Both the position numbers and the translations under genes were made by a program. DNA of 64,000 nt from NCBI GenBank assembly GCA_965205425.1, contig CBDBGZ010000004.1:249682-313681 (forward strand), in the 5' to 3' direction. Positions 1 to 64,000 of the stretch are shown in pieces. Within the stretch, counting starts at the first letter, position 1; every line of letters starts with the position of its first letter. The notes under the pieces are model-generated. The model was given only the letters and a program-made list of their open reading frames with translations, was not told the DNA's origin and searched no databases. The stretch is from Nitrosopumilus sp. Lineage in GTDB: Archaea > Thermoproteota > Nitrososphaeria > Nitrososphaerales > Nitrosopumilaceae.

Positions 1-257
1 AGAGAAGTTTCAGCAGGAAGGTTTTGGGGTTCACCATTTACCAAATTAAAAACAGAGAGATGTAATGGACATCTAACGCCTTCATCACTTAGAAAACCAG
101 CAGAAAGGTCAGCATCAGCATGAGTACATATCAAATCAGTTGCATGTATTTTCCCCTTTAGATTAGCTATGAGAAGTTTCTTATCTTCATGAACAAATCC
201 AAAAAGTTGGCCTTCTTTTACCTGCTCTGTACTGCAAGCTTTAATCCATTCAGACAA
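1..257 (-). CDS. Rieske [2Fe-2S] ferredoxin (runs off the window start)
   Basis: Not in the ORF track. Manual translation from TTG at 257: MSEWIKACSTEQ...ICTHADADLS...VRCPLHLSVF, with CxH and CPxH Rieske motifs, directly downstream of sufD. Confidence 0.9.
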   Translation of the reverse strand, partial: MSEWIKACSTEQVKEGQLFGFVHEDKKLLIANLKGKIHATDLICTHADADLSAGFLSDEGVRCPLHLSVFNLVNGEPQNLPAETS

Positions 258-261
258 AATA

Positions 262-1662
262 TCACCTATACTTGTAATGTTGTTCTATTTCAGAATCTTC
301 ATTGTATCGAGTTTCCTCAATTTCAACAAACTTTGTTAGTTCTTCATCAGTGTTAATCGTAAGTTCTTTGTTGTCCCATTTTGATTCAATAAGATATGCA
401 ATCCATGCTCTAACTTGGAAAGACATTTTTCTTGAAAGTGGTTCTAAGAAACCCTCAACAATTGTTCTTTCAGCTTCTTCATGACTTAGACATCTAGTTT
501 TCAAATAGAATACTTGTTCCTCATCAATTTGTGCAACTGAGGCAGAGTGAGTTGCCTTTACATCATTAGTGAAAATTTCTAATCCAGGAATTGCATCAGA
601 TTTTGCATCTTTATCTAAGAGAATTGAACGACCAGACAAAAATGAATTTGATTTTGTAGCATTTTCTTTAATTCTAATCATTCCCTTGAAAAGAGATTTT
701 GATTTATTTCTAAGAATTGATTTTTCAACAACTCTACCCTCTGTTGCTGGACTTTCATGGTTAACATTAGTTTGAATATCAAATGATTGCTCATTGTTTC
801 CAAAGATTACTTCAGAATCATTAGAGGATGCACCAGTACCATTTAGGAAATATTCGATTTTGTATCGAGATAACATTGATCCAAATAATCCAGAATACCA
901 ATTGACTTTGGCATCTTGAGCCAAATCTGTTCTTCTAGTTGAAAATGCTACTGCATGTTGATCAATCATTTGAAGAGTGGTAACATCTAGTTGAGCATTT
1001 GCTCCAAGAGCAGTATTCATCAATTCCAAATATGCTTGTTGAGTTTGAATGCTTGGAGAATACAATTCCTGTACAATGCTAGCCTTGCTACTTTCATCTG
1101 CAAAGATCACATTTCTAGAAATGGTTGAATGGCCATCTTCAGATAGGCAAGTGAACATGTGGATTGGCTTATCGACAATCAAATTACGTGGGATGTGAAT
1201 GAATATTCCTGAATTAAAAGCAGCGTTGTTTAGTGCAGTGAATTTATCTTCTTCAGATTTTGAAGCCTCTAGTGCTTTTTTTACCAATTCAGAATTATTT
1301 TCTATTGCATCAGAGATTGATGAGATTACTAATCCTTTTGATTTTAGTTCGTCAGGAAGATTGATTTTGATAATATTAGTTCCAATTTGAATAATACAAA
1401 TTTCATTTTCTAGTTCACCTAATCTTTTTGTTAAGAAATTAGGAATTGTTTCTGTAGTAGATGTTGAAAGAGATACTTTTTCTGGGTCCATCTTTTTTGC
1501 ATCAGTGTACTTATTGTAAAGTGGTGATAATTCAATTGGCAAACTATCATAGACCGATAATGAATTCTTTCTGTAATCCTTTAGCCAATCAGGTTCATTT
1601 CTTGATGAGGAGATCTCATCAATGAGACTGGTGTTGATTTTTGAAAGAATTTCTTGAGACAT
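262..1662 (-). CDS. sufD: Fe-S cluster assembly protein SufD
   Basis: SufBD-family sequence with PGLEIFTNDVKATHSASV and FYLKTR; adjacent to sufB. Confidence 0.93.
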   Translation of the reverse strand: MSQEILSKINTSLIDEISSSRNEPDWLKDYRKNSLSVYDSLPIELSPLYNKYTDAKKMDPEKVSLSTSTTETIPNFLTKRLGELENEICIIQIGTNIIKINLPDELKSKGLVISSISDAIENNSELVKKALEASKSEEDKFTALNNAAFNSGIFIHIPRNLIVDKPIHMFTCLSEDGHSTISRNVIFADESSKASIVQELYSPSIQTQQAYLELMNTALGANAQLDVTTLQMIDQHAVAFSTRRTDLAQDAKVNWYSGLFGSMLSRYKIEYFLNGTGASSNDSEVIFGNNEQSFDIQTNVNHESPATEGRVVEKSILRNKSKSLFKGMIRIKENATKSNSFLSGRSILLDKDAKSDAIPGLEIFTNDVKATHSASVAQIDEEQVFYLKTRCLSHEEAERTIVEGFLEPLSRKMSFQVRAWIAYLIESKWDNKELTINTDEELTKFVEIEETRYNEDSEIEQHYKYR

Positions 1663-1689
1663 GATTTATCAAAATTAGGTATTGGGAGT

Positions 1690-3099
1690 TTATCCCACCG
1701 AGTCATCCATTTCTAGTTTGATGAGTCTGTTTAGTTCAACAGCATACTCCATTGGTAATTCTTTTGTGAATGGTTCCATGAAACCATTAACAATTAGAGA
1801 CAATGCTTCTTCTTCACTAAATCCTCTACTCATAAGATAGAAGATTTGTTCATCACCAATTTTTCCAACAGTTGCTTCGTGAGTAATTGTTGCATCCTCC
1901 TGATTGATTTCCATGTAAGGGTAGGTATCAGTTTTTGATGTATCGTCTAAGAGTAATGCATCACATCTTACAGTAGATTTTACGCCAGTAGCACCTTTTG
2001 CTACATTTAGCATTCCTCGGTAAGTGGAACGACCATCCATTCTACTTACTGACTTTGATGTGACTTTGGAAGTTGTATTTGGTGCAAGATGAACCATTTT
2101 TGCGCCTGTGTCTTGGTGTTGTCCTTTACCAGCAAAGGCAATAGATAATGTTTCACCATAGGCTCTCTCACCCATAAGGTATACTCCAGGATACTTCATT
2201 GTTAGTTTACTACCAATGTTTCCATCAATCCATTCAACAGTTGCACCTTCATATGCATAAGCACGTTTGGTTACAAGATTGTAAACATCAGCACTCCAAT
2301 TTTGGATTGTTGTGTATCTTAATTTTGCATCCTTGTGTGCAACTAACTCTACAACTGCAGAGTGTAGTGATTCTGAAGAATAGACAGGAGCAGTACAACC
2401 TTCAATGTAGTGTACTTCTGCACCCTCATCTACAATGATCAATGTTCTTTCAAATTGACCAATGTTTTCTGCATTAATTCTAAAGTATGCTTGCAGAGGC
2501 ATGTCTACTTTGACACCTGGTGGAACATAGATGAATGAACCACCACTCCAAACTGCACTGTTTAATGCTGCAAATTTGTTATCCTCTGGAGGAATAATTT
2601 TACCAAAGTATTTTTTGAATAACTCTGGATGTTCAATTAAAGCTGCATCAGTATCTAAAAAGAGAACACCTTGTTTTGCCAAATCTTCTCTTAAACTGTG
2701 GTATACAACTTCAGATTCATACTGTGCACCAACACCTGCTAAAAATTTCTTTTCAGCTTCTGGAATTCCAAGTTTATCAAAGGTGTTTTTGACATTTTCT
2801 GGAACATCATCCCAGTTCTTTTCTACTTTGTCAGATGCTTTTGCATAATAGTAAATATTTTGGAAATCAATTACACTAAGATCTCCACCCCAAGTTGGCA
2901 TTGGTTTTTGCATAAATATTTCAAAAGAACGTAATCGAAAATCAAGCATCCATTGTGGCTCTTTTTTCATTTTACTAATTTCTATTACAGTTTCCTTAGA
3001 CAGGCCTTTCTTGCTAAGGTGGACATACATTTCTGTAGAGTCTTTAAAATCATATTGTGAATAATCCATATCTAGATTTTCAGTAGTCATGTCCGTCAT
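1690..3099 (-). CDS. sufB: Fe-S cluster assembly protein SufB
   Basis: [23 protein letters not shown] and HEATVGKI motifs. Confidence 0.97.
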
Positions 3100-3178
3100 A
3101 ACCCCGTTATATTATAAATACATGAGGAAAAATAGGCACAGCTAAATAGCTTCAGCTAAATTTTGGAGTTTAGATAAT

Positions 3179-3973
3179 CTAGTTAAGACTAGTTTTCATT
3201 GTATCAAATGCACCTGAAACAGTATGAATTTCAGAGACAACATAAGAAACATCAAATTTCTTTAGTTCCTCAGAAGTAAAAGGCCCAATACACACTAGAG
3301 ATAATTTTGAGAGATGGTTAAGCAAATCCAATTTTTCATAATCTTTTTGCATTATTTCAAAAAATCCACGAACAGATGATGCACTAGTAAAGATTACACC
3401 ATCAACCTTATTTTGAGAAAATAATTCACGAAACCCATTCCATTGAGTTGTATCTCTAAATGCACATACATCATACAGATGAATTTCTATAACATTAATT
3501 CCAATTTTATTTAATAATTCTTTGAGAAAAGAATTTGATGCTCCACTACGAGGAATGATCACTTTTTTGTCTACAGCATTGATTTGAGAAAATTCCTCAC
3601 CAACACCTATTGAAGAATTATTTTTTGGTTCATGATTTACTGTGATCCCATATGTGTTCAGAGTTGCAGTAGTTTTAGGACCTACAGACATTACCATAGT
3701 ATTTGCAACTGCCAATTGTAATTTCTCAAAGTTTCCAATATTTTTTGCAGTGTCAAATAGTATTTTGACAGCTTTTGAGCTTAGAAATACAGAGTAATCT
3801 GGAGTTTCAGTTTCAATTAGATTTAAAAATTCATCAACAATTTTTTCCCCCTTACTTACAAGTTCTATTGTAGGTAATGCTATTGGTATTGCTTTGTTAC
3901 TTTCAGCAAGTAAAATGAATTCTGATGCATCGTCTTTTGAGCGAGTAATGGCTATAGTTTTTCCATCAAGCAT
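3179..3973 (-). CDS. hemD: Uroporphyrinogen-III synthase
   Basis: IAITR, VGPKT, FTSASS and IGPFT motifs. ATG at 3973 overlaps the upstream stop (TAATG). Confidence 0.9.
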   Translation of the reverse strand: MLDGKTIAITRSKDDASEFILLAESNKAIPIALPTIELVSKGEKIVDEFLNLIETETPDYSVFLSSKAVKILFDTAKNIGNFEKLQLAVANTMVMSVGPKTTATLNTYGITVNHEPKNNSSIGVGEEFSQINAVDKKVIIPRSGASNSFLKELLNKIGINVIEIHLYDVCAFRDTTQWNGFRELFSQNKVDGVIFTSASSVRGFFEIMQKDYEKLDLLNHLSKLSLVCIGPFTSEELKKFDVSYVVSEIHTVSGAFDTMKTSLN

Positions 3974-4713
3974 TATTTCCAACCTATAGTATCTGACAAA
4001 TCAACAACATTGCCAATTATAATATTTGTAGGAGGAGTAATTTTATTTTCTTTAACTTTTTTTGCAATATTTATGACTGTACCTTTGATCATTTTTTGTT
4101 TAAGAGTAGTTCCATTTTGAATAACAGCTACAGGAGTTTTTTTATCCATTCCACCAGCAATTAGTTGTTTACAAATAACATCTATTCTTGACAATCCCAT
4201 CATAATTACAATAGTATCAACAGATTTTGCAAGATTTTTCCATTTTACAATTTCTTTTTTCTTTTCTGGATCTTCATGACCAGTTACAAAAACTACAGAA
4301 GATGCATGTTTTCTATGAGTTAGAGGAATTCCGGCATATGTTGCAGATCCAATTCCAGAAGTAATGCCGGGAACAATTTCATATTTTACTTTGTTTTCTT
4401 TAAGAAATTCTGCTTCTTCGCCACCACGTCCAAAGATAATTGGGTCACCGCCCTTTAGTCGAACTACATTTTTTTTAGATTTTGCATATTGAACCATTAG
4501 ATCATTAGTTGTATTTTGATGAGTCGTATCATCACCAACTGCTCTACCAACATAGACTTTTTCTGTATTTTTTGGAATCATAGAAATAATTTTTTTGCTT
4601 ACCAATCTATCATAAAGAACAACATCTGCTTTTTCAATTAATTCAACTGCACGTAATGTGATTAATTTACTATCTCCAGGCCCTGCACCAACAAGATACA
4701 CTTTTCCAGTCAT
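3973..4713 (-). CDS. cobA: Uroporphyrinogen-III C-methyltransferase
   Basis: VYLVGAGPGD, RLKGGDP, FGRGGEE and VPGITS motifs. Confidence 0.95.
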   Translation of the reverse strand: MTGKVYLVGAGPGDSKLITLRAVELIEKADVVLYDRLVSKKIISMIPKNTEKVYVGRAVGDDTTHQNTTNDLMVQYAKSKKNVVRLKGGDPIIFGRGGEEAEFLKENKVKYEIVPGITSGIGSATYAGIPLTHRKHASSVVFVTGHEDPEKKKEIVKWKNLAKSVDTIVIMMGLSRIDVICKQLIAGGMDKKTPVAVIQNGTTLKQKMIKGTVINIAKKVKENKITPPTNIIIGNVVDLSDTIGWK

Positions 4714-5645
4714 GGCTTATTCCATTCCTTCACTTTTTCTCTCCAATTTAATGCAAGATCATTTACTCCTTTGGAACGTAATTCTTCGCCTGCATTTTTT
4801 CCTAGGGATTTTGGGTCGTCTTTGTTTCCAAGTTTGTTTACCTGAAGAGATTGTTTTCCATCTACAGAGAATGCAGATACGCTCAAAGTCATCTCAGAAC
4901 CATTTGATTTGGCATATGCCCCTAAAGGAAATCGGCATCCAGAGTCAACATAGTCAGAAAGAGAACGTTCAGCCTCTATTTCTAAACGAGAGTCAGCATC
5001 TTCAATTTTTTTTAACATCGAAATTGTTTCGATATCATCTGCTCTTGCAACAATTGCAATTGCACCTTGCCCTGGAGAAGGAGAGAAATCTTCAACGGGT
5101 AAGGGAGTATGGGTTACATCAACTCCTAATCTAGATATTCCAGCTTGTGCAAGAACAATAGCATCATAGTTGTCTCCAGATATTTTTTTTATTCTAGTTT
5201 CAATATTTCCACGAATTGGTTTTACAATGACATCAGGTCTTTTTCTAGATACTTGAATTGCTCTTCGTAATGAGCTAGTTCCAATTATAGAGCCTTCTTT
5301 GATAGTATCTAATGTTGAACCGTCTGAAGAAATGAAAACATCATTTACTGCTTCACGTTTTGGAATAGATGCAAGTATTAGATTTTCATCTAGTTCTGAC
5401 GGAACATCTTTGAGACTATGTACAGCAAAATCTACCTCTTTTTGAGCAACTGCTCTATCAATTTCTTTTTCAAAAATTCCTTTTTGATCTATTGTAAATA
5501 ACGGTCTAGTATCAGTGTCACCTTTTGTTGTAATTGGTTTGATTTCATAATCACATTCAGGATTTACTTTTTTTAATTCTGATATTACCCAGTTTGTCTG
5601 TGCAACAGACAGTTGACTTCCTCTAGCCCCAACTATGTACTTCAA
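4710..5645 (-). CDS. hemC: Porphobilinogen deaminase
   Basis: VHSLKD, GTSSLRR, IRGNIETR and SPGQGA motifs. Confidence 0.96.
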   Translation of the reverse strand: MKYIVGARGSQLSVAQTNWVISELKKVNPECDYEIKPITTKGDTDTRPLFTIDQKGIFEKEIDRAVAQKEVDFAVHSLKDVPSELDENLILASIPKREAVNDVFISSDGSTLDTIKEGSIIGTSSLRRAIQVSRKRPDVIVKPIRGNIETRIKKISGDNYDAIVLAQAGISRLGVDVTHTPLPVEDFSPSPGQGAIAIVARADDIETISMLKKIEDADSRLEIEAERSLSDYVDSGCRFPLGAYAKSNGSEMTLSVSAFSVDGKQSLQVNKLGNKDDPKSLGKNAGEELRSKGVNDLALNWREKVKEWNKP

Positions 5646-6919
5646 TTTTTCACCGATTTTAATGCAGAATGATATGCATCAAGTGTTTTGTTGAGATCAG
5701 TTTCTGTATGGGCATCAGATAGGAAAACAACTTCAAATTGAGAAGGAGTAATAAAGATACCTTTTTTCAATAAAGTTTGGAATAATTTTTGAAACTTCTT
5801 TGCATTTGCATTCTTTGAGGTTTGATAGTCCACTACAGGCTTGTTTGTGAAGAAAATCTGGAACATTGAGGCTGTAAAATTGATTTGATGGGGGATTTTC
5901 ATGTCAGTTGCCATATCATCTAGAGCAGTTGAGAATAATATATTGAATCGTTCTAGTTTGGAGTACAGTTTATTCTTAATTTTGTTAATTGTTTTAATGG
6001 AACTAATTGCAGCACTTACAGAAATTGGATTTCCTGCAAAAGTACTTGCCTGGTAAACTTTGCCGCCTGGAGAAAGCAAATCCATGATTTCTTTTTTTCC
6101 ACCTACTGCAGAAATTGTAAATCCATTACTGAGTGCTTTAGCCATTGTAGTAATATCAGGTTTAATTCCAAAATACTCTTGAGCTCCACCAGGTGCAACT
6201 CTAAAACCAGTAACTACCTCATCAAAGATTAATGGGATGTTATTTTCTTTAGTTATTTTTCGTAAATCAGAAAGAAAGTTCTTTTCAGGTAAAATCAATC
6301 CCATGTTTGCAAGTATAGGTTCTACAATAACTCCAGCAACATCTTTGTTTTTTCTAATTGTTTTTTGTAAATCTTCAATGTTGTTATACTCTACAACCAA
6401 AGTATTTTTTGAAACCTCATCTAATCCACCATCAGATACTGAAACACCATTATGTGCAGCACCAGATCCAGCTTTTACCAAAACAGAATCATGTGCACCA
6501 TGATAACATCCTTCAAATTTTATTATTTTTTTCTTTTTTGTAAAACCACGTGCCAGTCTTATTGCAGTCATTGTAGCTTCACCACCAGTATTCATCAATC
6601 TGATTTTGTTAACTGACGGGAAATTCCCAATGATTAGTTTTGAAAGTTCGGTTTCAGATTCAGTTGGAGTACAATAAAGAGTACCTTTTGATAATTGGTT
6701 AGAGACAGATTTTATGATCTCTTTTCTTCTGTGTCCTAAGAGTAATGCCCCATAACCGTTGCAAAAATCAATGTAACGTTTATTGTCTGCATCCCAAATG
6801 TATGCACCATTTGCTTTTTTTGTAAAGAAAGGATAAGGCTCAAAATATCTAACAGGGCTATTAACGCCTGAGGGAATTATTCTTTTTGCAGCATTAAATA
6901 ATTTTTTGGATTCAGACAC
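5642..6919 (-). CDS. hemL: Glutamate-1-semialdehyde 2,1-aminomutase
   Basis: GVNSPVR, FEGCYHG, IFDEVVTGFR and YQASTFAGNP motifs. Confidence 0.96.
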   Translation of the reverse strand: MSESKKLFNAAKRIIPSGVNSPVRYFEPYPFFTKKANGAYIWDADNKRYIDFCNGYGALLLGHRRKEIIKSVSNQLSKGTLYCTPTESETELSKLIIGNFPSVNKIRLMNTGGEATMTAIRLARGFTKKKKIIKFEGCYHGAHDSVLVKAGSGAAHNGVSVSDGGLDEVSKNTLVVEYNNIEDLQKTIRKNKDVAGVIVEPILANMGLILPEKNFLSDLRKITKENNIPLIFDEVVTGFRVAPGGAQEYFGIKPDITTMAKALSNGFTISAVGGKKEIMDLLSPGGKVYQASTFAGNPISVSAAISSIKTINKIKNKLYSKLERFNILFSTALDDMATDMKIPHQINFTASMFQIFFTNKPVVDYQTSKNANAKKFQKLFQTLLKKGIFITPSQFEVVFLSDAHTETDLNKTLDAYHSALKSVKN

Positions 6920-7383
6920 TATTCAAGGTGTATTTTTGGTCATTATTAATCGTAATAGAGGACAGAAAAGCGTAGATTCGTATTTTCTATTTTATTGCAG
7001 TACCAATACGAATTTCATTTGAAGGATAACCAAGGATTCTAATGAACTGTGTAGTGTTTTGCATAAAGCCATCAAGAAACAAACCCACAGTGTACAAATG
7101 GCAGGCATAATACATGAATTGAATCAAACTGGAGTAAAACTTACAGAAGAAAATAAAGGCCTAGTTTTAGATTATATTCAATTTCTGAGAAATAGTAATG
7201 TGTTAAGATGGGGATTGAATACTTGTATAGCGAAAAGATAAAGTTCGTGAACTAAAAATCATCAAAAAACTAGAGATTAGATGATTTTACCTAAGGTAAA
7301 TACGAATAAACAATCTGAAACACCTTGAAAATAGTTCATGAACATATGCTTCTCGCTATACAACAAATGCAGAGCCACCATTT

Positions 7384-7923
7384 ATGCATCTTACAAAATA
7401 TGGAGAAAATGTATTTTCAAAAGATGCAGCCTTGTTTACCATAGGTGTAATCGTAATAGCCCCACTTAGTTTTTTTGGAAAACAGTGGTGAAATAAAAGG
7501 ATAAGAAAAATAGATGTCTCAAAAAGTTTACATGCAGAATTAAAAGATGCGATGAATGCATTAAATGGTACTGCTAAACGCCAAGTTATGGAAATAGAAG
7601 TTGATAGTGTTAAAAAATACTATACTATGACATTTATGAATTATGATATGTATGATAGTTTAATTTTTTCAGGTGAAATACAAGTATTAGATTATGAGTT
7701 ACAACAAAAAATTCAAGACATATTTAGAAGAATAAAAAATCATAAAGAATATCTTAAATATACTGCTGAACTTAGAGACACCGCTAAACTACATGATAAA
7801 AACGTAGATGCAACAACAACCCCGATTTATGGACACATGACAGATATTGAAACAGAATTAGAAGAAAAATTAATTCCAGAAGCAATTAGGGAACTAGAAA
7901 AAAATTTTAGTTCGTCTTCTTAG
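7384..7923 (+). pseudogene. Hypothetical membrane-anchored protein with an in-frame stop
   Basis: The frame of ORF 7552-7923 extends upstream to ATG 7384 through a hydrophobic stretch (ALFTIGVIVIAPLSFF) and one TGA at 7489-7491. Confidence 0.55.
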
Positions 7924-8574
7924 GTTTTCCAGATACTGGTTTTCCACCGGCATTAGTTCCTAATGCAGAAGTATCTTCACTAGCATACATTGGTGTACCC
8001 ATGTCCTTCTTAACTGGTTTTGATTTGTTTTAGGCCATGATAGTAATGTGTTAAATTGTTATTTAAATGAGACTTGGGAATAATGATTTACAAAAATAAT
8101 TTCCAATATTTCTCTAGCAACACAACATTCTCTTTACAGTTCTTGGATTCTCTGCACCAATTGCACAGTTGTAGTAAACTCTCAACTGATACACAAGAAC
8201 ACAAATCATTATAAATGATTTGACATTGTGTAAACCCTTTACAGGCAATACTCTGATGTCAAAAATATCATCTTTGAGATACTCAAATACAGGTTCAATT
8301 GAGACTTTTCTATCTGCATACAACTCTTGACCAATTACAGAATTGTAAAACTCTGCGAGTTTTATTCTCTCTGGCGGCGTATGCGGGTATTGTTTTATTG
8401 GAGTAACTAGTCTCAGATTTTTCTTGTTGCTAAATTGGTGTAATGAACCATTGTCATATGCAGGATCACGTGAGATATTCTAGACAAATCCCGCAAGATT
8501 CAGTTAGTATTTCATACATCTTCTTGCCGTCATGAACATTTGCAGTACTAACACTGGCAGACAATGGTACTGAT

Positions 8575-11091
8575 GTATGTGTTTAGGTCACGCCTAGATT
8601 AAACCGAATAATTTAGATCAGAGAAGAATTTTCAAGAAATAATGGACTCTAAACCGTGCAAAAACTGTGATGATTTGGCAAGAAAAAATATAGAATTGGA
8701 AATCAAAATCAAGCAGCTGGAATCAAAATTATCTTACTATGATAACCCAAACTCTCCGCCATCATCTGATTCTCTCCATTGGAGGAAACAAAAGAAGAAC
8801 AGAAAATCAAACCATCACAACAAACCAGGACAAAAGCCGGGACACAAGGGAACAACTACTAATTTCAAACCAACAGAGACCATTCTTCACAAAACAGACC
8901 AATGCTCAATATGTAGCAGCAAGAAGATAGAACAAACCACACAACAAACCAGAATCATTGCAGAAATTCCAAAACCGCAACCAGTTATCATAACCAAACA
9001 CGTAATCCACTCATACTTTTGCAACAACTGCGGCAACACAACGACATCTGATTGTGCAATACCCCAGAAAGGAAATTTGGGATTTAATTTGACAGGGATC
9101 ATACTATCTCTGTGGTCAGCTAGAATTACACTAAGAAACATTGCAAAGATGCTTCAATCATTTTATTGTATAAAAATATCTGCAGGTACAATCAACAATT
9201 GTCTGTGTAACACTTCTGCAGCACTAGAACCTGTCGTAGAGAAAATCAGAGATGACATCTGTACCTCAAAATCTGCGCATTTTGATGAGACAAAATATTC
9301 CATTCATGGAAATACGGGATGGGTATGGACTGGAGTGAACCAGAACTCGTGTTTTATCACAGTTGAGAAAAGTCGAGGCAAAAATGTGTTACAGAAACAT
9401 TTCCCATCATTTGCAGGAGTTGCAGTCTGTGACGGATGGATGCCATACCATATGTTTAGTATCAGACAGAGGTGCTGGGCCCACATACTGCGTGAGGCAA
9501 GACACACATCAGAAAAACTAGAAACAGACAATTCTACCTCATTGTATCAATCTTTGAAAGAATTGTTTGTATACATCACATTATACAAAATAGAAAAACC
9601 AAATTATTTTCTGTATGATTCTGCCATACTGTCATTGGAGCAAATCCTGTTACAATATACTGATGATGAATCATTACAAAAATTTCTAACCAAGATTAAT
9701 AACGCAAAGAATAACCTGTTCACATTTTTGCTATATCCAGGAGTGGAACCAACAAACAATGCAGCTGAGCGTGCATTACGAGAGTCAGTAATTTGTAGAA
9801 AGATTCGTGGATGTGTTAGGAATGAGAAGGGTATGAGAATGTTTGGAAATTTAATGAGTTGTATTATGACATGGAAGGTTAGGATAGTTAAGGCATTAAA
9901 TATTTGAACACTTTAACAACTCGAACCGCTCCATTATCTAGTCTCTTCTGCATGTGTTTTTTCATTTCAGAGCCATTGACGAAGAATTGGTTTGCAGTTC
10001 CCTTTTTCTCTTCTCTCCACTGTATCTCAATTGGGTTTAATTCTGGAGTGTATGCAGGAAAATATCTAATTATCACTTTATTTTTTGATGCTTTGAGAAA
10101 TTCTTTTACTCTGAAACTTTTGTGGTATGATGCATTATCTGCAAATAATAACAGTTTCTTACCAAATTGTTTTTGCAGTGACTCTAAAAAATCAAGAAAT
10201 GAGTCTGTGTTTGATTTATCATAGAACCTGCAAAAAAATATGCCGTTATTCCCCAATGCACCAAATGATTGAAACTTTTCTCGAGTATAATTAATTGGTG
10301 TGGTGATGTTATTGCCTGCAAGATACCATCCGCGCTTTATGTTGGGTGCTACCTTATTTGTTGACTCGTCCAGACATAGTGTGGTGTATCCCAATTTGGA
10401 ATATTTGTTGACTGTCCTTTTTGCGTTTTTTTAAAACGGTTCTGCTCCTCTTTTGAGGCTGATTTATGATGAGTTGGTCTTGGTTTTTTAGATGAGAATC
10501 CAATTCTGTGTAGCAATTCACGCATTCCACGTGCAGAGTATAGCGTGTTGTATTTTTTATTCACATGTGTAATTACCATTCTTGTACTCCACATGAATTG
10601 ATTGAATCCAAACTTTTCTGGACCTGAAATTAGATCATCTCTTAATGACACTAGTTGTTTTTTATTTAGAAAACATCTAGAACCAGAATATTTCTTGCGG
10701 TGTGATGCCGTTATTCCCTCTTTATCCATTCGATTTAGCCAGTAGGACAGAGTTGATGGTATGACATCCAAACTGGCACATATCACAGAATACGGAATAT
10801 CTTGTTTTCTTAGTATTGCAGCCTTTAGTCTTATCTTTGCTTTTGCATTTTTTTCATTCTTGCATGTTTTTCTTAAAAAATTAATGCTTGTTCCTTTCAT
10901 GAAATGGCTTCCTGAAGATACCATTAATGCTTTAGTTTGTTTTGACATGATTCTGTAAGTATAAACTATGATCATAGATCTTTTGGGTTAAAATAGTTGA
11001 TAATTCATTCAAAATTTATATGCCTAAACTAGAATTGCAATATTTTAGATGAAATTGTGAAATATGTGTGAGTCTGGACCTAAACACGTAC
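8575..11091 (+). mobile_element. IS66-family single-ORF element, copy 1, interrupted by IS630
   Basis: TIR GTATGTGTTTAGGTC / GACCTAAACACGTAC; 8-bp TSD GTACTGAT (8567-8574, 11092-11099); ORF 8642-9907 with HFDET, QRCWAH, PTNNAAER. Confidence 0.95.
9885..11031 (-). mobile_element. IS630-family element type 1 (two-ORF), copy 1
   Basis: 1147 bp; imperfect TIR TAGTT(A/T)AGGCAT; ORFs 10349-10975 (HTH) and 9888-10394 (DES, DNASYH, PELNPIE); flanked by GA on both sides. Confidence 0.95.
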
Positions 11092-11691
11092 GTACTGATA
11101 ATTTTCCAGTACTGCAACTCATGTGTAGTTTGTACCCAAATATACAACCCTTTGATTTTGAAAAACCCCATTTTGCATCTGTGTCAATTCCTGAGATTGG
11201 AATTCTATTCTTTTTCATATCTGACTTGTGCCATCTGGACCTGTAGCTTTTAGCATGGAACTATCCACTGATGCAGATATGTCATCGACTAGTTTATCGG
11301 AGATAAACTGATTTTCCATATCACTGATCATATCACCAATTGGCAGAACATGAAATCGTCTGTCAATGGTTCTTCTGTTTGGGATTTGAGTTAATCTGCA
11401 AACCTTGAAGAATTTATCATTGGTATCCTTAGTCGAAAGGAAATAATGTAATGTATTGTTGCTTGGAATTCTCATCCATGACTTTATGATGAACATCTGC
11501 TGTACCATCAGATTGTAGAGTATACGTACGGTCTACCAGGTTTTCAGTATCTCCTCATACAAAGACAACATTCCCACCAAATGTAACACGCCAATAAGAA
11601 ATGATTCACATCTTTGTTGCCTGAGGAGTTTTACATTCATGTTACAATGAAATAATATTGTAAAGATCCTTAGCTTTTTTGATTTGAATAA

Positions 11692-12597
11692 GGTGATTGT
11701 AAACCTATTACCACCAACTATTTTTGAGTAATTATTGGAAAAAACAATCAACATAATTGAGTTATCTAAAATAATTCACAACAAATCAACTGCATTGGAA
11801 TTTCTCTGCAACCAATTCAAAAAGAAAAACACAATTCATTGTTCATCATGTAACTCTGAGAATTACTATATTATTTCAAGAGGGAAACTAAGATGCAAAG
11901 ATTGCAAGACAGATTATAGACCGTTTGCTGGAACATGGTTTGATATCATCAACATTAATTTTACAAAATGGTTGGCCCTAGTCAAACTATTTGATCTTGG
12001 GATTAGTGCAAGACGTGCAGCTAGAGAAGCGGATGTCAGTTATCCAACTGCACTAAATGCTTTTGATTGTATTAGATATGCCATACTGTATCATCTAGCA
12101 GAATCTGACAAGAAACTAAAAGGGAAAATTGAGGCTGACGAGGCGTATTTTGGAGGAAAAAGAAAGGGAAATCGTGGCAGAGGTGCCAAGAACAAGACCA
12201 TCGTATTTGGCATACTGGAAAGAAAGGGAAAAGTTCACGTTGAGATTGTAAACAACGTCAAAGCTAAAACTCTTCTTGCAAGCACCATCAAGAAAGTAAA
12301 GAAAGGAAGTATTGTGTATACGGACAAGTGGAAAGGATATGATTCTCTAATTTTCAATGGTTACAAGCATCTCTCAATAGACCACAGCAAAATGTTTGGT
12401 AAAGGCGATGTTTACATAAATGGAATCGAAGGGTTTTGGAGTTTTGCAAAAGAGAACATGGCAAAGCATCACGGAGTAAGTCCAGGAAAGTTTTTGTTGT
12501 ACATCAAAGAAATGGAATGGAGATACAACAACAGAGATGAGGATACTTTCTCATTATTGTTAGATTATGTGTTGGTGGTGAATAATTGATAATCACC
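11692..12597 (+). mobile_element. IS1595-family element, copy 1 (transposase 11735-12589)
   Basis: 906 bp; ends GGTGATT / AATCACC; TSD TTGAATAA; zinc ribbon plus EADEAYFGG, YTDKW, NGIEGFWS. Confidence 0.96.
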
Positions 12598-12737
12598 TTG
12601 AATAATTTGAGAATTGACTTAAAAATTAGAATTAGTTATGCCCATGTCTCATGTATTTAAAGAAAACGTAGAAAAGAAGCTACTTTTTAAAATTAGAGTC
12701 AAAATACACTATTATTTCCTAGAAATTTGACATCATC

Positions 12738-13427
12738 TTAATTTTGGTCGTTATTTGCAGATCTTTGTATCTGAAATTTCTTTCTAAACAGGAAAGCAGA
12801 CATCATAGTTCCAACAAAGGGAGCAGTCCAATAAAGCCAAAGATTTTCAAATGCTCCAGACAATAATGCAGGAGCTAGTGCCCTAGCAGGATTCATAGAT
12901 GCGCCTGAGATAAAGGCCAAAAACAAAATATCCAATCCAACTATTCCTCCAATTGCAACACCACTAAACCCTTTGAGACCTTTGGTATACACAACATAGA
13001 AAATTACACCCATCAACATTGCAGAAGCTAGTACTTCAACTGAAAAAATTACAAATAGTGAAAAATCAGGGTTCGGTGCATTTGCTCCAAGATTTACTTT
13101 GTTTCCAATGAATGTTAAAATAAAAAGAGAACCCAATAACGCACCAATAATTTCTGCTGCAAAATAATATACTACTTGAATTTTTGAAATATGACCAGTT
13201 ATGTAATAACCAATAGTAACTGCAGGATTGAAATGTGCCAAAGAGATTTTTCCAAATGAATAAACACCAATAAGTAATGCAATGAATGGAGCAAGAGCTG
13301 CAAATGGAATTCCCAATTTACCATCAAAGACTTCAGCATCATAAACTATCGAACCTGTTGCAAAAATTACAAGAATAAAAGTTCCAACTAACTCTACTGT
13401 AAAAATTTGTAAATTAGAATATGCCAT
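12738..13427 (-). CDS. MIP/aquaporin-family channel in the arsenic cluster
   Basis: Two NPA motifs (HFNPAVT, SMNPARA), six hydrophobic segments, coupled to arsC. Confidence 0.93.
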   Translation of the reverse strand: MAYSNLQIFTVELVGTFILVIFATGSIVYDAEVFDGKLGIPFAALAPFIALLIGVYSFGKISLAHFNPAVTIGYYITGHISKIQVVYYFAAEIIGALLGSLFILTFIGNKVNLGANAPNPDFSLFVIFSVEVLASAMLMGVIFYVVYTKGLKGFSGVAIGGIVGLDILFLAFISGASMNPARALAPALLSGAFENLWLYWTAPFVGTMMSAFLFRKKFQIQRSANNDQN

Positions 13428-13834
13428 TAATTTGTATCCTCAAGAGTTTTGATCAAACTAAGAACTTTAGATTTTATTTTATCTCTAATTGCTCTTACTT
13501 CATCAATAGATTTTTCTTTTGGATCAGAAATATTCCAATCTAAAACATCTTTTACAAATAGTGAAGGACATGATTCTTTATCCATACATCCCATGTTGAC
13601 AGTTTTAGAAGAATTTTCAATCATCGAATCAGACAATATCTTTGGTTGTTGAGTCACCATATCAACTCCAATCTCTTTCATTGCCTCAATCACAGTAGGA
13701 TTAAGTTGTGAAGAGGGAGTGGTGCCTGCACTAGAAACGTTGAATCTATCTGGAGCATATTTTCTAAAAAAGGCTTCAGCCATTTGGCTTCTACCTGCAT
13801 TTTCTACGCACACAAACAGTATATTTTCAGTCAT
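13427..13834 (-). CDS. arsC: Arsenate reductase, LMW-PTP type
   Basis: LFVCVENAGRSQMAE P-loop, MGC...CP, WNISDP. Confidence 0.9.
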   Translation of the reverse strand: MTENILFVCVENAGRSQMAEAFFRKYAPDRFNVSSAGTTPSSQLNPTVIEAMKEIGVDMVTQQPKILSDSMIENSSKTVNMGCMDKESCPSLFVKDVLDWNISDPKEKSIDEVRAIRDKIKSKVLSLIKTLEDTN

Positions 13835-13880
13835 TTTACTAATATCACATAAATATTAGTTTATATAAATTTAAATTGAT

Positions 13881-14180
13881 ATGAATGGTGTCAGTCTCTT
13901 AAAATGTATTTGTGATGAAACACGTTTTGAGATTTTAGAATTACTACAAAAAAACAAAGAACTCTGTGTAAATGACTTTGTAGAAAAATTAAAAAAAGAC
14001 CAACCACTAGTGTCACACCATCTAAAGACATTGAAAAAATGTAGAATAGTCAAATCAAGAGATGAAGGTAAAAAAGCAATGTACACAATTACAAATAATC
14101 AATTATCAGAATTAATTTCAGTAGTAACTAAAACAAGTAAAAGGATTCCAGTTTTATGTTCAGATGACAAGTGTTGTTAG
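13881..14180 (+). CDS. arsR: ArsR/SmtB-family regulator
   Basis: ELCVND, VSHHLKTLK winged helix, C-terminal CC; divergent from arsC. Confidence 0.85.
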   Translation: MNGVSLLKCICDETRFEILELLQKNKELCVNDFVEKLKKDQPLVSHHLKTLKKCRIVKSRDEGKKAMYTITNNQLSELISVVTKTSKRIPVLCSDDKCC

Positions 14181-14479
14181 AATTTTTCAGTTCGTACTAC
14201 GCCAACATTACTAACATAAAGAACAATTGCAAAGTTTGCAAATAAAGTTCGTGAAATTTCCTCTACAACATCTTGTAGTTTTTCCTCACGCATAATTACT
14301 TCAACTTTAACATTTTTTTCAGTTTTTAAACCTTGACCACGAAATCCTCGTGCACCATTACCATCAACCTCATATGTGGTATATCCAGTAATTTCATGTT
14401 TTTTAAGAATCTCAATGATATTTTCTTGTGCTAAAATCTCACAAGTTATTGTAAGTAGTTTAACATTATACAGTTTCAC
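14177..14479 (-). CDS. sbtB: PII-like regulator SbtB
   Basis: TGYT..EVDGNGARG and NVKVEVI motifs; overlaps the sbtA stop. Confidence 0.85.
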   Translation of the reverse strand: MKLYNVKLLTITCEILAQENIIEILKKHEITGYTTYEVDGNGARGFRGQGLKTEKNVKVEVIMREEKLQDVVEEISRTLFANFAIVLYVSNVGVVRTEKF

Positions 14480-15561
14480 AGAAATACCTCAGTAATGTAA
14501 TTGAATAAGTCTATCGTTCCTTCTCCAGAATGAACAAGTGTGGAGATGGTAAACAAAATAGGCAATGTGACAATGATGTTAAATGGGAATGTTATCCCCA
14601 GAGCAGATGTAATGTATAGACTTGGTTTCGCTTCAGGAATTGCATGTCGTAAAACTGCTGGTGCTGCAATAAATGAAGCACTAGCCATGAGTAATCCAAA
14701 CATGACTGCACCACCCACGCTCATCCCTAATGCAGTTGAAACTAAAACCCCAATTATTCCATTAAACAAAGGTATGATTATCGCAAAAGAAGTAAGAAAA
14801 ATACCAACTTTTTTGATATCGTCAAGTCGTTGACCAGCAATTATTCCCATTTCAATCATGAAAATTACGATTGCTCCAGTAAACATATCGTCAAATACAA
14901 TCTTAATGGATTCAAAACCTTCTTCTCCAATTATGTAACCAATCACAATACTACCAAGTAAAATTACAATTGCTTTTCCAGTAATGGATTCACACAATAC
15001 TTTTGAAAGTTTTATCTTAGTTTGGTTTAATCCAACATCAATATCAGTAGTGTTGTCATCAGAGAAAGATTGTTTCTTCTGACGGATTTGCTTTGCTACT
15101 GCCATATTTGTCATAAAGATTGCTAAAATGAAAGCAAGAGGTTCTAACACTGCAAGAATTGCTGCAATGTATCCTTCTGAAGTAACTCCTTGATTTTTCA
15201 AAAACGATAGACCAACAGAGAAATGAACTGCACCAACTGCACCATAAGTAGATGCTAAAGCATATGAATCAAAAAGATTGAACTTTCCAAGTCTTCGTAA
15301 AATTTGATAGTGATTTAGTGTAAACAACAAAGATAAACCGATTGCAACTAACATTGGAATTAACATATTTTCAAATCCAGTATTTCTCATCTCTATTCCG
15401 CCATGCAATCCAATTGCAGCAAGAAGATAGATAGGTAAGAATTCAGAAATAGCTTCAGGGATTTTTAAATCAGATTTTATTCTAGCTGCAATGATTCCAA
15501 ACAGAAAGAATAGAATTATAGGAGTTAGTAGATTTGCCTGAATTAATTGTAGTATGTCCAT
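14476..15561 (-). CDS. sbtA: Na+-dependent bicarbonate transporter, SbtA family
   Basis: KSDLKIP, YLLAAIGLHGG, ASASFIAAPA and SALGITFPFN motifs. Confidence 0.9.
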   Translation of the reverse strand: MDILQLIQANLLTPIILFFLFGIIAARIKSDLKIPEAISEFLPIYLLAAIGLHGGIEMRNTGFENMLIPMLVAIGLSLLFTLNHYQILRRLGKFNLFDSYALASTYGAVGAVHFSVGLSFLKNQGVTSEGYIAAILAVLEPLAFILAIFMTNMAVAKQIRQKKQSFSDDNTTDIDVGLNQTKIKLSKVLCESITGKAIVILLGSIVIGYIIGEEGFESIKIVFDDMFTGAIVIFMIEMGIIAGQRLDDIKKVGIFLTSFAIIIPLFNGIIGVLVSTALGMSVGGAVMFGLLMASASFIAAPAVLRHAIPEAKPSLYITSALGITFPFNIIVTLPILFTISTLVHSGEGTIDLFNYITEVFL

Positions 15562-15613
15562 TTAATGTTTCAAAAAATTTTTGCTGAAATAAAAACCAAG
15601 GTATTATTGAAAA

Positions 15614-16600
15614 TCAAACAAATAGATGAATCAGATAAGTAAATCCAATTCCCATTGCTGCAGCACCAGGGATTGTAATAATCCAGGAAAATACAATCTG
15701 CCTACTAACCTTCCATCTTACCGCACGTTTTCTACGAGCAGCACCTGAACCCATTATGGTACCTGTAATTGCGTGCGTAGTACTTGCAGGAATACCAAAT
15801 ACTGCAAATATTGCCAACATCAATCCACCACTCGTTTCAGCAGCAAATCCTTGATAGGGTTTGAGTCTTGTAATTTTGACACCCAGTGTTTTGATTACTT
15901 TGTAACCACCAAAGAAAGTACCAAGACCCATGGCAGTTGCGGCTGCAAAGATTACCCATAAGGGCATTTCAAGATCTGGAACCATTCCTGCTGAAAACAA
16001 AATTAAAACAATAATCCCCATTGTTTTTTGTCCATCATTTGCACCATGAGTTAAGGCAAACCAAGCTGAAGAAATAATTTGTAATCTACCAAATGTTTTG
16101 TTTACAGGCCCAGGTTTACGACTTGCAAATATTGTAATAATTAAAGTTGTTACTAGAAGACCAAAAATTATTCCTCCAATCGGAGCAATAACAATTCCTG
16201 CAAAAACTTTTGTTAAACCACCATAAACTAATTTTTCAAATCCTAATCCTGCAATACCAGCACCCATTATTCCTCCAATTAAAGAATGACTGTTTGAAAT
16301 TGGTAATCCAAAATAGGTACACAAAGTACTCCATCCAATTGCACCTGCCAGACCACCTACAATCATGTATACTGTAATGTCATCAGGGCTAACAATCCCT
16401 TTTGCAATAGTTGCTGCAACAGCAACACCAAAAACAAATGGGCCAATGAAATTCATTGCGGCAGATAGTCCTACAGCATGTATTGGTTTTAGAACACGAG
16501 TTCCAATTACAGTAGCAACAGAATTTGCAGAATCATTAAATCCATTTACAAAATCAAAGATTAATGCTACAATAATGGCACCTATTGCTATTTCTAACAT
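15614..16600 (-). CDS. PiT-family inorganic phosphate transporter
   Basis: NGFNDSAN, HGANDGQK and PASTTH motifs. Confidence 0.95.
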   Translation of the reverse strand: MLEIAIGAIIVALIFDFVNGFNDSANSVATVIGTRVLKPIHAVGLSAAMNFIGPFVFGVAVAATIAKGIVSPDDITVYMIVGGLAGAIGWSTLCTYFGLPISNSHSLIGGIMGAGIAGLGFEKLVYGGLTKVFAGIVIAPIGGIIFGLLVTTLIITIFASRKPGPVNKTFGRLQIISSAWFALTHGANDGQKTMGIIVLILFSAGMVPDLEMPLWVIFAAATAMGLGTFFGGYKVIKTLGVKITRLKPYQGFAAETSGGLMLAIFAVFGIPASTTHAITGTIMGSGAARRKRAVRWKVSRQIVFSWIITIPGAAAMGIGFTYLIHLFV

Positions 16601-16609
16601 TTAATCATC

Positions 16610-17239
16610 TCAAGTATATTTCAAAACGATATCTTCGATTACATCTGCAACATCAACGCATCTATCAGATGCAGTCTCCATTGTTTCGTAGATATCTTTT
16701 AGTTTGATGATTTTAATTGCATCATTACTTTCAAAGAGTTCTTTGATTGCTTCTCTATACAAATCATCAACAGTATGCTCAATATCACCAGTATTTCGAC
16801 AATGTTCAATCATGTCTTTTGAATTTTTGATATTTTGTAATTTTGAAATCATGTATTCTACTTCTTTTGTTGCTTTGACTAGTTCTTCTGCCATTTGTTG
16901 AGTATATGCAGGAGGGGTAGTGATTTTGTAACTGTGTACTCTGGCTGCAATTCCATCCATGAAATCTATCACATCATCAATTTTCGAGGCTATTCTTTGC
17001 ATATCTTCACGATCTAGAGGAGTGATGAAGGTTTTGTTTAACTCAGAAAAGATATCACGTGTTAAAACATCTGCTTCAGTTTCAAGTCGATGAATTTTTT
17101 GGACTTGTTCTAAATTATCAAGATTTTCAAATAAAACCACTACGGCTTCAGAGGTTTCAACTGCTTTTTTTGCTAAATTATCAAGAATTGTTAAGAGTTC
17201 TTTTTCATTGGATTTTATCCAAGACAACCATTGTCCCAT
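16610..17239 (-). CDS. DUF47/PhoU-like phosphate transport regulator
   Basis: LETEAD, FITPLDREDM and ETASDRCVDVA motifs; upstream of PiT. Confidence 0.92.
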   Translation of the reverse strand: MGQWLSWIKSNEKELLTILDNLAKKAVETSEAVVVLFENLDNLEQVQKIHRLETEADVLTRDIFSELNKTFITPLDREDMQRIASKIDDVIDFMDGIAARVHSYKITTPPAYTQQMAEELVKATKEVEYMISKLQNIKNSKDMIEHCRNTGDIEHTVDDLYREAIKELFESNDAIKIIKLKDIYETMETASDRCVDVADVIEDIVLKYT

Positions 17240-17383
17240 GATTCATGAATTGCAAATTTGGACATAAGGCTAGTGAACATAATGTCTATTGTTCTATATA
17301 GTGACATGATCAAATCACATATTTTCTTTTGATCGCATTTAGAAATAAAAAATAGTTAAAAAAATAAAAAAATAAAAATTAGT

Positions 17384-18991
17384 TTACTGGGTAGTATATT
17401 CTGAACGCCAGTCTTGTGTGTTTCTAAGATCTTTAGAGCTTGTAGTATTTGCTTTTTCTGATTCAAACATTGTATCATAGACGGGATTGTTAGGATGATA
17501 TCCTAAGCATTCAAAATCAATGATATTTGCTAATGCAAAACCCTTGAAGTAACCATCTTCTTTATCGCGGTCTGATTCAACAACATAATCAGTTACTCTA
17601 CAATCAACATAATTGAAAGTACGTATATTTTTTCCATCTACCATTAATTCAACATCTACCTGGAATAAACTCAAGGTAGGATTGATTCCAGATTGACTTT
17701 GGAGTCTGAGATTTTCATCTATTGCAGAATACAACAAGGGAGTATCATCAACTAATCCTTCAACTACAAAAGTGGGATTTGATCTAGATAATACATCTCC
17801 TTGATCATAGAATGGAAAGTCAACTACTTCTTGTCCATCCTCAAACGTAAAGGTAGTTATGGCATGCACATTTCCAGAAGTTGGAAATTCATGTTGTGGA
17901 AGTTCATTAGAAACAAATGATGTTTTCCAAATAGGAACGTCACTGTCATATAATGATGCTAAATTATCATTTATTGGAGTAAGTCCAGAACAAGTAAATC
18001 CAATTTGATTTACCATTGCAAATCCACTTTTTCCAGTAAATCCATCTTCCTTATCTGCTAATGTAGTAAGTAGTGCAGTATCAACAATACAAGAGCTATA
18101 ATCAAGGGCTCGAAGAGTCTCACCATCTTTGACAAATTCAACTAATGCATCAAAGTCATTGTTGAATGCTACAGTGATACCAGAAACTTGTCTTGATTTA
18201 TCAATTGCTGCATATAGCAAGGGATAATCAGAAATCACACTTTCTACATTAAATTGAGCAGCAACTGTATCGTCATTCTCCGCAAATCCAGAAGTTATTT
18301 CAAAGAATGGAAACTCTATTATCTCAAATCCCCCATCAAACTCAAAAGTGACAAATGTTCGTATATCATTTGCAAATTTGTAGTCAAGAGTACCAAAATC
18401 AGTATATGTTCTTTCAGATACTCGTACAGGGGCAATGTTAGTGCCAACTCCATCTAACCCACCACAATTAAAATCAATTAGATCAACTACAGCAAACCCA
18501 GTCTTAGAAGACATGTAACTTTCTTGATCATCCCGGAGTGTTTTTACTTCATAGTCAGTGACATCACAATTATGATAATTTAGAGTTTTTATCACTTCAC
18601 CATGTTTTACAAAATCAACGTCAACTTCAAAATAACGATAATCATATTCAAAACTTGAACCACCAGTAGTTTGCAGCCTATATTGATATGCTTGATCTAA
18701 TGCTTCATACAAATGAGGGGCATCATTTAACACACCTTCTATTTCAAAGGAGATTCCACTGTTGTCAACAAAATCTTCACCCATTTTAAAAATAGGGAAA
18801 TTATGGATTTCAACACCATCTCTGAAAGTAAATGTTAGAATGGCCTCTATATCATCTGCCATTTTGTATTTAGTTGATTCTTCAATTGCTTTTGCTTCTT
18901 CAGCATATACATTTGAAACTCCAAATGGAATTATTGTGAATAATGCAATAAAGCTAAAAACCATAATATTTTTTATATTTTTACAAGTCAT
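17384..18991 (-). CDS. Secreted protein with three tandem ~150-aa repeats
   Basis: Signal peptide ending VYA; three copies of TFxFxxGxE..FP.F...LYxAxD...V.F...G...L.Y..C.V...D.E....GFA....F.C.G. Confidence 0.85.
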   Translation of the reverse strand: MTCKNIKNIMVFSFIALFTIIPFGVSNVYAEEAKAIEESTKYKMADDIEAILTFTFRDGVEIHNFPIFKMGEDFVDNSGISFEIEGVLNDAPHLYEALDQAYQYRLQTTGGSSFEYDYRYFEVDVDFVKHGEVIKTLNYHNCDVTDYEVKTLRDDQESYMSSKTGFAVVDLIDFNCGGLDGVGTNIAPVRVSERTYTDFGTLDYKFANDIRTFVTFEFDGGFEIIEFPFFEITSGFAENDDTVAAQFNVESVISDYPLLYAAIDKSRQVSGITVAFNNDFDALVEFVKDGETLRALDYSSCIVDTALLTTLADKEDGFTGKSGFAMVNQIGFTCSGLTPINDNLASLYDSDVPIWKTSFVSNELPQHEFPTSGNVHAITTFTFEDGQEVVDFPFYDQGDVLSRSNPTFVVEGLVDDTPLLYSAIDENLRLQSQSGINPTLSLFQVDVELMVDGKNIRTFNYVDCRVTDYVVESDRDKEDGYFKGFALANIIDFECLGYHPNNPVYDTMFESEKANTTSSKDLRNTQDWRSEYTTQ

Positions 18992-19139
18992 TAAATTATA
19001 AATGGATTTTTAGATTATAAATTGAAACATGGTTTTCTATATGTAGAACATATTTCTAGAGGAAGTATAGATTCTATAGACTTGTTTTCTATTTCTATAA
19101 CATGTTTCTAGAAAATAAGAATAGCACAAGGATGAATTT

Positions 19140-20708
19140 CTATTCTTCACAATTTATCAATAGATCTTTGCTTGAATCAATATAACATCTATCAGAGTAA
19201 GAGCCACCATCAATTACATCTGAACCTGAATTAGCATAAATTAAATCACTTCCAGACTGACCCTTTAAGATATCATTTCCAGAATTTCCTTTAATTACAT
19301 CACTGCCTTCATTACCAGAAATAATGTCATCTCCAGGACCTCCAAAAATACAATCGTTTCCTAATCCTCCAGATATCAAATCATTACCAGCCATTCCAAA
19401 TATTAGATCATCTCCATCAGTTCCAGAAATTACATCATCTCCAGATGTTCCTTCGATGAGATTGTAATCAGAATAATTATGACCACATGTCATCACAGTA
19501 ACCCTTTGATTATCAGTAGAACTATGTCCAGCATTATCAAAGGCTATCCAAATTACATTGTTAGATCCAGGTTTGAATCCATCAGGAGCATTATTTACAA
19601 TGATTTTGATTCCACTTGCATCAGTAGCATTTGCATTTCCAATAAATACATCAGTTAGAAAATCTTCTGCTTCTACAACAATTGAATCAGGGGCAATAAT
19701 CACAGGTTTAGTTTGATCTTCTGATGCAGGCCTAACTTCAGGAGGAGCAACATAATAAGACTCTGTAGGTTGTTCAAAAAATTCTGTTTCAAATGATTGT
19801 ATTGCATGAGTTTGAGAATCAAGTACTAGTAATTCACCATTAATTCCAATTGCCAAATCAGTAATATTTTCAAAAACATCATGATATGGACCAATTTGTT
19901 CATCTACACCAAGTCTTAAATCAGTATTTTCAGATAGATGTAAAATTCTATTATTGCCAGAGTTTACAACAAACATATCTCCTAATGGAGAAACAGTAAT
20001 TGCTTCAGGGGCAAATACATAACTTGGGAAATAAAATGGAAAAGATTCTATTAAAACACCATCTGAAGTGAATTTTTCAATTTTTCCATTTCCTTTATCA
20101 GTAACATAAAGATTTCCTTCTTTATCAGAATCAATTCCAATAACATTTAGAAATTGTCCAGGACCTAAACCGCTAGAACCAAATGATGAAACAAATTCAC
20201 CTTCGGTAGAAAATATTTGAATTCTTTGATTTCCAGTATCAACTACATACAGAAGACCATTACTTGCAGTTATTCCATTAGGATAGAAAAATTGTCCTTC
20301 AGCAATTCCTTTTTTACCCCAAGTTTGAATAAATTCTCCATCCAAAGAAAATTTTTGAATACGATTAAGATCACGATCTGCAACAAAAACAGAATCACTA
20401 GTTACTGCAATTCCAGAAGGATTGTAAAAATCACCTAATTGTTTTCCACTATTCCCCCAATGAGTGACATATTCACCACTGCTAGAAAATTTTTGAATAC
20501 GTTTGTTACCAAAATCAGTTACATAGATGCTACCATCTTCACCTACTGCAACAAATTGAGGATGAACAAAATGTCCAGCTTCAGTAGGCCCATATTTACC
20601 CCATTTATGCAATGGATCATAATCACCATATCCAAATGATGTTTGGGCAAAAGAACTAGCTAAAAGGATTCCAGAAAAAATCATCAGTGTAAAAAATAGT
20701 TTCAACAA
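19140..20708 (-). CDS. Secreted NHL-repeat beta-propeller with HYR/Ig-like domain and RTX-type Ca-binding repeats
   Basis: Signal peptide; GxFxxPxGI...YVxDxxNxRIQxF repeats; DQTKPVI..ATD; GGxGxD nonapeptides at the C-terminus. Confidence 0.88.
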   Translation of the reverse strand: MLKLFFTLMIFSGILLASSFAQTSFGYGDYDPLHKWGKYGPTEAGHFVHPQFVAVGEDGSIYVTDFGNKRIQKFSSSGEYVTHWGNSGKQLGDFYNPSGIAVTSDSVFVADRDLNRIQKFSLDGEFIQTWGKKGIAEGQFFYPNGITASNGLLYVVDTGNQRIQIFSTEGEFVSSFGSSGLGPGQFLNVIGIDSDKEGNLYVTDKGNGKIEKFTSDGVLIESFPFYFPSYVFAPEAITVSPLGDMFVVNSGNNRILHLSENTDLRLGVDEQIGPYHDVFENITDLAIGINGELLVLDSQTHAIQSFETEFFEQPTESYYVAPPEVRPASEDQTKPVIIAPDSIVVEAEDFLTDVFIGNANATDASGIKIIVNNAPDGFKPGSNNVIWIAFDNAGHSSTDNQRVTVMTCGHNYSDYNLIEGTSGDDVISGTDGDDLIFGMAGNDLISGGLGNDCIFGGPGDDIISGNEGSDVIKGNSGNDILKGQSGSDLIYANSGSDVIDGGSYSDRCYIDSSKDLLINCEE

Positions 20709-20776
20709 GCATTAGTGGCAAAGTTAGAGAAACATTACCAAGGTTAGTTTATTTTGTAATTATTGTCAACTTTATG

Positions 20777-20880
20777 TCAAAATGGTTTGTTTACTTCACG
20801 CGTAAATACATAGCTTGCCAAGCCAACCATAGCAAGTACAAATGCTGCCAAAATTCCAAGGCTCAAAATGATAGGTATTC
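20777..20880 (-). pseudogene. Severed 3' end of the ABC-2 permease
   Basis: Removing the IS and one TSD continues the permease frame as GIPIILSLGILAAFVLAMVGLASYVFTREVNKPF*. Confidence 0.9.
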
Positions 20881-22045
20881 GAGACATGGGCATAACTAAT
20901 TCTAATTTTTGAGTCAATTCTCAAATTATTCAAATAGAAAAAGCTAAGGATCTTATCATGTTTTGTTCATTGTAATGTCAAAACAAATGAAAATCCCTAG
21001 CAAGATTCTATCGGAATCATTTCTTATTGGTATTTTGTATTTAGTGGGAATGTTGTCTTTGTATGAAGAGATACTGAAACCCGGTAGACCGTACGTATAC
21101 TCTACAATTCTAATGGTACAGCTGTCCATCATAAAGTCATGGATGAGAATTCCAAGCAACAATACATTACATTATTTTCTTTTGACTAAAGGTATCAATG
21201 ATAAATTGCTCAAGGTTTGCAGACTAGCTCAAATTCCAAACAGAAGAACCATTGACAGGAGATTTCAAGTTCTGCCAATTGGTGATATAATCAGTAATAT
21301 GGAAAGTCTGTTTGTATCAGAGAAACTAGTCGATGACATATCTGCATCAGTGGATAGTTCAATGCTAAAAGCTGCAGGTCCAGTATGGCACAAATCAGAT
21401 ATGAAGCAAAACAGACTTCCAATCTCAGGAATTAATACGGATGCAAAATGGGGTTTTTCAAAATCAAAGGGTTGGATATTTGGGTACAAACTGCATATGA
21501 GTTGTAGTACTGGCAAACTGGTTGTTCCACTATCTGCTGATGTCTCAACTGCAAATGTTCATGACGGCAAGATGTATGAAATACTAACTGAATCTCTTGC
21601 AGGATTTGTCGAGAATATCTTATGTGATCCTGCATATGACAATGGTTCACTGCATCAATTTAGCAACAAGAAAAATCTGAGATTAATTACTCCAATAAAA
21701 CAATACCCGCATACGCCACCAGAGAGAATAAAACTCGTAGAGTTTTACAATTCTGTAATTGGTCAAGAGCTGTATGCAGATAGAAAAGTCTCAATTGAAC
21801 CTCTATTTGAGTATCTCAAAGATAATATTTTTGACATCAGAGTATTGCCTGTAAAGGGATTGCACAATGTCAAATCATTTGTAATGATTTGTGTTCTTGT
21901 GTATCAGTTGACAGTTTACTACAACTGTGCAATTGGTGCAGAGAATCCAAGAACCGTAAAGAGAATGCTTTGCTGTTAGGGAATCACTGAGAATTATTTT
22001 TGTAAATAGTTATGCCCAAGTCTCAAATAGTTATGCCCAAGTCTC
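20881..22045 (+). mobile_element. DDE (IS4/IS5/IS982-like) insertion sequence, intact transposase 20963-21979, doubled right end
   Basis: 18-bp TIR GAGAC(A/T)TGGGCATAACTA; 8-bp TSD AGGTATTC (20873-20880, 22046-22053); VDSS, GYKLH, DPAYD, RKVSIEPLF motifs. Confidence 0.93.
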
Positions 22046-22735
22046 AGGTATTCCACCTTCAGATACGCCTGTCATCAATTCTCTAACCAACAAAACGGTA
22101 TAAGTCACAGGATTTAGTTTTGCAATCACTGCAAGCCAGTCAGGAAGTAATTCTAGTGGGAATAACGCAGGACTAAGCATGAACAATGGCATCCCAAGAA
22201 AATTAATCATGCCCCAAAAAATTTCCTGAGATTTTGCAGTTGCTGCAATCATTACAGATATTCCAGAAAAGCCTAATGAAAATAAAATGACAATTGTCAT
22301 GATAGGTGCAATCATTATTGGATTAGGGAAATTAACACCAATAGCTAATGCAATTCCTAAAATCAAACTAGCTTCTAATGCAGCAATTAAAGAGATTGCA
22401 GACATTTTTCCCAATGCAATTGCAGATCGAGATATTGGAGAAGATAGAGCTTTATTCATAAAACCATACCGTCTATCCCATAAAGTATTGACACCGCCAA
22501 AAATACTTGTAAAAATTGCAGTAAGAATAATTACTCCAGGGGCCATAAATTCAATATATTCACCTTCAAATCCAACTGATTGAATCAAAGGTTGAGTTCC
22601 AGAAAAAGTATTACCAATTACTATAATCCAAATTGCAGGTTGGATTAATCTAATTAAAACACCACTGCGAGATTTTTTGTATCTTTTTAGTTCTCTCCAA
22701 AATATTGTGTAAGCATCATATGCTAAAGTGTTCAT
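22031..22735 (-). pseudogene. ABC-2 type permease, truncated by IS
   Basis: DRRYGFM, SPALFP and NPVTY motifs; last four residues and the stop come from the IS end. Confidence 0.9.
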
Positions 22736-23751
22736 GCACGTAACCTCTTCATTTTTGCATGTTCACGTTTTCTATTGAATCCAGATTCATCACCTTTGAT
22801 TTCATGACCAGTATAAGATATGAAAACATCATCAAGTGTTGGCTGTGTTAAAGAGATAGATTTTATTTTTATTTCAAGTTCTGAGGAAAATTGAAAAATT
22901 TTAGGAATTACTTCAGTACCATTTGAAGCAAATAAGGTAAGTTTGGAACCATCTTCATTAATTTTGGTTACAAATTCAATTTTTCTAATTTTAGATAAGA
23001 AAGGATCACGATTTCGACCTTCATCAATAACGACTGAAATCACTTCATTGCCCATTGCATTTTTCATACTTTCAGGAGAATCAATTACTTGAATTTTTCC
23101 ACCATCAATGATTCCAACCCCATCACATAGCTGATCTGCTTCTTCCATATAGTGTGTAGATACAAAAATAGTCATCTCAAATTCAGTATGAATTTTTTTG
23201 ATATATTCCCAAATTTTTCTACGAGTTTGAATATCTAATCCAACTGTAGGCTCATCAAGAAACAAAACTTTTGGTCTGTGCAGTAAACCACCTGCAATAT
23301 CCAATCTTTTTCTCATACCACCAGAATATGTAACAACTGCTTGATCTTGTTTATCAACAAGTTCGATTAATTCCAAAACTTCATCAATTCTTTTGTTAAC
23401 TTCATTTTTTGGAATATGGTTAAGCTTGGCTTGTAACAAAAGATTTTCTCGTCCTGTAAGATACTCATCTACTGTTGATTCTTGTTGAACATATCCAATA
23501 TTTTCTCGAACTTTTTTAGGATTTGCAGTAACATCAAATCCAGAAATTAATGCTTTACCAGATGTTGGTTTTAGTAAAGTAGTAAGAATCATCATCGTAG
23601 TACTTTTTCCAGCGCCGTTAGGTCCGAGAAAACCAAAGATTTCACCCTTTTCAACAGTAAAGGAAATATCATTTACTGCAATTACATCTCCAAACGACTT
23701 GGTAAGAGATTTTGTTTCTATCGAATACAATACATTGATCGCAGTTGTCAA
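22732..23751 (-). CDS. ABC exporter ATP-binding subunit (DrrA-like)
   Basis: GPNGAGKST, YSGGM, LFLDEPT and STHYMEEA motifs. Confidence 0.95.
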   Translation of the reverse strand: MTTAINVLYSIETKSLTKSFGDVIAVNDISFTVEKGEIFGFLGPNGAGKSTTMMILTTLLKPTSGKALISGFDVTANPKKVRENIGYVQQESTVDEYLTGRENLLLQAKLNHIPKNEVNKRIDEVLELIELVDKQDQAVVTYSGGMRKRLDIAGGLLHRPKVLFLDEPTVGLDIQTRRKIWEYIKKIHTEFEMTIFVSTHYMEEADQLCDGVGIIDGGKIQVIDSPESMKNAMGNEVISVVIDEGRNRDPFLSKIRKIEFVTKINEDGSKLTLFASNGTEVIPKIFQFSSELEIKIKSISLTQPTLDDVFISYTGHEIKGDESGFNRKREHAKMKRLRA

Positions 23752-23822
23752 TTATAAATTGCTAAGTATTAGATTAGTCGATCCTCATAAAAAATTTAAA
23801 GACCAAATAAAGAGTTCAAAAC

Positions 23823-23921
23823 ATGAAAGGATTATGCCAAAAATGTCACTCATCAAATGTTGAGATAACAGTTAATGAAGGAATTCCTGTATGTGAAGTT
23901 TGTTCTAAAAAAATAGACTAA
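23823..23921 (+). CDS. 32-aa zinc-ribbon microprotein
   Basis: Manual translation MKGLCQKCHSSNVEITVNEGIPVCEVCSKKID (two CxxC); TTTAAA about 25 bp upstream. Confidence 0.7.
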   Translation: MKGLCQKCHSSNVEITVNEGIPVCEVCSKKID

Positions 23922-23958
23922 TCAAAAAAGTATTTTGAAAAAAGAAAATTAAAAGAAA

Positions 23959-24411
23959 TTATTCAAGATTCTTGAATTCTTCTTTAGTTATTCTTAAAAT
24001 AACTTTTTCTCCAACTCCCCAAATTTCAGATTTGGACAGAATTTTTGAATGCAATAAACCGTCACTAACTTCTATTGTTTCCAATTCACTAGTTTCAGAA
24101 TTTTTGTGCAATCTTTTTACTTTGCCTATTTTGTGACTATCAATATCAGTTACTGGGATTCCAGTTCTTACAGGAGGTCGACTAAGTAGTAATGTTTCTG
24201 CAGAAAACTTGTCGATATAGTCTTCAGATAGAAAATAATCTCTACGAAATCCTTGATGAATAGTTACACCATTAACAACTAGTGTGTCTTGATTGATGTG
24301 GATGTGTTTGACTTTGCCATATTGAATTCCTTCTCTATCGATGACTTTTTTTCCAGTAAATGTATCTGCAGTAGCTAAATTGCTAGGCATTCCTTCGAGT
24401 TTTACTGACAT
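23959..24411 (-). CDS. Tandem PRC-barrel protein
   Basis: Two GxxVxDxxGxxxGKV repeats. Confidence 0.82.
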   Translation of the reverse strand: MSVKLEGMPSNLATADTFTGKKVIDREGIQYGKVKHIHINQDTLVVNGVTIHQGFRRDYFLSEDYIDKFSAETLLLSRPPVRTGIPVTDIDSHKIGKVKRLHKNSETSELETIEVSDGLLHSKILSKSEIWGVGEKVILRITKEEFKNLE

Positions 24412-24499
24412 GGTACTGAATCAACAGATTTGCTTATCACATCGAATATCAGAAATTTCTATCAATGGGGTTAAATTACTTGACAGAAGAAAATTACGC

Positions 24500-24817
24500 A
24501 TGGAAATCAAAGAAAGGCGCTTCAGACCAATCCTAACCACCAAAGGAAGGAAAACAGGGAAAGAACATTCAGTAATGCTCAGAGCAGTGAATTATAATGG
24601 AAAAATCTACTTTTCTAGACATAAACCCGACGGGGATTGGTTTCAAAATGCCATTATAAATTCAGAGGTTAGAATAAAATACAATGCAAAAACATTCACA
24701 GGAAAAGCTCAGTTAGTTCAAGATGAAGAATTAGATAAAAAAATTTCAATGTTAAAGTATCCAGGAGAAGAAAGAGCTAAAGAAAAAAGAGTTACAATCG
24801 AAGTTACGTTAATTTAA
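24500..24817 (+). CDS. Deazaflavin (F420)-dependent nitroreductase-like split-barrel protein
   Basis: LTTKGRKTGK and DWFQN motifs; probable start ATG 24500. Confidence 0.75.
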   Translation: MEIKERRFRPILTTKGRKTGKEHSVMLRAVNYNGKIYFSRHKPDGDWFQNAIINSEVRIKYNAKTFTGKAQLVQDEELDKKISMLKYPGEERAKEKRVTIEVTLI

Positions 24818-24819
24818 TT

Positions 24820-25725
24820 GGTGATTGTAAACCTATTACCACCAACTATTTTTGAGTAATTATTGGAAAAAACAATCAACATAATTGAGTTATCTAAAAT
24901 AATTCACAACAAATCAACGGCATTGGAATTTCTCTGCAACCAATTCAAAAAGAAAAACACAATTCATTGTTCATCATGTAACTCTGAGAATTACTATATT
25001 ATTTCAAGAGGGAAACTAAGATGCAAAGATTGCAAGACAGATTATAGACCGTTTGCTGGAACATGGTTTGATATCATCAACATTAATTTTACAAAATGGT
25101 TGGCCCTAGTCAAACTATTTGATCTTGGGATTAGTGCAAGACGTGCAGCTAGAGAAGCGGATGTCAGTTATCCAACTGCACTAAATGCTTTTGATTGTAT
25201 TAGATATGCCATACTGTATCATCTAGCAGAATCTGACAAGAAACTAAAAGGGAAAATTGAGGCTGACGAGGCGTATTTTGGAGGAAAAAGAAAGGGAAAT
25301 CGTGGCAGAGGTGCCAAGAACAAGACCATCGTATTTGGCATACTGGAAAGAAAGGGAAAAGTTCACGTTGAGATTGTAAACAACGTCAAAGCTAAAACTC
25401 TTCTTGCAAGCACCATCAAGAAAGTAAAGAAAGGAAGTATTGTGTATACGGACAAGTGGAAAGGATATGATTCTCTAATTTTCAATGGTTACAAGCATCT
25501 CTCAATAGACCACAGCAAAATGTTTGGTAAAGGCGATGTTTACATAAATGGAATCGAAGGGTTTTGGAGTTTTGCAAAAGAGAACATGGCAAAGCATCAC
25601 GGAGTAAGTCCAGGAAAGTTTTTGTTGTACATCAAAGAAATGGAATGGAGATACAACAACAGAGATGAGGATACTTTCTCATTATTGTTAGATTATGTGT
25701 TGGTGGTGAATAATTGATAATCACC
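24820..25725 (+). mobile_element. IS1595-family element, copy 2
   Basis: 906 bp; TSD ATTTAATT; ORF 24863-25717 gives the same protein as copy 1. Confidence 0.96.
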
Positions 25726-26511
25726 ATTTAATTTTTTAAAAAATTTATACAAATAGTAAGTGGTCAATCCACCAAGAATTAAAGTAATTATTAAAAATGG
25801 AATAAATAAATCAGATGTAGTTGTAATCAATTCACCAGAAGATAATGTGATATCAACAACATCTAAAGATTCTTCTTTCAATTTTTCAGGGATTTTAAAT
25901 GCATCCAAATCCATTTCAGATTCAGCAGTTGGAACAGGTGCCATAGTAGGTTGAGCAGATTCATCAGCAGCAAGAGATTTTGAGGATGCAAAATTTTGTG
26001 TAGAATCTTCAACAGACGAAAGTTCTCTACTATACATTGGTTCAGCAATTGGAATTTGAGTATTCTTTTGTATTTGAGATAATGAAAATAAGCCAGATAG
26101 TCCAGTTGCGATTCCAAATCCTGTAACTTTGTAAATATGTCTAAAAGAACGAACTAGGAGTTTACTTTCTCTAGTTTTATCAGATAGTTTGGGGGGAACA
26201 ATTACAAGACTAAATTTTGAAGCAGTGTAAATTTTCATATCCTGTGATTTTGAGTTTTTTTCAACTTTTGATATTTTGACAACCCCAAGATCTTGTAGTT
26301 TGTTAAGATGATATTTTACCAGTTGTAGAGATACATCACTTTTTTGAGCAATCTGAGTAGCAGTCAAATCATCATTAAACAATAATTGAAGGATTTCACG
26401 GCTAGAATCATTTGTAAATATCTCACCAAAAGACTTTATCTTTTCATCATCAGTTGCAAGAATTTTGATATTTTCAGTCAAATCATCATTTGAAAATTCA
26501 TCACTAGACAA
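25693..26511 (-). CDS. ArsR-like winged-helix regulator with membrane segments
   Basis: TATQIAQKSDVSLQLVKYHLNKL helix-turn-helix; C-terminal TM; last 10 aa come from IS1595. Confidence 0.85.
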   Translation of the reverse strand: MSSDEFSNDDLTENIKILATDDEKIKSFGEIFTNDSSREILQLLFNDDLTATQIAQKSDVSLQLVKYHLNKLQDLGVVKISKVEKNSKSQDMKIYTASKFSLVIVPPKLSDKTRESKLLVRSFRHIYKVTGFGIATGLSGLFSLSQIQKNTQIPIAEPMYSRELSSVEDSTQNFASSKSLAADESAQPTMAPVPTAESEMDLDAFKIPEKLKEESLDVVDITLSSGELITTTSDLFIPFLIITLILGGLTTYYLYKFFKKLNGDYQLFTTNT

Positions 26512-26657
26512 TAGAGTTGTTTATGAAAATCTAGTATATGTAAATTGTTTGGTAAAATTTGAATTTCACTAAACTTTTTATCTCAAACTACAAAATAATA
26601 GTAATCACTAAATGATAGAATTTAAAAAAATGAATATCTAAAAAGTGGAGAAGAAAA

Positions 26658-28886
26658 ATGAGTCAAAAAATAACAATACCAATAGTAATTGCCATTTCGG
26701 TCATAGTCACAGCAGGAGTAATGTTTTCAGTAGGATTTGAAAACCAACCACAAATTACTCAAGCACCACAGACAGAAATTATCTATGTTGAGAAAACAGT
26801 TTCAGAATTTTTTGAAGGAACAAATGACATTAAAAAAATATCATCACAGGAAGAGCTAAAAGACATACTTGAAACTTCATCATTACTTGAAGGAAATTTT
26901 TATAGAGATGGATTCATGAGAAGAGCTCAAACAGCAAGTCTTGAAGTTAGTGAAGATACAGCACTGATGGCAGTAGCTCCAATGTTAGAGATGGAGAAAA
27001 ATACATCAGGAGGATCAGACTATTCAACTACAAATGTTCAAGTCCAAAATGTAGATGAACCAGACTATCTCAAAAATGATTCAAAATATGTATACATTGT
27101 ATCACAAAATACACTTTCAATTATAGATGCATATCCTGCTGAATCTGCAAAATTAATTCTAAAAATTGCACTAGACATTGAATCGCAATACATTCAAAAC
27201 ATATTCCTAAATGACGACAGATTGGTAATATTTTACAATGGACAAAGCGATGATGAAATAATTCCACAGTATGACTTTATTCCAAGACGTTCGTACAGTT
27301 CTGTCACACATGCATTAATTGTAGATGTATCAGACAAGGAACATCCTACAATACTCAAAGATTATTCCATTGATGGTCATTTCAGGGATGCACGAATGAT
27401 TGGAGATTATGCATACTTTGTAACAAACAGCAATGTAGACCATCAATATCCGAAACTACCAGTAATTATGGAGGGTTCAAGGATAATTGCAACACCTAAT
27501 GCATTTTACTTTGATAATGTAGAACAATTTTCAAACTTTAACACATTAACTGCGATTGATATTTTTGGAGACAAAATAAGTTCTGAATCATTCCTAATGG
27601 GATATTCTGGGACATTTTATGTATCTAAAGATAACTTTTATCTAACATATCAACAAAATATGCCATTTGGATTTTATGAAAATTCATCTAGGGACAGATT
27701 TTTTGATGTAGTAGTACCACTATTGCCAAATAGCATACAGGAACAAATCAAAGAAATACAAAATGATTCTTCAATTAATGCTACAACACAATGGTTAAAA
27801 ATTTCAGAACTAATGCAAAATTCTTACAATCAGTTGGATAAAGATGACAAAGAAAAACAATTTGAAATAATTAGAGAAGCATTAAACGAATATGACGCCA
27901 AAATTCAAGAAGACACAAGAAAAACAATAATTCACAAAATTTCAATCGATGAAGATAAAATTGAATATGCTGCAAAAGGTTCTGTTCCAGGTAGACTACT
28001 AAACCAATTCTCAATGGATGAAAATGAGGATAGATTCAGAGTTGCAACAACTACAGAATATTATATTCAACATCAAGGTACAGTAAGGGCTAATGCAGTC
28101 TATGTTCTTGATGAACAACTAAACATTGTTGGAGAACTAGATGAAATTGCTCCAGATGAGAGCATTTTCTCGGCACGATTCATGGGTGATAGGCTATACT
28201 TGGTCACATTCCAGCAAATTGACCCATTCTTTGTTATTGACTTGTCATCTGACACCCCAAAAATTCTAGGAGAATTGAAAATTCCAGGATTTTCAAATTA
28301 TTTACACCCATATGATGATGAACATGTTATTGGCTTTGGTAGAGATACAAAAGAAATAGATAATGGTAGAGTCCAACAACTAGGAATCAAAATTGCATTG
28401 TTCAACGTAGCAGATGTAAATAATCCCAAAGTTGCAGATGACATCATAGTTGGAGATAGTTCAACTCATTCAGAGGCATTACATAATCACAAGGCATTCT
28501 TCTTTGACAAAAAAAGGAACATATTATCAGTTCCAATTAGCGGAGATACTGAAAGTCTAAATGGGATTTCAAGTTCCAAAATAGGATTTGCATCAGATTA
28601 TAACCGTTGGAGTGGATTCTATGTATTTGACGTAGATACCTCAACAGGATTTAGTCTCAAAGGAACAGTAACTCACTCTGCTGAAGATACACGTTATTAT
28701 GGAATGGGCAATGCAAGAACATTCTACATAGATGATGTTTTGTATACAGCATCTAAAGAATTTTTGAAGATGAACTCTATGAGTAGTTTGGAAGAAATTA
28801 ATTCAATAAAACTTGAAAACACTGGAAAATTTATCGAGTACATGGATGAAGGAATAATTCGTGAAGCTATACCAGATGGACAATAG
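26658..28886 (+). CDS. Secreted beta-propeller domain protein
   Basis: YSTTNVQVQNVDEPD, LLNQFSMDE, VTFQQIDP and ELKIPGFSNYLHP motifs; N-terminal anchor. Confidence 0.88.
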   Translation: MSQKITIPIVIAISVIVTAGVMFSVGFENQPQITQAPQTEIIYVEKTVSEFFEGTNDIKKISSQEELKDILETSSLLEGNFYRDGFMRRAQTASLEVSEDTALMAVAPMLEMEKNTSGGSDYSTTNVQVQNVDEPDYLKNDSKYVYIVSQNTLSIIDAYPAESAKLILKIALDIESQYIQNIFLNDDRLVIFYNGQSDDEIIPQYDFIPRRSYSSVTHALIVDVSDKEHPTILKDYSIDGHFRDARMIGDYAYFVTNSNVDHQYPKLPVIMEGSRIIATPNAFYFDNVEQFSNFNTLTAIDIFGDKISSESFLMGYSGTFYVSKDNFYLTYQQNMPFGFYENSSRDRFFDVVVPLLPNSIQEQIKEIQNDSSINATTQWLKISELMQNSYNQLDKDDKEKQFEIIREALNEYDAKIQEDTRKTIIHKISIDEDKIEYAAKGSVPGRLLNQFSMDENEDRFRVATTTEYYIQHQGTVRANAVYVLDEQLNIVGELDEIAPDESIFSARFMGDRLYLVTFQQIDPFFVIDLSSDTPKILGELKIPGFSNYLHPYDDEHVIGFGRDTKEIDNGRVQQLGIKIALFNVADVNNPKVADDIIVGDSSTHSEALHNHKAFFFDKKRNILSVPISGDTESLNGISSSKIGFASDYNRWSGFYVFDVDTSTGFSLKGTVTHSAEDTRYYGMGNARTFYIDDVLYTASKEFLKMNSMSSLEEINSIKLENTGKFIEYMDEGIIREAIPDGQ

Positions 28887-29544
28887 TTGAAACACCACGT
28901 CTATCAAATTCTACATCATTTTCAATTTCACTTAGAGTCACAGTAAATGAAATAACATCACGAGGTTTTGCATTTTCGGCATGAAGTTTCAAATGTATAT
29001 CTAACATTTCAGATTCTTGTGTAGGTAAGTTTTTCTCATCCAGTGAAGCACCACATGTAGATTCAATTCTAAATCTATCATCTTTAAAATGAAATCCAAG
29101 TTTTATTTTCCTTCCTTTTCTTCCAGAGCCTTTAACATTTACGTCAATTATTCCAGGTTTTGTTTCAGTATATCCAGATTTTTGATTTACAAAAACACCT
29201 ATTTCAAGAGGTTTTCCTGCAGTAGACTCGGCCATCTTTTGAATTCCATCATTCATTACAACATCTACTGCTTTGATAGAGATTGCAACTTTGGCTATCC
29301 AATCATTAGTACGTGTGATGGTAGCACGAATCCCTGCCCGTCTTCTTTTATCTTCATCTTCAGGTAATTTGTAATAATCAACCCAGGCCTCATAATCATG
29401 GGAAATATCCTCAATAAAATCAATACAAGTTCTCTTGTAATCATCAACATTGTCAGTTCTAAGTGAAGCGTCATCTGTCCTCATCCCATCAAAATCCATA
29501 GGCATTGCCATACTATGATCTGATTGAAGTTCTAAAAAAACCAA
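28867..29544 (-). CDS. Hypothetical protein (start uncertain)
   Basis: Long ORF divergent from the next gene. Confidence 0.7.
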   Translation of the reverse strand: MVFLELQSDHSMAMPMDFDGMRTDDASLRTDNVDDYKRTCIDFIEDISHDYEAWVDYYKLPEDEDKRRRAGIRATITRTNDWIAKVAISIKAVDVVMNDGIQKMAESTAGKPLEIGVFVNQKSGYTETKPGIIDVNVKGSGRKGRKIKLGFHFKDDRFRIESTCGASLDEKNLPTQESEMLDIHLKLHAENAKPRDVISFTVTLSEIENDVEFDRRGVSTIVHLV

Positions 29545-29592
29545 TCTTGAGAGAAATTAATGAATATAATAGGAATTTTCCAATAATTAATC

Positions 29593-30072
29593 ATGGTATT
29601 TTCAGAATTAGTAGATGATTTACAATTACAACTAAAAAAAGACCTTGCACAAATTAGATTTCTTTTAAAGAAAAATCCAGCAATGGCATATACTAGAATT
29701 GTAGAAATTGGAAAAGAAGTTGGCAAAAAATACAATATCAAATTAATTGTAAATTTTCCAAAACAAGGAAAAATAGAAGAATTTGAAAAATATGGAAAAA
29801 GAGATTTGAGTTTAATTATTGACTATGATAAGAAAAGATTTCCCATAGATAGAGAGATAATCAAACAAAAAGCAATTGAAATGCTAGGAGATGTAAAAAC
29901 TGAAGATGCCTACATGTATGAAAACAAAGAAGGAGTCAGAGTATTTACAGATAATTGGAAAATAGACATCTTACCTCATTCAGTTCACATTTGGACTGAT
30001 TTTGATGATAATGTCACAGCATTTTGTAATTGGTTAATGGAAAATGCATATGAAATGAAAAAGAAGACTTGA
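29593..30072 (+). CDS. Hypothetical protein
   Basis: 159-aa ORF with typical composition. Confidence 0.75.
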   Translation: MVFSELVDDLQLQLKKDLAQIRFLLKKNPAMAYTRIVEIGKEVGKKYNIKLIVNFPKQGKIEEFEKYGKRDLSLIIDYDKKRFPIDREIIKQKAIEMLGDVKTEDAYMYENKEGVRVFTDNWKIDILPHSVHIWTDFDDNVTAFCNWLMENAYEMKKKT

Positions 30073-30081
30073 TTTCAAAAA

Positions 30082-30441
30082 TTATAGACTTTTAAGTTTT
30101 TCAAGTAAATCTTGAGCTTCAAGATTTTTTGGTTGAAGTTTAACTACTAGTTTACAACATTCAATTGCTTCATTTTTTTGCTCCAATGCTAAATGTACAT
30201 TAGTTTTCAAAGTTAATGTCTCAATATCATCATTATCTAATTCAAATGCTTTTTCAAAATAGGGCAATGCTTTTTTTGCATCATCAACAATAAAGAAGGC
30301 ACTTCCTAAAATAAACATAAAATCATGATCGTTAGAATATTCAGATTCTAAATTGAGACTAAATTTTATTGCCTCATCATATTCACCATCTCTGAGAAGT
30401 TTTTTGATATGACGTTTTGGTTTATTGAAAAGACCAACCAT
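30082..30441 (-). CDS. TPR-repeat protein
   Basis: Helical A..YFEKAFELD and EAIECC..VVKLQP patterns. Confidence 0.8.
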   Translation of the reverse strand: MVGLFNKPKRHIKKLLRDGEYDEAIKFSLNLESEYSNDHDFMFILGSAFFIVDDAKKALPYFEKAFELDNDDIETLTLKTNVHLALEQKNEAIECCKLVVKLQPKNLEAQDLLEKLKSL

Positions 30442-30490
30442 AGTAAATCATAATTTTTAATGAATATTCACAATTTGAATGTAGACCAGA

Positions 30491-31969
30491 TTAGGAGGAT
30501 ACACTCATGATTCCTTCTTCAATAAGAAATTGAATTCCGCCAATAAAGGATTCATCATCTATTATACCATCAGCCCACCATCCGGCATTATTCTTTATCC
30601 AAGATGGGATTTCATTATTTCCACCAGAAGAGCCTTGAGAAGTTGGAGGGATTTTCACAATACCTTCTTGAATCAAAAATTGAATTCCCTGAACGAATGA
30701 GCCATCATCGATTGCCCCATCAGCCCACCATCCAGCATTATTCTTTATCCAAGATGGGATTTCTTGGGTTGAGACAGGATCAGGGACAAAGATAGTAGTT
30801 GTTCCATCATTAGCATAAATTGGAGCTGAAACTTCTAGATAATCAGATGCAACGTTTGGGACAATACCTTTAGGTGCCAAACCATAAACCCAGATAACAT
30901 AGTTTGCTGTGCCAGGTTCTTCTTTAATAATAAAATCAAGGATTGCCTGCCCAGATGGAGAATAAAGGAAATCTGTACCTTCCTCTTGAGCAATGGATCT
31001 TAATGGAGTTAAATTGTCATCGACAACAAGGAAATCATATTGGACTTGATTTAGAAATTCAGTATCATCATATTTACTGATAAATTTGATGAGCCACTGA
31101 GCTTCACATCCTTGAACTAAATCCTCAGGCCCATAGAAAATATGAATTTGATAATCAAAGTTGTTTGTAGGTTTTTTAATACTCATTGATTTTTCAAAGT
31201 CTGTTTCACATCCAGCTGCGGCAGAATCTTCATCGGTTGAGGTGTATTGTGCAATTGGAGAGTCTTGAACATTTTCTTTATAGTCTAATAAAACAAATTC
31301 ATATTCGGTTGGCGGAATTCCTTCTGAAACATGAGTATATGTTTTAGCTTTTACTGGAAATGGAAAATCATCCACAATCCAAACCTTGCTTGTGACACCA
31401 CCTGTTTTCCATCCAACTTGAACGGTTTCCCAGGTTCCTGTAGATGTAACAACTGATTCAATGACCATTGGAACTACCTGTTCGCCACCAATATTTCCAA
31501 TCTTACCCCATGATTTGTCTGCAAATTTCTTTGGACCTTTTCCACCAGAACTATCATCAGAAGTTGCAAATGCAGATAACCATACTACAGAGGATTTGAA
31601 TGCACTACGATATTTACCTAATTCTTCACTACCACCAGTTGGTTCTAGTGCAATTTTTCCAAGTTCTATTTCACCTACAATTATTTTATTTCCATCAAAT
31701 ACTGCAACTTCAGCTAACCACTGAGTTTCACTACCAACTTGCTTGTCTCCCTTAATCCACATATCCAATTCAAAATTGGTACATTCCTTGTAATATACAT
31801 GACACATAGAATAAGAAAAGAAGTCACCTTGTTTGAGGCCTTCACCAGCATGCCATTCACCAGGATGATCAACCCCCCCAGCTTGTAATTGAGCAAAAGC
31901 AGACGGAGCTGCCAATGAACCAAACAATAGTGCAGTAATAGCAGTAATTAGTAATAATGATCCTTTCAA
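30491..31969 (-). CDS. Secreted protein with two C-terminal IPSWIKNNAGWW repeats
   Basis: Signal peptide ending AFA; duplicated EIPSWIKNNAGWWADG.IDD.SF..GIQFLI module, as seen in thaumarchaeal surface proteins. Confidence 0.85.
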   Translation of the reverse strand: MKGSLLLITAITALLFGSLAAPSAFAQLQAGGVDHPGEWHAGEGLKQGDFFSYSMCHVYYKECTNFELDMWIKGDKQVGSETQWLAEVAVFDGNKIIVGEIELGKIALEPTGGSEELGKYRSAFKSSVVWLSAFATSDDSSGGKGPKKFADKSWGKIGNIGGEQVVPMVIESVVTSTGTWETVQVGWKTGGVTSKVWIVDDFPFPVKAKTYTHVSEGIPPTEYEFVLLDYKENVQDSPIAQYTSTDEDSAAAGCETDFEKSMSIKKPTNNFDYQIHIFYGPEDLVQGCEAQWLIKFISKYDDTEFLNQVQYDFLVVDDNLTPLRSIAQEEGTDFLYSPSGQAILDFIIKEEPGTANYVIWVYGLAPKGIVPNVASDYLEVSAPIYANDGTTTIFVPDPVSTQEIPSWIKNNAGWWADGAIDDGSFVQGIQFLIQEGIVKIPPTSQGSSGGNNEIPSWIKNNAGWWADGIIDDESFIGGIQFLIEEGIMSVSS

Positions 31970-32094
31970 ATCTGAAAAAAATTGGCAAAACAGATAGTTA
32001 AACGTTATTCAATAATGTAAAAAATGAGAAAAACTAGGAGTAAAATCTTGTTCAAATAAGCAAATATAGAGGAATAAGTACAGAAATTCCAGAA

Positions 32095-32262
32095 ATGTGT
32101 GAATGCTCAAAAGTTCACTTGTTTGAAGTAGAATTCAAACTGGATGGAATGACTGTAGTTCCTACTCACAAGAACTGTGGGTTTGGATTAGATGAAAAAC
32201 AAGCAGACAAGTTCCAAAAAGAGTTAGTAAAATCATGGGGCTTTGAGGAAGAAGAAGATTAA
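32095..32262 (+). CDS. 55-aa putative metal-binding protein
   Basis: Manual translation MCECSKVHLFEVEFKLDGMTVVPTHKNCGFGLDEKQADKFQKELVKSWGFEEEED. Confidence 0.7.
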   Translation: MCECSKVHLFEVEFKLDGMTVVPTHKNCGFGLDEKQADKFQKELVKSWGFEEEED

Positions 32263-32298
32263 TCAAAAAATAAAAAATTAGTATTGGAGAAAATCCAA

Positions 32299-32442
32299 TT
32301 ACATATCTTTAGTTGCTTCTTTACAAACGTCGGTATTACATTTGCAATCAGAACTGCATATACAATGACCTTGCATTGCACAATCACATGAGTAATCTGG
32401 ATCGCCGCTGTCAGCTTCGCATCCACATGCTTGATCTACCAT
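32299..32442 (-). CDS. Metallothionein-like Cys-rich peptide (47 aa)
   Basis: Manual translation MVDQACGCEADSGDPDYSCDCAMQGHCICSSDCKCNTDVCKEATKDM: 9 Cys, four CxC; TTTTAAAA about 25 bp upstream. Confidence 0.78.
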   Translation of the reverse strand: MVDQACGCEADSGDPDYSCDCAMQGHCICSSDCKCNTDVCKEATKDM

Positions 32443-32495
32443 AGTAAACTAGAGATTTTACTTATTTTAAAAGGTTAGTACATCCAGATAAAATA

Positions 32496-33380
32496 TTACG
32501 CACTTGAAAGAATCTCAAGAATTTCATTACAAGATTTTTGCACAAGTTCTGATTGTTGCTGAAGAAGATTAGAATCAGCCTCAACATCAAAGGCGATTTT
32601 CAGAATATGGATAAGGTCTTGTTTATGATTTAATATATCCTTGATTTTCACAAAGTTTTCTTTGTTTACATATCCAAGATAAAAATAGCAATCAGAAAGC
32701 ATTGAGTTTTTTACAAAGAAATCATGTTTTTGTTGAATAATTTGAGAGTGATTATTTTTTTCTACTAAATCAGAAAATCCTATTGTAGATTTCAATATTC
32801 TTTCAAGTAATGTAGGAGTGGCTCGTTCGATACCAACAGTCTGAGTTACAATAGAAATATGTTCATTAATGATATTTTTTTCTAGTTTTCGAAGTTGATC
32901 AAGCATATGTGAAGGACTTGAACGTTGATGGTTAATTGAAGAAATAGCATTTGCAAGATAATAACTTGCACATTTTTGCCAACAAGGTGCAAATACATCA
33001 GAAGACTCGATAGATTCTTTTGTTTTTTGACAACAAAATTGTGATTCAATCAAACAATTTTTTGCAAAATCAGAGTGCAAGGATGTATATTTTTCACGAA
33101 TTTTGGAAAGTAACATTTGTAAATCCCAAGATTCATCATTAATAATTTGTGTTTGGTCATAAAGTAAAAGTTTATCAGAACGAGTTTCTTTCAAAGATGC
33201 ATGGTGAATAATTACAAAATTTTCTTCATATTGGATAATTTTTGATTCTTCAGATTTATCATCAAAAACAAAAAGATCATAATCACATGAATCAAAAAAC
33301 AGATCAGAAGTCCTGCAGCCACCTAATCCAACAGGAAACGAAGATAATCCATTTTGTGCAATGAATTTTTTGATATCCAT
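32496..33380 (-). CDS. Hypothetical protein with nucleotidyltransferase-like N-terminus
   Basis: GLGGC...DSCDYDLFVF resembles the hG[GS]..DxD pattern. Confidence 0.65.
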   Translation of the reverse strand: MDIKKFIAQNGLSSFPVGLGGCRTSDLFFDSCDYDLFVFDDKSEESKIIQYEENFVIIHHASLKETRSDKLLLYDQTQIINDESWDLQMLLSKIREKYTSLHSDFAKNCLIESQFCCQKTKESIESSDVFAPCWQKCASYYLANAISSINHQRSSPSHMLDQLRKLEKNIINEHISIVTQTVGIERATPTLLERILKSTIGFSDLVEKNNHSQIIQQKHDFFVKNSMLSDCYFYLGYVNKENFVKIKDILNHKQDLIHILKIAFDVEADSNLLQQQSELVQKSCNEILEILSSA

Positions 33381-33492
33381 GTTATTTGGTAACTGTGATT
33401 TTTCTATAAAGGAATTAACTCACAAAGTTTTACAAATTCATTCAAAGTCAAAACATTTCCTTTAAATTGAGATTGGATTTGTTTTTTATCAA

Positions 33493-33567
33493 GCTCCTAT
33501 AGTGTAGTCTGGTTAAGCATTTTGGCTTCTCAAGCCAAAGACTCGGGTTCAAATCCCGATGGGAGCA
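33493..33567 (+). tRNA. tRNA-Glu (CTC)
   Basis: Acceptor GCTCCTA/TGGGAGC, anticodon arm TTGGC-TTCTCAA-GCCAA, T-loop TTCAAAT. Confidence 0.96.
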
Positions 33568-33621
33568 TTACACATTTGGTGCAATACCCAGATTAAAATG
33601 GGTCAAATATACAAAATAATC

Positions 33622-33753
33622 ATGAAAGCCAGATTTAATGGAAAATGTGTTGAATGCGGAGATGTCATTAAAACAGGTAAAGAAATTCTAAAGAATTCTA
33701 AAGATCAGTGGGTTCACAAAGCATGTTGTGATTTAGAAGAAGAATTGCCATAG
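33622..33753 (+). CDS. 43-aa zinc-finger microprotein
   Basis: MKARFNGKCVECG...WVHKACC (CxxC...HxxC). The longer ORF call overlaps the tRNA. Confidence 0.72.
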   Translation: MKARFNGKCVECGDVIKTGKEILKNSKDQWVHKACCDLEEELP

Positions 33754-33806
33754 ATGGATGAAATAGTAATAAATTTTTTAAATGACTTTATATTTCATAA
33801 AATGAA

Positions 33807-34229
33807 ATGGATACAAAATCAAATATTTCGTTAATGGTATCAATTATGACCGTATTTGGCATAATGATGATTCCAGGAGATGTCTCAGCAACATCAAACC
33901 AAATTACGGTGACTCCAATTAATGAAGAAATTAGTTTAGAGAAAACTATCACCATAATGAGTGTTCCACAAGATAACAAACTCCCATGGGGAACTGTAAG
34001 AGGAGAAGCTTCAGACATTGCTGAAAGATACCCAGTTATTATTCAAATGTACAAAGGAGACGATCCAATTCACTTTGCACAAGTGGATGTGAAAGGAGAT
34101 GGCTCATACGAGTACAAATTTAGAGTTAGAAGTTTAGATTCCAATACAGGTGAATTTGTAAATATCTTCCAGGGAGATTACACTGTAAAAATTTACAAGG
34201 TAATTCCAAATACTAATAATTTAGTATAA
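33807..34229 (+). CDS. Secreted hypothetical protein (beta-rich)
   Basis: Signal peptide; AQVDVKGDGSYEYKF...GDYTVK. Confidence 0.75.
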   Translation: MDTKSNISLMVSIMTVFGIMMIPGDVSATSNQITVTPINEEISLEKTITIMSVPQDNKLPWGTVRGEASDIAERYPVIIQMYKGDDPIHFAQVDVKGDGSYEYKFRVRSLDSNTGEFVNIFQGDYTVKIYKVIPNTNNLV

Positions 34230-34799
34230 TCAATAAGGAGTTCCAGATTCTCTTTGTTTTGCCAAAGCAGATACATACCATTCAAACTCTTCTAAGAATC
34301 TAGCAATTCTTCTATTGTAATTTTTATCGAGTAATTTTCCATCATCATCAAAAACTTTATGAACCTTTGAAATAGGAAATTGTGAAGAAATTGCCAAAGT
34401 TCCCATTTCTGCTAAAATTTGACGAAGATGATTTCCTGCAGTAGCACCTCCAAACGAACCAACAGAATATGACACTATTGCAGAAGGTTTGAAAAAATAT
34501 TCTTCTAAAAAATAATCTAAAGTGTTTTTTAATGCTGAAGATACACTATGGTTGTATTCAGGAGTTATAGGAACATATCCATCTGCGTCTTTGAGAATTT
34601 TTTGCAGTTTTTGTAGTTTTTCAGGAGGAGAATTCATCTCTTTGTACATTTTATCAAGTAAGGGTAATTCTAATTCGATAGGATCTACAAGGGATACATC
34701 ATGTCCTTTCTCTTCAAGTTTTGAAACAATCCATTTTGCCACTTTAATTCCATTTCTTTCAGATCGTACAGAGCCAACTATAACTACAATTTTTGCCAT
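34230..34799 (-). CDS. NADPH-dependent FMN reductase
   Basis: IVGSVR and TPEYNHS..LKN.LD motifs. Confidence 0.9.
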   Translation of the reverse strand: MAKIVVIVGSVRSERNGIKVAKWIVSKLEEKGHDVSLVDPIELELPLLDKMYKEMNSPPEKLQKLQKILKDADGYVPITPEYNHSVSSALKNTLDYFLEEYFFKPSAIVSYSVGSFGGATAGNHLRQILAEMGTLAISSQFPISKVHKVFDDDGKLLDKNYNRRIARFLEEFEWYVSALAKQRESGTPY

Positions 34800-34894
34800 A
34801 AAAAATTCACAATAAAACAAGATAAAAAATTTTTACTAAATTCAAATAATTTCATAGAATTCATATACTGAATATCCAAACGAAGAGCTAGAAA

Positions 34895-35434
34895 ATGAGT
34901 AAGAATTTTTGGCATGATATAGAATCAGGCAATGATGTTCCAGAAATAATTAATGCAATTGTAGAGATTCCCAAAGGATCTATGAACAAGTATGAATATG
35001 ACAAAAAACACAATATGATAAAATTAGACAGAGTATTGTTTTCACCATTTCACTATCCAGGAGATTATGGCCTCATCCCACAAACATTATCAGATGACGG
35101 AGATCCTCTAGATGCACTAGTATTAGTAACAAATCCAACATATCCAGGAATTCTTATCGAGGCAAGACCAATCGGATTACTTCAAATGAAAGATGATGGA
35201 AAATTAGATGACAAAATTATTTGTGTTGCCACAAATGATCCAAGATATCTACATACTGCAGACATTACAGATATTGAAGACCACTATCGTTCTGAAATTG
35301 CCCACTTTTTCCAGGTTTACAAAGATCTGGAAGGAAAGAAAGTGGAAATCATAGGATGGAAATCAGCTAAGGAAGCCAAAGTGGTAATTATTGAATCAAT
35401 TAAAAGATACAAAGATACTCTAAAAAAATATTAG
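34895..35434 (+). CDS. ppa: Inorganic pyrophosphatase
   Basis: EIPKGS.NKYE, DGDPLD and YKDLEGK motifs. Confidence 0.97.
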   Translation: MSKNFWHDIESGNDVPEIINAIVEIPKGSMNKYEYDKKHNMIKLDRVLFSPFHYPGDYGLIPQTLSDDGDPLDALVLVTNPTYPGILIEARPIGLLQMKDDGKLDDKIICVATNDPRYLHTADITDIEDHYRSEIAHFFQVYKDLEGKKVEIIGWKSAKEAKVVIIESIKRYKDTLKKY

Positions 35435-35435
35435 C

Positions 35436-35690
35436 ATGCCAAAAGAATGCGAGCATTTCACTGAAGAGAGAGAAATTTCTCAAAATACAAAAAATTGTGA
35501 AGAATGTGAAAAAGAACATTTACCAACAGTTGCACTTAGAATGTGTTTAACGTGTGGACATGTTGGATGTTGTGATTCATCTATTGGTAAACACGCAACA
35601 AAACATTTTGAAGAAACAGGTCATCCAGTAATGCAAGCAGTTCCAGAAAAGATTTGGAAGTGGTGTTATGTTCACAAAGAATTTTATTAA
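35436..35690 (+). CDS. UBP-type zinc finger protein
   Basis: LRMCLTCGHVGCCDSS..KHATKHF motif. Confidence 0.9.
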   Translation: MPKECEHFTEEREISQNTKNCEECEKEHLPTVALRMCLTCGHVGCCDSSIGKHATKHFEETGHPVMQAVPEKIWKWCYVHKEFY

Positions 35691-35717
35691 TAAAAATTAA
35701 AATTTTAATTTATCATT

Positions 35718-36278
35718 CTAATCGTAAACCATTAGCCCTTTTTCTTCAAGCAATGCATGAATCTGATTGACTGAACGATGAACATCTTTTTCAAGTTTAG
35801 CACCAACACATACCAATTTTCCTGAAGCAAAAATCAAAATCACAGTTTTAGGATCAAGCATTCTATGAATCAACCCTGGGAATTGTTCTGGCTCATACAT
35901 ACTTCTAGGAAGAGTTCTAGCAGCTTGCTCCAAGTTTACCTTGCCTCCAAGATTTATTGAAGATACAATATTTTGAATTGAAATTATAGGATCATTTTTA
36001 ATTTTGATTTTACCTTTTCGTAATATTTTTACAACTTCAAAGACAGCAGTTTCTGCCAATTCTTGTGATTTTGCACCAGTACATACCATTTTGCCTGAAC
36101 CAAAGAGAAGTGTTGCAGTCTTTGGATTTTTGAGTCTAAATACAGCACCTGGGAATTGTTCTGGATGATATTCAACGGCAGGGAATTTTTTAGTGATATC
36201 TACAAGGTCTAATTTTTGTTCAATTGTAGCAGAAGCTACAACATTAACTATTGCAATTACAGGTTTTGTTTGAGTCAT
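35718..36278 (-). CDS. tbp: TATA-box binding protein
   Basis: Two Y.PEQFPG...F.SGK.VC.GAK repeats. Confidence 0.97.
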   Translation of the reverse strand: MTQTKPVIAIVNVVASATIEQKLDLVDITKKFPAVEYHPEQFPGAVFRLKNPKTATLLFGSGKMVCTGAKSQELAETAVFEVVKILRKGKIKIKNDPIISIQNIVSSINLGGKVNLEQAARTLPRSMYEPEQFPGLIHRMLDPKTVILIFASGKLVCVGAKLEKDVHRSVNQIHALLEEKGLMVYD

Positions 36279-36282
36279 TTTC

Positions 36283-37215
36283 TTATTTTCCTCCCATCAT
36301 ATCCATATTTTGGTCTAATCTCAAACCTTTGTATCTATTTCTAATTGTTACTTCAGTGACATTTGCAGCTTCTGCAATATCACGTTGAGTTTTATCCTCA
36401 CTATTTTTGACACAAGATAAGTAAAGTGCTGCGGCAGCTAATCCCATAGGATCTTTTCCAGCTGATTCTTCATGTGCTTGTGCATCTTTGAGTACTTTAA
36501 CAGCATAACGTTTTGTTTTTTCAGTAATTCCTATAGAGCTTGCAATTCTTGCAACACACTGAACGGGGTCAACTACAGGCATTTTCAATTCTAATTCTTG
36601 ATGTAAAATTCTATAACATCTTGAAATATCTTTTTTCTTAATATTTCCAGCATCTGAAACATCTTTGAGAGTCCTTGGAGTTTCAGTATCTCTACATGCA
36701 GCATATAATGATGCTGCAATTAAAGCTGAAATAGAACGCCCTTTAACTAAACCTTTCTCTAATGCTTTTCTGTAAATGTAAGATGCTTTTTCAATAACTG
36801 CATCAGATAATGAAAGTTTATCTTTTAATGTAGATAATTCGCTCAATGCTTGTCTGAGATTTTTATCAGAAGATGCATTAACTTTACTTCTACTATCCCA
36901 AGTTCTCAATCTTTCGATAGTACTCTTCATAGTAGATGTGAGTGGTTTTCCAGAAGAGTCTTTGTTCATTGGACTGATAATAGTTGCAAGACCTCTATCA
37001 TGCATTGCTAGTGATGTAGGAGCTCCAGTTCTTGTTGGATCTGCTCCACCTTCTTTTGAAAATGATCTCCATTCAGGGCCGGAATCTTGCAATGTTTCAG
37101 TAATTACATATCCACATTTTCCACAGAATCTCTCTCCTGTAACATTATCAGTCAACATGGAATTTTTTCCACAACGACCACAGGTAGAATCGGCGTTAAT
37201 AATTTCTAAAACCAT
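36283..37215 (-). CDS. tfb: Transcription initiation factor IIB
   Basis: Zinc ribbon, GPEWRSF, GKDPMG and TEVTIRNRYK motifs. Confidence 0.97.
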   Translation of the reverse strand: MVLEIINADSTCGRCGKNSMLTDNVTGERFCGKCGYVITETLQDSGPEWRSFSKEGGADPTRTGAPTSLAMHDRGLATIISPMNKDSSGKPLTSTMKSTIERLRTWDSRSKVNASSDKNLRQALSELSTLKDKLSLSDAVIEKASYIYRKALEKGLVKGRSISALIAASLYAACRDTETPRTLKDVSDAGNIKKKDISRCYRILHQELELKMPVVDPVQCVARIASSIGITEKTKRYAVKVLKDAQAHEESAGKDPMGLAAAALYLSCVKNSEDKTQRDIAEAANVTEVTIRNRYKGLRLDQNMDMMGGK

Positions 37216-37471
37216 AAGTAATACGTATTTTATGCTATTGATTTCCTATATAAACGACTTTTTACAGATTTTTTCAAGGATTTTTTTCAAGCCTATTTTG
37301 ATGACCAAATTTGGTAAGAATTGAGAATTTGCCCAAAATTCATCAAAAATGAATAAAATTTGAATTTCTAGGTTTCCAGCATTTACAATTTAACACAAGA
37401 AATAGTGAAAAATATGACATATACTAAAAATGGATATTGATTTTTTAGTAGTTGTAAAACAATGAAATCAT

Positions 37472-39244
37472 ATGGTAGGATATCAGATTGATAAATGGGA
37501 TCTTTCGGAACTAGCAAAAAATCCAAAAAGTCAAGCATTTCAAAAACAAATTCAAGAATTAGAAAAACAAGCAGTAAAGTTTGAAAAAATTAAATCAAAA
37601 CTAAATCCTAAAATGTCATCCAAACAATTTATGAATATTCTCAATCAAGTTGAAGAAATTTCAGAAAATATGAGCAAGATTGGAGGGTATGCATCATTGG
37701 CATATTCATCAGATACACAATCAGATGAAGCAACATCTCTAATGACAAAAATGTCAAAATTAGGTTCAGAGATTTCAAACAAGATTTTATTTTTTGATTT
37801 GTGGTGGAAGACACAAGTTGATGATAAAAATGCAAAAAGACTCATGAAAGATACAGGTGAAATTAAAGAGTATCTATCACACAAAAGACTATTTGCAAAA
37901 TATGCTCTTAGTGAACCTGAAGAGCGAATTATAAACACATTAGATGTAACTGGAATTTCGGCACTTGTCAAACTGTATGACAAAATTACTAATTCTTTTG
38001 AATATAAAATGAAAATTGGAAGTAAATCTAAAATTATGACCAGAGAAGAACTTACAAATTATGTGAGAAGTACAAATCCAAAAATTCGAGAAACAGCATA
38101 CAAAACAATTCTTTCAAAATATTCTGAAAATAAAGGAGTAGTTGGAGAAATTTATCAAAACATTGTTCTTAATTGGAAAGATGAAGGTATTGAAATTCGA
38201 AATTACAAATCTCCAATATCTATGAGAAATATTGGGAATGATGTGGATGATAAAACTATAGACTCCTTACTCTCAGTTTGTAAGAAGAATTCCCCCGTTT
38301 TTCAGAAATTTTTCACTCAAAAAGCAAAGATGCTAAAAATGAAAAAATTACGAAGATATGATTTGTATGCGCCTGCAGCAGCCAGCATTAAAGAAAAAAA
38401 ATATTCATACGATAAATCAGTCAAATTAGTTTTTGAATCACTAGGGAAATTCAGCAATACATTAGAAGAATATGCCCGAAAAGTATTCAATGAGAATCAT
38501 ATAGATTCAGCAGTAAGGCAAGGAAAACGAGATGGAGCTTTTTGCAGCACTCTAACTCCAAAAATCACACCTTATGTTTTAGTAAATTTTACAGGTAAAT
38601 CTAGAGATGTCTTTACTCTAGCCCACGAATTAGGTCATGCAGTTCATAGTCAAGCTGCACAAGACAGATCAATTCTTGTTCAAGACGCACCACTACCTCT
38701 AGCAGAAACAGCATCAACATTTTCAGAGTTATTATTATACGATAATTTATCCAGCAAAATTTCTGATGACGAGAAAAAGACTATGCTTTCAGAAAAAATA
38801 GATGATCTATATGCAACAATTCTAAGACAATCATTTTTTACAATCTTTGAAGTAGATGCTCACAAACAAATTGGTGATGGAACAACTATTGATGAAATTT
38901 CAAAGACCTATTTGAGGAATCTCAAAGTACAGTTTGGAAATTCAGTGATTCTATCAGATGATTTTGCAGTAGAATGGAGTTGTATTCCTCATTTTTATCA
39001 TACACCATTTTATTGCTATGCATATTCTTTTGGAAATTTACTTGCATTATCATTATTTCAAAGATACAAAAAAGAAGGAAAAGACTTTGTTCCAGCATAC
39101 ATTAGCATTCTTGCAGCAGGAGGTTCCAAAAAACCTGAAAAACTTCTTTCAGAATATGGCTTTGATATTAAAAGTCCAAAATTCTGGCAAGAGGGATTTG
39201 ACTATGTTAAAGACCAAGTAAACACACTCTCATCATTAAATTAG
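37472..39244 (+). CDS. pepF: M3 oligoendopeptidase F
   Basis: GKRDGAFC, TLAHELGH, AETASTF and IPHFY motifs. Confidence 0.92.
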   Translation: MVGYQIDKWDLSELAKNPKSQAFQKQIQELEKQAVKFEKIKSKLNPKMSSKQFMNILNQVEEISENMSKIGGYASLAYSSDTQSDEATSLMTKMSKLGSEISNKILFFDLWWKTQVDDKNAKRLMKDTGEIKEYLSHKRLFAKYALSEPEERIINTLDVTGISALVKLYDKITNSFEYKMKIGSKSKIMTREELTNYVRSTNPKIRETAYKTILSKYSENKGVVGEIYQNIVLNWKDEGIEIRNYKSPISMRNIGNDVDDKTIDSLLSVCKKNSPVFQKFFTQKAKMLKMKKLRRYDLYAPAAASIKEKKYSYDKSVKLVFESLGKFSNTLEEYARKVFNENHIDSAVRQGKRDGAFCSTLTPKITPYVLVNFTGKSRDVFTLAHELGHAVHSQAAQDRSILVQDAPLPLAETASTFSELLLYDNLSSKISDDEKKTMLSEKIDDLYATILRQSFFTIFEVDAHKQIGDGTTIDEISKTYLRNLKVQFGNSVILSDDFAVEWSCIPHFYHTPFYCYAYSFGNLLALSLFQRYKKEGKDFVPAYISILAAGGSKKPEKLLSEYGFDIKSPKFWQEGFDYVKDQVNTLSSLN

Positions 39245-39258
39245 ATTTTAGAATAAAT

Positions 39259-39330
39259 GGGGCCGACAGTCCAACGCATGGACTGCCGGCTTGTTCCCCG
39301 AACGGTTTGAATTCGATGTCAATTCCAAGA
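39259..39330 (-). ncRNA. Candidate structured small RNA (GC-rich hairpin)
   Basis: Minus strand GGGGAACAA-GCCGGCAGTCCA-TGCGT-TGGACTGTCGGC-CCC; TTTAAA at 39345-39350 upstream. Confidence 0.45.
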
Positions 39331-39359
39331 CAATAATAATCTGATTTAAACGTTTGAAA

Positions 39360-39932
39360 TTATTTTAAATCTAATTTCTTAGGTTTAATTTTTCTAATGG
39401 AACCAATTAGAATCCCAATAGTAATTCCTAACTGATAAAGAAAATACAATAATACTTCAAATGTGCTAGGGGTAAGATCTGTGAACCTACTTATGGCAGT
39501 TAATATCAATATGAAAGCACTAAAAAAGAAAACAAATCCTTTGGTGATGCCATTAAGATTAGTGAATTTTAAAATAACAAAGCTCATCACAGTTACAGAA
39601 ATTGCCAATACAGTTAGAAATCCAGTGTTCATTCCAAAAATCAAAAATAGAGAAGATGCAATCTCACTAGGGTTATTTGCAGACAAATTTGAGAAGTTAA
39701 TTTTTTCAGGAGAGGCAAATCTAGAAACACTTAGAATGGCATTTATCAAAAAAAGAACAAACATTGTGATTGAAACAGTTTTCACATGATTTTGTAACCG
39801 AGGAAATCTCATCAAAATAGATCTACCAAGAATTACTCCTTGGAATAAGCCAATTCCAAATGCACTCAAAACAGCAATTAGTTGAATAACGGGATGTAGA
39901 AAAATATCAACGAGAAATGGAATTAATGCCAT
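39360..39932 (-). CDS. Hypothetical multi-pass membrane protein
   Basis: About five hydrophobic segments. Confidence 0.78.
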   Translation of the reverse strand: MALIPFLVDIFLHPVIQLIAVLSAFGIGLFQGVILGRSILMRFPRLQNHVKTVSITMFVLFLINAILSVSRFASPEKINFSNLSANNPSEIASSLFLIFGMNTGFLTVLAISVTVMSFVILKFTNLNGITKGFVFFFSAFILILTAISRFTDLTPSTFEVLLYFLYQLGITIGILIGSIRKIKPKKLDLK

Positions 39933-40074
39933 ATTAACAAGAATTCATTGCATTTGAGAATATTAGTTACCAGATAAGGTATTCTTGTTAAAAAAATAAA
40001 AAAAACTACGATCAAATGATTATTCTGAACGAAATAAGAGAAAAGTTAATAATTTCATTTCCAAAGTCATTTTC

Positions 40075-41223
40075 ATGCACAGTAAGATAATTTCTCTAAC
40101 ATTAATTGCATTAATTGGAATAACAACAAATGTTGTATGGGCTCAAGAAATCGGTCATTCAACATTTCAAGAAACAGCACAACTTGTTATTGATAAGAGC
40201 ATATCTCAAAATGTAACAGCGTCAATTACTTTGCAAAGTACCAGTATCCAAGAAATGAAAATTCCTGCTGAATTAGAACAAAAAATTAGAGAAGATCATC
40301 GAGTTAAAGCCATGATTTTGACAAACCAAGATCAATGTGTTCTTGGAGTACAAGGTGAATCATGTATTATGATTAATGTTGAAAGAGACCCTGAAGATAA
40401 AGGAATCATCATGATTCAAGAAAATTCAAGGAAAATTGGTGATAAGTATATCAATGAAATTAATGAAACATTTGATACAAATGCAAAATTTCATTCAACT
40501 TATGTTCATACCAATGATCTTACAAATACAGCATTAGAAACATCAGGAGTCATTTCAGGTAAAGGAGTTATTTCAGTAGTGTACACATTACCAATGGAAG
40601 ATACAAATTCCATGTATGATAAAATCTCAGCACTTTTAATTCATAAAACCATTAGAGAGGGTGAAGGATTTTACAAAATTGCAAGAGATTTATCCATAAA
40701 TGATAATGCAAAAATGACATTTTCATTGCTTCCAACAGAATCTAGATCATTGATGCAATTGAAATTATCAGTAGATCATCCGAACCAAGCCCTAGAAATT
40801 TCAGATGTCAGCCCAATGAAGTTTTTCAATACAGAAAAAATGAATAGATCAGATTATTTCTCCTCAGGATTCTATCCCTTAAATTCAATAATTCAAGTTG
40901 TGGTATTATCCCCAGATAACACGAATGTTTCAAATGTTAAAGGAAACATAATTGAATCACAGATAATAGATAACGAAAAAATTCCAATAGAAATTACAAA
41001 ACAAGGTTGGATTTTTGATCCCGAAGAAGGGCAAAGAATTCAAGGAAAATACATTTTTGGTAAAGAAACATCTGTTAACAGTAAAGAATTAGAATTTTCT
41101 TTAGGAGGAACCAATTTACAAATAGAAAAACCAAAAGTAGATGAATCAATAATCATAGTTATAATAATCACAGTTGTTGCAATTACAGCTGCAGTATTTT
41201 ATCTCAAAGGATATAAAAAATAA
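40075..41223 (+). CDS. Hypothetical secreted protein with C-terminal membrane anchor
   Basis: Signal peptide; C-terminal TM followed by KGYKK. Confidence 0.8.
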   Translation: MHSKIISLTLIALIGITTNVVWAQEIGHSTFQETAQLVIDKSISQNVTASITLQSTSIQEMKIPAELEQKIREDHRVKAMILTNQDQCVLGVQGESCIMINVERDPEDKGIIMIQENSRKIGDKYINEINETFDTNAKFHSTYVHTNDLTNTALETSGVISGKGVISVVYTLPMEDTNSMYDKISALLIHKTIREGEGFYKIARDLSINDNAKMTFSLLPTESRSLMQLKLSVDHPNQALEISDVSPMKFFNTEKMNRSDYFSSGFYPLNSIIQVVVLSPDNTNVSNVKGNIIESQIIDNEKIPIEITKQGWIFDPEEGQRIQGKYIFGKETSVNSKELEFSLGGTNLQIEKPKVDESIIIVIIITVVAITAAVFYLKGYKK

Positions 41224-43505
41224 GGTGATTGTAAACCTATTACCACCAACTATTTTTGAGTAATTATTGGAAAAAACAATCAACATAATTGAGTTATCTA
41301 AAATAATTCACAACAAATCAACGGCATTGGAATTTCTCTGCAACCAATTCAAAAAGAAAAACACAATTCATTGTTCATCATGTAACTCTGAGAATTACTA
41401 TATTATTTCAAGAGGGAAACTAAGATGCAAAGATTGCAAGACAAATTATAGACCGTTTGCTGGAACATGGTTTGATATCATCAACATTAATTTTACAAAA
41501 TGGTTGGCCCTAGTCAAACTATTTGATCTTGGGATTAGTGCAAGACGTGCAGCTAGAGAAGCGGATGTCAGTTATCCAACTGCACTAAATGCTTTTGATT
41601 GTATTAGATATGCCATACTGTATCATCTAGCAGAATCTGACAAGAAACTAAAAGGGAAAATTGAGGCTGACGAGGCGTATTTTGGAGGAAAAAGAAAGGG
41701 AAATCGTGGCAGAGGTGCCAAGAACAAGACCATCGTATTTGGCATACTGGAAAGAAAGGGAAAAGTTCACGTTGAGATTGTAAACAACGTCAAAGCTAAA
41801 ACTCTTCTTGCAAGCACCATCAAGAAAGTAAAGAAAGGAAGTATTGTGTATACGGACAAGTGGAAAGGATATGATTCTCTAATTTTCAATGGTTACAAGC
41901 ATCTCTCAATAGACCACAGCAAAATGTTTGGTAAAGGCGATGTTTACATAAATGGAATCGAAGGGTTTTGGAGTTTTGCAAAAGAGAACATGGCAAAGCA
42001 TCACGGAGTGTACGTGTTTAGGTCCAGACTCACACATATTTCACAATTTCATCTAAAATATTGCAATTCCTAACCTTCCATGTCATAATACAACTCATTA
42101 AATTTCCAAACATTCTCATACCCTTCTCATTCCTAACACATCCACGAATCTTTCTACAAATTACTGACTCTCGTAATGCACGCTCAGCTGCATTGTTTGT
42201 TGGTTCCACTCCTGGATATAGCAAAAATGTGAACAGGTTATTCTTTGCGTTATTAATCTTGGTTAGAAATTTTTGTAATGATTCATCATCAGTATATTGT
42301 AACAGGATTTGCTCCAATGACAGTATGGCAGAATCATACAGAAAATAATTTGGTTTTTCTATTTTGTATAATGTGATGTATACAAACAATTCTTTCAAAG
42401 ATTGATACAATGAGGTAGAATTGTCTGTTTCTAGTTTTTCTGATGTGTGTCTTGCCTCACGCAGTATGTGGGCCCAGCACCTCTGTCTGATACTAAACAT
42501 ATGGTATGGCATCCATCCATCACAGACTGCAACTCCTGCAAATGATGGGAAATGTTTCTGTAACACATTTTTGCCTCGACTTTTCTCAACTGTGATAAAA
42601 CACGAGTTCTGGTTCACTCCAGTCCATACCCATCCCGTATTTCCATGAATGGAATATTTTGTCTCATCAAAATGCGCAGATTTTGAGGCACAGATGTCAT
42701 CTCTGATTTTCTCTACGACAGGTTCTAGTGCTGCAGAAGTGTTACACAGACAATTGTTGATTGTACCTGCAGATATTTTTATACAATAAAATGATTGAAG
42801 CATCTTTGCAATGTTTCTTAGTGTAATTCTAGCTGACCACAGAGATAGTATGATCCCTGTCAAATTAAATCCCAAATTTCCTTTCTGGGGTATTGCACAA
42901 TCAGATGTCGTTGTGTTGCCGCAGTTGTTGCAAAAGTATGAGTGGATTACGTGTTTGGTTATGATAACTGGTTGCGGTTTTGGAATTTCTACAATGATTC
43001 TGGTTTGTTGTGTGGTTTGTTCTATCTTCTTGCTGCTACATATTGAGCATTGGTCTGTTTTGTGAAGAATGGTCTCTGTTGGTTTGAAATTAGTAGTTGT
43101 TCCCTTGTGTCCCGGCTTTTGTCCTGGTTTGTTGTGATGGTTTGATTTTCTGTTCTTCTTTTGTTTCCTCCAATGGAGAGAATCAGATGATGGCGGAGAG
43201 TTTGGGTTATCATAGTAAGATAATTTTGATTCCAGCTGCTTGATTTTGATTTCCAATTCTATATTTTTTCTTGCCAAATCATCACAGTTTTTGCACGGTT
43301 TAGAGTCCATTATTTCTTGAAAATTCTTCTCTGATCTAAATTATTCGGTTTAATCTAGGCGTGACCTAAACACATACCACGGAGTAAGTCCAGGAATGTT
43401 TTTGTTGTACATCAAAGAAATGGAATGGAGATACAACAACAGAGATGAGGATACTTTCTCATTATTGTTAGATTATGTGTTGGTGGTGAATAATTGATAA
43501 TCACC
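41224..43505 (+). mobile_element. IS1595-family element, copy 3, interrupted by IS66
   Basis: TSD AAAAATAA; length 2282 = 906 + 1368 + 8. Confidence 0.95.
42010..43377 (-). mobile_element. IS66-family element, copy 2 (intact ORF 42030-43310)
   Basis: 1368 bp; TSD CACGGAGT. Confidence 0.96.
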
Positions 43506-43513
43506 AAAAATAA

Positions 43514-44065
43514 TTATAACAAAAGAACAGCTGCTGCAAAAACAGTTGTCCATTTTCCATCCTTGTCGCCTTTAGTAGCGGAAGTAATATTATGAGTATT
43601 GTAAATTTCTCCAGAGATCGACCACTGCTGTCTTTTTTCATTCCATGCTTTATCAGCATCAAAAGGAATTCCTAGAGAAGATGCAAGCATTTGTGCGGCA
43701 ATATCTTCAGCATAATCACCGGCCTGAACTTCATTTTGTCCAAAGGCTTCATATTCAGAAAGGTATCCATATCTAGATGTATCCTTTGGTTGTGCAAGAC
43801 CTACAGATGCAGAACAAACTCTATGAGGTTCATTGGTTTGATTTTTAGAATAAATTGTAAATAGAATTTGTCCAGGCGAAATTTTTTTCAGTCCTTCTTT
43901 CCTAGAAATTAATTTTGCATTTGGAGGGAATATACTTGAAATTAGAACTAAGTTTGTTCCGGCAATTCCTGCATCTCTAAGTGCATATTCAAAACTAGTT
44001 AATCTATCTTCATGAACGCCTTTTCCTTTTGTAAGAAACAAATTCTTGGCAACTAAATCTAACAT
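43514..44065 (-). CDS. pdaD: Pyruvoyl-dependent arginine decarboxylase
   Basis: SFEYALRDAGI, NLVLISSIFP (S-S self-cleavage site) and GYLSEY motifs. Confidence 0.92.
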   Translation of the reverse strand: MLDLVAKNLFLTKGKGVHEDRLTSFEYALRDAGIAGTNLVLISSIFPPNAKLISRKEGLKKISPGQILFTIYSKNQTNEPHRVCSASVGLAQPKDTSRYGYLSEYEAFGQNEVQAGDYAEDIAAQMLASSLGIPFDADKAWNEKRQQWSISGEIYNTHNITSATKGDKDGKWTTVFAAAVLLL

Positions 44066-44140
44066 TTCTGAATTGATGAAAGAAAATTATTATTTATACT
44101 TTAATTACAATATGAGGCTAAAATCTCTCAAGTTAAATTT

Positions 44141-44389
44141 TTAAGATTTGTCAGTTTTTCTTTTCTTCTTTCTTTTATCAGGATCCTTTTTGACTTGTGT
44201 CAAATAGATGAATGCAAAGAATGCACCTAATCCAACGTTTATGACACCCATGAAAGTGATCATCATAGTTTGCTGAGGTCCAGCAACAGGAGATAATCCA
44301 ATAACAATGCCAAGAGAGCCTGTTGCAAAAAACATAATCAACAAAAACTTGACTCTGGTAGGTTCGATGTATCTCAATACAAGTATCAA
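44141..44389 (-). CDS. Small two-TM membrane protein
   Basis: Two hydrophobic helices and a basic tail. Confidence 0.7.
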   Translation of the reverse strand: MILVLRYIEPTRVKFLLIMFFATGSLGIVIGLSPVAGPQQTMMITFMGVINVGLGAFFAFIYLTQVKKDPDKRKKKRKTDKS

Positions 44390-44501
44390 AAGATGGGATT
44401 ATTATAAACTGACGGTGAATTTAGCGATTTTCTAATAAGAATTATTTTCAAACGAACCACAGGTAACACTTTAAACCTTCAAAAATTTCATTTTACTTCG
44501 T

Positions 44502-44575
44502 GCCAATGTAGCTCAGCCTGGTAGAGCAATTGATTTGTAATCAATAGGTCATGGGTTCAGATCCCGTCATTGGCT
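44502..44575 (+). tRNA. tRNA-Thr (TGT)
   Basis: Acceptor GCCAATG/CATTGGC, anticodon arm ATTGA-TTTGTAA-TCAAT; TTTAAA upstream. Confidence 0.96.
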
Positions 44576-44611
44576 CTTAAATTTTTATAAAATATAGAAT
44601 CTTAGGATTTG

Positions 44612-44896
44612 GGGTGTGTCCTAAAAGTAGACAAATATAACAATTTTATTCAATTCTGTAACATGTTGATCGCATGGAATCACAACAACCATGCAAAACA
44701 AATCAAAAAGAGACTGCAGTAGATGTCAAATCAAAGCAGATTACAGGTTTGGAAATAACAGATGACAAGTCACATGATTCAAAACATTTCACATCTCTAG
44801 TTGAGCAATCAAAACAATCTGGAAATGTTAGAAAAGTTCTAACTGATGGTGCATATGATGTCAAAGATAATTTCTAATCTTATGGAATCACAACAA
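44612..44896 (+). pseudogene. IS5-like left end fused to a fragment of a different IS5-family transposase
   Basis: First 105 bp match the 52152-52256 end, then AVDVKSKQITGLEIT...HDS...DGAYD. Confidence 0.75.
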
Positions 44897-44899
44897 ACT

Positions 44900-47060
44900 G
44901 TTGCTTCTGTCTTGTCTTGAAATTTACATTCTACATACGATGTCACTTGTTGCATCATCATACCTGCACAATCTATTCCTAAATGTCTCAGAATTAATCC
45001 TAAACTTTTTGATTTGAGAGATAATATGTTCTATAGTTTAGGCATATAAATTTTGAATGAATTATCAACTATTTTAACCCAAAAGATCTATGATCATAGT
45101 TTATACTTACAGAATCATGTCAAAACAAACTAAAGCATTAATGGTATCTTCAGGAAGCCATTTCATGAAAGGAACAAGCATTAATTTTTTAAGAAAAACA
45201 TGCAAGAATGAAAAAAATGCAAAAGCAAAGATAAGACTAAAGGCTGCAATACTAAGAAAACAAGATATTCCGTATTCTGTGATATGTGCCAGTTTGGATG
45301 TCATACCATCAACTCTGTCCTACTGGCTAAATCGAATGGATAAAGAGGGAATAACGGCATCACACCGCAAGAAATATTCTGGTTCTAGATGTTTTCTAAA
45401 TAAAAAACAACTAGTGTCATTAAGAGATGATCTAATTTCAGGTCCAGAAAAGTTTGGATTCAATCAATTCATGTGGAGTACAAGAATGGTAATTACACAT
45501 GTGAATAAAAAATACAACACGCTATACTCTGCACGTGGAATGCGTGAATTGCTACACAGAATTGGATTCTCATCTAAAAAACCAAGACCAACTCATCATA
45601 AATCAGCCTCAAAAGAGGAGCAGAACCGTTTTAAAAAAACGCAAAAAGGACAGTCAACAAATATTCCAAATTGGGATACACCACACTATGTCTGGACGAG
45701 TCAACAAATAAGGTAGCACCCAACATAAAGCGCGGATGGTATCTTGCAGGCAATAACATCACCACACCAATTAATTATACTCGAGAAAAATTTCAATCAT
45801 TTGGTGCATTGGGGAATAACGGCATATTTTTTTGCAGGTTCTATGATAAATCAAACACAGACTCATTTCTTGATTTTTTAGAGTCACTGCAAAAACAATT
45901 TGGTAAGAAACTGTTATTATTTGCAGATAATGCATCATACCACAAAAGTTTCAGAGTAAAAGAATTTCTCAAAGCATCAAAAAATAAAGTGATAATTAGA
46001 TATTTTCCTGCATACACTCCAGAATTAAACCCAATTGAGATACAGTGGAGAGAAGAGAAAAAGGGAACTGCAAACCAATTCTTCGTCAATGGCTCTGAAA
46101 TGAAAAAACACATGCAGAAGAGACTAGATAATGGAGCGGTTCGAGTTGTTAAAGTGTTCAAATATTTAATGCCTTAACTATACTTTAATTCGGATTCTTG
46201 ACTGTATCTTGTTCCATTCCTTTTGATGTATGGTTAGTTTTTTTCCTTTCTTTTTCTTGTATGGTAGAATGCTTGTCTGTTCTGGAAAATCTTTTTCCAC
46301 TTCCAAATACCCAAGGTCATAAAATATCATCACATCTTCGTGTAGTGCAGGATGTCTGATTTTCAGTATCGTATAATCATGTTTTTTACCTGGAGAATGT
46401 GGGGGGGTTTGTGGATTATCTCACCTTTCTGGTTTACGGTGTTTGGTTTTTTACCGTATGTTTTTTCTTTTTGCCTGAATAGTGAGAGTCTTTCTTTTCT
46501 TTTTGTTCTGGAGTCGTCTTGGGATTGGTTGTTCAGTACCATCAGTCATTGCAATCAATCCTGGAAAGAATCGTTGGAGTTGCTGCTGCTGTACATCATT
46601 GATCTTTTTGGAATCAGAGTATAGTTTTACAGGAATAGGAATTGACTTTCTTACTGCAGGCTCTAAATATCTGATGTTTCTGTAGACGTTGCTCTGTGTG
46701 GTCCAATCCAAACAGATATCCTGTCAATTCGCATGTCAGGTATAGTCGATAGTAAACAAGCAGCATTACAAGCTGGTCTTCAAGACTCAAATCAAACTTT
46801 CGTCCAGCTCCGATACTTTTTTTTCTCTTTACTTTGGATAGTCTCTTCTTTTCTTCTATACGGTGATTCTTTCTGACATCCTTTAGAATCACATCAAACT
46901 GTTGCCTAGTCACTCCAGTAAAAGAGAGAAATGATCTTGGCTTTTTTGAGAGTTGCTTGTATGTTAACATGAAATGTGTTAGGTTGTTCTTAGCTTTGGA
47001 TCTTACTGTGAAGGAATTTGTGTAATATGGTAAAATATGTCTAATTACGCAAGAGGTCTA
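44900..47060 (-). mobile_element. Degenerate IS5-family (ISL2/IS702-like) element interrupted by IS630; 3' boundary approximate
   Basis: End TAGACCTCTTGC at 47060; frameshifted transposase from 46970 with FTGV...GAGRK, YYRLY, DGTEQPI.R, HD and IEH motifs. Confidence 0.8.
45034..46180 (+). mobile_element. IS630-family element type 1, copy 2
   Basis: 1147 bp; TA duplication; ORFs 45090-45716 and 45671-46177 joined by a -1 shift at the A7 run 45633-45639. Confidence 0.95.
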
Positions 47061-47067
47061 ATGTAGA

Positions 47068-48699
47068 TTATTCTGATGGGTTAGTGACTCGTCCGATAAA
47101 GAGAATATTTCCAGTAGTGTTATCTTGAATCACAAATAGAAATGGATGATCAGCTATTATTGGCATAGATGCAGATTGCAAAGTCATTAAGAATCCAGTA
47201 GCTGCTGCAGCTTCGGTTCCTTTTTCATTTACATTTACAAATGCTTTGTGAACTGCCTCGCTTACAAATAATTGTGAATTAGACATTCCAGAAAAATCTG
47301 CTGCAATTGGATCAAATGCATCAACCATTCCAAGGTTTTTCAAAATGGGATTTAATCCATAATCAGTTTCTAGCTCAAATTTTGGAATAGACACATTAGT
47401 TTTTTTGCTGTAAAGGGAATTTTGCCAAGTATCAAGAGTTTCTGCAGAAAGATTTTCCTCAATTGAGGACAAACCATCTTTTTCATGAGGCAAAATGATT
47501 AGCATTGATAGTTTGTCTCCCTTATACGGAAGCTGTACAATTTGCAAATCTTCTGTCCGTGTAGAATTCAAATATTTTGTTCCAAGATTCATCATTGGAA
47601 CATCAATACTTTCATCAGGAGTTATCCAAAATGGAGCATCTCGAGTATTTTCAGCATCAAATGGATATGCCCATGTTCCATTAAAGTAAATGGCATTTGT
47701 GATTCCTAATTTTGTGTCAGGTCTTGGTTCTGGTGGAAATAATTCTGTAATTTTTTCTTGAGTTTTCTCGGACACCCATTCATTAATTACATCTACACCG
47801 TTAGTTTCAAAATCAACAGTTTCAACTTTACTGTCATAAAATGTACTTGCAATATCGACATATTCTGAATGTGGATTAAATCCTTCTTGAATCCACAATC
47901 CATTTGCAACATCTAGGCGATATTCAGAGTTGATTTGATTTAGAAGATAGTTAGCATATTGAAACTCTAATTGTCTAGTTGAAGAATCCGATGAAAAATC
48001 AAATATTTGTTGCATTTCATCAGCAGTATTTTCTCTTGCTCCTTCATAGACTATAGCTGCTGCTGTAGAAATACTCCAAGGTGAGAAGAAAACATTATCA
48101 ACATTATCTTGAGAAACATCAGAATAGAAATCAAGTGCAAATTGATTATTTGCATTTACAGTATGAGATATGTCAACAGGAGGTAATACTTTGGAAGATT
48201 TTAGAATATTTGTTAAAGTATATTTTAAAGAAGAAGCATCAGCTGGTGGATTTTCAATTTTAGTAATTTCTACATTAATTTTGTATGCGGTTCCTTCTTG
48301 ATATTCAAATCCATCAATGTTTCCATAAAACATTCCCCATTCATCATCAGAATTTTCTCTAACTAACATACATTGTTGTGGAGCTACACCAACACAATCG
48401 ACAAGTTTAGAGTCAATGTAAAGAGTTGAAATTTTGGGTTCATCTGGATTTACAATATTAGACACTAGAATAATCCATCCACGCAGATTTAATTTCTCAG
48501 CAGTTTGAGGGTAAACGCAGGCAAAATCACCATTTGGTCTTTCAACTAATACACTAGCATCATACCAACAACCAAATTCATCAGAATCATAGCCCCATTC
48601 TTTTTGCATCTTCAGAGATGGGCCTCCTGCATGTGCACTGGTTGCAAGAAGAGTTCCTGAAATTAAAACTGCTAATAAAATAGGAAAAAACTTGTTCAT
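47068..48699 (-). CDS. Secreted serpin with N-terminal DUF4377-like domain
   Basis: Signal peptide from MNKFF; DCVGVAPQQCM...PPADASS; serpin motifs NVFFSPWS, NAIYFNGTW, EKGTEAAAAT and ADHPFLF. Confidence 0.95.
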   Translation of the reverse strand: MNKFFPILLAVLISGTLLATSAHAGGPSLKMQKEWGYDSDEFGCWYDASVLVERPNGDFACVYPQTAEKLNLRGWIILVSNIVNPDEPKISTLYIDSKLVDCVGVAPQQCMLVRENSDDEWGMFYGNIDGFEYQEGTAYKINVEITKIENPPADASSLKYTLTNILKSSKVLPPVDISHTVNANNQFALDFYSDVSQDNVDNVFFSPWSISTAAAIVYEGARENTADEMQQIFDFSSDSSTRQLEFQYANYLLNQINSEYRLDVANGLWIQEGFNPHSEYVDIASTFYDSKVETVDFETNGVDVINEWVSEKTQEKITELFPPEPRPDTKLGITNAIYFNGTWAYPFDAENTRDAPFWITPDESIDVPMMNLGTKYLNSTRTEDLQIVQLPYKGDKLSMLIILPHEKDGLSSIEENLSAETLDTWQNSLYSKKTNVSIPKFELETDYGLNPILKNLGMVDAFDPIAADFSGMSNSQLFVSEAVHKAFVNVNEKGTEAAAATGFLMTLQSASMPIIADHPFLFVIQDNTTGNILFIGRVTNPSE

Positions 48700-48721
48700 T
48701 TTCTTTTTGTTCAGCAAGATC

Positions 48722-48729
48722 TTATAAAG
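48722..48729 (-). promoter_or_regulatory. TATA box of the serpin gene
   Basis: CTTTATAA about 25 bp upstream of ATG 48699. Confidence 0.55.
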
Positions 48730-48811
48730 TGTTCTACTCATAGGGGGTGTGTCCTAAAACTATCCTCTAACATGTTTTGTAACCCCCATCAAATTAACAA
48801 CTCGTATGTTG

Positions 48812-50179
48812 GTACGTGTTTAGGTCCAGACTCACACATATTTCACAATTTCATCTAAAATATTGCAATTCCTAACCTTCCATGTCATAATACAACTCAT
48901 TAAATTTCCAAACATTCTCATACCCTTCTCATTCCTAACACATCCACGAATCTTTCTACAAATTACTGACTCTCGTAATGCACGCTCAGCTGCATTGTTT
49001 GTTGGTTCCACTCCTGGATATAGCAAAAATGTGAACAGGTTATTCTTTGCGTTATTAATCTTGGTTAGAAATTTTTGTAATGATTCATCATCAGTATATT
49101 GCAACAGGATTTGCTCCAATGACAGTATGGCAGAATCATACAGAAAATAATTTGGTTTCTCTATTTTGTATAATGTGATGTATACAAACAATTCTTTCAA
49201 AGATTGATACAATGAGGTAGAATTGTCTGTTTCTAGTTTTTCTGATGTGTGTCTTGCCTCACGCAGTATGTGGGCCCAGCACCTCTGTCTGATACTAAAC
49301 ATATGGTATGGCATCCATCCATCACAGACTGCAACTCCTGCAAATGATGGGAAATGTTTCTGTAACACATTTTTGCCTCGACTTTTCTCAACTGTGATAA
49401 AACACGAGTTCTGGTTCACTCCAGTCCATACCCATCCCGTATTTCCATGAATGGAATATTTTGTCTCATCAAAATGCGCAGATTTTGAGGCACAGATGTC
49501 ATCTCTGATTTTCTCTACGACAGGTTCTAGTGCTGCAGAAGTGTTACACAGACAATTGTTGATTGTACCTGCAGATATTTTTATACAATAAAATGATTGA
49601 AGCATCTTTGCAATGTTTCTTAGTGTAATTCTAGCTGACCACAGAGATAGTATGATCCCTGTCAAATTAAATCCCAAATTTCCTTTCTGGGGTATTGCAC
49701 AATCAGATGTCGTTGTGTTGCCGCAGTTGTTGCAAAAGTATGAGTGGATTACGTGTTTGGTTATGATAACTGGTTGCGGTTTTGGAATTTCTGCAATGAT
49801 TCTGGTTTGTTGTGTGGTTTGTTCTATCTTCTTGCTGCTACATATTGAGCATTGGTCTGTTTTGTGAAGAATGGTCTCTGTTGGTTTGAAATTAGTAGTT
49901 GTTCCCTTGTGTCCCGGCTTTTGTCCTGGTTTGTTGTGATGGTTTGATTTTCTGTTCTTCTTTTGTTTCCTCCAATGGAGAGAATCAGATGATGGCGGAG
50001 AGTTTGGGTTATCATAGTAAGATAATTTTGATTCCAGCTGCTTGATTTTGATTTCCAATTCTATATTTTTTCTTGCCAAATCATCACAGTTTTTGCACGG
50101 TTTAGAGTCCATTATTTCTTGAAAATTCTTCTCTGATCTAAATTATTCGGTTTAATCTAGGCGTGACCTAAACACATAC
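48812..50179 (-). mobile_element. IS66-family element, copy 3 (intact ORF 48832-50112)
   Basis: 1368 bp; TSD GTATGTTG. Confidence 0.96.
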
Positions 50180-50949
50180 GTATGTTGTAACAAATTACAC
50201 GCAACGCCAACTCTTTTCTTTGAACCAACTTGTTTTTTGATGACAAGCTATTTCCAAAGATTCTTTTGAGTACTGCAAATACTGATTCAACAAGTGACCT
50301 CTTGTGATAATGTCTGTCAAATTCATCTTGATTGTCCTGGAATAATGTTATCATTTTTTTCCATGATGCAGAGCCTTTGGGATTTCTAACTGTGTTCTTC
50401 TTTGGTTTGATGTATGGTATCTTTTGCAGAGTAGCTAGCTACCATATTGCAAATGTCTCGTGACAAATATGCAGGATCTGCACAAAAATCACCAATTCCC
50501 TTTGGAATGTCTTTGATTAGTTTTTTGAGAATTGGTGCATCACCACGAGTTCCTTTGGTAATGTCAAAAGATACTACTATTGCCATGGTCTGTATTGCAA
50601 TTAGGATGTGCAGTTTTAGATATAATTTCTTGGATTTGTGTGCGTGTTTGTCTTGATGTCAAACCAAGCCTCACATCTTTTGGTACCAAATCCTGAACTG
50701 TCAGGAGCTATGTTTTTTTTTTTGATTGGTTCTGTGAGTTTTGCGTTTACCTTTTTCAAACAAGGCATTGGAATTCTTTTTAGACCATCATTAATGACAG
50801 TCTTGCTTGGTGCTTTTTTGAGCTCCATTATTTCCAACAGATCCGGCCTTGATCTCAAGTGGGACTTTATGAAACGATAATCCAATCCAAACTTTACCTT
50901 TAGCATTGCACAGACATTATCTTTGCTTTTGTTGGAAATGCAGGACGTC

Positions 50950-52045
50950 TACCTCAGATCATAAGTCTTTTCAATTTATTGTTCTTGCAAAATACTGATA
51001 CATATTCAAATTAAATTTGTGGGTTCTAAAATATTCCATAACTGTATGTCTCATCTCATGAATAGATTCATAAAATTCTGATTCAACATTAACATGTTTG
51101 CACTGTCTCCAAATCTCTTCAATCATACTCAAATGCGGGGAGCCTCTCGGAAGATATGCCAGTTTGACATCCTTGTTTTTGTGCAGATATTTTTTCACAT
51201 CATTAGCTTTGTGTTGTGGTGCCCTATCAACGATAACAAATATTTTCCCGAATTTTTTACGAGCTGCCTCCAAATAATCCATAAATGCAATTGCGTTAAA
51301 TTTTTCATACGATCTAAAAAAACTTTGATTGCCATCTGTCACCATTCCATAAACCAAAAATCTTTGATGTGATCCTCTCCAAGGTACAATCATTCGTTGG
51401 TGTACATCTGTCCAGTATTTTTTGCCAAGACGTACATCGTCTACAAATACAGACTCATCTTGGATGAATACTGTAAAACCTTTCTTTTTTGCCTTTTCTA
51501 TGCGTGAAATGATGCGGTTTTTCCACTTGCGGCATGTATCCTTGGATGCTGCTCGCACATGTACCTTTTGTGGAACCTTTGGTTTTAGATTCCATTTGTG
51601 CATCAAACGACGCACATGAGTGATATGATATGTAATGCGTGTTCTGTAAAATATGAACTGCATCAGTTTTTTTGGAGTCATGCCGTCTGAAATTTTCTTA
51701 AATGTACGCTCTATTTTTTGTAATTTTTTGTGTGAAATTAATGGCGGACGGCCAGAACGAGGAAGGTCCTCCAGGCCCTCCAATCCATATTTTTCAAATG
51801 AATCAAGCCAATTCCTTACAGAATTGTAGGTACAAAACATTTGGTTGGCAGTTTCAGCAATTGTGAATTTGTTGATTTTAATAATGCACATTGCATGTAA
51901 TCTTGTTTTTTTGTGAATATTTTTTTCTTTTTTGTAGGCCTGGAGTAATTCGTCATTTGTAATGTCCATGAAATTATTTCTAACTACTGATCAAAAAGTA
52001 TTGCTATTTGTTTTGAAAAATTGCAAAGAATTATGCTCCGAGGTA
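50950..52045 (-). mobile_element. IS630-family element type 2 (single ORF 50971-51969)
   Basis: 20-bp imperfect TIR TACCTC.GA.CATAA.TCTT; RSGRPP, QDES, DRAPQH, SPHLSMIE motifs; flanked by TC. Confidence 0.93.
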
Positions 52046-52303
52046 TCCGCCTGTCTTTGGTTCCCATGGTGTATCCATACTCCAAACTGTCTTCTTTACT
52101 TTTTCCAAGAATAGAATCTCTTCATCCTTGCGATATGTGCCATATACTTGCCAGTCTCTTTTTGATTTGTTTTGCATAGTTGTTGTGATTCCATGCGATC
52201 AATATGTTACAGAATTGAATAAAATTATTATATTTGTCTATTTTTAGGACACACCCTAGGATTTGGCAATACGATTAAGTAAGCTAAGATTGAATTTAAA
52301 AAA

Positions 52304-53113
52304 ATGAGTTTTGAAGAATCAGATTTTAATGAAAATAATAATGATAAAGAAATTCTAGTGAAAAAATCAACTTTTAACGGATTAGTAGTTGGGCTAATTG
52401 TTTTAGTGGGGATTACAACATTCTTTGCAGGGTCTTACTTTATAAATTTAAATTCTGATCAAATTTCTAGCGATGATTTAGATAAAGCAATTGCTAAACT
52501 GGAACTAAAATTATTACAAAATCAATTACCTACAAACCAACCAACAGAACCAGTAAAAATTTCAGCAGATGATGACCCATTTTTTGGAAATCCTGATGCA
52601 CCAATTACAATAATTGAATTCTCAGATTTTCAATGTCCATTTTGTGCAAGATTCCACACTCAAACTTTGCCAGCAATTTTTACTGAATATATTGAACAAG
52701 GTAAAGTGAAATTAGTTTTCAGAGACTTTCCAATTCTACGCATTCATTCTAATGCATTATCAGCATCAGTTGCAGCAGAATGTGCAAATGATCAAGGAGA
52801 TTTCAAAGGAATGCACGATATATTATTTGAAAAACAAAATGAATGGAACCAATTAGAAACAGTAGAGGCATTATCTTTGTTTAGTCAGTATGCCTCAAAC
52901 ATGCAATTAGATCAAGAATCATTTGATTCATGCCTTACTAGTGGAAAACATATTTCAGAAATTAGAAAAGATCTTGATGATGGAAGAGATTACGGAGTGT
53001 CTGGAACCCCAGGATTTTTTGTAGGAAATGATCAGATAGGATATGTGGAATTAAAAGGAGCCCAACCATTTGAGAGTTTTAAAAAAATAATTGATGCTCA
53101 ACTAGATGCTTAA
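52304..53113 (+). CDS. DsbA/thioredoxin-like membrane-anchored oxidoreductase
   Basis: EFSDFQCPFC, GVSGTP and GAQP motifs. Confidence 0.92.
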   Translation: MSFEESDFNENNNDKEILVKKSTFNGLVVGLIVLVGITTFFAGSYFINLNSDQISSDDLDKAIAKLELKLLQNQLPTNQPTEPVKISADDDPFFGNPDAPITIIEFSDFQCPFCARFHTQTLPAIFTEYIEQGKVKLVFRDFPILRIHSNALSASVAAECANDQGDFKGMHDILFEKQNEWNQLETVEALSLFSQYASNMQLDQESFDSCLTSGKHISEIRKDLDDGRDYGVSGTPGFFVGNDQIGYVELKGAQPFESFKKIIDAQLDA

Positions 53114-53211
53114 ATAACAAGCGTTTATTAGACCACAATCGTGATCAAGCATCAGAATAATGACGAGTGGGCAACGAGCTTTTTCGTCATTGCCAAAGAG
53201 AAAAAAATAAA

Positions 53212-54531
53212 ATGACAAAATTTCAAGATTTAGGATTAAGCGACGATGTGCTGAAAGGAATTACAGATCAAGGTTTCGAAGAAGCATTTCCAATTCAAGA
53301 AGCAGTAATTCCAGTATTACTTTCAGGAAGAGATGTTGTAGGACAAGCACATACAGGTTCTGGAAAGACTGCAGCATTTGCATTATCAATGTTACAAGAA
53401 ATTCAACCAAAACAAGGAATTCAAGGGTTGATCATGGCACCAACTAGAGAACTTGCCATGCAGATTAGTGATGAAATTAAAAAATTCGGTAAACACACAG
53501 GAATCAGAATAGCAACAGTATATGGAGGACAAGGAATGGGAATCCAATTAGATGCACTTCATAGAGGAGTTGAAATTGTTGTCGCTACACCAGGAAGACT
53601 AATTGACCATCTCAAAAGAGGTTCAATTGAACTTAGGGATATTTCCCATATTGTCCTTGACGAAGCAGACACTATGTTAGACATGGGATTTGTAGATGAT
53701 ATTTCATTCATTTTAGATTTGGCGCCTGAAGAGAGAGTAATGTCATTGTTTTCAGCAACAATGCCAACTGAGATTTTAAGATTATCAGAAGAGTATTTGA
53801 ACAATCCAAAACAATTCTTGCTAGATGCAGATGATCTTAGTGGTGAAGGAATAGATCAATCATATTTGGTGATTAAAGACAGAGACAAATTCAAGTACCT
53901 AATTGACTTTATCAAACCAATTAAAGGACAAAGTATCGTCTTTTGTTCTACAAAATATAGAACCAGAGACGTGGCAAAATTCCTCCATCAAGAAAAATTT
54001 AACGCAGTAGCTATCGAAGGGAATATGTCCCAGCATAGAAGAGAACAATCAATGGGGAAATTCAGAAGCGGTAAAGCAGATATTCTTGTTGCAACAGATG
54101 TAGCATCAAGAGGGATTGATGTTCCAAGGGTAGAATTAGTGATAAATTATGATGTTCCAAACCAAGAGATGGTATATTTTCACCGAATTGGAAGAACAGC
54201 AAGAGCAGGAGCTAAAGGAAGAGCAATAACATTTGTTTCATATTCATCAGTAGGAGATTGGAATCTAGTTAAACGTCAAATTAAAGTTCCAATTACCGAT
54301 TTAAATCAAGAGATGGGAATTCAGATTTCAATTCCAGATCCATTGAAGAGACAAACACCATCAAGAAGATATGGAGGACAATCAAGATCTAATTATTCTA
54401 GAGGCGGACGTTCTGGAGGATATGGAGGTTCAAGAGGAGGAGGAGGAAATCCAAGAGATAACCGTGGAGGTAGAAGAAGAAGTGATAGAGATGGAAACAG
54501 AAACAGCTACGGTGGACGTAGTAGATGGTAA
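53212..54531 (+). CDS. DEAD-box RNA helicase
   Basis: AHTGSGKT, PTRELA, DEAD, SAT, HRIGRTAR and an RG-rich tail. Confidence 0.96.
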   Translation: MTKFQDLGLSDDVLKGITDQGFEEAFPIQEAVIPVLLSGRDVVGQAHTGSGKTAAFALSMLQEIQPKQGIQGLIMAPTRELAMQISDEIKKFGKHTGIRIATVYGGQGMGIQLDALHRGVEIVVATPGRLIDHLKRGSIELRDISHIVLDEADTMLDMGFVDDISFILDLAPEERVMSLFSATMPTEILRLSEEYLNNPKQFLLDADDLSGEGIDQSYLVIKDRDKFKYLIDFIKPIKGQSIVFCSTKYRTRDVAKFLHQEKFNAVAIEGNMSQHRREQSMGKFRSGKADILVATDVASRGIDVPRVELVINYDVPNQEMVYFHRIGRTARAGAKGRAITFVSYSSVGDWNLVKRQIKVPITDLNQEMGIQISIPDPLKRQTPSRRYGGQSRSNYSRGGRSGGYGGSRGGGGNPRDNRGGRRRSDRDGNRNSYGGRSRW

Positions 54532-54581
54532 TACTGTAAAACTTAAAGACCTGAACTGCGTATTAATTTTAAGATAAACCA

Positions 54582-54815
54582 ATGCACAAAGGATTCATTT
54601 TATTAAATTGTGACCTAGGAGCTGAAGAATACATTGTAGATGAATTAAAACAAATGCAAGATATTTCCAATGCGTATCTAACTTTTGGAGCATATGATGT
54701 AATTGCAGAAATTCAGACAGAAAATCAAGACGTATTTGAAAAAGTCATTGCAACAATTAGAAAACTATCAAGAGTAGTAAGTACAATGACACTAAATGTA
54801 ATAGTTCCCGAATAA
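54582..54815 (+). CDS. Lrp/AsnC ligand-binding domain protein
   Basis: TFGAYDVIA and IRKL..V.ST.TL motifs. Confidence 0.88.
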   Translation: MHKGFILLNCDLGAEEYIVDELKQMQDISNAYLTFGAYDVIAEIQTENQDVFEKVIATIRKLSRVVSTMTLNVIVPE

Positions 54816-54877
54816 TTGATGTGGACGATATTTTTATATTGTTTTATTTCAGAAGATAGCTTGTTTTGTGCCTAAAT

Positions 54878-57045
54878 TCACTTTCTCTTCAAATAATTAG
54901 ACAGTATAATATCTGCCATCTCAGTAACTTCTACATCTTTCTTCATAGCCAAACTATGTAACTTCCTGGCATTTCCTTTAGTTAATTGTATGTGTTTAGG
55001 TCACGCCTAGATTAAACCGAATAATTTAGATCAGAGAAGAATTTTCAAGAAATAATGGACTCTAAACCGTGCAAAAACTGTGATGATTTGGCAAGAAAAA
55101 ATATAGAATTGGAAATCAAAATCAAGCAGCTGGAATCAAAATTATCTTACTATGATAACCCAAACTCTCCGCCATCATCTGATTCTCTCCATTGGAGGAA
55201 ACAAAAGAAGAACAGAAAATCAAACCATCACAACAAACCAGGACAAAAGCCGGGACACAAGGGAACAACTACTAATTTCAAACCAACAGAGACCATTCTT
55301 CACAAAACAGACCAATGCTCAAGATGTGGCAGCAAGAAGATAGAACAAACCACACAACAAACCAGAATCATTGCAGAAATTCCAAAACCGCAACCAGTTA
55401 TCATAACCAAACACGTAATCCACTCATACTTTTGCAACAACTGCGGCAACACAACGACATCTGATTGTGCAATACCCCAGAAAGGAAATTTGGGATTTAA
55501 TTTGACAGGGATCATACTATCTCTGTGGTCAGCTAGAATTACACTAAGAAACATTGCAAAGATGCTTCAATCATTTTATTGTATAAAAATATCTGCAGGT
55601 ACAATCAACAATTGTCTGTGTAACACTTCTGCAGCACTAGAACCTGTCGTAGAGAAAATCAGAGATGACATCTGTACCTCAAAATCTGCGCATTTTGATG
55701 AGACAAAATATTCCATTCATGGAAATACGGGATGGGTATGGACTGGAGTGAACCAGAACTCGTGTTTTATCACAGTTGAGAAAAGTCGAGGCAAAAATGT
55801 GTTACAGAAACATTTCCCATCATTTGCAGGAGTTGCAGTCTGTGACGGATGGATGCCATACCATATGTTTAGTATCAGACAGAGGTGCTGGGCCCACATA
55901 CTGCGTGAGGCAAGACACACATCAGAAAAACTAGAAACAGACAATTCTACCTCATTGTATCAATCTTTGAAAGAATTGTTTGTATACATCACATTATACA
56001 AAATAGAAAAACCAAATTATTTTCTGTATGATTCTGCCATACTGTCATTGGAGCAAATCCTGTTACAATATACTGATGATGAATCATTACAAAAATTTCT
56101 AACCAAGATTAATAACGCAAAGAATAACCTGTTCACATTTTTGCTATATCCAGGAGTGGAACCAACAAACAATGCAGCTGAGCGTGCATTACGAGAGTCA
56201 GTAATTTGTAGAAAGATTCGTGGATGTGTTAGGAATGAGAAGGGTATGAGAATGTTTGGAAATTTAATGAGTTGTATTATGACATGGAAGGTTAGGAATT
56301 GCAATATTTTAGATGAAATTGTGAAATATGTGTGAGTCTGGACCTAAACACGTACAGTTAATTCAATTGTGACTCTTTGTTGGAGTAATCCTGCTCTGGC
56401 TCTTTTTAGTAATTTTAGATGTGATGACTTTGGAGATCTACTTAAAGCCTTGAGGTATTCCTTTCGTAGTTTCTGATCTAGCGGAATAATTTTCTCTGCA
56501 ATGGATACAGCCTTTGGTACATTTGATACAATTTGATATAATTTCACACAATCATCACGAGACAACTCTTTTGGAACAAACTGTTTTAGTTTCTCTGGAA
56601 CTGCTGCAAATCCAAGGTATTTTTTCAGAGTCTGAGATGAAATCCCTAATGACTTTGCAGATTTACTTTTGCCTATAGATTCACTCAAGAACACACAAGC
56701 TGCTGTCATATCTTTTGTGTTCATTTTATTTCTATGTAGATTCTCAACAACTGATGCTGCCTTTGCATCCTCTAAATCATATTTGGTACTATTAGTTAAC
56801 AGTAATACGGGTATCTTTTTTGCACCTAGTCTTTTCAAAGCTGCAAGCCTTCTCTGGCCTGACATTAACAGATAAGAGTTCTTACCATTTTTCTGGACCA
56901 TTGGCGGATTTTGTAACCCATCATTTCTGATAGACTTTGCAAGTTCTGCAATTCCCTCTCTATCAAGTTTTCTTGCCTGAGCATCCCTCCATACTGTAAT
57001 GTATTTTATTGGGATCTCTTTTAATCGATAAGTAATTGGGGGATG
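54878..57045 (-). pseudogene. ParB/Spo0J-like protein split by IS66 and lacking its start
   Basis: ELAKSIRNDGLQNPP, SGQRRLAA and ENLHR motifs; the C-terminus resumes at 54987-54878; no start codon before the TIR at 57046. Confidence 0.87.
54988..56355 (+). mobile_element. IS66-family element, copy 4 (intact ORF 55055-56335)
   Basis: 1368 bp; TSD AGTTAATT. Confidence 0.96.
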
Positions 57046-57559
57046 TGGTAAATTCTAGTGATCTAGGTATCAAATCATGAATTATGGATCTTCTCCAAAT
57101 TCGATTTTGAGTTTTTGATATTATTCTGACTAGGTTAATTACCCAAAATTATCTCTGTAACACTGCTGTTAAATTTTGGTGATCTTTAAATTTAACCTAA
57201 AAGTAATATCTCCAATAACTATGAACAACAAAACTAACAATAACAAAAAAACAACGATAATGACTTCAACTATGATGATGACTTTCTTTGTATTGGTGTT
57301 TGTACCTGCAATAATGGATGTTTACGCAGATACTGTAATATTGACAAGAGAACACATTCCAACTTTCCCTGAAAACCCATTCACCATAAAAGATGTAACT
57401 ATAAGTAGTTCGGGAGATTTACATGCAGGCGTATATGCATTAGGTATAATTGGTGGTAACAGTGAACGAATTACACCGCCATTTCATCCAGATAATTATA
57501 TCGATTTTGGTGAAGATCTACATTTACTGTTTTACGGTACAGATCACTAGAATTTACCA
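57046..57559. mobile_element. Non-autonomous TIR element (MITE-like) containing a signal-peptide ORF
   Basis: Perfect 19-bp inverted repeat TGGTAAATTCTAGTGATCT; ORF 57221-57550 stops inside the right repeat. Confidence 0.65.
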
Positions 57560-57758
57560 GAACCGGAGATGTCACATCAATGGAATGGATGGATTTTGGA
57601 GTTTTGCAAAAGAGAACATGGCAAAGCATCATGGTGTCAGTCCAGGTAAATTCTTGTTGTACATCAAAGAGATGGAATGGAGATACAACAACAGAGATGG
57701 TGGATATTTTCTCATTATTGTTAGATTATGTGTTGGGGGTAAATAATTGATAATCACC
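57560..57758 (+). pseudogene. 3' remnant of a divergent IS1595 copy
   Basis: INGMDGFWSFAKENMAKHHG and right end ATAATCACC. Confidence 0.9.
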
Positions 57759-57927
57759 AAAAATTATTGTAATTCTTTGATTTTATCATCAATGTCTTTT
57801 GTTGCATTTCTACAATTTTCAATACTTAAAAAATTTCTACGAAAAGCAAGGTCAAGTGTTTGTCTAATTAACATTAATAACATAAGATCAGACTCATTTT
57901 TGTATGGCATAAGAAAGATTGTATGTA

Positions 57928-58719
57928 TTAGTTAAGTGAATAAGCACCAGCTGTAGTTTTGTGTATAGAATTTCTTGGAACATCGTCAATCCAAGAATAT
58001 TCTAATGTAGCATATGACGGTCTTACATATGTAGAAGTAAAGTCAAATGAAGGTGAATGTTGTATTTCAACATTATAGTTATTTACTACACGATGGGTTG
58101 AATACCAATCAATAGAGCCACTTTTCTTTAAAGAATAATGAGACCAAGGTTTTATTTCTGCATAATGTTGATCTGTTATGACTTGAGAGATATATGGTAT
58201 AGATGGTGATGCCTGTGTAACTACTGCCCAAGTGTTAGCTGATTCAGATGTTTTCCAAATAGGTTGTATTATCCACCAATCAAAACCTGAAACAAAATAA
58301 CCACTTTGAGAACAGGTTGAGCAAGTATGTGATACTGATACAGTTTGAGAATCATAAGAAGTTAGATGAACTTCATGTGAAATTTCATCAGGGTGTGGAG
58401 GATGGCTTAATGAACGCCAATAATCAGGATTATCCTCATATTGTTTAGCTGAAGCGATACCCTCTTTGTTGAGTTCATATCGAATTTTTTTAAAGTCTTT
58501 TGTTAGTTGCTCTATTTTGTTTTCATCTACATTTGTTTTCTCTCTTTCTTTTTCTAGTTCTTTCCATATTTCTGCACCTTCAATAGATTTAATTTTCGTT
58601 TCAGGTGAAAGTTCAGCGTAAACATCTAGAATACTAAATGGTATAATTAGTACACTCATCAAAGATGCAAAGAGAATTATTTTGAGTGTCTTATCTAGCA
58701 TTGCTACATAATAGCTCAA
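57928..58719 (-). CDS. Secreted hypothetical protein
   Basis: Signal peptide ending VYA; helical N-terminal part and beta-rich C-terminal part. Confidence 0.75.
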   Translation of the reverse strand: MSYYVAMLDKTLKIILFASLMSVLIIPFSILDVYAELSPETKIKSIEGAEIWKELEKEREKTNVDENKIEQLTKDFKKIRYELNKEGIASAKQYEDNPDYWRSLSHPPHPDEISHEVHLTSYDSQTVSVSHTCSTCSQSGYFVSGFDWWIIQPIWKTSESANTWAVVTQASPSIPYISQVITDQHYAEIKPWSHYSLKKSGSIDWYSTHRVVNNYNVEIQHSPSFDFTSTYVRPSYATLEYSWIDDVPRNSIHKTTAGAYSLN

Positions 58720-58760
58720 ATTAGAATATAAAAATAGCGATCAGGGATTATAATTATCTT

Positions 58761-59666
58761 GGTGATTATCAATTATTCACCACCAACACATAATCTAACA
58801 ATAATGAGAAAGTATCCTCATCTCTGTTGTTGTATCTCCATTCCATTTCTTTGATGTACAACAAAAACATTCCTGGACTTACTCCGTGATGCTTTGCCAT
58901 GTTCTCTTTTGCAAAACTCCAAAACCCTTCGATTCCATTTATGTAAACATCGCCTTTACCAAACATTTTGCTGTGGTCTATTGAGAGATGCTTGTAACCA
59001 TTGAAAATTAGAGAATCATATCCTTTCCACTTGTCCGTATACACAATACTTCCTTTCTTTACTTTCTTGATGGTGCTTGCAAGAAGAGTTTTAGCTTTGA
59101 CGTTGTTTACAATCTCAACGTGAACTTTTCCCTTTCTTTCCAGTATGCCAAATACGATGGTCTTGTTCTTGGCACCTCTGCCACGATTTCCCTTTCTTTT
59201 TCCTCCAAAATACGCCTCGTCAGCCTCAATTTTCCCTTTTAGTTTCTTGTCAGATTCTGCTAGATGATACAGTATGGCATATCTAATACAATCAAAAGCA
59301 TTTAGTGCAGTTGGATAACTGACATCCGCTTCTCTAGCTGCACGTCTTGCACTAATCCCAAGATCAAATAGTTTGACTAGGGCCAACCATTTTGTAAAAT
59401 TAATGTTGATGATATCAAACCATGTTCCAGCAAACGGTCTATAATCTGTCTTGCAATCTTTGCATCTTAGTTTCCCTCTTGAAATAATATAGTAATTCTC
59501 AGAGTTACATGATGAACAATGAATTGTGTTTTTCTTTTTGAATTGGTTGCAGAGAAATTCCAATGCCGTTGATTTGTTGTGAATTATTTTAGATAACTCA
59601 ATTATGTTGATTGTTTTTTCCAATAATTACTCAAAAATAGTTGGTGGTAATAGGTTTACAATCACC
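58761..59666 (-). mobile_element. IS1595-family element, copy 4
   Basis: 906 bp; TSD ATTATCTT. Confidence 0.96.
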
Positions 59667-59698
59667 ATTATCTTTTCCGGAAATTATTTCACCCCTTA

Positions 59699-59897
59699 TA
59701 CCCCAGATCATAAGTCTTTTCAATTTACTGTTCTTGCAAAATACTGATACATATTCAAATTAAATTTGTGCGTTCTAAAATATTCCATAACTGTATGTCT
59801 CATCTCATGAATAGATTCATAAAATTCTGATTCAACATTAACATGTTTGCACTGTCTCCAAATCTCTTCAATCATACTCAAATGTGGAGAACCTCTC
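59699..59897 (-). pseudogene. 3' end fragment of IS630 type 2
   Basis: Near-identical to 50950-51148 including the terminal repeat; preceded by TA. Confidence 0.9.
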
Positions 59898-59936
59898 AGG
59901 ATTGATTTATATGATAAAATAAAAAGTCAGATTAGC

Positions 59937-60344
59937 ATGAGCCAAGAAAATCCATCATCTACAAACAATACTTTTGTTCAAACAGACGATCTATATTCAA
60001 TATACGAACAAACTACTCTGAAATATTTTGAGAATGTTAGAAAGAACTATCCACAATACTTTCAGGCACTGACTAATTTCCAACAAGAATGCATAAAGAC
60101 ATTTGAGAATGCCATATACACCATGATTAAAACACAACAAAACTATGCCAAACAATATAGCATGAATAGTACAATTTCAACAGATGCAAAAAATACAATA
60201 TCTGAGTGCACCTCACAGATGATTCAGGCAAGTGATATAAATTCCAAAATCAGAAAGACCGTACTTGATACGATGACTGAAAATCTCAAAGTTTTCAATG
60301 ACAGTGTAAAGTCATTTGCCGATGTAAACAAGTCTGCAAACTAG
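59937..60344 (+). CDS. Hypothetical amphipathic-helical protein
   Basis: ATG 59937 after a TTTATA box. The upstream part of the track ORF is IS antisense sequence. Confidence 0.65.
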   Translation: MSQENPSSTNNTFVQTDDLYSIYEQTTLKYFENVRKNYPQYFQALTNFQQECIKTFENAIYTMIKTQQNYAKQYSMNSTISTDAKNTISECTSQMIQASDINSKIRKTVLDTMTENLKVFNDSVKSFADVNKSAN

Positions 60345-60833
60345 AAAAAAATCATATCTGATGAAATGTTAAATTTAATTTTTTATTTTACAAATCATTC
60401 CAAGCCAGAGACATTCCAAGCTAGAATGAATCTTTTTTATTTTCATAAAATTAGTTCTTTTATGTTGTGACGTTATTTTTTGTTTTATGAATTGTAATGT
60501 AGTAGAATCATGACTGTATTTCTCAGATTCTACTAATTTTAGAAAAAACAATGAACTGAGGAGATGTTGCAAAGACTAGGCCCACGTGCATTTAATTTTA
60601 TTTACATTTAATTTTTTGATTTTAGGATAAAATTAATTTAAAATTTCAGGACTGGGCCCCCTTGCATCTCAAATTAATTTCAATGTAAAATGAGATTAAC
60701 TTTTCATTTTTAAACTTCATTCCGGGATTCTCATGCGATGTCACATTAATTTCAGGTATTGTGCTGGGATTATTCCATTTCAGAAAAGTTTTGTATCCAT
60801 GAAATGATAGTACAGTGTAAATAGAGTCAATTT

Positions 60834-62300
60834 ATGAAGGTGTACAATAACATGAATTATACAAAAAACAATCAAAAAATGACTTTCTTGTTTGCTGGAA
60901 TAATTGGTATGATGATATTACCATTTGGTACAATGAGTGATACTTTTGCCCAGAGTGAACCCGGTAAGGATTCTACAGGCAAGACAGGACCAGTTGGAAC
61001 TGTAAATGAATCTGCTGATATCAAATTACAGGAAATAGAAGAAAAACAACAGACTTTAAAAAACAAACATCATGCAATAAATGAGGAATTCAACAGTACC
61101 AATTCAACTAAAAAAATTACAGAATTAAAGTCTGATTATATCCAGACCGTCAAAGAACTAAATACTTTATCTTATGTAGAGCCTGAAAGGAATTACCTTG
61201 CAGAATGGACTGCATTGGATGCACAAATTATAATTCTCGAGGAACTGCAATGGAATAATCACGCAAAACCAAGACAGGTAATGATAGACGGACTATATGA
61301 ACAAATGAATGAGATTGAGCAAGAAAGTATTGCCTCCATGGTCTTAGATGCTGCAGATAAGACCAAACTATATAATTTAGAAATGGAATTACACAATAAA
61401 TACTCCAACCCTGATCACGAAACTTTTGTCAGTAATGAGTTTGTAGAGTATGCATATGTAGATCATGTGCAAGAGAAGGTATTCCTTGTAATTGATGAAA
61501 ACAAGGCACTTGCAGAAAATGGTATTTCATCCATACTTGTTGCACAAAATGTAATGGATGATGTTGGAATTGATAATATAACAATAGACTTTGCAGAGAT
61601 TACCCCACTAAGATGTAACAGTGTGACATCAGACTGTGATCCACTTATTGGTGGAATCTCAATTGGAAGGGCAGATTCACCAAATGATCATTCAGGTACC
61701 ATAGGATTCCGAGCTAAGGATAGTGGCAATAATAACGGATTTGTAACTGCAGGCCATGCAGTTCAATTTGAGGATTCTACTAATACTGTAATGCATCAAC
61801 CACACACCAGTACATCAATTATAGGCACAATTCCAAGTAATGGTGATATGGTATGCTATACCGGAGGCGGTGTAGATAAAGGTGAGCGAACTATAAATGG
61901 CAAACCATGTGACTTTGCATTTGTAAAAACTGCCAGAGGCGTATCAATTAATGATGATATTTACAAGTCTCCAAATAGAACATATGACATTAATGCATTA
62001 GCTATACCATCTGATCAAGTACGCGGAACAATGCTAAAACTTGTCGGCTCCAACAGCGGAACAGTTACAGGTTCGATACAAACTATTCTTTCAATTAGCG
62101 ACAGAGTTCTGATGACTGTGCATTCTCCTGCAATTGCTGGAGATAGTGGTGGACCAGTATTCAAATCATCCACAGGTGCTAGAAATACATCAACTGCTGA
62201 AATATTTGGTATTGTACTCAGCTCGCATGGTATTGCACGCATTATGTATGAACCTGTAGATAAGATAATGACAGAGTTGAACTTGAGACCATACCATTAA
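60834..62300 (+). CDS. Secreted S1 (alpha-lytic/streptogrisin-like) serine protease with long pro-region
   Basis: Signal peptide; GFVTAGH, DFAFV and GDSGGPV triad motifs. Confidence 0.9.
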   Translation: MKVYNNMNYTKNNQKMTFLFAGIIGMMILPFGTMSDTFAQSEPGKDSTGKTGPVGTVNESADIKLQEIEEKQQTLKNKHHAINEEFNSTNSTKKITELKSDYIQTVKELNTLSYVEPERNYLAEWTALDAQIIILEELQWNNHAKPRQVMIDGLYEQMNEIEQESIASMVLDAADKTKLYNLEMELHNKYSNPDHETFVSNEFVEYAYVDHVQEKVFLVIDENKALAENGISSILVAQNVMDDVGIDNITIDFAEITPLRCNSVTSDCDPLIGGISIGRADSPNDHSGTIGFRAKDSGNNNGFVTAGHAVQFEDSTNTVMHQPHTSTSIIGTIPSNGDMVCYTGGGVDKGERTINGKPCDFAFVKTARGVSINDDIYKSPNRTYDINALAIPSDQVRGTMLKLVGSNSGTVTGSIQTILSISDRVLMTVHSPAIAGDSGGPVFKSSTGARNTSTAEIFGIVLSSHGIARIMYEPVDKIMTELNLRPYH

Positions 62301-62884
62301 TGTTCATACCTTTTCTTTTTATTTTATTTGTAGTATCTCTTTCGTTAATCCAATTATCATATTCAGTTGAGAATAACTGGAAAGAAATTAATGTTGATTC
62401 GAGACTTGATAACCAAACAAAATATATCTTTTATTATAATTCTGAAGGCATTGAATTGATAGATGTACAATATTTTACTGATTTCCCGTCACCTGGTTTC
62501 GTATTTAACACAACACAAGTCATAGACAAACAAGCACAGATCAAGGCACCTAGAAATTATCCAGTAGATTCACATCAGGAATGGATTATAGTTACAGACA
62601 TTAGCGGTTCTTATGAATATGAGGAAAGTGATTGTTTTTACACTTACACGATTAGTACAATAAATTCAAAAGTGTTAGATTTTGGATATTATACAGTGCT
62701 TGCAGCTGACCTAGACGAAGTTGAAATACTCCAAATACCTGATTACTGTTTACCTCATACTATTGCCAACTATCCTCAAAGTATGAAAACATATGAGAAC
62801 ATTAGAGGAGAACAGGTGAATGTGTATTTATCATCAGTTCTAAAGTTGTTGGAGAGAAATTATCTTGTTGAAGCAATAAACTAA
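62300..62884 (+). CDS. Secreted hypothetical protein coupled to the protease
   Basis: TAATG overlap; hydrophobic N-terminus. Confidence 0.75.
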   Translation: MFIPFLFILFVVSLSLIQLSYSVENNWKEINVDSRLDNQTKYIFYYNSEGIELIDVQYFTDFPSPGFVFNTTQVIDKQAQIKAPRNYPVDSHQEWIIVTDISGSYEYEESDCFYTYTISTINSKVLDFGYYTVLAADLDEVEILQIPDYCLPHTIANYPQSMKTYENIRGEQVNVYLSSVLKLLERNYLVEAIN

Positions 62885-62925
62885 TTGCACGATGTTTTCT
62901 TATTTTGCTCAAGACGTGTCACATA

Positions 62926-64000
62926 TACCTCGGAGCATAATTCTTTGCAATTTTTCAAAACAAATAGCAATACTTTTTGATCAGTAGTTAGAAATAATTT
63001 CATGGACATCACAAATGACGAGTTACTCCAGGGCCTACAAAAAAGAAAAGTACGGTAAGAAAAAGGAAAGACTGCACGCAATGTGTATAATTAAGATCAA
63101 CGAATCCACAGTTGCTGAAACTGCCAACCAAATGTTTTGTACATACAATTCTGTAAGGAACTGGCTTGATTCATTTGAAAAATACGGATTGGAGGGCCTG
63201 GAGGACCCCCCCCCCTCGTTCTGGCCGTCCGCCATTAATCTCACACAAAAAATTACAAAAAATAGAGCGTACATTTAAGAAAATTTCAAACGGCATGACT
63301 CCAAAAAAACTGGTACAATTCATATTTTACAGAACACGCATTACATATCATATCACTCATGTGCGTCCTTTGATGCACAAATGGAATCTAAAACCAAAGG
63401 TTCCACAAAAGGTACATGTGCAAGCAGCATCCAAGGATACATGCCGCAAGTGGAAAAACCACATCATTTCACGCATAGAAAAGGCAAAAAAGAAAGGTTT
63501 TACAGTATTCATCCAAGACGAGTCTGTATTTGTAGACGATGTACGTCTTGGTAAAAAATACTGGACAGATGTACACCAACGAATGATTGTACGTTGGAGA
63601 GGATCGCACCAAAGATTTTTGGTTTATGGGATGGTGACAGATGGCAACCAAAGTTTTTTTAGATCGTATGAAAAATTTAATTCAATTGCATTTATGGATT
63701 ATTTGCAAGCAGCTCGTAGAAAATTTGGAAAAATATTTGTTATCGTCGATAGAACACCACAACACAAAGCTAATGATGTGAAAAAATATCTGCACAAAAA
63801 CAAGGATGTCAAACTGGCATATCTTCTGAGAGGCTCCCCGCATTTGAGTATGATTGAAGAGATTTGGAGACAGTGCAAACATGTTAATGTTGAATCAGAA
63901 TTTTATGAATCTATTCATGAGATGAGACATACAGTTATGGAATATTTTAGAACCCATAAATTTAATTTGAATATGTATCAGTATTTTGCAAGAACAGTAA
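62926..64000 (+). mobile_element. IS630 type 2, frameshifted copy running off the window end
   Basis: Left end TACCTCGGAGCATAA after TA; extra G near 63031 and a C10 run at 63206-63215. Confidence 0.92.

Follow-up and report, generated by a model that had tools for sequence, protein, structure and literature searches.

A serpin gene in a probable, now decayed composite transposon beside a tRNA-Thr gene of Nitrosopumilus

Here, we examined a 64,000-nt stretch of Nitrosopumilus DNA (hereafter, the window) on contig C4 of an assembly from a marine ammonia-oxidising archaeon, in which a 7,645-bp array of insertion sequences (IS) around a serpin gene separates two intact genes, one for tRNA-Thr(TGT) on the left (44502–44576, plus strand) and one for a DsbA/thioredoxin-like protein on the right (52304–53113, plus strand), the latter with its conserved upstream motif kept. 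As the preliminary description of this DNA had proposed, both outer boundaries of the array (44612–52256) are the same left end of one element, denoted ISa, in inverted orientation: the stretches 44612–44716 and 52152–52256 form a 105-nt inverted repeat that is 96% complementary, with 4 differences. The two outer ends are abutted by an exact 9-bp direct repeat, TAGGATTTG, at 44603–44611 and 52257–52265 (both plus strand); there is no third copy inside the unit, the remaining four of the six matches in the window lying at 16237–28590. The IS begins 35 nt after the tRNA gene, in keeping with a site described as less than 40 bp past it.

The left arm (plus strand) is merely the first 105 nt of ISa, namely, the left end with its 15-bp terminal repeat (44612–44716), with 2 differences from the common copy of the element. 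Deletion has brought it up against a fragment from the interior of another IS5-family element, ISb (44717–44862, plus strand; 83% match to nucleotides ~501–660), with deletions at both joins, the right one sitting at a 7-nt microhomology, ATAATTT. There follows a third element, ISc, of the HTH_Tnp_4 type and flanked by TA (44863–47058, minus strand; ~92% match to other copies), which retains its end at 47058 but has lost the far one (~50 nt) and has a broken gene. The inner end of the left arm is lost, and the original left arm is no longer visible. Nested in ISc is an IS630 element with a TA duplication (45034–46180, plus strand; 99.8% match to a single further copy within the same C4 segment). 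The right arm is a full-length ISa (48745–52256, minus strand, with the right end at 48745 and the left end at 52256) that differs from the common copy by 12 substitutions and 5 short insertions, four of them frame-shifting, and is interrupted twice, by an IS66 element (48812–50179, minus strand; 8-bp duplication GTATGTTG; intact 426-aa transposase) that is 99.6–99.8% identical to other copies in the same C4 segment, and by a second IS630 element (50950–52045, minus strand; 2-bp duplication; intact 332-aa frame). The nested elements each carry a duplication of their own, which agrees with the suggestion that the unit was shorter before these later insertions, and the right-arm ISa, as noted previously, has none (6 mismatches in 9 positions). 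Neither arm holds a working ISa transposase, given the frame shifts and the two nested elements on the right and the 105 nt on the left; because both ISa frames are dead, the unit can be moved only with a transposase from elsewhere. It is a relic, and intact ISa copies stand elsewhere in the assembly.

ISa, which appears to belong to the IS5 family, measures 1,026–1,027 bp and has 15-bp terminal repeats; the assembly contains 17 intact copies, nine of them with exact 9-bp duplications. In all 17 copies an 8-A run divides the gene into two overlapping reading frames, which suggests a −1 frameshift. Both frames match the profile NF033579 best (E = 2e-7 and 5e-34; 30.6 and 118 bits, each half falling below the whole-protein cut-off of 140); ISa also matches PF01609, and its plasmid neighbours at 27–30% are annotated as IS5. 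A swapped-duplication structure at C4:141352–152994 reveals that circular DNA becomes joined to the chromosome of this organism through ISa. Only the two outer left ends of the unit, among 39 ISa ends in the assembly, pair left with left. With two copies of the same IS bracketing non-IS DNA, and a duplication of the length typical of the element at the outer ends only, the stretch conforms to the definition of a composite (compound) transposon in the accessible parts of PMC3281130 and PMC1676026, and we regard it as very probably a real, now decayed transposon of this kind.

The source assembly is a mix of two co-occurring Nitrosopumilus populations that are ~91% alike. Its contamination is estimated at 5.23%, and from ~210 kb onward C4 duplicates contigs C5, C6, C8 and C9 at 84–96%; the C8/C9 side of the assembly represents the sister population, and the genome G163 serves as the outgroup. 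Both alleles are present among contigs from public sequencing runs, and their ratios vary from run to run, which indicates two populations and rules out a merodiploid duplication. The rest of the genome of the window-type population is absent from the assembly, the donor locus included.

The sole non-IS cargo, again as first described, is the gene for a serpin of 543 aa (47068–48699, minus strand), the ATG of which lies 45 nt from the IS end and the stop codon of which is followed by 7 nt and then by the TA at which the adjacent IS inserted. The start at 48699 is preferred, since in the sister copy the upstream ATG (at 48741) lies in another frame, and the native 45-nt upstream region (48700–48744, minus strand) contains a TATA-like box, TTTATAAG, at 48721–48728. 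The serpin domain is complete (PF00079, 400 bits, profile positions 2–370; conserpin, E = 1e-73), and the protein also bears WING-49 and DUF4377 domains and an N-terminus that, by eye, resembles a signal peptide. The hinge EKGTEAAAA at residues 492–500 fits the inhibitory P17–P9 motif ExGTEAAAA (PMC8233489), and the cargo is predicted to be a secreted inhibitory serpin trapping extracellular proteases. The predicted P1–P1′ pair is Gln508–Ser509, with Glu at P1 in the sister allele, a replacement that would be expected to shift which proteases the serpin traps. The intact frame had been taken as a sign of selection on the cargo; purifying selection is indeed apparent (dN/dS ~0.22, from 13 replacement and 17 silent changes on the branch) but cannot be dated to the time after the move.

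In the sister population, the insertion site is empty: C8:54603–54612 holds a single TAAGATTTG, identical to the duplicated 9-mer at 8 of 9 positions, between flanks that are 91% alike, just as had been anticipated. The empty-site joint, 44586 to 52260, occurs in contigs of all four public runs examined, the site is also empty in G163, and 14 of 18 loci from relatives have tRNA-Thr directly beside the DsbA gene. The pairing of the duplications and the empty sites back the proposed movement in one event between two ends of the same type, and a search for relatives carrying the serpin here without IS ends found none. An inversion between IS copies was rejected, given that the two flanks adjoin each other in the empty allele and that recombination would leave each flank with its own end type. 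A tRNA-targeting integrative island was likewise discarded: there is no integrase in the scanned open reading frames, the tRNA gene is intact and single, and the insertion lies 26 nt past it. The notion that ISa targets tRNA neighbourhoods did not hold up, with 3 of 39 ISa ends within 250 nt of a tRNA, nor does ISa keep a fixed distance to TATA boxes, a TATA-like word being found 7–11 nt beyond the duplication at 4 of 39 ends. Other DNA directly follows tRNA-Thr in 17 of 26 serpin-bearing relatives, which marks the site as a tolerant hotspot.

The sister serpin (C9:437274–438953) is 96.3% alike and is not flanked by ISa. Upstream, the homology with it ends precisely where the IS begins, and downstream it reaches 1 nt beyond the stop codon; the last 9 upstream nucleotides (48736–48744) are identical to the C9 locus and likely represent the inner copy of a donor-site duplication. 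The G163 orthologue (G163:830079–831753) is 89% alike and, like the C9 copy, lies apart from ISa and downstream of a Lactamase_B (metallo-beta-lactamase-fold) gene; the 7 nt after the serpin stop codon match neither of them, and a conserved linkage between the serpin and the 738-aa gene upstream could not be shown in relatives. The dS between the serpin and its sister copy is 0.093, compared with a median of 0.318 over 50 gene pairs of at least 150 aa each, five of which are at or below 0.093, and it is still low after correction for slow genes (p ~0.01), which points to lateral transfer. Against G163, the serpin dS is 0.38, with a core-gene median of 0.86 over 55 comparisons, so that the low divergence may partly be gene-specific or reflect an older exchange. 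On these values, gain of the serpin allele by lateral transfer from a co-occurring relative appears slightly favoured.

Thus, we propose the following course of events. At the earlier locus of the serpin, one ISa would have landed 45 nt before the gene, so that the promoter stayed with the gene, and a second ISa, in inverted orientation, would have stood downstream. The duplication pairing and the empty sites show that the two outer left ends, with 15-bp terminal repeats equal to those at the right end, were then used together and were joined to a target cut with a 9-bp stagger in the interval from tRNA-Thr to the DsbA-like gene, leaving both genes whole. Given such a one-step insertion, synonymous divergence indicates that the serpin allele was probably not inherited vertically but acquired from a lineage near the sister population. 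Deletions reduced the left arm to its present 105 nt, and the IS66 element and two IS630 copies inserted. Taken jointly, insertion in one transposition and lateral transfer from the co-occurring sister population is the reading we favour, with modest confidence.

Alternatively, the same composite transposition could have occurred within one lineage, the serpin being excised from the locus it formerly held in this population and put back elsewhere on that chromosome, with its closeness to the sister allele due to homologous recombination at an earlier time or to slow synonymous change. The serpin and the linked Lactamase_B gene both have low dS against G163 (0.38 and 0.36, respectively), four other pairs among the 50, including a TFB gene, are as low as the serpin, and the run contigs list no more than two serpin alleles, which is what relocation of the one copy would give. 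However, the 32 silent differences fall short of the 47–50 expected with the slow-gene correction and the 95 expected without it, and all non-serpin pairs across C4:244,000–305,000 have dS of at least 0.11, nearly all above 0.2, which leaves relocation within a lineage possible but rather unlikely. Far less probable is an assembly in place, in which an inverted ISa pair came first and the serpin was added later, either by recombination through the right arm or by transposition of the inside ends into a circle that bore a serpin. Although the loss of the inner end of the left arm and the ISa-mediated circle fusion evident at C4:141352–152994 fit such a course, it demands two rare events, no third TAGGATTTG lies inside the unit, and no empty inverted ISa pair exists among the 39 ends.

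Misassembly is unlikely. The assembly is mixed, and window-type read depth in the public runs is lower in the right flank than in the left, as might be the case if the outer ends were real and repeats in a sample of two populations had led to a wrongly joined interior. Moreover, no single public-run contig spans the whole unit, and the two inner serpin junctions are not among the listed pieces; the uncovered 44718–44853 is a gap in these contigs that counts for neither side. Nevertheless, both outer junctions and window-specific variants are present in run contigs: the right junction is spanned without difference by a contig covering 52202–52720, and a contig covering 44546–44639 continues from the tRNA across the first 28 nt of the IS without difference, a length below our bridging rule of 31 letters. 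The serpin stretch 47084–47457 is also matched without difference, the depth of the serpin allele equals that of the window-type left flank, the duplication of every nested element is correct, and the flank order is that of relatives, all of which makes a mis-joined interior very improbable.

The preliminary description had gone further and envisaged a transposon spreading the serpin, which does not agree with the data: a single event is seen, no other serpin in the assembly or the fetched loci is flanked by ISa, and the ISa frames are dead. The other three serpins of the assembly have no ISa end within 12 kb, and no second site of the unit was found among the 39 ISa ends and 150 other genomes of the genus, five of which contain ISa DNA and one a full-length DNA match to the serpin. 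Metagenome and genome scans yielded no close serpin locus beyond that of G163. Serpins occur in 41 of 151 genomes of the genus, and 10 of 29 serpin loci are transposase-rich.

The closest relatives of ISa are to be sought in the IS903 group of the IS5 family (~1,050 bp, 15–27-bp repeats, 9-bp duplications), which, according to a table in the accessible part of PMC3281130, includes ISPam1, ISPko1 and ISPpa8. ISa (1,026 bp) shares with this group, as portrayed there, the length of ~1.0–1.05 kb, the 15-bp repeats and the 9-bp duplication; its predicted DDE_Tnp_1 transposase matches NF033579 best, with each half alone below the cut-off, and it differs by its split into two overlapping frames. The serpin, in turn, recalls the secreted serpins of sponge-associated ammonia-oxidising archaea, which have transposase-rich genomes (PMC6790972, PMC7848895); as far as the accessible portions of these papers go, the two cases have in common family I4 in Nitrosopumilaceae, predicted extracellular location and transposase richness, a figure legend in PMC6790972 marks tRNA genes next to serpin loci as frequent sites of insertion, and a serpin inside a delimited transposon is not described. 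Unlike in those archaea, as covered there, no S8 protease gene co-travels with the serpin here, and sponge association is their trait, which we do not claim for the source organism. Serpins are a proposed, patchily present host-interaction trait of these archaea, and the present locus offers a base-exact case of serpin relocation, for which an outgroup can be consulted alongside the empty site and the earlier locus, as well as a natural pair of alleles that differ at the predicted P1 residue and can be compared side by side. It is tempting, if speculative, to imagine that the composite transposon crossed a species-level gap (~91% identity), that P1 then switched from Glu to Gln under selection, and that, taken with the transposase-rich serpin loci of the genus, host-associated Nitrosopumilus might generally use IS pairs to exchange and adjust their protease inhibitors.

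Tn903, Tn5 and Tn10 are composite transposons with inverted arms. The unit described here is of the same build, with one IS present twice around a passenger gene, a target duplication of its own on the outside and arms inverted such that the outer ends are the same. By contrast, its host is an archaeon, its passenger is a serpin rather than a resistance gene, it is known from one occurrence, and, with a left arm of 105 nt and a right arm interrupted twice, it is non-autonomous. A 2007 review of archaeal insertion sequences reportedly lists compound transposons in archaea. The transposition mechanism itself is ordinary; the unusual part is the archaeal cargo.

The 7,645-bp unit at 44612..52256, between tRNA-Thr(TGT) and a DsbA-like gene, is a real composite transposon that moved in one event and is now non-autonomous. 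Its edges are as the preliminary description had them: inverted arms of 105 nt, an exact 9-bp repeat (44603-44611 and 52257-52265), an inner IS without a duplication of its own, and spacers of 45 nt upstream and 7 nt downstream of the serpin gene, the insertion lying 35 nt from tRNA-Thr. With the window composition, a particular 9-mer would occur at one set position with a probability of ~6e-6; the duplicated 9-mer is somewhat common in the window (6 matches vs 0.9 expected), with no match inside the unit. Both boundaries are left ends of ISa, an IS5-family element, and among all 39 ISa ends no other two left ends share a target. In public sequencing runs, the right junction is spanned by a contig covering 52202-52720 (run X2) with both arm-specific variants, and on the left a contig covering 44546-44639 (runs X1 and X2) starts in the tRNA and reaches 28 nt into the IS end, missing the bridging rule by 3; no run contig spans the whole unit, and the inner serpin junctions are absent among the matches listed.

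The unit begins on the left with an ISa remnant of 105 nt, the left arm (44612-44716). Next comes a stretch from the interior of another IS5-family element, 83% identical to the nearest copies of that element, and then a third IS that is missing ~50 nt of one end and holds an IS630 element. The serpin gene follows on the minus strand (47068..48699), and the right arm (48745-52256), a full ISa, closes the unit; an IS66 element (8-bp duplication) and another IS630 are nested in this arm. Minus the three nested elements, about 4.0 kb is left. Against the common ISa, the right arm shows 12 substitutions and also 5 insertions, each 1-4 nt long. Most of these short insertions (50180-50949) are tandem duplications (CA, TAG, TAGC) and look like slippage products or the footprints of departed elements.

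The assembly (2.2 Mb, 9 contigs, ~18% multi-copy sequence) has a completeness of 99.55% and a contamination of 5.23%, and the contig that holds the window (C4:249682-313681) is probably chimeric between two populations. Genes of its last ~100 kb (C4:210000-313681) are duplicated on C5, C6, C8 and C9 at 84-96% identity, and the IS66 and IS630 copies of this segment form subfamilies of their own. Both versions are present among the public-run contigs, with right-flank depths (window type/other type) of 845/800, 1636/1004, 69/125 and 6/21, read here for variation between runs and not as shares of cells; X1 and X2 are one sample, from which the assembly may derive. Given these run-dependent depths, we assign the versions to two co-occurring populations, here called B for the window and A for C8 and C9. 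In X1 and X2, the depth of window-type contigs over the left flank (44054-44639) and the serpin is ~1.4x that over the right flank (52257-53200), the sister type being level. The nested IS66 and left IS630 are 99.6-99.8% identical to B-segment copies, and elsewhere at most 98% and 90% identical, respectively; thus, judging by sequence, they likely arrived with the unit already in B. A second duplicated block of low divergence (dS 0-0.09), at C4:310515-312565 and C4:193311-195322, at the C4 end, is possibly another transfer between the populations.

In A, the empty site expected in the preliminary description was found on C8, with flanks 91% alike, contiguous and holding a single TAAGATTTG; the empty-site joint recurs in all 4 runs compared. 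The site is also empty in the outgroup genome G163, and of 18 loci from relatives, 14 have tRNA-Thr and the DsbA-like gene side by side, 3 hold other DNA and one is cut. Targeting of the tRNA is not borne out: many relatives hold other DNA after tRNA-Thr(TGT) (L030, L032, L039, L161-L189), three loci having tRNA-end-like remnants before the DsbA gene, like integrase-island leftovers. The serpin of A, 96.3% identical, lies at C9:437274-438953, and homology between the two stops upstream at the ISa right end and downstream 1 nt past the stop codon. A and G163 have in common ~80 nt upstream of the serpin and, also upstream and on the same strand, a metallo-beta-lactamase-fold (Lactamase_B) gene, which argues that the serpin moved out of that neighbourhood to the tRNA-Thr site and not the reverse, a direction that we infer from one outgroup; the serpin island occupies different chromosomal places in A and G163. 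The promoter of the moved serpin (48700-48730) is without one base found in both relatives, its TATA box being closer to consensus (TTTATAAG vs TTTATGAA).

How the gene reached B is best read, from sequence divergence, as lateral gain from an A-like donor, the main rival being relocation after recombination. Among 50 B-A gene pairs (single-partner genes of 150 aa or more, shorter pairs lying outside the median), median dS is 0.318, compared to 0.093 for the serpin, a value not exceeded in 5 of the 50 including the serpin itself. Relocation draws support from the comparison with G163, in which both the serpin (0.38) and Lactamase_B (0.36) are low beside 0.86, the median of 55 comparisons, so that these genes either evolve slowly or underwent an earlier exchange. 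Once slow genes are allowed for, 32 silent differences are seen vs 47-50 expected (p 0.003-0.01, sites treated as independent). A cross-population origin of the unit is likely.

The 543-aa product has a complete serpin domain preceded by DUF4377 and a WING-49 domain, an N-terminus that looks signal-peptide-like by eye, and a hinge agreeing with the inhibitory motif in the accessible part of PMC8233489. With G163 used to set polarity, 13 replacement and 17 silent changes fall on B (dN/dS about 0.22) and 11 of each on A (0.29), with 7 sites unpolarised. Over its 1,026 bp, the right arm was disrupted 6 times; the serpin gene, for which 9.5 such events would be expected at the same rate, has none, indicating selection on the serpin while the IS stood beside it. 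Thus, the proposed selection on the cargo holds in that the serpin was kept intact with the IS alongside, but not necessarily after the move. The predicted specificity residue P1, counted from the hinge, is Gln508 in B, whereas A, G163 and another two close alleles have Glu. Among 119 of 120 homologues, 42 have Glu at the position preceding the conserved Ser, 41 have Thr and 22 Gln, so that Gln is a normal variant rather than a knock-out; its codon falls within a stretch that run contigs match without difference. Three of 23 changed codons lie in the 13-codon loop (p about 0.02, the loop having been chosen after seeing the data). The P1 change and the likely cross-population origin set the unit above a routine case.

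ISa (1,026 bp) has 17 intact copies, with exact 9-bp duplications in 9, swapped ones in 2 and none in 6. Two direct copies around 9.6 kb (C4:141352-152994), with swapped 9-bp flanks (outer pair matching, inner pair matching), are arranged as in a cointegrate, or as after recombination of a circle into an IS copy. Two orphan right ends (C7:98894 and C9:74223) have an identical outside flank, so that an ISa fragment was copied as a passenger, and a 98% identical fragment in another species of the genus (G144, C1:848795-849475) indicates that ISa itself crosses species. Another copy (C9:1042270) lies 2 nt from a tRNA gene end.

Of 151 genomes from the genus, 41 encode serpins. A transposase-like match lies near the serpin in 10 of 29 genomes, whereas a core gene from those genomes has one in 1 of 29 and a further gene family in 2 of 21 (one locus per genome with 1.5 kb flanks, in 29 of the 40 other serpin-bearing genomes, queried with 38 multi-copy ORFs of this assembly); the genomes are not independent, and accessory genes generally tolerate IS. 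Spreading of the serpin by the transposon, as earlier envisaged, is not shown: there is one event, and no second ISa-bounded serpin was found in this assembly or the genomes of the genus. Unannotated family members of 738-990 aa lie 1-8 kb from serpin genes in G142, G135 and G153 (L149, L150, L142). Sponge-associated relatives are described, in the accessible parts of PMC6790972 and PMC7848895, as enriched in serpins and transposases, with protection against host or own proteases as the proposed serpin role.

Our literature search, which covered few subscription papers, found neither a serpin inside a composite transposon nor a natural composite transposon in Nitrosopumilaceae; supplements may list such loci. 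Engineered composite transposons for halophilic archaea were reportedly the subject of a 1994 paper, going by its title in a reference list. The ISa transposase is encoded in two frames that overlap in an 8-A run, and the best match of both is NF033579 (IS5 family), each under the cut-off; 15 bp are common to the left and right ends. A possible composite in Halobacterium is mentioned in the accessible part of PMC7193027, and composite transposons are argued, in that of PMC1676026, to be short-lived, which fits the decayed arms of the unit. As for the carrier, the size, repeat and duplication length of ISa fit the IS903 group as tabulated in the part of PMC3281130 consulted.
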